A DNA stretch of 63,748 nucleotides, filler included, from Reclinomonas americana ATCC 50394 (taxonomy: Eukaryota), in the NCBI GenBank assembly GCA_048213135.1. It is 4 parts of 3 records of this genome, joined end to end, with 100 filler letters (N's around TTAATTAATTAA, not from the genome) between each part and the next. Parts side by side here need not be neighbours in the genome. Positions count along the whole stretch, not along the records: positions 29,752 to 42,647 come from PS015487.1; 3 more parts are not named here. One strand, written 5' to 3'. The notes beneath the pieces were generated by a model. The model was not told where the DNA came from. It was given only the letters and a program-made list of their open reading frames with translations, and did not search any database. Shown here in pieces: positions 1-63,748 of this stretch (position 1 is the stretch's first letter; each line of letters begins with the position of its first letter). The position numbers and the translations under genes are program-made.

Positions 1-7402
<7,402 letters not shown>

Positions 7403-8132
7403 CGTTGCGATCTCCCTGTCGTCACCAATGCAAAATCGAGCTGCAGGACAAGGAGACAAGTCGATCAAATCGAAGTTCGCAAACTCGATTGCAGAAAAGG
7501 GTTGTTGGATGCCGCTCAGGTGCACCGTGCCCCATGCAACATCTCTGCACCCGTGCTTTCGTGTACGCCTCCCAGTTTCGGAAAGATCTGCAACATATTG
7601 ACGATTTACGATAGTTTTCTTGCAAGACACAGGGGAGGGGAACGAGAAGAACGCAATACACACACACACAGACAGACAAGAGGCGCGGACGGACGCAGAG
7701 CGCCAAGCAAAAAAAGACGACGACGGAAGGGTGCAGGAAAGGACTTCAAAAATTTCCGATACGGGTCTTTGCCAGTGTGTGCGTGTGTGTGTAGAGAGAG
7801 ACAAGGGAGAGGAGCAAAACTGTGAACGAATACGGAGGACGGTACACACAAAAGCGAGGAAGGTAGGTAGGTAGGTAGGTTGGTGGGTAGGTAGGTGTTG
7901 TTGTTCTTGACGATTGTCGACGGCCTAGCCGCCCAACCGCGACGCAGTGGGGGGAGAAAGAGATTATGGAAACATTCGCGAGGCGGGTGGGGCGGCGGCC
8001 GGACGGGGGACAGCGTATGGTGTAGGATGGGGGAAGTAGACATGAGGGGTTGTGGGGACCAACTCGGCGGCGGTGGAGCGATGCGTGGAGGCAATTAGCA
8101 GCGGCCTGTCAAGGCACGAGCAAGCGCATCGC

Positions 8133-9623
8133 TCAACGACGACCAAGAGGTTCGAAACCGATCCAGGCCACCTGCAGCGAGACAACACAGTGAGGATATG
8201 GACGCACAGAAGTGGAGCATATGAGGGGAAAACGCACCGAGTGGCCGAGACCAGAGTTGCCGACTCCCCACTTGTGGCAGAAACGGAAACTTATGGCGGA
8301 CGAGTTCTCATTGATGAGCCGTACCACCGGCAAGTCGGCAATGGGAGCCGGCTGCGCCGCCGCGTCTGGCAACACAAACACCACATACTGTGGCGTTGTG
8401 CTAAAATTGCCAGCCGAGGTGTCTACGATTCCGCAAAACTCTCCGTCGGGCGTCGTACCGCGTGGGTTGAACGGTGACACGCCAGTGCGGATCCGATACG
8501 CCTCCGACGGCTCCGTTACTGCACATACACACACGCACAACAACGACTGAGCCCCGCAGTGTCTACGCACGCCCATGGCGGAGTGGCACACACAAACCTC
8601 CAAACAAGAGATTCATAATGCTGCTGTGCAGCTGTGACGTGTCCTTCAATGCGGCTGCACGAGCGTGTCAGCAACATGACAAGACATCTCCGCAAATGGG
8701 TGGGAACTCACCAAGCTGTCGCTCCACCGCCGACAATTGGCCCTTGGCAGTCTGCATCGCGGTGGCCAATGCCTCCCGGTTGGCGGCATCTGGACGAACA
8801 AACGGTGCGAACCAATAAGGATAACCACTTGGGACGATCACGGCACTCGAGACACACATACAACAACAATCAACGCACCGACTTGGGACACACTCTGCTG
8901 ATGCGTCGTCTGCAACTGGTGAATCGTGTTCCTCAACACCGCTGCACAGCACACACACACACAAAAAGAATCGATCATTTTCAGTCAAAAACCGTTTTGC
9001 GCGTGCCCGCCCCCAACACGACTCACCAATCTGCTCGTCGGCATCCTTGGCTCCCATGTAGAGCACCAGCAGCAGCGCCGTGTTGACCATAATGACCAGC
9101 CCAAGCACCGCCAACGACGTCATCGTAGAGCACATGGCGCGTGTGGCCTTCTTCGACTTGGACGAGGGCGTGCTCGGCGGCGACGCCATCATCATCGCCG
9201 CCGCCTGCTGCTGCTGCAACTGCTGCTGCTGTAGCTGCTGCTGCTGCTGCTGTTGCTNNNNNNNNNNNNNNNNNNNNNNNNNNNNNNNNNNNNNNNNNNN
9301 NNNNNNNNNNNNNNNNNNNNNNNNNNNNNNNNNNNNNNNNNNNNNNNNNNNNNNNNNNNNNNNNNNNNNNNNNNNNNNNNNNNNNNNNNNNNNNNNNNNN
9401 NNNNNNNNNNNNNNNNNNNNNNNNNNNNNNNNNNNNNNNNNNNNNNNNNNNNNNNNNNNNNNNNNNNNNNNNNNNNNNNNNNNNNNNNNNNNNNNNNNNN
9501 NNNNNNNNNNNTCCCCAGTGGCGCCTGCTGCTGCTGCTGCTGCTGTTGTTGTTGTTGGCGGCCGGCGTTGAGATCGCTGACGCTGCGCGAGCGGTGCGAC
9601 ATCATAAACTCGTTTCCACTCAT
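8133..9623 (-). CDS. Hypothetical single-pass membrane protein with polyQ N-terminus
   Basis: PolyQ tracts, a hydrophobic segment LAVLGLVIMVNTALLLVLYM, and further GT-AG bounded exons with coding-like composition. No family recognised. Confidence 0.5.
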
Positions 9624-9937
9624 CGAAGCCGATCCTCCTCCTCCTGTTGCGCGTGCGCGCACGTGTTGTTGCGCCGACGACTGCGTTTTTTTCTCTCTCA
9701 CTCACTCACTCACTCGCGTGTGTGCGTGTGCGCGTGTGTGCCTTCCAGGGGAAAATGACACACACTTGAGACAAAAATGAGGTGGCGCAAGTTAAACAGA
9801 GGTACAGTACAAAAAAGCACGCGTGCTTTGTCTCTGCTCTCCTCTCGTCGCTCACTTGAAAAAAACCACGCTCCGGACACACGCCCAAAATTTCGCAAAC
9901 GTCCGAAATCGCGCCAGTTTTTGTTTACTTTGCTTCG

Positions 9938-12900
9938 TCAGTCGTCGCCAAACGAGTCGTACTCCAGCACCAGCTCGTCCTGGTGCCCACCACCGCCTCC
10001 TCCGCTTGCCGCACTCACCGACTTTCTCCACTCTTGCATGGCCAGCTGAGCGGACGCAGTTGTTCGTAAGTCACGCATGCATGCAAAAAAATACTGCCTT
10101 CTTTTTTTCTCTTCGAACGACGAACCAGTTCGGCAGCGGCCGCAGGGTTCGACACCGGATCCTGATTGTCGGGGTCGTCGGTGCTGTCGAGCACCACCAG
10201 AGTGTCCGAGTCGGTGAGGAAGTAGGGACCGGCGCGCACGTTGGCCACTGAGAGGATTGTGAGATGTACAGTCTTCCTGCCTCTTGACCTGTGCGACACT
10301 CTCACCTCGGCTCTTCTCGCTGTCCACCAAATGCGCAAACACGCGGGCGTTGCCGACCCACTTGGCCAGCACGAGATTTTCCGGAACAATGCTGGGGAAT
10401 GTCTGCACGGGCGAGTCGTGAGACAACTTGCAACACAACAGCTCAAGGTGGCCGCCGCCGCCACCGCACCTCCTCGACGATCTTGCGCAGGGTCGCCAGG
10501 GCAATCTTCTTGCCGCCTTCGACCGTGATCTCCACCGGCGCCTCAAAGATGGCACGAGATGGCACACGCCGGCGCACGTTAATGACGAGCGAGGTCGCGC
10601 CGAGGCGCTGCGGTGTGTCCATGACTTGGATCGCCACCAGCTTGTCGTTCACAAAGTGCTGCCGTCGCAGTGGGGCACTGTCGTCACGGAGAATACGGCC
10701 GAGAGTGTGCGTGTCCAGCACGTCAATCACGCGCAGGTACTCGACGCCAGGCTGCGCACCACGTTGTCAGCGAGAGCGACAATGGAGGGAAGATTGCACA
10801 ATGATGAACGCACCGCGTCATGAAGCTCCGCCACCTCCTCCAACGCCTTGCGCTTCAGATCGAGGAGCGTCGACGAGTTGGACAGCTCTACGCGGATCTG
10901 CTTGCTCAGCGGCAGGAACTGCACAAGAAGTCAGAAAACAACAACAACAACAATAACACGGAGAGATGTGCAAAGCACGCCCACGCAACTCCATGCATCA
11001 GCTCATCGGTCTCGGCAGGCGGCTCCACCAACAAGCGCGCCACACGGACCTCCAGCAGGCCTCCCTCTGGGATCTGTGTCGCAGTGAGCCCGAGTGCGAA
11101 CATGACAGGAACTGTCCATATTTCCGCACCTTGCCACGCTCAAAGAACAACGAGTCGCCCTCGCGCACGTTTTCGCTGTCGAGCGTGTGCGACTCGTCGG
11201 CGATCACCTCGTCGGGCGAGCCCCACATGTCCACTCGGCGCACGCGGTACTCGGGCGGCGCAATGCCCACTTGCTCTGCAATCTGCTCCTTGCTGTGACA
11301 TACACAAAATGAGCGAGTTAGCAAAGAGCGACGGCTACTGGCATTCAAAGAGCGCGCGTGCGCAACATGAGCCGCAGTGGAGCAAACTTGCTCACAAACG
11401 CCGTGAACATGCGACCAGTCGACTTGCCGTTGCTGCATTCCTCAAACTGGATGCGACGCAGTGAGCACATTGTGACGAGACGGATTCGAAAACAGGAGAC
11501 GCAACATTGATCTCGATGATGCCCAGTGACGGGGCAGGACCATCCTCCAACGCCAATCTCTGGTCGTTCGTGACGCCAACATACTGCAGTGTCACTGTCT
11601 CGCTGCCAAAGGGCGCTCCGAGCGAGTCGTCCTCCAGCACACTGACAATCGAAAACAGTGAGACTCCACACACTTTTCGGGAGACAACAAGCAGACATAC
11701 GTGGTCCTCACCGTCGCAAGCGCACTTTGTCGAGGTTAATGTGCGGATTGACCCAACACACCAGCAACTCCTTCAGCTCGCCGACCGTGGTTGTGCGCGG
11801 AACACGGGCATGCAAACGTCCGTCAACAAAGCAGACACGAATGCTGCACGGGCGTCTTATTAGCAAACGAGAGAACACATGACACCCATCCGCGTGACGC
11901 ACGATCCATCCTCCTGCTCGAGGTACTGGCGGGCCTCCATCTGGTTCTCTCGCAACCGCCTGATGGCCGACGCCAACATCGGCGAGTCTGCCGTCCGACG
12001 AGACAAACACACATCATCAGCATAAGCGTAATGCACAGCATTTTACAATGGCGTGTGCGACCGACGCAACAATTCTCAATGGTGCTGATGACCACACCAG
12101 TTGTCTCGGGGGCTGCAAAACGAGCGTGAGTCACACGTGGCGACACTCACANNNNNNNNNNNNNNNNNNNNNNNNNNNNNNNNNNNNNNNNNNNNNNNNN
12201 NNNNNNNNNNNNNNNNNNNNNNNNNNNNNNNNNNNNNNNNNNNNNNNNNNNNNNNNNNNNNNNNNNNNNNNNNNNNNNNNNNNNNNNNNNNNNNNNNNNN
12301 NNNNNNNNNNNNNNNNNNNNNNNNNNNNNNNNNNNNNNNNNNNNNNNNNNNNNNNNNNNNNNNNNNNNNNNNNNNNNNNNNNNNNNNNNNNNNNNNNNNN
12401 NNNNNNNNNNNNNNNNNNNNNNNNNNNNNNNNNNNNNNNNNNNNNNNNNNNNNNNNNNNNNNNNNNNNNNNNNNNNNNNNNNNNNNNNNNNNNNNNNNNN
12501 NNNNNNNNNNNNNNNNNNNNNNNNNNNNNNNNNNNNNNNNNNNNNNNNNNNNNNNNNNNNNNNNNNNNNNNNNNNNNNNNNNNNNNNNNNNNNNNNNNNN
12601 NNNNNNNNNNNNNNNNNNNNNNNNNNNNNNNNNNNNNNNNNNNNNNNNNNNNNNNNNNNNNNNNNNNNNNNNNNNNNNNNNNNNNNNNNNNNNNNNNNNN
12701 NNNNNNNNNNNACGATTACGACGATGATGACGGTGACAGGGATGTGTGTCACGTCGCATGGTACAAACCAAAAAGTTAAGCTGCTGCTGTGCGATACTGG
12801 CGAGTGCCTCGGGGCGGCACAAGAGAACAAAACTACCGCTGCAACAAAGAGAGGCGGTGAGATGAAATTGACTCCTGTGGGTGGTCACCGATTTGCAACT

Positions 12901-15900
12901 GGCGTCTCTCACCCGTGCAATCTTGAATCTTGAATCGCCTGATCCATCATCAGCGGTGCGCCGGCTAATGCGTACGAGTTGCCGTCGCGAGTCAGCGGAT
13001 ACACCAAGACATCGCCGGATTGCACGGACTCTACACGACCACAAAATCTCACGCGGTGAGTGTAACAGAAACACAGTGCAACAGCAGTCACGGGAGATGG
13101 GGCTACAAACCGTCGCTAAAGCGCTCTGACGCGGCCTGTACAAGCGACTGTACCGGGTTACGTCGGTCCACTTGAATCACCTTCTTGCACGCGTCTGTGT
13201 ATGCATGTAAGATGAAAGCACAGGAGAGCAAAACAACGAGAGAGGCACACAACTCTCAGTGTACATCTCCTCCCGCTGTGACCAGTACGCGGGGTCGGTG
13301 ACATCCACTGTGCTGTCGGCCATCTGCGCGCTTCCCGACCGATCGTGCAGCCGTCCATTGACAATATCCAAGCCTCCCGCCGTGAAGACGACCACGTCGA
13401 GTGCATTCATGCGTCGCACGCGCTCATCACGGACGGAATGCACACGGCGATTCTTCTCTTCCACGAGCGCCGCCAGGTGTGGAGGCGGCATGGGCGTGGG
13501 CATGATCTGCGAGCTCAGTGATCGTGAGATGCAAGAGCGCAAGACAAGAAGGTTTAGGGCACGCAACTGGCTCAGGGTCGCCGATGAACGGCGACGGTGC
13601 ACCGACAGGACGCCGACGGTAGAACAGCATGTAGGCGCACTCGGAGGAGCCACCGAACTGATTGCAGATTTGCGTCACGTCGATCGGCGTCACCATGGAG
13701 TCATTAAAGTCGAACCAGCCCGGCTGCACAAGACCAGCCACACGCGTCAACAACAAAGCACTACACAACACACATACAGGCAGACAGGTGCGCACCACAT
13801 GGGCATCGGGTGCGGCCAAGTTCGTCACTCGATCGCGCAAACGCTGCTTCTCCTCCTCCGCCTTCTTCTGCGCCTTCTTGCCCGTCCCTGGCGCATTCTG
13901 CTTCTGTTGCTGCTGCTGTTGCTGCTTCTTGCCACTCTTGCCACTCTTGCCGCCCTTGCCACCCTTGCCACCCTTGTCGCCCTTGTTGCGCTTGCCACGC
14001 TTTCCCTTCTTGCCGCCCTCCTCGGCACCGTCCTCGGTCGCCTCACCTGCAGCGGCTTCGGCCGCTGCAGCAGCTTCAGCTTCTGCGGCCTCAGCAGCAG
14101 CGGCATCGGCGAGCTCGCTGACCAGAGCGTCGACCGTGTTGGCTGTCTCCGCAGCAATGGCCGCCGCCACTGCCGCCAACGCCGCCTCTTCGCTGTCGTC
14201 CGCCACCACATTGGGGTCAGCCACCGTTCCCGCGGCACTCTCCTCTCCACTCTTCTCCTCCCCCGTTGTCTCCGTCGTCTCGCCCGCATCGTCATCGTCG
14301 CCGCTGCCGCTCTTCTTGTCCTTGTTCTTCTTGCGAGTCGGTGACACCCACTGGCCCTCGCGCAGCTGATCGCGGATGTAGGCGTGGTAGTGACCACCCT
14401 GTGCATCACCCTTGTGAATGACCACCGAGTACAAGTCGTACACGTGCGGCTGCGGCTCCTCAGACTGCGCGCCCTGCGACATCAGCTGCCGCTCCGTGTA
14501 CGGTGCCATGTCGATGGTCAGCGGGAACGCATAGTCGTGCGTCAACTTGACGTGTCGATTGCGAGTGTAGTCGTAGCGGAAGCGCAGCAGCGTGAAGGTG
14601 AGCACGTCGGGAATGCTGCGGAAACACGTGGACATGCGCGCATCGGTGCGCGCACCGCACGCATCACACTGCACGCGATTGGAGCCGACCATCAGCTCGC
14701 CCTCCACCAACGCGTCCAGTGATTGCCCCATGCTCGTCATCTCGGCCACCGTCAACGGCACATCGAGGAACTTTTCGCACCGCTCCGACGAGCATCCGCA
14801 TTGCAGGCATGTGCGTCGACTGACAGACTCGCCAAAGAACGTGTCGGGGATGAAGCGCTCGTACGGAGTGCGCATCAGCTGCTTCTCCAGCGCCTCGTAC
14901 AGCTTCTTGTTGAGCTCGGACACGTCGTGCTGGATGCGCGCCTGATTGTCGTACCAGCCGAATGCGCGCGTGAGCAGCGTCGTCGACACTGCCACCTCGT
15001 CCACCAACTGCAGATTGGCAAAGACGCGCTGCACTTGGAAAGGAATCATGCGCTTCTTCTTCTTCGGTACCGCCGGCTGCTCACATGTTGTAAGAGAGCA
15101 AAGGTATGCATGCTCAGAAGGACATACGTGCACACACCTGCTCGGCCTCGGCAGCAGCAGCAGCAGCAGCCGCAGGAGGTGCCTCGGCAGCAGCTGGAGG
15201 CGGTGGCGGTGGCGCCATGGTAGCCTCATCGAACGCATTGTCAAACATCCATTCCATAATGGCATCCGACGAGCCGGTAGGGTTCTGCTGGTACGCGTAG
15301 CGAATGTGCGCCTCGACAAAGCCCATGCTCGTCAGCTGCTCCATCACAGCCTCGGGGATCTCCACCTCCGGCACCACCTCCTCCACCACGCCAGCCGCCT
15401 CCGCCGCCGCCTTCTCCGCCGCCGCACGTGCAGCCTCCAACTCCATAATGTCCTCCTCCAGCATCAGGTCGTCCTACCCGTCGCCACACGCGTGAGCAAC
15501 GACGCAACAAGTCGGAAAATCTTACGACAATGCAAACAACTTTACCTCGTCGACGTTGAGTTCCTCCACTGACAACTGATAGAGTGCATGGCGCAATTCT
15601 GGAGTCATGAACATGGTTTGGAAGAGCGAGTTGAGGTAGCACGTGGCACCCCTGCAGGGAGAGGAAAGAGAGAGGAAATGTGAGAGACTGGAGAGGGTTA
15701 TTTTCGGTAGTGTAACACAACTGGTTGCGAAGGCCAATGAGCCCAACCGCCGGCCGCGGCTCCGTCACCACAGGCAACTTGCTCGCTACGACACACAAAC
15801 GCACACAAAGAGAGGTGGTGTCAACAAAAAAGTGGGCGACATTGCCACTTGTTCTTCCTCGCCACGCCCTCACATGCCGACACGCACCTGCTGCAGTTGA

Positions 15901-15954
15901 GGGCGCACTGGGCTGCGGGTCACTGGGCCCAAACAGCTCGCCAAACAGGTCCAT
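9938..15954 (-). CDS. Ubiquitin carboxyl-terminal hydrolase, USP40/USP47-like, with inserted UBA domain
   Basis: Cys box GLRNQ|GATCYLNSLFQ, QHDVSEL, His box YDLYSVVIHKGDAQGGHYHAYIRD, WFDFNDSMV and SECAYMLFYRR. The N-terminus MDLFGELF resembles USP40. Continuity across the 12152-12711 gap is assumed. Confidence 0.85.
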
Positions 15955-16032
15955 TCTCACGCACACAAGAGAGAGAGAGTGATCAAAGTGAGCGCGAGTG
16001 TTTGTCCTTCCTTCTTCTCTCTTTGTGAAGCA

Positions 16033-19000
16033 ATGGCCTCGGCGTCCTCGGCGACCAGCACTGCTGCGTACGAGCTGTTTGCTCACACGCATCGACCACA
16101 ACTGGAGAGCATTCAGCTGTTGCGCGCGCATGACACACACACAGCAATCTTCCGATGATGCTCATTCACACATGCATGCATGCACGCACAGGCCGCAGTC
16201 GCTGTGGAGACCGCTGTACGACAAGCTTGTGTTGCAGTTGTTTGACATTGGGCACGCGGTGGCGTTTGATGAGATCGCGGAGGATGATGATGAGGATGAT
16301 GAGGGATTGGGGCATCGTGCGGCGATGCGACGCCGTCGCTATCGTGTACTCAGTGCCGTGGAGATGACTCCCGGTGCAGATGTGTTTCTGGTGCGCGCGT
16401 GCGCGCACAAGTCGACTGACACAGGCAGTACTTGCATGCTCACGCGCGTTTGCTGGTAGATTGATCATGCGTGGTCCACGACACCGGAGAAGGCGCGCTC
16501 CGACTTGCGTGCGCATCCGGATCTCGTGCAGCGCCTGATGCGCCTCATGATGCTCGAGGACATTGAGGAGCCGGTGGAGGATGAGGCCGAGTCGCAGCCG
16601 CAAGTGCCGCAGCTGGATGAGCTGCCGGTGGCGTCGAGTGCCGAGGAGTGGCTGAGTGCGTGTGGCAAGTCGTGGGAGACGCTGGTCGATGAGGAGGGGG
16701 CGGTGCTGGAGTGGGACTGGGAGGAGGACTCGGTGGTGTCGCTCAGCGATCAGGTGCTGGTGGAACTCGTGCATGGCATGGAGGCGCATGGAGTCGGTCG
16801 CGAGGCGGTCACTCTGTCGTTCTGGGGCAACACGGCCCTCACCGACGTGGCGCGCATTGCTGATGTGGTGAGTCACAAGTCTCGCGAATACAGAGCCCCG
16901 ACCTCGTTGCTCACTCACTCTACACAGCTGCAATACTTTTCGCATCCGCGCGCCCTGTGGCTGAATCACACGCACGCCGCGTTGCATGCAGGTCTCCGTG
17001 AGCTGGTGTGCGAGAAGCTGCCGTCACTGGAGCTGCTCAACTCTAAGTTCACGCACAAGTTGTGTGGTGCCTCGTTGCCGCGTTCCTCCGCTTCTATACC
17101 ACTGCTCACTGGGTGTGTGCAGTTACACGACGTGGGCCGTGACCTTTGCGAGCGTCGGCGATGCGGTGCAGACAGCCGATCAGGCGGCCACACTGGTGCA
17201 CTTGAAGCTCACGAATCGCGATGTCACTCTTGTTGCGTCTTTTGGTGTTCAAGCGGTGGCGCGCAGGCTGTCTCACAATTACGCGCACAGTGGAAACCGG
17301 AGGTGTTTGCCGAGTTCCGTAACGCACGCACGATTGATCTGCGTGGCAACAAGTTGGTGACGGAGGACGGTGCGGCGATGCAACCAGGAGTGTTGGAGGC
17401 ACTGCAGGCGTTGCCGGCACTGCGCGATGTGGTGCTCGACGAGGCGACGTACAGACGCGCCGTCGTCTTGGAGGCTCTGGTTGCCGGTTTGCCAAGGTTG
17501 CAAACAATCAACGGCAGCACGCCGACACCGCAGGTACAGAACATGTCACTTGGTTTGTTTCCTGGGAGTGACTCACTCTGCTTGGTGTACAGCCGCTGTC
17601 TGTCTTTGAGCGCAACGTGGATCGTGTGGCTGCACGCATGTGGCACTACAACCACACGTACCAGTATCATGATGGCGAAATGTGGCGCAGCATCTGGTGT
17701 TGCGTCCACAATCATGTCTCTGTTATTGTTGCCAGTGAGCTCACTCGCCTCTGTGTGTGTAGACATCATGGACGAGGTCGGATCCAACATGGGCCACAGC
17801 GACTCGCCCAACTTCAAGGTGCATCCGTTCCTCTACACCAACACAATGGAGACGTTCTCGGTGGCCTGGCCGATCAAGCCCATCAGTCGTGCACAGCAAG
17901 TGAAGCGAGACTACTACGCCGGCTGCAAGGACGACATGGAACGCATGTGTCGTGCAGTCGGCATGAGCACCGACTGGGAGTCGTGGGATATGACGCCGTT
18001 TGCCCAGGCCTTGCAGGCCTGGCGAACGCTGCACAGTGAGCCACAGTTGCGTCGACTGGTGCAGTTCGGTTCACTGGCTTCATTTCTCGACTCATATGAC
18101 ACGCGCGGCACAGGCTCGGCAAGCTGCGACGTCACATGGAGGAGCTCAATCTGTGTGCCATCCCGGCAGAGCGTCGATCACGGCCGGTGCCTGCCGAGGT
18201 GTCGGCAGAGGGTTCGGCCGGTCGGCGGTACAAGGTGTTTACGGATGTGTCGCAAATCCAGCAGCACCTGAATGACCCCATATTTGGTGAGGGCGCCGTG
18301 TTGTCGTTTTATTGTGAACGGCCGCTGATCGTTCTTCGTGGGCGCAGAACTCGTACCCGAGTGGGAGCAGGCCGATTTTGTGTGGGTCAATTCCGACATT
18401 CGTGACTTTGGACAAGTGCTGCAGGGTCAAGTGGTCAACCAGTTCCCGAACGAGCGAGTGCGTGTGCATTCCATGAATTGTGCATGTGTGTGTGTGTGAG
18501 TGTGCGTGACTCATGACTCGTGGTGATGCAGATGTTCACAGTCAAGGATCTGTTGGCGGAGACGGTGCAGTGTGGTCGACCTGGTGCGCGTTGGCTGCCG
18601 ACCACGTTCAATCTCGAATACGAGTTGGCCGAGGTACGCGGTGCGCAGGGCAACATTGCGTCACTGCATTCTCTCACTCGACGTTGCAGTTCATTGGCGA
18701 CTACTGGGAGCGGTGGTGCAACGGCGGGGACACGCACTACATCGTCAAGTCGTGGAATCTGGCTCGCAGTGCCGAAATGGCGGTGTCGAACTCGTTGCAG
18801 ACGGTGGTGCGAATGAAGGAGGCAGGCCCGCGCATTGCGTGCAAGTGTTGCGTCTGCCGCTGTGTCTCCCATGCTTTATTATCTTGCTCAATCAATGGCG
18901 GCAGACATTGAGCGTCCGGGCACGCTGTGGGGGCGCAAGTTCGACATGCGATGGAATGTGATTCTGCGCAAGGTGGAGCCGCTGGAGTTGTACGTGCACC

Positions 19001-19722
19001 GCGTGTTCTGGCCGCGCTTGGCCAACCAGCAGTTCGCACTCAACTCGTTTGACGAGTACGAGAAGCATTTCACGGTGCAGAACTATCGCGCGTCGGCCAC
19101 TGGACTCACCAACATTCTGCCGCCCGAATTCGTACCAACGTACGAGGAGCTGTACCCGGGTCGGCGATGGGCCGATGTGCAGGTTTGTCTCTCAGCGAAT
19201 AAATTAGTGGATGGAGAGCGGTGTCTGACGTGACGTGTCGGTGTCGCACAGGAACGCATTCACGCGGTGATTCGCGAGCTGTTCGAGACGATTGCGGCGT
19301 CGGTGCTCGAGGGCAACGACTACTCGGCTGCCTTCTACGGTCTCGATATCATGCTGGACGCCGATGCAAACCCATACGTCCTCGAAGTCAATTTTGGCGC
19401 AGGTGCAGTATCGGTTGTTGCCGCCTTCGTCGTCCGCGCGTGTGTCCTCATCATGCGTGTGTGGCGGTGGTGCAGACAATACGCGCGCCTGTCGGTTCTT
19501 CCCAGAGTTGCGTTGGCAAGAGAGAGGGGTGATATGTCGATAAGCTGAGCAGGAAAAACTGACGTGCGCCTCTGCAGGTTCTACAACCAGGTGTTCCGGC
19601 TCATGTTGCGTAATGTGTGCCACTGGTGTGCTTGTGATTGGTTGGAAGCTCACACGTGGTACATGCCAATGCACAGGTACTTGGGCGAGCAGAACGACGA
19701 GGTGTTTGTGCGACTGGCATAG
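16033..19722 (+). CDS. TTLL12: Tubulin-tyrosine ligase-like protein 12 with LRR-like insertion
   Basis: VFL|IDHAWST, IWYIMDEVGSNMGHSDSPNF, NQFPNE|MFTVKD, YIVKSWNLARS, CKYIERP, KFDMRW, YEKHFTVQNY and LEVNFG motifs after GT-AG splicing. ATG at 16033, TAG at 19720-19722. Confidence 0.92.
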
Positions 19723-19818
19723 GTGGAAGGAAACAGTGAAGTGAACGCCAAACAAGAATCGTAATCAATGAGATACCCGAATTGCATTTTCGTTCGCCAC
19801 CGCTGCGCGTCTGCCGCC

Positions 19819-21905
19819 TCAAAACGCCATCTTGTAGATCAGTGTGGCCACCAGCAGCAACACGACCAACATGACAGCGTACAGAATGCCGTCGAGGATG
19901 CGGTCTTGTCGGTGCCAGTACTTGATCACGTCGGCGTACGGAATGTGCGAGAAGGTGACCATGGAATACAACGGCAGGTACACGCTCTCGGGGAGGAAGC
20001 GCATGAGGAAGCGCTCCAGTTGCTTGCGACGGCGGAACCACGCGCTGAACAGACAGACACACAGAAGAAACATAAGAAACGCGGAAGACACGGCAAGCTG
20101 CTGCACGCTGACAAACCTGGCCGTGGAGTGACGCATTTCCTTGAAATTGTACAAGGCCAGATCGGCGACGCCGTCGCTGTTGCGCTTGCGCAGACGCGTG
20201 AACTCCGGGCCAATGGCCTTCCAGTCGTCACCTGCACGCCACACACACAGACACGATGAAATTATGGGGACAGCTGCAATATGTCGCTTGGGCGAGTGCT
20301 CACCGTGCTGCTGGATGAGCTCGTCGAGAATCCGACAATCCTCAAAGCCAGCGTTGCACCCTTGGCCGTAGAACGGCACCACAGCGTGTGCGGCGTCGCC
20401 CATCAGGAGGAAGCGGCCGTCGTAGTGGTACGGCTCGCAGCGGATGGTGACCAGCGAGGAGGTGGGGTTGGCGATCCAATCCTGTCGCGTCGCTGTGAGG
20501 GTGCACAACAGACTGGCGGAGACGAGAAGTGGGCGTCCAAACACACGCAACGTGCAGCAAGGTGGGCATCAGAGGCACGGCATCACCGAATTCGCGGCGG
20601 AAGAACTCGAGAATCCGCTCGTCGCGGTCCAGCGTGGAGAAGTTGCAGTCGCCGTGCACGTCGTCCGGGTCGGCGTCGATGCGCATAAAGATGGTGCAGG
20701 TGAACGAGCGGTCCTTGTTCGGCAGCGCAATCATCATGAAGTTCTTGCGCGGCCAGATGTGCAGGCAGTCGGGCTTCATGGCGTAGCTGTCGGCGACGGG
20801 GTGAATCAACAAGAAAGCAACACGAACTCGAGGCGAGCACACACACCCGTCGCGTGCTCCCTCCAATGTGGCGCCACCCGGGATCTCGGCCGCCGGCGGA
20901 ATCAGCAACTCCTGCATACGGGGGTGCGTCAGTATAAGCAGAGGAGGAGGAAGAAGTGAAGAAGACGAGAGGCGCTTCTCACCTTGTACGCGTGTGGCAG
21001 GTAATCCTGCGAGTAATTGAACCGATCCAAGAACTGCATGCCGGCACGAACTTTGCTAAAGGCACCGTCGGCGCCAATCACCAGCTACGTGATTAACAGG
21101 GTGAGTCCAACGAACACACGACAGCAATCAGCATGACAGACGAGAAATGGACCTTGGGCTTCACATCCTGTCGGCGCCCGTCCTTGTCGATCAGCGTAAT
21201 GGTGCGCGAGCGAACGTCCACTGGCGCGATGCTGGTGCCAAACTGAATGTGCACATGCGGATGCCTGCAGGAGGGTGAGACAAAGAGAGGGAGAGAGAGA
21301 AAGAGAGTGACAAGTGACTCGACTTCTCAGCGGCCGTGATGAGAGTCTCGTTGAGATGGCGACGCGGCACACTGAGAATGTGCTGACCGGGTTTGCCATA
21401 GGGTTGCTCAATCAGCTGCCAGCGGGAGGGAGAGGGAGAGAGTCAGGCGATTTCCGCACGACAACAAAAAAGGAATCAGCGCATCTGCAGCACCTCTCCA
21501 GATGTTGTGTGAATCATGCGACCGTACATGGGAACGCCCTCGGCCACCACCTCCTTGGCAATGCCTGTGTGACAAGTGAGCGCGCAATGCTTCTCCCTCT
21601 CTCTCTCTCTCTTTCTCTCTTATACACACACACACCGGCTTCCTCGAGAGCGCGAATGCCGCGGTTGCTCAGGGCCAGATTGATACTGCGACCGGCAATG
21701 ACCTCGGCCACACGCGAGTCAGGTCGACGCTCAATCACCTGTACACGCACATGTGTGTGTGAGAGAGAGAGAGGCGTGAGAGAGTGCGCGGAGTTTTGTT
21801 GGTCACTTGCTCCGCAACTGTGACGGCGAATCCGCGACGAGCAAGGTTGAGAGCACACAGTGCGCCAACGAGGCCGCCTCCAGCAACAAGCACGCTCTCT
21901 TCCAT
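19819..21905 (-). CDS. KMO: Kynurenine 3-monooxygenase
   Basis: GGGLVG FAD motif, GRSINLALSNRG, LHIWPRKNFMMIALPN, LMGDAAHAVVPFYGQGCNAGFED, PLYSMVTFS and a C-terminal TM helix. Confidence 0.95.
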
Positions 21906-22187
21906 TTCTTGATAAGTGTTATGAGAATGCGGATCCGGAGTTGTCCTTATAATTAGCAAATGTCCTTCGGAGGTCTCTCTTTCTCTCTTGTTGCTGTCCT
22001 CCGATGTAAAGAGTGCGGAGGACAGCTTGGGAGGTACGTACAGTGGGTGTGCTGAGAGGCGCAAAGAATCGATGCCAGCATTCGACGTTGATATCAACGT
22101 CGACTGTTTTCGTCGTAACAAAGCTAAACAAACTGTGCACTATGTATCACCACCACCATCGTGAAGGCTATCCGCCATGACCAGCGA

Positions 22188-25100
22188 TCATGTAACCATT
22201 CGTCGCAAAGCAACCACGACTGCGCACGAAGCGAGTGAGCCGCTGCGACACAGAAGAAAGACGCTGGGCAATGCAGAAAAACCACTCACCCTGCTCCCTC
22301 AACAGCGCCGTCAGTGGTCCCAGTGTGGCCAGCACGCCGGTGAAGACGCCGACAATCACCACCGTCATGAATAGACCGGTGGGGAACTCGAACGTGATGG
22401 GCAATTGCGAAAAGAGCGCTCGTTGCAGGGTGGTGGTGACGCCCGTGATGATGCCTGCGGTTGAGTGCTTCTGTGAGACGCATTGCGTGTACAACACGGC
22501 ACCCCAGCGTCCTCCACTCGCTCACCAATGACCACACCCATGATGGATGCCGTAATCACCAGAACAATGGCCTCGTATGTGTACACTCGGCGCACCACAC
22601 TGCGACGGGCGCCCATGGCGCGCACCAGACCAATCTCCTTACTCTGCTCGTGGATGTTGGTGTCTGCGATAGCCGTACATATCAGCAAGTACTCCAATCA
22701 CATGGTACAGGAGCAGCGCTACACGCAACACATGCTGGCCAGCAACGAGAAGAAGCACAAGGCCATGGCCACCACTGTGGTGAAGATGGAAAAGGCCGTC
22801 AACGCCAGCTGCGGAAGAAGAGGAAGGTAGGGTGAGACACACGAGTTGAACAAGGCCGTGACTCGCTCCGCCAAAGAAACCAACCTGCACTTTGTCAAGG
22901 GCGCGCACGTCGCTGGCGATCAACACAGTTAGGCGTGCGACGAATATACAGTAACTGATGGCATCGCGCGCAACTCAAAGTAGTCGCGAAGCGTGAAGCC
23001 TATGCGCCCGTCCACCACGTCGAGCAGCGTCGACTTGACGCTGTCCTTCTCGCTCATGGTGGCCTCCGGTGTCAGTCGGATCATCAGCTCCCGCAGTCCC
23101 AGCTGCAAGCACGGGAAGAGCACCATTCAATAAATCCCCTGAGCTGCACAGACACACATTGGCAACAATCATGCGCACATCATCAACGCTACGGATCCAG
23201 CCGGCACTCATCGCCAGTGTGCTTGGAATGGACACGAGCATGTCCTGGAGAATGCACGCAATATGTGAGTCAATGATACACGCTGTTATTGCATTGCCCT
23301 TTGCTGCGCACACCTCGAGGAAAAATGTGGGATACTTGCTGAACAGGAAGCGTGGTGTGGCATCCATGAGTGCGGCCGGAGTGAACGGGAGAAAGTACTT
23401 TTGTCGCACACCATCTGCGAGGGCGTTGTACATGTCAGCAGTGTTCACCAACGATCATGGCCCTCCGACTCACAAAGCACGCACCGACGGTCTTTGGTAG
23501 CGTGGCGAGGTAGTAGACAAGTGGCGAGGCGGTCCTGTTCGCGCCCAGCAGATCACCGTAGATGCTGCCGATGAGTCCCGACTCGGTGCCAAGGCGTGTC
23601 GTGTACATTTGCTCCGCCAGGCCCTGCAAGACATCGTGATCAGTGCGTCAGATTGTGTCACCATCTTGTGCAATAAAGAAAGCTAACCAGTGTGGACGGC
23701 TGTGCCACGCTGCCGATGACCAAGAACTCGTCGAGGAGGACGTCGTACAAATTGGGTGACACACCACTGCGTTGCTGTGCAGTGAGAAGCAAGGATCACC
23801 GGGGACGATGCACACAGTGCGCGCAACTGAATGGTCTGAAAGTACGCTCGGAAGTTGCCAATGTTGCCAATGGCGGTGTCGTAGATTTCTCTGCTCAAAG
23901 TCAGTCGCAACACACAAGCGCAGCGCAGCAACATGCGGACATGCACACGCAGCGCAACTCGAAATGATCATCTATTCGATGTGTGACCCACGAGAAATCC
24001 TGCACGGCTGGGTGCTTCTCCAGCGCATCTTCAAACTGGCGCACCAGTTCGGGGTTGTTCTGCAGGCTGCCGAGTTTGATATCCATCTGGCGAAGATCAA
24101 GAGACAGATAAGGACAGGCCAACTCGCGCGACCGAGAGGTGGCAGTCACAAGGCGCAACCTTGACATGCACGCCGAGCCGTTGCAGCTGCTGGTACGTGG
24201 TCGACTGCACTTGCATTCGGAAGGTCACCGCAATGAAAATGACAAACGCCAGACTCATAGAATACATCAGTGTGGTCTGCACAGTGTCGATGGTGAGCAC
24301 AGTTGCACAACATGACACACTATGCAAACAAGCCACCTTGCGATTCCTGTCCTTGTGTGAGACGAGATTCTTGATGACCAGCAGTTTTACGGCGCGGTTG
24401 TCCCAAAAGAACAGCACGTGCGTGATGAAGCGCTCCAGCAGCTTCTCCGCATTGAGAGCTGCGCGTCACCCAGTCAGCTCTCAAACCAACACTCCCATCC
24501 GCAGCTTCCGAGAACAACAAACCCAATAACACGAGGCCAAGTAGCATGCCGAAGAGCAGGTAAAAGAGAATGTTGAGCAGCACCGAAAACTGCTGCGTCA
24601 ACAGCGCCAGTGGGAACATGTAGTACGCCAGGAACCTGCGCGCGCGGAAGCATCAGCACAGTGGTCGAAGAACAGCAGCGTGTATCACGCACCCGTACAG
24701 CGTCAACATGGAGCCAACAAACACGAGCGACCAGCTAACACCGGCATCGGCGGCACGGTCAATCTCAAACTACGCAACACTGGAGTGGTGAGCGACGCGG
24801 CAGGCACGCATGCATAGATGTGTACTCTCGCGAGGCGCACCACCACAGCCTTGGTTCGCGGTCGCTCCGTGTCCATGGCGTCCTGCAGTCGTGTCGAGAG
24901 TGCCTGCTTGGCCGGAAAGATGCACGCAAACACTGCCACCAGCGTGGCCAGCAAGGTGGCGCCCACCACTGCATCCGTCGCTAGACCGGAAGGCGGTTCC
25001 ACACTCACCAACTGCGTCAGCATGGACGCCACGCTGCAAAGCAATAGCGGCCAGTGAGCCGGGTGACCGAGCAGCAGGGTGAGCGCGCGACGTGACGATC

Positions 25101-27103
25101 TGTTGACAAACCCAATCCACGACACGCGCGCCAGGATGAGCCCCAGAACTGCACAACAAGCGAAAGTGAATAGAAATGAGCGACACAAGAACACTCGATC
25201 ACGCTACGCAACCGTATGCCGGTAATGAGTACGACAGCGCCTGAAAATGGACGAGAGAGAGATAGTGAGATGCAAGTCACGGAGTTGATGGCCTTCACGT
25301 CACTCACCTGCACAAAAATGAGCTCCACAATCCCGAACCGTGGCAGTCCAATCACGCGCATGACGCCCAACTCAAACACTCTGGTGTCCACATTGATCTG
25401 CTCATCGCCAGTGAGTAGCAGCACCAGCGGAACGAAAGAATGGTAGTGGAAAATCACCATCAGCAACGAATAGATGAGCATCACACTCAGCGCCGTGAGG
25501 ATGACCGTGATGATGTTGATGGAGAGGGAGAGGAAGAGGGAAAAGTACTGCGCCGAGTTCATGAATGTGAGAATGGGAGTGGCGCACTCCAGCTGATTGA
25601 AGCCGGCCTTGAAGCGCAGTGTTGAGGCGAAGCTCGTCATGCGCTGCAGAATGACATTGTAGTCGGCCACTCCGTACCTGCACACACAAGTCAACAGCGT
25701 GCACACACTACTGCTACAGCGCAACAGACGCAACGTATCCAGCCGCGGTGGTGGCACATTGATCACCACTGATGTGGCATACCGCTGGGCATCAAGGCCA
25801 GAGAGCACAGTGGCCACCGCCGACGCCACTCGCGGTGACAGGTTGTGTGCAATCAGCGGCAGAAACGTCGACAGCTCCATGAGCATGAGATTGCTGTGCG
25901 AGCCGGCAATGAGAATCCCACCAACAAGAGGATCGCCTTCTTCATCGCAGCTCACCCTTCCGCCGCGCTTGCCACCCTCCCTGCCGTGTCCATGCTGCCG
26001 GCCACCCGCACAGTCGCGTACGCCACTGGATTCTATCGTCGAACGCATGAGCAAGAAACAACGACAACAGCTGCAGCTCGCATCTCACCGATTCAAAGCT
26101 GGCAGTGGAGTTGTGGTAGCGCTGTCCGTCGGCGTCGACAGCCGCCTGCAACAACACCGAGCCAACGTCGACGCGCAGAGTCACCATGTCGCCGACTTCG
26201 ACGCGCATCGAGGCCATGAGCGACGGCGCAAGGAGCACATCGCCGGAGGCCACCGGTACTGGGCCACGGTAATCGCGGGCGAGCCCCATTCGTTGCTCCT
26301 GCTGCGAATCAACCAGCAACAGCGACGCGCCCAGCGCCATTCGCCGACAGAGTACGTCGATGCACTCTGATCCCCGCGTTTTCTCCGACACTGTGTGATC
26401 GTGCATATGCATGTGAGCGACCTGTAGGCAACAAGGGGGCAGAGTGGAGCGCCATCACCTTTCGGATCAATGTCAGCGCACTGCTGATCGTTGCTGTACG
26501 CCCAGTCGGTCGTGGCATCGCCCGTGGTCTGCACACGGAGGCGGACGTCACCCTCCATACACACGAACACGGTCACAAACTCGTCGGCGACTGCACCTTG
26601 GCGTTCCACGGCGACAAACATCTCGACTGCGGATACACATCGGCTTCGATGGTCACTCGGGCGCTTGCATAGTCGAACTCGCCTCCGAGAACGCCATCGT
26701 CGCGTAGTTGGCGATAATCGATCGTCCGTGCACCTCCACTGCCTCATGCACACAGAGAGCGGCTCAGCATGCGTGTAGGTACGCCAGGCGTGCAAGTCAA
26801 ACACGCAACGAGGGAGTGAGCAGCACGTCCATCTCGCCCTGTGTGGTCTCCGCCAATCGCAGCGTGACCACAGGCACCACACGCAACGTGGTCTGTGCCA
26901 GAGCAAACACAAACACCGCCATCTGTGCACGCATCGCAAACAGTCACCTCAATGCATTCCGATGGATGACAACGAGAAGCGAACACACACACCAGGCAGG
27001 AGCATACGCCGAGGCAGTACGACACCTTGTGTCGCCGCACTTGATGCGCCGTGAGGCGACCGTACTGTGCGTATCGCCAGAGGACGGTGGTGACGACGCC
27101 CAT
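22188..27103 (-). CDS. FtsX/MacB-type ABC transporter permease (two FtsX-like repeats)
   Basis: Two copies of the permease signature (DTRVFELGVMRVIG and EQSKEIGLVRAMG), each flanked by multiple TM helices. Many short introns. Confidence 0.8.
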
Positions 27104-27513
27104 GCGTGGTGGTCGGTCTGTGGGAGGATCAATCGGCGATTGCAGGACGATGAAGTGAAGACAACTCCGATGCGCGTGACGTTGCGTGCCCCCCGTCTCT
27201 GCTGCAGTGTGTGAGGAAATGCTTGCGANNNNNNNNNNNNNNNNNNNNNNNNNNNNNNNNNNNNNNNNNNNNNNNNNNNNNNNNNNNNNNNNNNNNNNNN
27301 NNNNNNNNNNNNNNNNNNNNNNNNNNNNNNNNNNNNNNNNNNNNNNNNNNNNNNNNNNNNNNNNNNNNNNNNNNNNNNNNNNNNNNNNNNNNNNNNNNNN
27401 NNNNNNNNNNNNNNNNNNNNNNNNNNNNNNNNNNNNNNNNNNNNNNNNNNNNNNNNNNNNNNNNNNNNNNNNNNNNNNNNNNNNNNNNNNNNNNNNNNNN
27501 NNNNNNNNNNNNN

Positions 27514-29250
27514 GCCCACGGAGAAAGAAAGGGCGATCGCACACACACAAACCTCTGCCGCTGTGATGCGCTCGCGAGGATCGTACACGAGAAGACGTGA
27601 GACGAGATCGATCGCCTCCGGCGATGCGTACATCTCCGGCAGCACCGTCTCCCACGGCTGACTGCGCACGGGTGGGAAGCGATTGTCGGGTACATTCGGA
27701 TTCAGCACGGCGAGCTCCTCGGTAGTGGGTGTGCCCAGAATCTGACAGCAACCAGATATTATTAGCAGTCGAGCGCAACAGGTGACAAGGCAAACATGTC
27801 GAGACGTCGTCACACGCACCGACACAATCTTCACCAACTGGTCGAGATTCGACTCGCCGGCAAAGAGCGGTGTGTCGGTCATGATCTCGCACATGACACA
27901 GCCGATGGACCACATGTCGATGGATGTCGAGTAATTCGCATTGCCAAAGATGAGCTCCGGTGCTCGGTAGAATCTCGAGCAGATGTAGGCCACGTTGGCT
28001 TCGCCGGGAATCAGTCTCTTGGCGGAGCCAAAGTCGCACAGTTTGAGGACGCCGACCGAGGCGTCACACAAGCAGTTCTGCGGCTTGATGTCGCGGTGGC
28101 AAATGCCGAGCGAATGGACATAGGTCAGCGCGCGGCACAGCTGGTACATGAACAGCTGCGGGAAAGAGGGAGGAAGAGTGAGGGAGATAGTTTTTTGGTC
28201 TGGTGTTCTCGAGTACTGCCAACCTTCAGCAGCACGACCGGTACACGCGCCTGCCGCTCAGAGTACGAGTGAATCACACCCTCCAGCGTGTCAGGCATGT
28301 ACTCGAGCACCAAGTTGAGGTAGGTCTCCGCCTGCGCATGCCCCACCCATCCATCAGCCACACACACACTTGCTTCCGCCACGAGAGAGAGACGCAACTC
28401 GATCGGCGCTGTGAGACGAAAAGTGGTGCATCATGTGCACCACATTCGGGTGCCGCAGCTCGCACATGATCTCCAGCTCACGATTCTTGTAGCGCTCGTC
28501 CACCAGCACCTTCTTGATCGCCACCTGTGCACGTGCACGAGCGTGAGCAAGCACAAAGAGAGAGAGAGAGGGAGGGAGAGCGTGCGTGCACAACAAAACC
28601 TCTTGGCCCGTCTGCTCATCCGTGGCCACATACACGGTGGCAAACGCCCCGCGGCCAGCAATCATACGCGCATTGTACTTGTTCTTCTTGCGTGGACTAA
28701 CAAGCACAACAGTCGTCAGCAGCAGAACACAACCAAGCAACAATGCAAAACACAGCTCACCCTGCGCGTATTTTGATGAGCAAACAAGCGAGAGTGAGAG
28801 GTGTGAGCAATCTTCCGCATCATGGCAAATCAATGTCCGTGAATCTTCTCTCGCACACACGCACACCGGCGCACACATGCACACACAAACACACACAGAG
28901 AGACGCGCGCACACATGAACGAACACTCGCTCACACGCACAAACATTCTCCCACTCGCAAACAGCGTGTGCGTGTGTGAGGGAGAACGCGCATGAGAGAG
29001 AGGACCATGTGCGTGCGTGCGTACGTGTGTGTGTCTTTCTCTCTCTCTCTTCTCTCACACTCATCATGACGCACCTCGTTCTGGCGATCCCATCTCCTCT
29101 GCTTCCTCCCTTGCGTGTTGCGCGCTGGTGCTGTTGCTGCTGGTGGTGCTGGTGACGAGGCACGTGGAGGTGCGAGAGGAGAGATTTGCAGACGATGCTG
29201 TTGTGGTGGTGGTGGAGGAGGCGGAGTAAGAGGGATGCGAGTGTCGATGA
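27514..29250 (-). CDS. Glycogen synthase kinase-3 / shaggy-like protein kinase; start uncertain, 3' end in gap
   Basis: VAIKKVLVDERYKNRELEIM, YLNLVLEYMP, ICHRDIKPQN, LKLCDFGSAK and NVAYICSRFYRAPELIFG. Confidence 0.9.
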
Positions 29251-30366
29251 TGATGCTTGTTCCCGCGTTGGTGGTGGTGGTGGTGCGTGTGTGAGCGAGA
29301 GGACTTGTGCTGCGCGGCGCCCGTGGTCGATGCTCAACAACACACACGCGAGGACGGGGGAAGGGAGAAGAGAGAGAGAGTGCGCGGAATAAAAAAAGAC
29401 ACGCACACGCACGCGCGCGTGGAGAGAAAGTGTGTGTGTGCGGTGGTGGGTGGATGGACAGTGAGGGAAAGAGTGTGTGTCTCTCCCTGTGTGTGTGCGT
29501 GGATGCGAGTGCGCCCGCGAGTGTTTGGTGGGGTGCGCGCCTCTCCGACTTCAAATTGACAATCGCATAATCTTGTTCGCCTTTTTGGGATGGTGATTGT
29601 TGTGGTTTTTGAGAGTGTGACGGTGGTTGACGGAGAGTGCGCATTCTCGTCNNNNNNNNNNNNNNNNNNNNNNNNNNNNNNNNNNNNNNNNNNNNTTAAT
29701 TAATTAANNNNNNNNNNNNNNNNNNNNNNNNNNNNNNNNNNNNNNNNNNNNGTGTGGGGCGAGACGCGCTTGTGTCGCAAGTGCTTTGTTTTTTGATGTA
29801 TCACATTTGAATTGTTGGGTAGCGCGGGCTGGTGAACTGGAATGCAATTGATCGCGTGAAACTGGTCGATATTGCGGGTGGCGTGTGTCATGACCCCGGA
29901 CCTCCGCGGACAGTGCGGGGTTGGTGAAGGTGGACAGGTGACAGCGGCGTCGGGCGATTGAGTACTTTGTGTGTTGCACGACGTGAGGGAGAAGGACCAA
30001 TTTGTTCGTGTTCGAATATGTTTGTGTTGTTTTCGCAATTGCGTGAATTCGAATGCCGGCGCGGCAGTGCAGCTGTGCCGGCCTTCCTTGCCGCCTGAAA
30101 TTGCCGTCGGAATTAGTGTTTTGAATCCTGCACAGCCGCACTTGTCGCTAACGATCGCGATCGCGATTGCGGCTCCACGACTTGCAATCGACTTCGAAGC
30201 ACGACCGCGACGACCTCGCTGCTTTTCCACACAACAACAACTCGAAGCTTCTCTGACTGAGCACTACCAGCATAGCCTGTGCCCACTTTTGCAATTAGCA
30301 AACTGAGACAGAGGCCACAAAGTCCGCGGATCCCACCGTCCCGTCACAATTCGTCATCACGCAATC

Positions 30367-32714
30367 ATGGCCGCCGCAGCCGCGGCCCCTCCTCCTCCCG
30401 CCACCAGTGTCTTTGCTCATCTCGATGTGCACCTCCCACACAGCGGTCTATGCGTGGCCGGCACCGGTGCATTCCATCACACACCTCTTGTCTCAGCTCT
30501 CTCTTCCGATCTCACACACACTCTCTCTCACACTCACAGTGCTCACCGGCGACGTGCTCCTCTCTCTGGAGGTACCACGTATTATCCGTTCACTGACTGT
30601 GCGCCTGCGCGGCGAGGAGAGTGTGGGCGCGTTGGGCGAATCAGGTTCTTGATTTCGCGCGCGCACTGATGAACGAGTCACACGCTGATTGCTTGTGTGT
30701 GCGTGCGTCGCAGCTGAGCACGTGCATGTTGATGAGACGCAGAAGCTGTTGCCTCGAGTCGATGGAGGTGCGCACACTGACACACTGACGCGCTTGATCG
30801 ACTTCATTGATTTACACGTGATGATCACAGACTTGTCATCGACCGCCAGCGATGCCGCCACCTTCAAGCCTGTGCATGTGAGGAAAGGTGCGATTCGCGA
30901 GCCTACTGTGCGATTCAGCGTGTGTCTCTCTGTCTTTCTCTTATGCGCGCACACGCAGGCGACTTGGCGTACCCATTCGAGTTCCTCCTCGGCTGGCAGT
31001 TGCCGCCCTCGGCCGAGATCCCGCGCGTCAACGCCCGCGTGTCGTACTCGGTGCACGTGCGCTGCGAGTTTGAGGTACTGCGTGGCACGTCCTCCTCTGC
31101 TACATGCTGCTGTGTGCCTAACACAGCCTGTTTTCCAGGGTGAGCATTCGAAAGTGGTGGTGCTGGAGGTGGAGAAGCCGGTGGCGCTCGTCTGTCGCTG
31201 CAGCCTCGCAAAGGATGTGGCGTTCTACTCGCCTGCTGTGACGCAGGTGTTTGAGGCTGGTGGATTGCACGGCTTGTTGCGTCGACGAGAGAGAGAGAGA
31301 GAGAGAGAGAGCGCGCAGTTTGCTTGTAGGAATGCTCACACTTATCGCAGGGCCTGGCTTCCGCGACGTGTGGCGTTTCTGGGTGAGACGTGCCAGGTTC
31401 AAGTCACCTGCAATCGCTTCCACAGTGCAGGTGGGTGACTGGAATGGACTTGCGCGACTTTTCTCTGTCCGCCCCATTCTCATCCGTTCTCTTCCAGGCA
31501 TCCGCGAAGTGGAGGTCACCCTGGTGCAATCGACGGTGATTGCGCGACGAAGAGACGACGCTGCACCCGAGATCCCGGATCGCGAAAAGACTGTGGGAGT
31601 GGCGGTGCGCAAGAGAATATCTCCGAGCACGTACATGAACCAGGCGACGCAGACGGTGGAGCAGCGAGATTCATTCAACGTGGTGCGTGCACGAGGTGGC
31701 TCTCATGTTATTGTCTTGCCGTGCATGGGAGGCTCACTCTCTTTGCAGAAAGTCGACATTGAGATGCCCAAGACAGTGATGCCGTCGTTCCACGCACACT
31801 GGTGAGTGTCACGTCGTTTGCGTTCACCTGACGCACGTTGCTNNNNNNNNNNNNNNNNNNNNGCGGCACACTCACGTGTCGCCGGAGCACGTGGTGAAGC
31901 ACTATTTGGAGAAGAAACTCAGCAAGGTGAGGTGGTGGTGTTCTGCTCCGACGAGTATTGTGTACACCGCTGCCCTCACTCCTGTGAGACATGCAGGGCG
32001 GTGGCGAAAGGTCACGTGGTGGTACAGCGAGTGCCGGTGGTGCTTCGTCGGTGAGGCAGCCTCCTTACCCCCCCTTTTTACTTTGGTTCCTTCACACACT
32101 TCGTCGCGCAGGACTTGTCTTCCTCATCCTCTCGACCTCGCCCGTCGAGCTACCTCTCCAAAGCCGATCGCCGCTACATTTACACGGCGTGCCAGTGCCT
32201 CACACACGACGCACTGAATGTGGTCATTCACTGCACGGAGTTAGAGGCCAGTCTGTTGCACGAGGAGACCAAGTTGGTGACCACGCCGGCATCAGTGGCC
32301 TTGTGTCAGTGTGTTGCCGAACTGGCGTTGTCGCGCATCCAGCTACTGGAGTCGATCCAGGTCTCGCGGTTACGTGGCGTCTCGCTGGACTCGTTCGATG
32401 TGCGGCAGATTGATCCGAGCACGGGATTCGTCAAGAGTTGCGCTGTTTTTCTGAGCTGCTGCTGCTCCTACTCCTGCTCTCGTCCTCACCAGTCTACAGC
32501 CATGGCCATGGATGTGTGGGGCGAGCGAACCAGCGAACGTGACGACATTGCGGTGCGCAGAGAACGAGCTCTCCACCACCCGTCGCTGCGGACCGACAAT
32601 CCAAGCATGAGCGACCTGCTGCCACCGTGCGAACATGGCCTACCCGGCCTTCCCGCCCTTGCGCTTCCACACCAACGGCCAAATGACTATGACTCTAGCG
32701 ACTCTGTGTTGTAA
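30367..32714 (+). CDS. Arrestin-domain protein with PH-like C-terminal region
   Basis: Arrestin-N-like segments (IRSLTVRLRGEE; AYPFEFLLGWQLPPS...VSYSVHV) and arrestin-C-like segments (IREVEVTLVQ; IEMPKTVMPSF). These are followed by HYLEKKLSK|GRWRKVTWWYSECRWCF, which resembles a PH N-terminus. Confidence 0.65.
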
Positions 32715-33990
32715 ATAAAGTGATGGACGAGGTTGTTGAAGTTCAGTGGCGGGAACCTCACGCTCGCGGGTGGACAATCCGTCTTTGTTGTTGTTCACCG
32801 CCGTGCGCGTAGGTGTGTCGCTCCCCCTTCCTCACCTCGCGTGTGTTACGTTGCCCCTTCCATCCCCCAGGTGCTGCGACGAGCCAGCGAAACGAACTTG
32901 CGTTGCCCAGCCACAGAGAGACAAGAGAGAAAGAGTTTTATTCTTTGTGTCGTTTTCGCGCGCACTCTCTCCTCTTTCTCTGTGTGTGCCTCTCTCGTTC
33001 TCCATTGAGGGAGGTGGTTGTATCGTGTTACGTTGGATGAGGGTTGCGTTGCTCGCCAACACGGAGTGGCGCCCTGACAACTCCCAAGGGGAATACACAA
33101 GAATCCATTCATGTTACGCATACGCTCCCGTGCACGCACCTGCAACGTGTGTGCGTGTGCCTCCAAAACAAAAGTCTACGTATAAACCACGCCCTTGTTG
33201 CGTTTGTGCGCGCGCTTCGTTGCCCACTCACTGCTGCGAGGCTGGATCGAGAAGGGAGGAGAGTCCATCTTTGGTCTTCTTGTTTTGTTGCGGCTTGTTA
33301 CGCCCTTCCCCGCTCTCTCTCCTTCTCGCGTGGCCGTTTTCTGTAACCCTCACGGTAACACTGCGCGGTAAGCACAGGAGGAAGCAAAGCTTGTGTGCAT
33401 GTAACACCCACTAAGAGCATCAAAGTTACACATCACGTTACGACTCGGTCTCGCTCTTGCTCGTCTCCCGTCTTGCGCGCTTGACACTCTATCACACGTG
33501 CACTGTGACGACAGTGTGTGGTCTGCGTATGTGCGCGCGCGTGTGTTGGTTGTGGACATTGCCGTTTGGGGGGTGGGGGAAAAGTTGCGGCTCAGACGCT
33601 GTGGGAGACAACGTGGACCACTGCCTCGTGTGCCCTCTACCGCACATGCGCACACGGCAGCGCACGTGCGTGTGTGCGCGTGTGGGTAGGGAGCATGGGC
33701 ATCTCTGCGTTTGCCCCGCGCACGTTTGCACTTTTGCCGTCGTCGGTGCGTGCTTGGAGCAGCGAGTAGCTACGGTGGGAGTGCGTGCACAGCAGGTTGG
33801 AAGTGTGTGTGCGCGCGTGTGTGTGGACTGCTCGTCATTGGGATGGTGGTGCGTTTTTTTCGTTCCACTTCGCATCGTGGCGCCGAGCACGACGACACGC
33901 AGGCCACCGCCGTGTGATGCATGAGGCGTGTGCGGCGTGGGAGCGAGGCACCGAGTGTCCAGTCTGGGTGGGATTGTGCGACACGGGGCG

Positions 33991-34018
33991 TCGACCCACA
34001 AGGCGTCGCCAATTGGCG
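33991..34018 (+). promoter_or_regulatory. Candidate snRNA upstream promoter element
   Basis: GACCCACAAGG about 70 nt upstream of the U1 start loosely resembles the plant USE RTCCCACATCG. It is followed by a 12-bp palindrome CGCCAATTGGCG (34007-34018). Confidence 0.3.
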
Positions 34019-34060
34019 CTGGAGTGACTTGTCGCGGTACTGCACGTTAGTCCTTTCTTA

Positions 34061-34214
34061 ATACGTAACTTGGTGGGGCCCGGAACGATCAAGCAGGTTC
34101 CGACCGGCTTGGGGCTTGGCCCCAATGCACTATAGGGGTAGCCCCCTGTCTTACCACGCAAGTGGTGGACACCGAAATTTTTTATAGGTGGGAGTCGAGT
34201 TCGCTCGCCCCGCT
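34061..34214 (+). ncRNA. U1: U1 spliceosomal snRNA with variant 5' splice-site recognition sequence (AUACGUAACUUG)
   Basis: Starts ATAC. Helix H is GGTG/CACC. SL1 is CGGAAC-[GATCAAGCAG]-GTTCCG (U1-70K loop). SL2 is GGGGCT..CCCC-[AATGCACTATA]-GGGG.AGCCCC (U1A-like loop). SL3 is TACCAC-[GCAA]-GTGGTG. The Sm site AATTTTTTATAG is at about 34176-34187. SL4 is CGAG-[TTCG]-CTCG. Order and spacing match U1. Confidence 0.95.
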
Positions 34215-34361
34215 CTCCTCTTGTGGATGATGAAGACGAAGATGTGCGGTGAGGGGAGGGGAGTGTGGAGAGAAGAGAGGGTGCTTGCTGCTTGGGAAAG
34301 AGGAGAGAGTTAGCTTCTTTTGATGTGGGTGCAATGCCAGATAGATGTTTGTCGTGTTGGC

Positions 34362-34494
34362 TGCTTGCTGGTGCTCTTCCTGTCATGGATCGCGGGATGC
34401 TCTGCGTGTTGGCCGGGATGCTTCTCGTCTTGGCTGCCTGCTGTTCGTGGGCCTTCCGCCGTGCTTGCTGGTGCTCTTCATGTCACGGATCGCG
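34362..34494. repeat. 33-bp direct repeat, two copies 100 bp apart
   Basis: TGCTTGCTGGTGCTCTTC[C/A]TGTCA[T/C]GGATCGCG at 34362-34394 and 34462-34494. Confidence 0.8.
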
Positions 34495-34673
34495 ATCGGG
34501 TGCATGCTACTTGTTGCTCCGTCCCTCCCCCCTCCCTCCCTTCTCTCTCTCTCTCTCTCCCTCGTTGCCTGTCAGTTGTAGCCCATCGCCATGTCTGTTG
34601 TTCCCCGTCAAACGGAATAAAAAAAGAAAGGCTCTGGTTGCTGCGTTTATCGTCTACTCCCTTTCCCCAAAGC

Positions 34674-35081
34674 TCACATGAGGGCGCACTTGCACCCGCC
34701 ACCGACCTCTGGCGGCTGATCGGTCCACAACTCAAACCGATCGCCATCCGACAACTCGCTGTTGAGCACCGGGTGCTTCCAGTCGGGTGTGGTGTCGGGG
34801 CCGTACTTGGCGCCATTCATCACCGCATGATGCGGCTCCCAGCACATCGGCGATCGCCTCGGATCCTCGCCAATCAGAGCGGCATATCGCTTCAGCAACT
34901 CCAACGACTCAAACAGCGTCACATCCTTCTGCGACCAGTCCCAGCTGAGCGACAGCTGGCCCGACGATGACTTGTTGAAGCCGGGCGTGTTGACGCGCGG
35001 TGTGCTGACCACAGTGATGTACAGGCGATGCAGTTGACCTCCGTCGCGCGTCGTCACACTCCGTCCACGTTGTCGACTCAT
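34674..35081 (-). CDS. Small hypothetical protein (about 135 aa) with C-terminal CaaX motif
   Basis: Intronless ORF MSRQRGRSV...EVGGGCKCALM* with coding-like GC3 bias. Confidence 0.6.
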   Translation of the reverse strand: MSRQRGRSVTTRDGGQLHRLYITVVSTPRVNTPGFNKSSSGQLSLSWDWSQKDVTLFESLELLKRYAALIGEDPRRSPMCWEPHHAVMNGAKYGPDTTPDWKHPVLNSELSDGDRFELWTDQPPEVGGGCKCALM

Positions 35082-35238
35082 GGGTGATCTTTCTTTTCCT
35101 GCACACGCACACACACGCCCCTCCTTGTGTCAGTCCAGTGCGACACGCACACGCACACGCACTCTCTCTCCTCACCGATAAAGTTGCAATTGAGAGCCGC
35201 TGGCGCGATCGACGGAATCGACACTTTTTGTGGCAACT

Positions 35239-36114
35239 ATGGAGGGCAACATGTTGCGTTCCTTCCTTGCCCATCACCCCCCTCATTCGCTCATTACTGA
35301 CTCCGCAGACTCGTCGAGTATGTGCATCACATGCGGGCGCTGGATCGCGTGCACGGTGTTCGCGATGACAACGACAAGTCGGCGAGCAGCAAGCCGCTGG
35401 TTGAGATGAGCGCTGTGGAGGCACTGGAGCGGATGAGTCGACTGTCGTGGGAGCAGGTGGTGCCACCGGAGCAGTCGCCACTGCGTGAGGCGCTGCAGGC
35501 GCGTCATCCTGATCGATGGTCGGTCGACGCGCTGCAGCAAGTACGACTGTGTTTGGCGCCAGTGGAGGAAGTGCGGCGGCAACCTCCAGAGGAGCATGCA
35601 CCTGGCATGTTGCGTATTCAGGCCGTGGTGTCTCTCTCTGTTGTTTTCGACACCGGGGTCTCAAACGCGGCCGCACAGACCGTCGCCGCTGCAATGGATG
35701 TTTCTGGCGATCAAGGAGCGCGTGTTGTCCACGACGACTTCTTCTGGGGCGCTGGAGGAGATTCGTGGATCGGTGTGGCGGCACGTGACGCAGTCGTACT
35801 CGTTCCCGAGTGTTTGTCGACGGTATTTGTCGGCATCGTCGGGCGCTGTGTTGGAGGTGCTGACGCTGGACAACCTGGATCTGCACTGCTTGATGGAGTA
35901 CTGCGAGCGGCATTGTGCGACGTTGTTCCCGCTGATGCGCTTGGAGAGTGAACGAGCCAAGGTGCACGCTGGTGGTCCCAACGATCCGTTCACATGGATG
36001 CCACCGGCGCGACTGGCCACGCGCAGCAGCGAGGCGATGGTGCGTGTGCACTTCTCGGAGGAGGAGATTCGGCAGGCGCGCGAGGAGCGCCTGCTCGTGC
36101 TGCAGCGCCTGCTC
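35239..36114 (+). CDS. Hypothetical protein, 3' end in gap
   Basis: ATG at 35239. Two GTTGCGT-AG introns (donors 35253 and 35609) join three frames into one continuous ORF. Confidence 0.6.
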
Positions 36115-36466
36115 NNNNNNNNNNNNNNNNNNNNNNNNNNNNNNNNNNNNNNNNNNNNNNNNNNNNNNNNNNNNNNNNNNNNNNNNNNNNNNNNNNNNNN
36201 NNNNNNNNNNNNNNNNNNNNNNNNNNNNNNNNNNNNNNNNNNNNNNNNNNNNNNNNNNNNNNNNNNNNNNNNNNNNNNNNNNNNNNNNNNNNNNNNNNNN
36301 NNNNNNNTCTGTGCGCAGTCGTGGTGGCATGTGGTCGAGCTGTTGCGGCTCGTTTGGTCGTCATCGTGGCGCCGTCTTGTACGCTGGTGGCTGTCGTTGT
36401 GGTCGCGATGAGATGCGGCAACGTCTGTTTACTGGTGACGGAATCAGCAAGTGCGACTCGTCCACT

Positions 36467-37885
36467 CTACTGCGGCACACCTGACGCATCAGGCATGCAG
36501 CCGTGCACGGGAGGCGTGGATGGGCCTGCAACATCATTGTCGTCGTCATCAACGCGGTCGTCATCGTCGAGAGCGGCATGCACCCGGTACCTCGCGCCTC
36601 GGCTGACGATTGTGAAGTCCGCAGTGCGATGGCAGCCGTTCCAGTACACGCTGAAGACTCCAGGTCTTGAAGTTGGGCAGATGCCATACGCTCGCCTGTC
36701 CCCGTCGTACTGTGCTGACACCAAAGCAGAAAATGCTCAGAATGAGTGGAATCCAACATGGCAGTCGACGGCATCTCACAGCCTACCCTTACGATGAGCA
36801 GCTGCTCGATGAGGCGCAGTCCGTGCGACATGTCGTCGGTCGCGAGGGCAAGTCTGCATACGTTGCGAGTGCGGCCACCGTCGACCTGGCATGTATGTGC
36901 GCCGACGCGATAGGGATGTACGTCTTCATCGAGGACAGGTACTGCTGCAGTAGCTGCTGGTCATGGTGAAGTACAAGTCGTCAGTGGTGGCAGGATGCAG
37001 TGCGCGCGCGAGTAACGGTGGTATAAACTCACGAGAGTCTCTGCGTGCAACAGCGCTTCCGTCCGCAACAGCGACAGCGGCTGGCGTCAGCGTCGTCGGT
37101 GAGTGTCGGTCTCGATGCTCGGCACAGGCGCTGGGGCCGGCCGCACTTGATGTGTCTGTGTGTGCAACAACAAAGGCAAACCGGCCCCTGTACAACTCCA
37201 TCTCATCGATCTCGAAGAGAGCAGCTCTGCCATTCTTGGCTCGCCTGAACCGAATGACGACAGGAATCCTGATTGGGTGCTCCTCCACGAAGGTAAAATC
37301 GTGAGGAGCCTCTGCTGAATCGGAATCAGTGGGCAGCTCTGTGTGAGCACAGAAATCAGTCATCTGGAGAGTCGAGGTTGCCGGGGGCACACTGACCATC
37401 ACTGCGAGTTGCGTACGACAGATGGCCCTTCGCCACGTAACCGACGACGTATTCTGCGAGGGATGTGTCAATCCAGATGTGAGCCAGCTGCGATCCATGC
37501 AGAGTGCAGAGTGCGTCGAGCATCAGTCGTGGGTACGCGTATCCGCTTGCGTTGAGGATAACGCGGCCTTCCAGGACGAGCTGTGGTGAACATGACAATG
37601 CGTCAGTTTCGGAAGGAGAGAGAGAGAGAGAGAGAGGAGAGCACTTACCAGGGTGTCTAAGATGGAGACGAGGCCAAACTGAGCATTCTGGTGTTTTTGG
37701 AGGCACTCCAACGCAGCCTCCACGCTGTCCACGGAGGGAGTGCTGCCAAAGGTCACCATCGTTCTCCTCAACGATCGATAGTTTCTCATCGCCCTCGTGT
37801 TGTGCGCAGCATCCACTGTGTCTTTGGACCCTCGGTGCCCCATCTCTCTGCTCGCCAGTCGCTTATGTAGATTGCGAATGATCAT
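36467..37885 (-). CDS. Hypothetical protein
   Basis: Successive ORF segments that can be joined by GT-AG introns. No family recognised and boundaries are uncertain. Confidence 0.35.
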
Positions 37886-38138
37886 GACTCATGCATCCTC
37901 GTCGAACAACCGGTTTTCCTCACTTGATCAATATTACTGGCCCTGTTCAACACCATAGCGCATGCAGTGGCACATCACTCACGTATCCACGCTGCCGTGC
38001 GCCAGTACCCACAAGCTGAGCACCTTTTCACAAATACAGAATATTTGCGAAAAGACACAAACCCGAACAAACTTTGATTTGACTCCGGCGAAAGGGTTTG
38101 CAATTGTGACCAAAGTGCCACTCGCAACAACAGAAAAG

Positions 38139-38743
38139 ATGGATGTGCGAGCACACAACAGTGCTCCAGACCTTTTTTATCTGCAGGTCTCGTGTTGTGT
38201 GCTCACTGTTGTGCTTGTTGTTTTGCATTGACACTCGCTGCGCAGGGACCCGATTGGTTCCACTTTGAAGCACACTGTTGCTTCCAGGGGGGTGGCAATG
38301 GCTGCTGCTGCCCTTGCTTCTGGCTCACCGTTCCACGCCGGTGCGCAGCGACGTACGCTCCGGCATGCGATCCCGTGCCGGCAGGTCATGATCAGCAAGA
38401 TGCACCGTCGCCATGCTGCGGCGATCTGTGTGGGGCAGATTGTTATCGGAATCCGGCTACTCGTCGACACTGCGCCAAGGCGCGATGCTGCCGACAGTGC
38501 TGGACGCGCCCTTGCGAGACGTGGGCCTGTTGGCTCCTCAACTACGCGTGCTGCTTCTGGGTGTTCCTGTGCTGCTTCTTCCGCAACAGTCCTCCGCAGA
38601 CGCTCGACGACATCGAGTTCGAGACAGGCGGCGACGAGTGCTGCTGCTGCCACATATGTGACACTCCTGGAGTTTCGGTGTGCAGCTGCTGGGGCGCCTC
38701 CTGCCTGCGGGGCAAGCGGGTGAGGCTGCGAGCCAACAGATCC
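38139..38743 (+). CDS. Small cysteine-rich hypothetical protein, 3' end in gap
   Basis: MDVRAHNSAPDLFYLQ|GPDWFHFEAHCCFQGGGNGCCCPCFW...LLNYACCFWVFLCCFF...DECCCCHIC, with one GT-AG intron. Confidence 0.55.
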
Positions 38744-38826
38744 NNNNNNNNNNNNNNNNNNNNNNNNNNNNNNNNNNNNNNNNNNNNNNNNNNNNNNNNN
38801 NNNNNNNNNNNNNNNNNNNNNNNNNA

Positions 38827-40407
38827 GACGAATGCTGCGCGCGATTGGCGGAAGTACACCTTGCACTTGCAAGTTGCGAGGTCGCGCACGTCGCCGTCCA
38901 CGCACTCGGAGCAAGTCGTCCACCAGGTTAGCAGCAGGGCAGTGGCGACGATTGCAGCCACAACAACGATGCGTGTCACCCAAAAGCACAACCCGCATGG
39001 CGTTGGTCGCCGGAGGCGCACTCGTTCCGGCACATGAGCGCTCATGTCGTCGGCGGGCTCGTAGCCGAGCGACATTCGCGACGACCGACAGTGATGCTCG
39101 CAGTAGCACTGCCAGCACTCTGCGCAGCCGGCTTGAACAATCGAGTCCGCGGAGCCATCCACACTCGGGCGAGTGTGCGGCTCTGGATCTTCCACGTCGT
39201 GTAGGTACGCGTATCTNNNNNNNNNNNNNNNNNNNNNNNNNNNNNNNNNNNNNNNNNNNNNNNNNNNNNNNNNNNNNNNNNNNNNNNNNNNNNNNNNNNN
39301 NNNNNNNNNNNNNNNNNNNNNNNNNNNNNNNNNNNNNNNNNNNNNNNNNNNNNNNNNNNNNNNNNNNNNNNNNNNNNNNNNNNNAGCAGGAGCTGCAGGA
39401 GAAGATTCGTGTCATGCAGCTGGAGCAGCGTGGTTTTGAGGTGCAAGTCAAGCAGCTGGAGTTGCAGTTGCAGCAAGTGACCGAAGCGAAGCGATTCGTT
39501 GCGTATTCGTTCTCTTTACGAGTGTGGTAGCGCTGTGCTGACGTTGTGGTCAGGCCGACGAGTCGTGCCAGCGATACGTGGAACAGACGCACGATCTGCA
39601 GACACGCAATCGGCAACTCGAGCGCGATCTGGAGGCCACTCGTCGCGAGTTGGCCGAGTTGAGGACGCGATGGGATGCCAGCGAGGCGCAGCGCACTCGA
39701 CAGCAGCAGATGCAGGCGGAGCATGCGGCGTCCCTGGCGTCGCTGCAGAACGAGCTGCAGTTGCAGCAGAAGCAGGCGTTGCAGTCACAGAAGCAGTTGG
39801 AGGAGCTGCGTGTGGTCTACGGCATGCTGCGCGAGGAGAAGGTGAGCGCATGTATGTTCAGCAGCTCTTGTGAGCGCGCATGCATTCTCACTCGTCGTCC
39901 TCATGTGCTCCGCAGACCAAGATGGAGGAGGCTGCACTGGTCAAGGAGGAGAGGTATCGTGCGCTCGACAAGCAGAACGAGGACGTGCGCGTGGAGAATC
40001 GTGTGCTCTCGGACGAACTTGCCGAGACACGACAACAGTTGCGAGATGCGCGCACGGAGTGCGACGACTTGAACGTGGCGCTCTCCGAGAAGACGGTGCT
40101 GGTGCGGCAGCTGCAAGACCGCGTGGAGCAGGGCCAGATCTTGGAGAAACTCGACATGGGCGAGTTCAAGCGCATGATGCGCACCAATGTGCAGGTGGCG
40201 CAGACCATCAGTCAGCTGATGGGCAAACTCGGTGCCGATGGCGAAGACGGCAACGGCGACGAATTCGACGAGTACGGTGGTGAGCAGCAACAACAGCAAC
40301 TGCAACAACAACCATCGCAACAGCCGTCGGTGCCGTTCAGGCCACCACAGCAACAACCTCGCGGTGGCAACGGTCGTGGTAGTGGTGGTGGTGGTGACGG
40401 ATACTGA
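38827..40407 (+). CDS. Coiled-coil protein; start uncertain
   Basis: Long E/Q/L/R heptad-rich exons joined by short introns. Stop at 40405-40407. Confidence 0.65.
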
Positions 40408-40884
40408 CAGGAACAGCGGTTGTTGGTTCGGTGAGAGATTTCTTTTTGTAGAAGTAGGTGTAATGCAGAGCTGATGGTTGACAATCTGGCGGTGAGGGTG
40501 GTTCGTTGCTTCAGTTGATGGGTTCGTGAGGCAGGCAAGATACAGAGTTCACTCAGCGAGATATCGATCGAAAGGTGGAGGAGAAGATAGTGGTTGCTGT
40601 TGATGATGGTTATCGTCGTTGTCGGTGTTGTGTTGACGCTGTTACCCGGCGGTATTGCGTATGGCAAAGGTGCTGCAGATCTGCGTGCACAGCAGGAGCC
40701 AACCGAAGACCACGATGTATCCGTNNNNNNNNNNNNNNNNNNNNCAGATCGCAAGCGGCCAATTCAATCAACTCGCGCGCAATACTCTGTCCCTCTCTGT
40801 CCCAGTCAATCAATCGCGCAAACAATGCTCCCGTCAGTCTCTCCGTCGCGGTCGTCGGCGGCGGCGACGGCGGCGACAGGCAAA

Positions 40885-41995
40885 ATGAGTCCACACAGTG
40901 CGCCTCCACATCAGCATGCGCGTGGTGGAAGTCCAACAGCAGCAAGGAGTGTGAGGTGAGTGCGCTGTCACCCTAATGTGTACCTCGATATCACGCGACT
41001 GGCTTTTCACGCGCTTGCATGCACGCGCACACGCAGTCCGTCTGTCATACCGCGGCACAGCATTGCCACACGCGTGGCGCTGGGTGGTGGTGGTGGTGGT
41101 GGTGGTGATGTGAGTCAGCGAGCGAACGAGCGGGGAGAGCGGGGGAATGCACCCATCGTCAGTTGTTGTTTGTCTCATCACCTGCACACAGTCGCCTGAT
41201 CACGGCTCGCCAACACGAGGCATGATGCACGCGCTGCCGCAGCGAGTGACTGTCGAGGATGTGCAAGCGGAGGTACGGGGTCACGCGTGTCTTGCCCTCT
41301 CCTGCGTCTCATCGCCTCATATCGGTGCATGCATGCATCACACACAGAGACACCGTTTGCGTCAGTATCTTGATGGCCCGGCGCTGTTGTCGCGACCGCG
41401 TGCGGGATCGGTGCCAGAGACGACGACAACAGTGCAGTTGCCGCATGTGTTGCAGAGCTTGAATGTGGTGCCGCCGGCGAATGAGCGACGGTCGGTGTCG
41501 CAGTCGCCGGTTGCGGCGCGCAGTGCACTGAGGGCGATGGCTCCCGCGCCGCTGGTGACAGCCTCGGGGCAGCTGCCGCCAATCAACACGGACGAGTCGG
41601 TGTCGCCGACCAGGGCGGCGGCGGCCATGATTGCCGCGCCACCGCCGCTATCGCCGGCCATGCTGTCGCCGAGTCTGTCGCCGTCGTCGGCGGCTGCCGC
41701 GGCACGCATGGAGGCCTTTCGGCAGCAAAAGGTGGCGGTGGCACAGGAGCTGCGCAGTGTCGGCGGTGGCGGCGGTCTGTCGCCGGTGCGGAGGAGTCGC
41801 GAGGTGCTCGGACGGGGTCGGCTCAGTGTGGAGCCGGCGTCGCCGAGTGGCGGCAGTGGCGGCAGTGGTCACCCGGACTCGCCGTCACACAGCAAGACCG
41901 TGTACCCGGCATCGGCACCCGCCGCTCCGCCGCTCTCCGTCGACGGCTTCTCCGCGCAGCGCTTTGAGCGGATGCATGACGACGATCGCGAGTGA
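40885..41995 (+). CDS. Pro/Ser-rich hypothetical protein; start uncertain
   Basis: Exons linked by GT-AG introns and a long final exon ending FERMHDDDRE*. Confidence 0.45.
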
Positions 41996-42111
41996 TATTT
42001 TTTGGGGGGAAATCTTGTGCGACATGTTGCTGCAATGCGCGCTGTCGCCGTGTACGTTGTATAACAATCATGTGGTGGGGAGGAAAATGATAATGCGTTC
42101 AAGATAAATGT

Positions 42112-42137
42112 AAAAAAAAAGAAAAAAATGAAAAAAA
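42112..42137 (-). terminator. RNA polymerase III oligo-dT terminator of the tRNA
   Basis: Runs of 7-9 T on the minus strand starting about 15 nt downstream of the tRNA 3' end. Confidence 0.7.
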
Positions 42138-42151
42138 TGGATTTGCAAAGA

Positions 42152-42223
42152 AGCCGACTGTGGGGGTCGAACCCACGACCTTCTCCTTAGGAGGGAGACT
42201 CGCTACCACTGCGACAAGCCGGC
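42152..42223 (-). tRNA. tRNA-Arg(CCT)
   Basis: 72-nt cloverleaf GCCGGCT TG TCGC AGTGGTA GCGA G TCTCC CT-CCT-AA GGAGA AGGTC GTGGG TTCGACC CCCAC AGTCGGC T, followed by oligo-T runs. Confidence 0.93.
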
Positions 42224-42335
42224 ATCATTCTATCCCGTTGAATCTAGACCCGCGTATGGTGAAACGAAGCACGCTCAAGAAGATATGTGAGTCACACAAC
42301 AAACACACACTACACAACACAGCCTCAGTGCGCGC

Positions 42336-42603
42336 ATGTGGCGACACCTGCAGCGGTGCGTGCATTCTGCGCACTCACTTTGCACGTCCTCACGCATGCA
42401 CTCACTCACTCTTCATGCACAGGTGGCGGCGATTGTTTTCGCAGGATGCTGTGGCGACAGTGTCGGCCTTTCGTGATCGCATCTGCTTGCCCAGCACGGC
42501 CTTCCCGATGCGCGCCGATGCTGCGCAGCGAGAGGCTGCGCTGGCCAAGCGGTGTACGGAGGCACTTTACCGTAGACAGGTGGGTAATGAAGAGGAGGGA
42601 GGA

Positions 42604-42647
<44 letters not shown>

Positions 42648-42747
42648 NNNNNNNNNNNNNNNNNNNNNNNNNNNNNNNNNNNNNNNNNNNNTTAATTAAT
42701 TAANNNNNNNNNNNNNNNNNNNNNNNNNNNNNNNNNNNNNNNNNNNN

Positions 42748-42787
<40 letters not shown>

Positions 42788-45700
42788 GAGAGTGATCTTT
42801 CCCACTCACTTGTCGGCGTCACCACAGGAACTCGAGTACACGGATCAGCACGTGTCGACGTCGGCATATGTGTCGACACCAGTGGTGCGTGCGGACGGCG
42901 AGGCCGCTGCTGGTAGGTCAAGTGTCGGTGTGCACACTCAATGCCATCCACCAACTGCATTCTTCCCCCGGCGCAGCTCTTCTCTCCCGCTTCCCGGGTC
43001 TGCAGATGGCTGTGTGGACCACCACACCGTGGACCCTGCCGTCGAATCAGGTTTGCCGAGTGTCGCGCCACTGCTTCACCCACTTCCATTTCGGTTCATG
43101 ACTGGTGCTTCTGCAGGCCATGTGTGTGCATCCGGAGCACGAATACTGCGTGGTGACAACTCCATCGTCGAATATGCCACTTTTGTTGGGGGTCGAGCTG
43201 GTGGATCATGTCGCCAAGAGCGTGTTTGGTGGTGCCCCACTGCAAGTGGTCAGCGAGCCCATTTCCGGCACGCATCTGGCGAACCACATGTGGTGTGCGC
43301 ACCCGTATTTCAGCACCACTGAAGTTACACACGCAGGGGGTGTTTCAATTTCCCCTCTGTCTCACTCACGTACAAATAAGGTGCCGGTCTTGTCGGGGAC
43401 GCACGTTACGAGTGACAGCGGCACGGGCATTGTGCACACGGCGCCGGCGCACGGTCACGACGATTATGAAGTATGCAAGCAGTACGGAATTGAGCCGACG
43501 ATGCGAGGTGTGGAGTCGAACGTGTCCACAATCTTGTACCCGCTCTCTCACTCTCTCTCTCTCTCTCTCATCTCATCCTCTCCGTTGCAGTGGACGATCT
43601 CGGTCTTTTCTGTCGTGGCACGGCTCCCGAGCTGGACGGCTTGGCCGTTCTGAAGGAGGGCAATGCAGCAGTGATTGAGAAGCTCAAGGCCGACGGACGC
43701 ATTCTTGCCACCATGGCGTACCAGCATCGCTACCCCTACGACTGGCGGACAAAGAAGCCCGTCATCATTCGTTCGACTCGTCAGTGGTTTGCACGCCTCT
43801 CTGATGGCTCTTCTGCGGGCGGACTGAAGGTGTGGACGAGGAGAGCGTGTGCAGATGATGTTGCGTTGCGTGCGCTCACGCACGCTGCTTGTGTGTGTGT
43901 GCAGGATGCGGCCTCTCGTGTCGTGGAAGATGTGCAGTTTGTACCGCCTTCATCTCGTGCACGTCTCGCTGGCATGCTTGGATCACGTTCCGAGTGGTGC
44001 ATCTCACGTCAGCGAGTGTGGGGTCTCCCCATTCCCGCATTTTACCACAAGGACACTGGTTTGTGCGCCCGGGTGGCGACGATGCGATTCCCCGACGCAC
44101 ACTCACTCTCAAATGCACTCTTTGCAGATGAGGTTCTGCTCGACGAATCAACCATTCGTCACCTGCAGTCCCTTGTTCGCAACCACCCGCGCGGATCCGA
44201 CTGCTGGTGGGAGCTGTCCACAGCCGAGTTGCTTCCGACCGAGCACAGACATCGAGGTCCGTGTGCGCCTCTCATACATCAGTGCCGACACTGATCATTC
44301 TCTCTCTCTCTCTTTCTCTGTGAACACAGCTGCCGAGTTTGAAAAAGGCAAAGACACACTCGATGTGTGGTTCGACTCTGGCACCTCGTGGGCCGGCGTT
44401 CTGCGCCAGCGCAACATTTTCCCGGCCGATGTGTACCTGGAGGGCAGCGATCAGCATCGCGGCTGGTTCCAGTCGTCGTTGCTTACGTCGGGTGCGTTCC
44501 AGCAAGATCACGAAAAACCACGCAGATGGTGGATGACTCACTCTTTCTTTCCCATGTCGCATGTCAGTGGCGTGCTCCGGTCAAGCTCCGTATCGTCACC
44601 TGGTGACGCACGGTTTTGTGGTGGACTCGGAGGGGCGAAAGATGAGCAAGAGCATCGGCAACATTGTGGAGCCGCACGTTATTGTGCAAAAGTATTCGGC
44701 CGATGTACTGCGCGGTTGGGTGGCATCGTCGGATTACACGGCTGATGTGCCACTCGGCGAGCAGCTGCTCAGTTGCGCCCCGCATGATGTGCATTCTTTT
44801 GCTGCTGCTGCTACCACAATACTCACGGCATCGTCTCGCAGAGCATGTGGCAGAGGGTGTGCGTAAAGTACGCAACACGTGCCGTTTCCTGCTCGGCAAC
44901 CTGCACGACTTTGTGCCCCTGGCAGTCGAGGAGCCCATCACTCATCCACACGATCGCTACATGTTGCACCTGCTGGGTGACTTTGCGCGGCACGTACAAA
45001 CCGAGTACGACGAGTATGCCTTTTCACGAGGTTTTGTGCTCTGCAGTTGCCCAGCCTCACCTTTGCACGTCGTCGTCGTCACTCATGAGGTGCGCGCAAC
45101 AGTGTGGACGCGGGTCTCCATTTTTTCGGCGTCGACTCTCTCTGCATTCTACCTCGACCTGATCAAAGACCGCTTGTACGCCGACGCACCACAAAGTCAC
45201 TCGCGACGGAGCGCGCAGCGCGTGTGTGCCAAAGTTACGTGTTTGTCATATCGGTGTCAACACTGATGCCGTGGACCTCACCGCGGGTCATCGACAGATT
45301 CTCGAGTACCTCACCAAGTCTGTAGCCCCACTGCTACCGCACTTGGCCGAGGACGTGTACCAGCACTTGCCAGCCGGAGCACAGTGGTCAAAGAAGAGTG
45401 TCGAGTCCGTCTTCGAAACAGGCTGGATTGATGCGGTTTGTAATTTCTGCAGTTGTCCTCTTGCCTTTGCCGTCTCGCTCACCCGCGATGCAGCCATCCG
45501 AGTGGACACTGGACGCCGACATGCTTGCCAAGTGGACCGCGGCACTGCGGCTGCGCGACGCCTTTTACACTGTCGTCGATGTGGCGCGCAAGAAGAAGTT
45601 GCGCTGTGTGCGGTTCGTGAGGGCATCACTTTTTCGTGAGTCTTACTTTTGCATGCACAGATTCGTGGGCAACTCACTCGAGTGCATCATGGTGATTGCG

Positions 45701-46109
45701 GCATCGGATGCAACCATTCTCGCCGAACTGAAGCAACTCGCCTCTGATGTGAATCTAGCCGATGCCGCACTTGTCTCGTCGGTGGAGTTTGCGACAGAGC
45801 CGACGTTGACTGGCGAGTATGTGGCATCGATTCCGTGGGCGGCCGACGCGACTGGTTCGTTTCCATTTTGTGGTTTCGTGTGTGCGATGGTTGCTGATGT
45901 TCACGAGTGCACCCGCAGTGTCGGTTGCTCTCACTCGCTCGACAAAGCACAAGTGTCCGCGCTGCTGGAAGCATGTGGCAGTCAAGGGTGTGTCGCACGC
46001 TGTTCTCGCCGCAGGTCACTCTCTCCAGTCCACTCATTCACCTTTCTATTTCACAGAGAACGAGCTGTGTGGACGCTGCGATGATGTGATGCGCTCGTGG
46101 AACCAGTGA
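42336..46109 (+). CDS. IARS2: Isoleucyl-tRNA synthetase, mitochondrial/bacterial type
   Basis: Transit-peptide-like [85 protein letters not shown] and a C-terminal CPRC..LCGRC zinc finger. The HIGH region is lost in the scaffold gap. Confidence 0.93.
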
Positions 46110-46197
46110 GTGGATACGGAGCGATCGTGAGGCTTCTTGTTTTCATTCGTGAATGCACGCAAGCGGGTGTCAGTGTGAATGCATGTGTTGCGTGAAC

Positions 46198-48310
46198 TCA
46201 CACCATCGGTCGCTCCTTGCGCGGTCGACCACGCGGTTTCTTTGGCGGGGCTGCTGCTGCTGCTGTTGGGATGTTGGGAGTGGCGGTGGCGGCAGCATTC
46301 GGTTTCGCCCGTTTCTCGACGGGCTCCAGCAGAGTGCCAGCCCCATCTGCGAGACGTGTCAGTCTTTCATTGTTGCCAACATTCAGCGTCAACAATCGAC
46401 TCCACGACACACCGTCGAGGGTACTCTCGGCCGTCTCCGTTGACAACAGTGGGAGCGCCAGTGCTTGTGTGAATGTGCGCTTGTGGCCTGCGCACAAATA
46501 GTGGTTGGGCCTGGGAACTTGCGAATATCGGGGAGCGTTCGTACCTGCTCCGAGTGACGTGCGACCCGTGCCCCACTGTGGAGCCACCGAACTGGGACCC
46601 ATGATGACGCGTTGTGGCAGCGCATTGCTGCCGGGCTCGAGGCCGCCGAATCGCACGATTGGTCCGTTGCGCACCAGCGACGGGATGTGGGCCTGCGCGA
46701 AACAGTCAGCTTCTAGGTAACGGCGTGTGACCTTCGCTGTCGACGCAACTGTTTCCTCTACCACGCGCTGCGCGAATGTGAGAATGTCGGCTGCTTGGCG
46801 GCGTGATTCGGCAATCGCTGTGCTCGGCAGAGAGCGCCACAACGCTGGCAGCGGATATCTGTTGTCGAGCGGTCAGCCGACTGCTACGAGTTCAAGGCTC
46901 ACAACCGACGCAACGTGTAGTGCTCTTCTGCGCCCGGGAAGCGCACCTCCGCATATGCTGGCACTTGCTTGGGCAGGTGCACTTGATACTGCGCAGGGGG
47001 GCATTGTTTGTAATCAGTCGCCGTATCCTGGACATTTCAAGGCTCACCTTGCTCTCCCAGTATGTTCGCACATCGTCGACAGCCCACGGCGCACGCGGAG
47101 CCTTGCCAATGCCGACAATCCAGCACTGCACATATGCAGAGAGAGTGAGGGCGATGAGGAAACGCGGCTGTGCATTCGTTGGCAACCTTTTGCGACGACT
47201 CACCACACTCATCATCGGCAGAGCGTAACACGCCCGCTCGATATCGCCGTTGGTGGCGTAGGGACCGGAGATGCCCGGGTCATCAAAGTACAGCCAGTGG
47301 CCTTGGTCGAAGCGCTCGCGAAACGCGCGAGGCAGATTGAGGCTCTCCACCGTCACGGGCAGGGCGCGCTTGACGGTGGCCTCCAGTGGCCACATGACTT
47401 CGGTGCCGCCTGTGAGAACCGGTGGACACTGTGCGGCCGGTGTGGCTCTTCCATCAGTCTCAAGAGTGTCTTTTGTTGCCGTACACGCTCACCAGTCGAA
47501 TTACTGGCGACAGAATCGGGGCGGCGCACGATTTCAGTCCGTCCGGGAGCTGGAAGAACTCGCAGCCACCGGCGTCACCGGCCGCCATTGGCAACCAGCA
47601 GCGACGGCGAAAGCCCTCGGCGACCATCTGGTACATGGCCTCGGCCAGCATGGCCGGCGGCACTTCGTTCTCCACGCTTCGCGATTCGCCGCCGTCCGCT
47701 GTCAGAGGCGTCACCAGCTGCACCAGCTGGTCAATACTGGTGCCACCGTCCTGGGTGTTTTGGTTCGTGAGACAGTCGAGTAAGAAAGTGGCGAGGAAAA
47801 GAAAGAAAGAGAGAGGTACCTTGTACAGCACGTGCAGCTGGTTGCTGGCGTCGACCAAATGCAACCAGTGCTCATCGGCGAGAGGCTGCTGTTTCACTTT
47901 GACCGACCACTCGTGTCAATCGTTCAACAACAACAACAACAACGAATGAATCATGCAACGACCAAGATACCTCGCTGTTGCAGCGCACACAGAACATCAG
48001 CTGGTGTGCGTGTCACGCAGGGGAGACTGGCGGCATACGAGGTGCCACTTGAAGTGCCACCGCCATCAATCGGACCGACCGATTTCAGGGGCACCGAAAA
48101 CATGCAAAGGTGGCCTCGTGCAGAATCGCCAGCAATACTCGGCATATCTGCCAGTGACAGAGGTAGTGCGCAGCGCAAGTGCGCCAGACAGACAGTCATC
48201 GTGTGTTTGACAAAAGTGCCTCTGCTCCGTCAAGTGGAAACAACAACAACGAAGCACGGGACCAAGGACGCAGGACTCTTTCCACGCACACACACGCCAC
48301 TGTCTCTGCA
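46198..48310 (-). CDS. Hypothetical protein with C-terminal AT-hook; start uncertain
   Basis: Several long ORF segments. The last exon ends PPKKPRGRPRKERPMV* (AT-hook core GRP). Confidence 0.5.
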
Positions 48311-48435
48311 TTACGTGTGTGCACGATAGAAGAGCTAAGGACAACTACATGAACGTCTAAACCGGAAACAACAAGCCACAGGGAAACGGAGTACTCGACC
48401 GTCGAGGGTCGGGAAAATATGAGAGGAAAAAGCGC

Positions 48436-49399
48436 TCACGACTTGCCGAGGAAGCTGTACGGCGTGAGACCGCGGTTGAACCTCAAGTACGCGAACGCAA
48501 GGATGCACGCCACGCCAACGCCGGCCACCACAGCCTCAGTCCGCATGCTGTTCATGTCCAAGCCGGGTTTCAGGCAGCTCACGGCCGGATCCGACGGCTG
48601 CATGCGAGTCAGACAGGCAGACGCCCTTCTTGCTACCTACCTATCCACAGTGGACCGACTGCTCACCGAGTAGTAGACACGCACGACCTTGCCTTCGGGG
48701 AACTCGTCAGCATCCTCCTGCCGGTTGCTCTCGCCCGCACGCACCGCCTCGCCGACATACACCACACCATCGACAACGTACTCGTACTGCACATTGGCAC
48801 GGTGCTCACTGTAGAGGCCGGGTTAGTCGACGAGAGGCGACCTGCAGTGCGCCACACACACGCAACATGATTCGCCGCCCGACGGCCTCGTACTTGAAGC
48901 TGGCGGTGATGATTCCCGGAGCCGACGGCCACGATGAGGAACGCGTCGACTCAAACACGCGATACGCTGGGTACACCAGCAGGCCGAGTCCCGCAATCAG
49001 CCAGAAGAGGTTGGTCGACTCCTCCACGCCATAGTCCTGCACACCACAAAGAGAGGGAGTGTGAGTGAGTGGGAACGATTGCTGTGAATGCAAGTGTGAG
49101 AGCGCACCCAGTCCAGGCGGCGAGCGTTGATGGCCTCCATGCTCTCAATGTCACCGCGCTTGTGGTGCGGCTTGGCCTCCACAATGCCCTTGTCACTGCA
49201 TGCATGCATGCATGTGTGTGAGTGCGAGTGCGTGAAATGCGAGAGCATCTCTCTCTCATTGTCTTGCATGCAACTCTTGCGGCTTTCCGCTGGACGCCGG
49301 TGGCGATGATGGTGGTGGAGGCTCAGTGGAGAAGGTGCGCACAGCAGCAAAGGTGCCGCGCGGAGCGGTCGCGCAGAGACGAGCACCGACTGTGTGCAT
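48436..49399 (-). CDS. Putative mitochondrial membrane protein (DUF3592-like)
   Basis: Transit-like N-terminus MHTVGARLCATAPRGTFAAVRTFST, a TM helix LFWLIAGLGLLVY followed by SSSWPSAPGII, and a second TM near the C-terminus. Confidence 0.55.
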
Positions 49400-49544
49400 C
49401 AGTGAGCGGCCGCACACACACACACACACGCTCTATTGTGTGTTGGCACATGAGAGGGGGACGCAACGCGACAGCAGACTGCCTGCAGAACGCACTCGCA
49501 GCGCTCCCAGCATGACAACAATGAGAAAAAATATGACGAAAATT

Positions 49545-50816
49545 TCACTGGGACTTCTTGCTGTCCTCCTTGCGCTTGAGACGACGGTTGCGCACGCCCT
49601 GCATGACGCTGAGAGACCTCTGCAGCAGCGTCTTGGTCGGCAGCAGGCTGGAAATGTACTCGATAATGTTGTGGCGCCACACTGGCGACACGCTCACGTC
49701 GCGACCGACACGAGCGAGGGTCTCGCGCACAAAGCGATGCGCCGACACGGTGAAGCCACGCTCGCTGCGGAAGCCGCTCATGCTCGAGGCCACAAAGTAC
49801 GGCTTGGAGCACATGATCGTCACGCCATCGCGACGGTACCTGCAGGCAAGAGGTCAGACAATGATGACGACGAACGACGTGCTCGAATGCTATGCAACTC
49901 CTCGCTCATGGCAGTCGACCAGTTATCGATGAATGACTTGGTGGCACCGTAGACGGCCATCAGCGGCACCGGGAAGGTGCCAGAGAAGGAGCCGAGGTTG
50001 ACAATCAGGCCCTGTCATGCACACAAAACATCAGCATCATATTTCTCCGATCGCACTTATGTGTGTTGTCTCCGCACCAAGCGATTCTCAATCATCTTCG
50101 GCAGCACCAGCGACGTCATGCGCAGCATCGAGTTGATGTTGACGCGCACGACCGACTCGGACACCTCAATCGCCTGCTCCACATAGCGCTCGGGCGTCTC
50201 GGTCGAGTTGATGCCGACATTGTTGACGAGAATGGTCACTTGCTTGCCACGCAGTGCGGCCTCAATGGGCGGGTACACGCGATCGTCGGGCTGCGCAAAG
50301 TCCACCGCCACCGTCTCCACCTTGATCGACGGCGCCTGCTTGCTCAACTCCGCAGCCAGTGCGTCCAGCTTGGACGCCGTGCGGCTCACCAGCAGCAGGT
50401 TGATGCCGCGGCTGGCCAGCACCTCTGCAAAGCCCTTGCCAATGCCATCGCTGGCACCCGTGATCACTGCGTGTGTGCATGCGCGCAGTGTGGGTTCGGA
50501 GTTTACACGTGTGCAAGTGATGTGCATGTGCACGAACCGGCCCACTTTCCGGCGCCCACGTACTTCTTCAGGCTGACTGGCGGGCGGACAAAGCTGTTGA
50601 ACAGCCACACTGCAGGCGGAGGAGCAGGCAGCAGAGAGGCAGAGAGGCAGACGGGGGGGGAGAGGTGTGAGACATTTTCGCTGACCACTCTCACGCGCTC
50701 GGTCTGTCACACGCACCCAGCAGCTTGGCGGCGAACACAAAGACGGTGAAGAGACCGACAAAGAGCACAAGGCGACCGACCGTCGAGCCCTCGATGAAGC
50801 CAAGCGCCGCGAGCAT
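49545..50816 (-). CDS. Very-long-chain 3-oxoacyl-CoA reductase / 17-beta-HSD12-like SDR
   Basis: N-terminal TM, VITGASDGIGKG, ILVNNVG, catalytic YGATK, PYFVASSMS and a KK-type C-terminus. Confidence 0.9.
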
Positions 50817-50945
50817 GGTGAGATTAGATGAAACGAAATGACGGCCTTCGTCGACCCATCCGCCTGTGGATTTCCCACTTCCGCTATTTTAGCTCGCCGC
50901 GCGCGTTAACCAGTGCAATCTTCTTTGCTTCCTAAACCAGCAACC

Positions 50946-52033
50946 ATGGTGAGTCTGGCGCGCGCCTGACGATTGCGCATAAGAGAGTGTGTGTGTGTGT
51001 CAGAGTGATGGCCCCGCATGTTTCTCTGTCCTCTTTTCCTCTGCACACGCACGCACGCTCTGCTCAACCGCCGCTGACTGTGTTGCGTTGCAGGGTATGT
51101 CCGGAGTTGAGGCCAACCAGGAGTGCGTGTCGCAGTTCGCTCGTGTGCGCGCACGAGAGCTCGCCTACGTCATTTTCACTGTGCACATGGAGAACAACCA
51201 GGTGAGAGAAGAGAGGAGAGACAGTGTGAGCATGTGTGTGGGAGGGAGAGAGAGAGAATGAGCGGTAGAGAGGCGTGTGTGTCAACAGACATGCTCGGAG
51301 AAAAGCACACGCACTCTTTTCTCGTTTTTTTGCACGTCGGGGGTCGCGTGTACTACCCTGCGTCTCTCGCTGGCCTCTGTGCGCGTTCTCTGACGACTTG
51401 CACACGTCTTTGTGTGTGAGTTTTTTGGCGTGTGATGTCGCGTCTGGCGGGCCCTCCTCGGTTATTTGTGTGTGCGTGTCTGCCTCTGTGTGTGTGTGTG
51501 TGTGTGTGTGTGAGCATCAGACAGTAGTGTCCGCCTTTTTTGTCTTGTCGACGAATGATGAGGGTGTTGGATTTTGTTTGTATGTGAAGCAAGGACATGG
51601 CCTCAATATACACTCCCTTCTCCTCTGCAGCCCAAGGACATCCGCCCGGTTGCCGAGGGTGTGCAGGGCGAGTCGCCCGAGGCCACCTGGGACGAGTTCG
51701 TCGCCCAGCTGCCGCGCAATGAGGGCCGCTTTGGCGTGTTTGACCTGCGCAAGCAGACGGCCGATGGTCGTCAGGTGGAGAAGGTCATCTTCGTCACATG
51801 GTGAGTCCAGCTCCTCACTCACTCGCACTGTTGTCCGCCCCGTATCGCTCATGTTGTCGTCTCGACTGTATAGGGCGCCGTCAGAGGCGTCGGTGCGCAA
51901 CCGCATGATTGTCGCCTCGTCGCAGGATGCACTGAAGGCCAAGTTCGACGCTGCTGGCATGCCGCACGTGCAGGCCAACGACGCCGACGAGTTGGTGTAC
52001 TCGACGGTGGTCGCCAAGGTCATCCGCGAGTAA
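50946..52033 (+). CDS. Actin-depolymerizing factor / cofilin
   Basis: ATG followed immediately by an intron, then GMSGVEANQEC, YVIF, TWDEFVAQLPRNEGRFGVFD, VIFVTW|APSEASVRNRMIVASSQDALK and VQANDADEL. Confidence 0.92.
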
Positions 52034-52246
52034 GCGGCTGACTGAGGCCAGCTGTCTTTTTCTCCTGTGTGTGTGTGTGTGTGTGTCTTTGTGTGTGGCT
52101 GTGAAATCATGTGGTGTGTGAGGGGAGTCAGGATCAGTGTTGCGCGCGGTAAATCCTCGTCAACCCTTGCAACTTTTGTGTGTGTGTGTGTGGAAGAGAG
52201 AACTGTGGAGATGCTTCACTGTGCTGCTGTCGACGTGCCTCTCCCC

Positions 52247-54374
<2,128 letters not shown>

Positions 54375-55374
54375 NNNNNNNNNNNNNNNNNNNNNNNNNN
54401 NNNNNNNNNNNNNNNNNNNNNNNNNNNNNNNNNNNNNNNNNNNNNNNNNNNNNNNNNNNNNNNNNNNNNNNNNNNNNNNNNNNNNNNNNNNNNNNNNNNN
54501 NNNNNNNNNNNNNNNNNNNNNNNNNNNNNNNNNNNNNNNNNNNNNNNNNNNNNNNNNNNNNNNNNNNNNNNNNNNNNNNNNNNNNNNNNNNNNNNNNNNN
54601 NNNNNNNNNNNNNNNNNNNNNNNNNNNNNNNNNNNNNNNNNNNNNNNNNNNNNNNNNNNNNNNNNNNNNNNNNNNNNNNNNNNNNNNNNNNNNNNNNNNN
54701 NNNNNNNNNNNNNNNNNNNNNNNNNNNNNNNNNNNNNNNNNNNNNNNNNNNNNNNNNNNNNNNNNNNNNNNNNNNNNNNNNNNNNNNNNNNNNNNNNNNN
54801 NNNNNNNNNNNNNNNNNNNNNNNNNNNNNNNNNNNNNNNNNNNNNNNNNNNNNNNNNNNNNNNNNNNNNNNNNNNNNNNNNNNNNNNNNNNNNNNNNNNN
54901 NNNNNNNNNNNNNNNNNNNNNNNNNNNNNNNNNNNNNNNNNNNNNNNNNNNNNNNNNNNNNNNNNNNNNNNNNNNNNNNNNNNNNNNNNNNNNNNNNNNN
55001 NNNNNNNNNNNNNNNNNNNNNNNNNNNNNNNNNNNNNNNNNNNNNNNNNNNNNNNNNNNNNNNNNNNNNNNNNNNNNNNNNNNNNNNNNNNNNNNNNNNN
55101 NNNNNNNNNNNNNNNNNNNNNNNNNNNNNNNNNNNNNNNNNNNNNNNNNNNNNNNNNNNNNNNNNNNNNNNNNNNNNNNNNNNNNNNNNNNNNNNNNNNN
55201 NNNNNNNNNNNNNNNNNNNNNNNNNNNNNNNNNNNNNNNNNNNNNNNNNNNNNNNNNNNNNNNNNNNNNNNNNNNNNNNNNNNNNNNNNNNNNNNNNNNN
55301 NNNNNNNNNNNNNNNNNNNNNNNNNNNNNNNNNNNNNNNNNNNNNNTGTCGTTTGTTTACTTCGTTCTAATCAA

Positions 55375-56691
55375 TTAATCGTCTACGACTGGTGGCGGTG
55401 GGACGGCGGCCGCCGACGTCTTCTTGGCGCCCGTGCCTGTGCAACCGCGCCACCGTCGCGCGAGGATCCACCGCTCCTTCTCCCAGTCCCAGAACTGCGG
55501 GCGATGCTCGCCAGCCCGCTCCTGATCCCACCGATGCAACGCTTGCATGCAGGCGTCGAGACGCGCGTTGCAAAAGAGCGCCGATGATCGTCGCTGTGCC
55601 GGACCCATGCCCACGCACAGGAGACGAGCACGGCCCATCTCCACGCAAAACGGCGACGGCCGTTCGTCGAGGCTGGCGTCTTGTTGCTGCTGACCCATGT
55701 CGGCGGCGGTGATTCGTCGTACCAGCGACTCGAGATCGAAATTGAAGGGCAAGTGCAGCACCGCCAGGTCGCACGCACGCGACAAGGTGTGCACGAGCAG
55801 CTCGACGAGGGTGGTGGCACCGAGAGGAAGATCACTGATTGTTTCCTGCTGCGAATACTCGCCGCCACCCCACGGTGGAGATGCAAACATGCAACACGGA
55901 AACTCCTCGTCCGCGGTCGACGTGAGACGCGCAGCCAGGTAATCGTTACAGTCCATGGGCGCACGTACATCGACGTGCGACAAGCCGAGCACATCGCACA
56001 CATTGTGGCGACAGTCGGCCCCACGGTCCGCCTCCAGCTCCACGCCAGTGACACGCGCAAAGAACGAGTGACGACCCAGGCCAGCCAACATGCCGCCACT
56101 GCCCGCAGCAAAGTCCACTGCCTCGCTGGCACTGGCCCCAGCCGCGCGCATCAGCGTCGCCATCAGCTCCGCAATGTCGTCGGCTGTGTGCTGATCGATG
56201 AGCGAGTACTCGCCCTCACGATCCACACGCAGTCGCACACGCTGCTCAAAGTCCACGTCCGGGAACGAGGTGTCCAGCTTGGAGAGCGCAGGCGCCACAC
56301 GCAGTGGCGGTCCTGGCGTCTTCTCCACTGCTGCTGCCGAGCTCTCCCCTCCATCTCCGTCACCTCGTTCACGCTCACGTTCCTCATCAATGCGCAACAC
56401 TCCATTCAGTGCACGCACAGCTGCGTCACGTGCACCCTCACTCGGCATGTAGACGTATGCCCACCCGCGTGAGTGGCCTCCACTAGTCTTGTCCACACGC
56501 ACTCGCGTGCAGCCGAACGGAGCAAATGCCGCCCTGCGACGAGGAGATCGGTGAGACCGACAGAGTGAGGGCTTTGTGCGTGTGTGTGCATGCAACTTGA
56601 GTGCTCGACGCACGCCAACGCCTCGGACGTGCCGGCGCAGACCACTGACAAAGGCCACAGAGGCACTGCGTGCGGTCTTCACGTCGCTCAT
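55375..56691 (-). CDS. RRM-fused trimethylguanosine synthase (TGS1-like RNA cap guanine-N2 methyltransferase)
   Basis: N-terminal RRM (AFVSGL as RNP2; SRGWAYVYM as RNP1; AVRALNG). Then VDREGEYSL, a SAM motif VDFAAGSGG, GVELE, CRHNV and FASPPWGG, the TGS1 family motif. Confidence 0.8.
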   Translation of the reverse strand: MSDVKTARSASVAFVSGLRRHVRGVGVRRALKLHAHTRTKPSLCRSHRSPRRRAAFAPFGCTRVRVDKTSGGHSRGWAYVYMPSEGARDAAVRALNGVLRIDEERERERGDGDGGESSAAAVEKTPGPPLRVAPALSKLDTSFPDVDFEQRVRLRVDREGEYSLIDQHTADDIAELMATLMRAAGASASEAVDFAAGSGGMLAGLGRHSFFARVTGVELEADRGADCRHNVCDVLGLSHVDVRAPMDCNDYLAARLTSTADEEFPCCMFASPPWGGGEYSQQETISDLPLGATTLVELLVHTLSRACDLAVLHLPFNFDLESLVRRITAADMGQQQQDASLDERPSPFCVEMGRARLLCVGMGPAQRRSSALFCNARLDACMQALHRWDQERAGEHRPQFWDWEKERWILARRWRGCTGTGAKKTSAAAVPPPPVVDD

Positions 56692-56787
56692 TGCGGAAGA
56701 CCGGAAGGAGGAAGGACAAGGGACGAGGCACATGCATTCGTGGTTTCAACCCATTCATTCCTACGTATAGTGTGCTGTCGCTGACGA

Positions 56788-57289
56788 TTAGTGTGAGTGC
56801 TGTGCGCGGAGAGTCTCATAAATGAGCAGCTTCCACAGCCCCATCACAAACGCATCAGTGTCCTCGTCCAACACTGCCTCTAGTTCCACGACAATCTCCC
56901 TGGGTGCAGCATGCGACACAATCTTCTGCCTCACAAACTCAAGCAACGTGCTCTCCTCCTCGCCCAGCAGCTCCACCATCTTGCGCTTCACCCACGGAAT
57001 CAGCTTGCCAGTGATGATCTCCGGCGTCTGCACAAACGGTGAGTATGTGCACAGAACACCTCCCTCACGCAAGCACACATGTGCACCTGATCGACAATGG
57101 CCCAGTTGACCCGGTATGCGTACAGGCCTGCCTTGTCGCTCGGCACTTGTTCAATGAGCGACTGGCGGCACAATACGCACACACGGAACACACAAAGAGG
57201 AGAGGAGAGAACGAGCAGAGACGTCAGCAATGTGTGGCATGAACAGCATGTGCGTACCTCTCTGCCGTGCAATGCTCTCTGTGCATCTA
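56788..57289 (-). CDS. PWI-domain protein (RBM25/Snu71 C-terminus-like)
   Basis: SLIEQVPSDKAGLYAYRVNWAIVD|..PWVKRKMVELLGEEESTLLEFV...VLDEDTDAFVMGLWKLLIYET matches the RBM25-type PWI domain. The 5' extent is uncertain because of the gap at 57442. Confidence 0.82.
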
Positions 57290-58657
57290 TGTGTGGGGAA
57301 GGAGCTCTACATGTGAAAATACCGTGCGGGGTCCGCGTACGCGCTTCCGATGCTTACCACTGTCGGGACGGATAAAAAAAACACCCACACACAAAACCAC
57401 CACCGCACGCGAAAAGAAGAAGCACACCACTCACGCCTCCANNNNNNNNNNNNNNNNNNNNNNNNNNNNNNNNNNNNNNNNNNNNTTAATTAATTAANNN
57501 NNNNNNNNNNNNNNNNNNNNNNNNNNNNNNNNNNNNNNNNNCAAGAGAAAGTGTTGGAGGAGAACAGCCTTGTCTTTTCAGAGAGACAACAAGAATTCAA
57601 AATTGCAATAGCGACTTGTCCCGCTCACCCGACAACCAAACTGGGAATGGTGGTATTGCCGCGCTCGACGCGTCTTGACAAGCAGGGCCTTCAGTTGACA
57701 TTGTGTGTTTGTGTGTTTGTGTGTGTGTGCCAGCGTCACTCGAGTGGCGCTGGAGCGCTTGAAAAGCGCAGTGCGCCCACCGGTTGATCATGAGATACCG
57801 CTGCGAGGTGAGATTCGCGATCGGTTGCCTAATTTGGCAAGACGCGCGCGCGTGCGAGTGCCCTTCTGCAGGTGGCGAGGCGCACCGAGGAGAAGCAAAC
57901 GCCGCCCGTCACAGCGCAGTGCATCAAAGTGTTCCTAGTTATAACAGCGCGCGTATTCGCGAACGCAGCGTTTACGTTGACGATCGGGAAATCTGCATGA
58001 TTATTCTTCCACGCACAGCACAAACATGGCACATCCGTCACCCACTGCTCCACCGCCCTCCTTTTACTGCGAGAGGCAGAGTGCTGTTCATATAGACAAA
58101 TCAGACTCACGAACAGACAGACTGCGCCGCAGAAGAGCCACATCCGTGTTCGGATCCTGTCTCACACACGCACATGGCATCCAAGCGACCGCCAAACAAT
58201 TCCTAGTGCGCTGCGATTTCAAACGATTTCCTTCCCTGTGTGCATAACACCGCAGTGGTTCTTGCGGTAGACGCTCTTGGCCAAGGCCATCGATATATGT
58301 CGCTGCGCTTCAGCTCTGCATATCTCTCTCTCTCTCTCTCTCCGGATCCTCTCTCTCTCTCTCCCTTCATTCCTTCGTTTCGACCGCGCGCCGCACACAT
58401 GCACAGCAGGGCACTGCAGTTTCGGCCGCGCGCGCAGCGCTGCGGCGTTCGACTGCTGTTTTGGGTTGAGTGATTCGGCGACGTCTAACTTTTTCTCACC
58501 TGCAGCGCAGCACACCACCACCATCACGACTACCAGCAGCAGATGTAATACGCTGACAAACAAGCGACAGCAGCATGATCGCAGCGAGTCTAATTGTGTC
58601 CAAAACATAGACCTTGACAAACGTGCTTCACTGAGTTGTTGATTGCACAGGAAGAGA

Positions 58658-58691
<34 letters not shown>

Positions 58692-59649
58692 CAGAGAGAG
58701 AGACGAGAGTGAGAAGAGACGGAGTGAAAATAGACAAATATCGAAACGGCCAATTGACCACTTTCGCATCTTGAGACAGACAGAGAGAGAAAGAGAAAGA
58801 GAAAGAGAGAGAGAGAGAGAATAGGGTGAAGAGAGAGAGAGAGAGAAGAGAAGAGAGAGAGAGAGAGAGAGTAGAGNNNNNNNNNNNNNNNNNNNNNNNN
58901 NNNNNNNNNNNNNNNNNNNNNNNNNNNNNNNNNNNNNNNNNNNNNNNNNNNNNNNNNNNNNNNNNNNNNNNNNNNNNNNNNNNNNNNNNNNNNNNNNNNN
59001 NNNNNNNNNNNNNNNAGAAGAGAAAGAGAAAGAGAGAGAGAGATGGAGCGCGGCAGCGTGACAGTGTGTCAGCGAGAGAGATCACTGACAGGGAAAGTCA
59101 TTGCCGTAAGTGTGTTGATGTGTATGTGAGGTAGTGATAGCTGGCATGCAGGTAGTGTGCGTGTATGTGTGAGTGAGTGTGAGTGAGTGAGTGAGTGAGT
59201 GAGAGAGAGAGAGAGTGAGTGAGTGAGTGACAGAGAGAGAGTGAGAGAGAAGAGATAGTGAGTGAGTGAGTGAGTGTGTGACAGAGAGAGAGCGTGAGTG
59301 AGTGTACATTATATACATGTGAGTGAGTGAGAAAGTGAGTGAGTATGTGCTTGAGAGAGAGGGGTTAGAATATAAAGAGCGATTGCCATAGTACGTAAGA
59401 GAAAGAGAGAGCTGGGCGTTGCCAGCAGTGCGTGACGTGCGTGTGCGTGTGCGTGTGTACCGGTTTTCACAATCGGACAAATGACGCATGATTGTCCACA
59501 TTCCAGTAATCTAAGCGCGTTGTGAAGCACACGCCGCTCCACTCACTTCCATCGTCAGTGAGTCACTCACTCACTCTCGCCATACAGCGAGCGACTAAAA
59601 AAAAAAGAGAGAGCGCGCAAGACAAGCACGCGCTCACAGAAAGACAAGA

Positions 59650-62600
59650 ATGTCGACGTTTAGCAGCGAGTTGGACGATGAACCGCGCTTGGCGGCTTTT
59701 GCCGTTGCTTCGTCGTCGGTGACCGACATTGATGAGGAGGAAGATGACGTGGATGACGTGGATGATGATGATGATGGGGAGGAGGAGGAGGAGGATGACG
59801 TCAGTGGAGTGGAGGGAGAGGGTAAACGGCGGAGGCGGAGGAGGAGAAGAGGTGTGTGTGTGGCGATTCGGTTGCGCCTTGTGTGTGTGTATGTGTGTGC
59901 GTGTGTCTCTCCCTTCTGTGTTGTTACTGTAGTCACTCGGCGTCGCTCACTGAGTGTCTTCATGTCTCTCTCTCTCTCTCTCTCTCTNNNNNNNNNNNNN
60001 NNNNNNNCCTCCTACCCCCTCCCCTCCTCTCTCCTCCCTCCTCTCTCTCTCTCTCTCTCTCTCCAACTCTCTCTCATTGTGAAGTAATCGTGTCCGTTTG
60101 TGATTGTTGACTCGTCTTCTTGCGCTGCTCATGATGTGAGTGCGCTGCCTCTATGTGAGAGAGCGTGTGTGCTACGTGTCATGGCTGTGCAGACGTGCTG
60201 CTGATCTCATATTCGTATTTGATCAACTCTTCCACTCCTGTCTTCCCTCAGTGCCTCCCTCCATAGCTTTCATTCACCCACTCTTTCATTATCTTTTCGC
60301 TCGTTTGCCTTCCCCTTCTCAGTCACTCAATCCTTTCCCCAAACATCTTCCAGCCTCCGCCGATGGAGTCTCCGACGCTCGACACCTTCGCCGCGGCTCT
60401 GGAGCATCGCGCGCCAGCAACGGCTTTGCCTTCCATGGACCGGGCACAGCCGCTGGAGCCGCCTCGGCTGCAGGCGCAGCAGCAGGGAGCGAGGCTGTAG
60501 TAGGAGCCGGCGGTGTTGTCGGTCGCGGCGCAGGTAATGGCAAGGCGGTGCAGTGGGGCAAGGAGCCGGTGTTTATGAAGCCGCGTGCGGCGCTCTCCGA
60601 CGAAGGCGATTCGTCGAGTGTGGGAGGCGCGGCGGCTGGGGCGCAGGATACAGACGATTTTGAGGCGGATATGGCGGCCGGCAGCAGCAATATTCTGGTG
60701 GCCGTGCGTGTGCGCCCGATGTTGGGGCGGGAGAAGAATATGCGACCGCTGACCAGGGTGCTGGAGGGCAAGGTGGGTGCAAGGGAGGAAAGGAGGGGGA
60801 AAGGATAAGTGACAGCAGGGATGAGGGTGAACGTGAGGGAGAGAAAGACAGAAGAGTGAGAGTGAGCCTCACAAGCAGTGCAGGTGACAATGTGCTCCAA
60901 TTGCTCACTTGTGTCTGCCTCTCGCCATCTCCTCTTTCCTTTCGGTCTCTCGCTCCGCAGTTTCATCTATGTCCATTTTCCTCACATCTTCCTCAATCGG
61001 TCTGCTTTCTCTTCTTCTTTCGCTCTCCTCAAAAGTCTACCTGCATGTGTTTCTCTTCTATGTCCTTCTCATTTTCTTGCTTCATACGTCTCCTCCCTTT
61101 CGGTATGTCTTCCACTCTGTGCCTTCGCCCCTCCTTGTCAGCTTCTCTGCCTCCTTCTCTTTTTGCCCTCATCGTGTCGTCTCCGTTGTCTTCTTCCATC
61201 TCCATCACTCTTCGTTTCGCTCTTCCTGCCCGTCGTCTGCTTATTCCTTTCCTACTTCCTCTCTGCCTTCTTCCCATCCACTTTCTCCTCTGCCTTGTCC
61301 TCTGCCTTCTTCTCCTCTGTCTTCTCCTCTATCTTCTTCTTCTCTGCCGTCTCCTCTGCCTTCTCTTTTGCCTTGTCTTCTTCCTTCTCATCTGCCTTCT
61401 CCTCTGCCTTCTCCTCTGCCTTCTCCTCTGCCTTCTCCTCTGCCTTCTCCTCTGCCTTCTCCTCTGCCTTCTCCTCTGCCTTCTCCTCTGCCTTCTCCTC
61501 TGCCTTCTCCTCTGCCTTCTCCTCTGCCTTCTCCTCTGCCTTCTCCTCTGCCTTCTCCTCTGACTTCTCCTCTGCCTTCCCCTCTGACTTCTCCTCTGCC
61601 TTCCCCTCTGCCTTCCCCTCTGCCTTCTCCTCTGCCTTCTCCTCTGCCTTCTCCTCTGCCTTCCCTTTGCCCTCTCCTCCCCCTCCTCCTCTGCCTTCTT
61701 CGATGCCCTATCCTCTCCCCTCCCCTCTCCCCTCCTCCCTCCTTTCCCTCTTTCCCCTTCCCTCATCAACCTTCCCCCTCCCTCCCCTCCCCCTTCCCTT
61801 CCCTCACCACCCTCCCCCACAGGTCATCATCCTCATGGACCCCGGAGTGCCAGAGAACGACTTCCTGCGCAAGGAACGCTCACGGGAGAAGCAATTCGCC
61901 TTTGACCACGTCTTTGACACGTCGACGGAGCAGGCCATGGTCTACAACAAGACCTGCCGCTTCCTCGTGGCTGGCGTTATGCGTGGCTACAACGCCACGG
62001 TGTTTGCATACGGTGCCACAGGCAGTGGCAAGACGCACACCATGCTTGGCGAGCCGGAGAACCCCGGCTGCAATGTGTTTACGCTGCGCGATCTGTTTGC
62101 GCAAATACGGCAGGATACGGTGTACAAGTACCGCGTGACGCTGTCGTATCTGGAGGTTTGTGTGCGACAGCAGCATCCCCCAAATTTTCTCTCTCCGTGC
62201 CTGTTTGCTTCACTCTTCTCTCTGTCTTTCTCTTGCTCCGCGTGTGTACCATTATCGTTCTCACCCTATGTGCCACTTCTTCACACTCACAGTTGTTCTA
62301 GTCACATATTCAAATCTCTCTCTCTCTCTCTCTTTCCTGTTCTCTCCCACTCTCACTTTCTCTGTCCCCTTCTCTCTCCCCTTCTCTCTCCCTCTCTCTC
62401 TCTCTTCCATTCTCTCCCTTCTCTTCCCTCTTTTATCTCACTCTCCTCCTTTCCCCTCTATCAGGTGTACAACGAGACCATTCGCGACCTGCTGGTTGCT
62501 GACTCACCCGAGCTGGAGCTCCGCGAGGACCCATCCAAGGGCATTGTGGTGGCCGGCTTGTCGGAGTTGGAAACATTTAGTGCGGACGAGGTGCTGGAGA

Positions 62601-63748
62601 AACTGCACGAGGGCTCCAAGAGGAGATCGCAGGAGCCGACCGACGCCAATCCCGTCTCGTCGCGCTCGCATGCCGTGCTGCAGGTTGGCAAATTCTCACA
62701 GTGTAGGAGCTCCTGTCTTTATTTTTTGCTCACAAGAGCGCTGCATCAGGTGGTCGTCGAATCTGAAGACCGCGCCGGTGACCGTGTCGCGCGTGTGCGT
62801 GTCGGCAAGTTGTCGATGGTGGATTTGGCTGGCTCCGAGCGTGCCTCGCACACGAATGTTGCGCTCTTGCTCTTTGTTTCGCAATCGTCCATCCAGCTTA
62901 TTGTGCATCTACGCAAACAGAATACCGGTATTCGCATGCTGGAGGGTGCCAAGATCAATCGCTCACTTCTGGCTCTCGGCAACTGCATCAATGCACTGGG
63001 CGAGAAGCGCGGCCAGGTCGCTCACATTCCATACCGTGACTCGAAGCTCACAAGATTGCTCAAGGTCAGTCAGTGAGTTTTTTTGGTGTGCGTTACCCCC
63101 CTCTGTCTCATGTCGACCTGCAGGATTCACTGGGAGGCAACTGCCGCACTGTGATGATTGCCGCAATCAGTCCCTCCGAGCACTTGTGGGAGGAGACCCT
63201 TAACACGCTCAAGTACGCCAACAGAGCGAAGAACATCAAGACCAAGGTGATGCTTGCGCCTCTGCTCTGCTTTTTCCAATCTCTCTTCTAAATCATTCAT
63301 CACCCCCAGGTCACTCGTAACGTGTTGCAAGTGGAGCACCACGTCGCCGAGTACGTGCGCATCATTGCCGACTTGCGTGGTCAAGTCAAGAACTTGCGGT
63401 ACCAGCTGGCGGCAAATGGTGAGTTGGCGACTGGCGCCAGTTAGTGTCGCCTCTGTTATATTTCACATTCTCACTCATACACACGCAGCTGGTCATCCAG
63501 AGCCACTCCAGCGCAAGGCTCTCACCTCACAAGCCGAATTCTATGCCTCCAAGGTTTAGCACTCGAAAATTGTTTCCTTCCCTCTTCCTTTCTCTCGCAA
63601 CACTCACGCATGGTCATTCTCCCCGATGCATACAGCTGCGCGAAAACTTTGAGTCGCGCCTTTACTTGCACCAGTCGCTACAGGACACAAGCTTGGACAG
63701 GTACGGAGCGGGAGCCATTGCGCGCAACAGTTTGCATATCACTAAGAA
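59650..63748 (+). CDS. Kinesin-8 family motor (KIF18/KIF19-like); 3' end beyond window
   Basis: [77 protein letters not shown] and [14 protein letters not shown]. Confidence 0.93.
61391..61660. repeat. Intronic 12-bp minisatellite (TCTGCCTTCTCC)n, about 22 copies
   Basis: Directly visible tandem array with degenerate flanks, inside kinesin intron 60773-61822. Confidence 0.95.

Follow-up and report, generated by a model that had tools for sequence, protein, structure and literature searches.

Reclinomonas americana carries a U1 snRNA gene that has the complete anatomy of its family and a 5' arm altered at three positions. This arm is specifically complementary to 5' splice sites of a separate type, A|GTT(G/A)CG, found at 8 of 36 homology-mapped introns (22%) and in all four genes examined. 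The likeliest reading is that the gene encodes a specialised second U1, which would act beside an unseen canonical U1. We give about an even chance to this reading in its full form, in which a functional U1 snRNA has had its arm re-tuned to the distinct donor class and a canonical U1 is encoded elsewhere in the genome. Natural U1 arms that have co-evolved with their donors are already described from other organisms, and the present gene adds to them. The loss of C8 and the accompanying shift of register appear to be new; neither a GTTGCG donor class nor a natural register-shifted U1 was found in the literature searched.

Few RNA sequences of eukaryotes are as strongly conserved as the U1 arm. 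In the established model, its C8 is the partner of the invariant G+1 of the intron. To our knowledge, natural changes of the arm are known from a few lineages only. Here we describe the U1 gene, the donors and the pairing between them in a stretch of 63,748 nt from strain ATCC 50394 (assembly GCA_048213135.1), hereafter the window. The features are collected in Table 1.

Identity and anatomy of the U1 gene

The gene aligns to the Rfam U1 model over its full length, without truncation, at a score of 64.0 bits (E 1.6e-15 for the 701 nt scanned, 1.5e-13 for the whole window). This is 5.5 bits short of the gathering score of RF00003, which is 69.5; the gene is absent from a scan at the gathering threshold, and default Rfam annotation misses it because the score is under the cut-off. 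The family reported by cmscan at this position (E ≤ 10) is U1, not U11 (RF00548), where the program reports the best member of the U1/U11 clan only and U11's own score is not part of its output. No other match to U1 or to another snRNA was given by the Rfam scan of the 63.7-kb window (E ≤ 0.1), and no U1 with a canonical arm was found within it.

The gene starts with ATACGTAACTTGG. As claimed in the earlier note, made from the sequence alone, the U1 architecture is complete: helix H and the four stem-loops occur in consensus order in the full-length CM alignment, and the Sm site AAATTTTTTA (AAAUUUUUUA as RNA) lies between SL3 and SL4, inside the single-stranded stretch 34174-34187. The SL1 loop GAUCAAGCAG is compared with a consensus of GAUCAaGAAG, and the SL2 loop AAUGCAC equals the U1A-type AUUGCAC at 6 of 7 positions. 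The fold energy of the gene is -66.7 kcal/mol (z -2.87), a value that none of 200 shuffles equalled. SL1, SL3 and SL4 are recovered by free folding too. SL2 folds alternatively and is the least certain stem, the MFE fold favouring two small GGGGC/GCCCC hairpins there.

Table 1. Features of the U1 snRNA gene and introns with A|GTT(G/A)CG donors in the window. Energies are for the duplex with the variant versus the canonical arm.
Feature	Position	Strand	Support	Energy (kcal/mol)
U1 snRNA gene, 154 nt	34061..34214	+	Rfam RF00003, model positions 1-166 of 166	
Single-stranded 5' arm ATACGTAACTT, 5' splice-site guide	34061..34071	+	Gap-free alignment to Rfam consensus	
Helix H, 5' strand GGTG	34072..34075	+	Pairs with CACC 34170-34173 in CM alignment	
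Stem-loop 1, 10-nt U1-70K-type loop GATCAAGCAG at 34087-34096	34076..34110	+	9/10 loop positions equal Rfam consensus	
Stem-loop 2, U1A-type loop with AATGCAC at 34124-34130	34111..34145	+	CM alignment	
Stem-loop 3, 7-bp stem and GCAA tetraloop	34146..34169	+	MFE and centroid folds; CM-aligned region	
Helix H, 3' strand CACC	34170..34173	+	CM alignment	
Sm-site region GAAATTTTTTATAG	34174..34187	+	Aligned to the model's single-stranded Sm stretch	
Stem-loop 4 with TTCG tetraloop	34188..34213	+	CM alignment, high posterior probabilities	
RPC1 intron, 67 nt, caa|GTTGCGCAG	5627..5693	-	6/8 alignments	-11.3 vs -1.4
RPC1 intron, 62 nt, tga|GTTGCGTCA	1427..1488	-	8/8 alignments	-10.8 vs -2.6
IleRS intron, 70 nt, tca|GTTGCGCCC	44772..44841	+	8/8 alignments	-8.2 vs -1.2
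IleRS intron, 64 nt, aaa|GTTACGTGT	45234..45297	+	8/8 alignments	-12.6 vs -1.6
IleRS intron, 63 nt, gaa|GTTGCGCTG	45598..45660	+	6/8 alignments	-9.7 vs -1.7
Kynurenine monooxygenase (KMO) intron, 80 nt, aca|GTTGCGGAG	21739..21818	-	10/10 alignments	-8.7 vs -1.7
KMO intron, 70 nt, cac|GTTGCGTGT	20482..20551	-	9/10 alignments	-10.4 vs -1.4
GSK3-like kinase intron, 67 nt, cga|GTTGCGTCT	28332..28398	-	Exon end is last residue aligned to GSK3 chains	
Probable RPC1 intron, 64 nt, caa|GTTGCGTGT	302..365	-	Frame logic; 2/8 alignments	
Possible RPC1 intron, 73 nt, caa|GTTGCGTGT	1785..1857	-	Intron-like anatomy, frame-consistent exon chain; non-conserved region, without homology support	

Is the gene an inactive or decaying copy, a pseudogene or silent variant whose arm matches GTTGCG donors by coincidence? 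Its score under the Rfam cut-off would suit such a copy, and also counts against a specialised U1; SL2 and SL3 fit the model imperfectly, and many variant U1 copies of large genomes are reported to be pseudogenes (PMC10870369). We consider decay unlikely, since the helices, the tetraloops, the Sm site and the two loops that bind proteins are all preserved, and since random decay would very rarely yield an arm as well fitted as this one to the most over-represented non-canonical donor class (see below). Relatives were sought in metagenomes by the variant arm and the SL1 loop together. This gave 19 loci, none of which is a U1 by Rfam (0/19, E ≤ 0.01), and the 19 matches are thus attributed to chance.

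Three substitutions in the 5' arm

The earlier note had described a guide that was one nucleotide longer than usual. This is not the case. The arm is 11 nt long, as in the Rfam consensus, and is followed by helix H (G12-G15 with CACC 34170-34173). Aligned without gaps, AUACGUAACUU and the conserved arm AUACUUACCUG are identical at 8 of 11 positions and differ at 5, 8 and 11, the substitutions being U5G, C8A and G11U; it is the register that is shifted instead.

In this shifted register, nucleotides 3-11 of the arm (ACGUAACUU) would pair contiguously with AA|GUU(A/G)CGU, giving 9 pairs. G+1 would face C9 instead of C8, U+2 would face A8 and the extra U+3 would face A7. Further into the intron, R+4 would lie opposite U6, C+5 opposite G5, G+6 opposite C4 and U+7 opposite A3, while exon positions -1 and -2 would face U10 and U11. 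This facing pattern implies a register displaced by one nucleotide, in which seven intron bases would be read, not six. A canonical arm would have two mismatches in the shifted register, and it is precisely these that U5G and C8A would abolish.

Two classes of donors

Introns were mapped by homology in four genes of the window, those for RPC1, IleRS, KMO and a GSK3-like kinase. For the first three, 8-10 homologues of each gene were aligned by a dynamic programme that allows for splicing. An intron was kept if picked by at least 5 of 8 alignments for RPC1, at least 6 of 8 for IleRS and at least 6 of 10 for KMO. This retained 11 of 54 donor-acceptor pairs in IleRS, 10 of 25 in KMO and 11 in RPC1, where the dropped pairs were mostly single-vote and came from an N-gapped stretch, a non-conserved insertion (4.4-1.7 kb) and the C-terminal tail. 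In the GSK3-like kinase, the 36-aa exon that follows intron 28332..28398 resumes at the next residue of the GSK3 chain. A codon-usage Viterbi gene finder recovered 3 of 32 verified introns and was not used for the intron set.

The 36 introns fall into two classes by donor: class A, AG|GTNNGT, with 28 members, and class B, A|GTT(G/A)CG, with 8. Class B is spread over RPC1 (2/11), IleRS (3/11), KMO (2/10) and the GSK3-like kinase (1/4). Among the 633 GT sites in these transcripts that do not serve as donors, only 5 carry its motif (odds ratio 36, p 3e-8). Outside the three training genes, and by a score independent of the donor motif, intron-like sequence lies downstream of 29 of 60 GT sites with the motif, versus 731 of 3839 other GT sites (p 4e-7). 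Six of seven class B donors have A as the last exon base (-1), compared with one of 25 in class A (p 5e-5), and the eighth class B donor also has A; this preference agrees with U10 facing position -1.

Class A is very degenerate. It keeps the canonical-like features -2 A, -1 G, +5 G and +6 U, with R at -3 in 18 of 25 donors and Y at +4 in 17 of 25. GTGCGT and GTACGT, the donors that a sole U1 would read by bulging one A according to the earlier note, are a minority within it. GTNAG is 5.6-fold enriched among real donors (6/32 vs 22/560). Branch-like motifs, CAG acceptors and lengths (56-85 nt) are alike by eye in both classes. By inspection, class B introns have nothing in common beyond the donor, so they were rejected as a repeat (introner) family; a second candidate explanation, that their donors are GC donors shifted by 3 nt, has the GTTACG case speaking against it.

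Five sites with a perfect motif are unused as donors (e.g. exonic 1014 and 43405), showing that pairing alone does not define a donor. Three individual donors had been named previously. The one in IleRS at 45234, aaa|GTTACGTGT, was chosen by every homologue alignment (8/8). The two in RPC1, at 365 and 1857, do have the strings caa|GTTGCGTGT on the minus strand of a minus-strand gene; as introns, the first rests on frame logic only, with 2 of 8 alignments, and the second is without homology proof. With acceptor 302 or 278, no other GT within about 10 nt of donor 365 puts the conserved tail motif PTLLS in the reading frame. The possible intron 1785..1857 has an ACTCAC branch-like motif and a CAG, and lies in the non-conserved insertion. 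Candidate class B donors are also seen in a TTL-like gene, at 17699, 18046 and 18847; a homologue search with residues 400-603 of this gene gave no match.

The RNA might also be expressed with a main role other than splice-site commitment, for example in 3'-end formation or retention control through sites in transcripts. Telescripting is a role of this kind, in which U1 controls 3' ends. The densest GTT(G/A)CG cluster of the window, with 11 sites in 1300 nt against 1.1 expected, immediately precedes the gene on its own strand, at 32351-33650, and could be among the targets. We think such a role very improbable as the main one, since the motif is strongly linked to real donors in four genes and the cluster overlaps local degenerate repeats. 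In the composition scan, only site 32437 of the cluster scores above the threshold of 30.

Pairing of the arm with the donors

The eight class B donors bind the variant arm with a mean duplex energy of -10.5 kcal/mol and are separated almost completely from decoys (AUC 0.996). With the canonical arm the mean is -2.0 kcal/mol and the AUC 0.33; that is, the average decoy binds a canonical arm better than class B does, so some other reader is needed, which also argues against a decaying copy. Among 2268 arms with triple substitutions, the observed one ranks 5th-6th (top 0.3%) for binding seven class B donors. The proposal that this U1 is co-adapted to an abundant non-standard donor class is therefore upheld, with 8 of 36 introns, 4 of 4 genes, and the energies and rank just given.

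For the 28 class A donors the relation is reversed. The canonical arm gives an AUC of 0.89 and a mean of -6.9 kcal/mol, the variant arm an AUC of 0.64 and a mean of -4.1 kcal/mol, and 22 of 25 donors pair more strongly with the canonical arm than with the variant. The variant is at the 38th percentile of triple variants for this class. It is thus complementary to 8 of 36 donors and not to the dominant donor consensus, the majority AG|GTNNGT being bound weakly.

We infer that the RNA is expressed and that labour is divided between it and a canonical copy. The variant U1 snRNP would commit the introns with GUURCG donors, roughly one in five of those mapped, and a canonical U1 from elsewhere in the genome would commit the majority AG|GUNNGU; from there on, both classes would share one U2-type spliceosome. 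A standard U1 and a modified one are reported to co-occur in Physarum and in S. specki, which favours a specialised U1.

Or, could this be the organism's only U1, which the earlier note had put forward as the alternative to a specialised second one? We regard this as possible but doubtful. A sole U1 would have abandoned the universal C8:G+1 pair and would read the two donor classes in two registers. On A|GUURCGU it would form the nine-pair shifted helix, with GUURCG paired contiguously and C9 facing G+1. On AG|GUNNGU the helix would either keep the canonical register and contain a mismatch (-1 G:C9, a G.A mismatch at +1, +5 G:C4 and +6 U:A3) or have A7 bulged out. The arm positions that face the conserved class A bases -2, -1, +2, +5 and +6 are unchanged (U10, C9, A7, C4 and A3, respectively). 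Additionally, G5 and U11 face +4 and -3, where the Y and R of class A suit the variant better than the canonical bases; that these free positions are somewhat nearer the variant's bases counts against a specialised U1. The variant arm forms duplexes of -4.5 to -9.3 kcal/mol with donors of the types GTACGT, GTGCGT and GTGTGT. In the changed-arm lineages Entamoeba and Mastigamoeba a single U1 candidate is reported, and human U1 is reported to use shifted and bulged registers (PMC4856993).

Against a single U1, class A as a whole is barely separated from decoys by the variant arm. The GTNAG donors are enriched among real donors yet bind it weakly: GTGAGT, GTGAGA and GTGAGC reach only -2.4 to -4.1 kcal/mol, and two GTCAGT donors -1.5 and -3.7 kcal/mol. 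A C9:G+1 register used universally would favour A at -1 everywhere, and class A has it once in 25 donors. Finally, four-fifths of introns would lack the pair with the invariant G+1, at a considerable cost. The features of class A may, in turn, be kept by U5 and U6 contacts, so the contrast in AUC is no proof of a second U1.

Comparison with known systems

The gene shares with canonical U1 (RF00003) the 11-nt arm, helix H, the four stem-loops, the 70K- and U1A-type loops and the Sm site, and is unlike it in 3 of 11 arm positions, C8 among them. The earlier note knew of no described equivalent; changed U1 arms have in fact been described in Entamoeba, Mastigamoeba, Physarum and S. specki. In the preprint text of Roy and Bowser (bioRxiv 10.1101/2022.06.08.495308), Entamoeba has the U1 arm ACAAAC and GUUUGU donors, and Mastigamoeba balamuthi the arm ACGUAC and GUGCGC donors. 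As here, natural substitutions in the arm restore pairing to an atypical donor, and the genes are easily missed by a standard CM search; the Mastigamoeba U1 even has the same U5G change. These two lineages differ in keeping C8 and the register, in matching the dominant donor consensus and in having a single reported U1 candidate. The present U1 has lost C8 and pairs one position out of register, and the donors that it matches make up only 22%, the majority being degenerate and canonical-like.

Paralogues with altered guides beside a canonical U1 are also described. Physarum polycephalum has standard and modified U1 copies (bioRxiv 10.1101/2022.06.08.495308). The diplonemid S. specki has a second U1 with a C-rich arm beside the standard one, both comparably complementary to the canonical 5' splice-site logo (PMC12621601), and human variant U1 snRNAs co-exist with canonical U1 (PMC10870369, PMC13172311). 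This is the architecture proposed here, where the canonical copy would be encoded elsewhere. The Physarum and human variants are not known to match every base of a sharply delimited class of donors, whereas here there are 9 contiguous pairs to a defined hexamer class. Human U1 is also reported to read G+1 one position off or with a one-nucleotide bulge (PMC4856993). In that case a canonical arm tolerates odd donors; in R. americana a changed arm makes the shifted register perfect.

In the U11 and U12-type intron system, a separate snRNA reads a separate, sharply defined minority donor class. The present case is alike in this separate-reader logic for a minority of donors. It is unlike it in that the RNA scores as U1 and that class B has, by eye, the branch-like motifs, CAG acceptors and lengths of the other introns. 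With this shared anatomy, nothing suggests U12-type branch sites.

Conclusions

The U1 gene of R. americana and the donors it matches are a rare natural case in which the splicing machinery and its targets have changed together. To the changes of this kind already described it adds one at C8, the partner of the invariant first base of the intron, together with a donor class that a canonical arm could not read. If a canonical U1 co-exists with it, this would be a two-reader system within the major spliceosome, with a third class of introns set at the U1 step. If instead it is the sole U1, then the C8:G+1 pair would be dispensable, and this lineage would recognise its 5' splice sites by register slippage as a rule. 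For gene finding in this genome, two models of the donor are needed, one of them with A at -1 and T at +3. Under either reading, the direction of co-evolution between snRNA and splice site becomes testable.

The U1 gene and its surroundings

The Rfam U1 model (RF00003) matched exactly 34061-34214 (+), the gene called here the variant U1, over the entire model (1-166; 64.0 bits, E 1.6e-15 in a 701-nt search). On the whole window the match had E 1.5e-13 and was the sole snRNA-like match at E<=0.1. The RF00003 gathering score is 69.5 and the gene was found by E-value reporting; at Rfam gathering thresholds, a tRNA was the sole match on the whole window. The complete U1 architecture proposed in the earlier note was seen along the full length, from helix H through all four stem-loops and the Sm stretch. 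The fold of this strand beat 200/200 shuffles (z -2.87), although the SL2-SL3 middle fits the model imperfectly and SL2 has an alternative in free folding.

The single-stranded 5' end of the variant U1, the variant arm, is AUACGUAACUU, compared with the RF00003 consensus AUACUUACCUG, the canonical arm. The differences are U5G, C8A and G11U. The guide had been described as one nucleotide longer, which is unsupported because the arm aligns to the consensus without a gap. In established U1 pairing, G+1 is bound by C8 and U+2 by A7, with positions 6-3 reading +3 to +6. As position 8 of the variant arm is A, a contiguous helix can form only with C9 facing G+1. To judge from the sequence, what has changed in the variant U1 is therefore the register available to the arm, not its length.

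The window (~55% G+C, 19 N gaps) comes from an intron-rich, deep-branching eukaryote. A 352-aa ORF query from RPC1 (-) matched the jakobid Seculamonas best (65% identity over 66% of the query) and other eukaryotes at ~53-62% identity; the protein collection searched contained no close relative of the source organism. Andalucia godoyi, described as intron-poor (PMC7050145), is ruled out as the source. Also encoded are a bacterial-type IleRS, a GSK3-like kinase, a USP, a TTL-like gene, a kinesin and a Tgs1-like methyltransferase, the last sharing the window with the U1 gene. Tgs1 is the type of enzyme that hypermethylates snRNA caps. The length and C-terminal cysteine motif of IleRS look, we presume, bacterial or organellar.

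Features of the variant U1 and other elements of the window
Feature	Position	Strand	Description	Basis or score
U1 gene	34061-34214	+	begins ATACGTAACTTGG...	RF00003 alignment
Unpaired 5' arm		+	11 nt	RF00003 alignment
Helix H	34072-75 with 34170-73	+	GGUG with CACC	RF00003 alignment
SL1		+	loop GAUCAAGCAG	9/10 loop positions as in consensus
SL2		+	carries AAUGCAC	RF00003 alignment
SL3		+	7-bp stem, GCAA loop	
Sm stretch		+	AAAUUUUUUA	
SL4		+	UUCG loop	
Direct repeats	34344-34494	+	just downstream of U1 gene; two 33-nt copies 100 nt apart and three 18-21-nt copies	33-nt copies 94% identical
GTT(G/A)CG cluster	32351-33650	+	densest of window; directly upstream of U1 gene, same strand; degenerate repeats also present	11 sites in 1300 nt vs 1.1 expected; Poisson P(>=9) about 3e-6
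KMO gene	19800-22150	-	at least 10 spliceosomal introns	best matches mostly bacterial or unnamed, ~45% identity
FtsX-like ORF	22368-22697	-	permease C-terminal domain, unusual for a eukaryotic nuclear gene	PF02687, E 1.2e-8
Afu_254 match	39750-39810	-	fungal sRNA family; perhaps snoRNA-like, perhaps a chance match	sub-threshold, 38.8 bits (gathering score 60), E 0.0085
tRNA-Arg(CCU)	42152-42223	-	just upstream of IleRS gene	63.8 bits
IleRS gene	42200-46100	+	at least 10 spliceosomal introns	best tblastn matches unnamed cluster representatives, ~31-58% identity
Tgs1-like ORF	55378-56745	-	456 aa, RNA cap guanine-N2 methyltransferase domain	PF09445, E 1.1e-11

Introns and donor classes

Introns were mapped with a spliced protein-to-genome aligner written for the task, which allowed GT/GC...AG only and left other donor positions unweighted. 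Homologues of RPC1 (8; region 1-7400, -), IleRS (8; 43000-45700, +) and KMO, kynurenine 3-monooxygenase (10; 20000-21900, -), were aligned, and an intron was kept if at least 5/8, 6/8 and 6/10 alignments agreed, respectively. This gave 11 of 54 proposed introns for IleRS, 10 of 25 for KMO, and 11 for RPC1, where most of the dropped pairs came from the tail, a stretch with N gaps or an insertion that is not conserved. These 32 introns are uniformly short (56-85 nt), end in CAG (31) or TAG (1), and have CTGAY/CTCAC-like motifs upstream of their 3' ends. Residue-by-residue continuity with solved GSK3 chains gave four further introns in the GSK3-like gene (67-78 nt, all ending CAG); for the one at 28599 the glycine-loop alignment behind it is weak (E 0.16-0.23).

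The pooled donor consensus of the 32 introns is very degenerate: -2 A 20, -1 G 23, +3 T 12, G 11, C 6 and A 3 (pyrimidine 18/32), no preference at +4, +5 G 19, and +6 T 16 and G 13. The general 5' splice-site consensus in these three genes is unusually loose, with only AG|GT..GT retained.

Within this set are six GTTGCG donors and one GTTACG, and the GSK3-like gene adds one GTTGCG. These GTT(G/A)CG introns, class B, make up 8/36 introns and occur in 4/4 genes. Of 633 unused GT sites in these transcripts, which served as decoys, 5 carry the motif (odds ratio 36, p 3e-8); for the smaller set of 32 introns and 560 decoys the counts are 7 and 4 (p 2e-7). An A at -1 is found in 6/7 class B donors vs 1/25 others (p 5e-5), and the eighth, cga|GTTGCGT in GSK3, has it too. 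The remaining introns, class A, follow (R)AG|GTNNGT (n=25: -1 G 23/25, +5 G 19/25, +6 T 16/25), with +3 and +4 at background.

Three non-standard donors had been cited earlier. That at 45234 is agreed by 8/8 alignments. The string at 365 is present but was chosen by only 2/8 alignments; splicing from 365 to 302 (64 nt, CGCTCAC branch-like motif, CAG) or to 278 gives an in-frame tail with PTLLS, a motif of homologue tails, and among GT donors within ~10 nt, with acceptors 302 and 278, 365 alone brings PTLLS into frame. It is probably a real donor. At 1857 the string is likewise present, with a typical-looking 73-nt candidate intron and a frame-consistent short-exon chain, but the region is not conserved and the donor is possible.

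Beyond the three training genes and the U1 gene, 3899 GT sites on both strands were scanned with a 3-mer intron-vs-exon composition score that left out intron positions +1 to +8 (AUC 0.89 in leave-one-gene-out tests). Intron-like sequence followed GTT(G/A)CG at 29/60 sites vs 731/3839 other GT at threshold 20 (p 4e-7), 15/60 vs 341/3839 at 30 (p 2e-4), and 5/60 vs 126/3839 at 40 (p 0.05). The test is crude because untranscribed and antisense sites are included; it points the same way as the donor class. Most of the GTT(G/A)CG cluster lies past the upstream ORF's stop codon and AATAAA (~32712), 6 of the window's 16 GTTACG sites fall within 32369-33437, and 32437 alone in the cluster passes cut-off 30.

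Fit of the arm to the donors

With C9 facing G+1, class B donors make 8-10 pairs with the variant arm over 11 positions (-3 to +8). Duplex energies (ViennaRNA) and AUC against decoys were -10.5 kcal/mol and 0.996 for the variant arm at class B (n=8), compared with -2.0 kcal/mol and 0.33 for the canonical arm. The observation behind the earlier reading is real and well beyond chance, and the core of that reading, a U1 co-adapted to an abundant non-standard donor class, was right. When every possible triple substitution was made in the canonical arm (2268 arms), the variant arm ranked 5th-6th in binding to seven of the class B donors, and all those above it carry U5G and a C8 change. Single and double hybrid arms showed that U5G and C8A make the class B fit (-10.6); G11U adds little energy. 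Could the gene be an inactive U1 copy? We consider this improbable, as it is hard to reconcile with the intact structure and with the arm's place in the top 0.3% for the odd donor class that is most over-represented.

Five perfect-motif sites are unused as donors, including two exonic ones that the homology alignments show to be unspliced: RPC1 1014 (-), caa|GTTGCGCA, and IleRS 43405 (+), cac|GTTACGAG. A site can therefore be strongly complementary to the variant arm without serving as a donor.

One U1 or two

Modified U1s are known elsewhere. As described by Roy and Bowser (bioRxiv 2022), the Entamoeba U1 ACAAAC matches GUUUGU donors, Mastigamoeba has ACGUAC with GUGCGC donors, sharing U5G with the variant U1, Physarum has standard and modified U1 together, and in Thecamonas, Micromonas and 69 yeasts, whose donors have a pyrimidine at +4, the canonical arm is nonetheless retained. 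The diplonemid S. specki is described as having an additional U1 whose arm is rich in C (PMC12621601); human variant U1s (PMC10870369) and pairing of human U1 in shifted or bulged registers (PMC4856993) are also reported. Our literature search, in which the Roy and Bowser U1s were compared by description only, found neither a natural U1 without C8 or with a register-shifted arm nor a class of GTTGCG donors.

Does the variant U1 serve all introns as the sole U1, in two registers, or only some? Contacts of U5 and U6 at the 5' splice site are well established and could maintain the conserved class A positions, an argument that also draws on PMC11732430. The arm bases facing those positions are all unchanged, and class A is somewhat better for the variant's U11 and G5 at -3 and +4 (R 18/25, Y 17/25; decoys 43%, 55%). 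For these reasons a sole U1 keeps some likelihood, though we think it rather unlikely. Against it, the canonical arm binds better at 22/25 class A donors, and for class A as a whole (n=28) the variant arm reaches -4.1 kcal/mol and AUC 0.64, compared with -6.9 kcal/mol and 0.89 for the canonical arm.

In separating class A from decoys, the variant arm ranks no higher than the 38th percentile among triple variants, and its worst partners, GTNAG donors, are enriched 5.6-fold (6/32 vs 22/560). The opposite -1 preferences, G in class A and A in class B, are those expected if donors were selected by one arm with C9 facing -1 and another with U10 there. Because of the canonical arm's advantage at class A, the GTNAG enrichment and these opposite preferences, we rate as most likely, with a confidence that is about evenly balanced, a division of labour in which the variant U1 would work beside a putative canonical U1.
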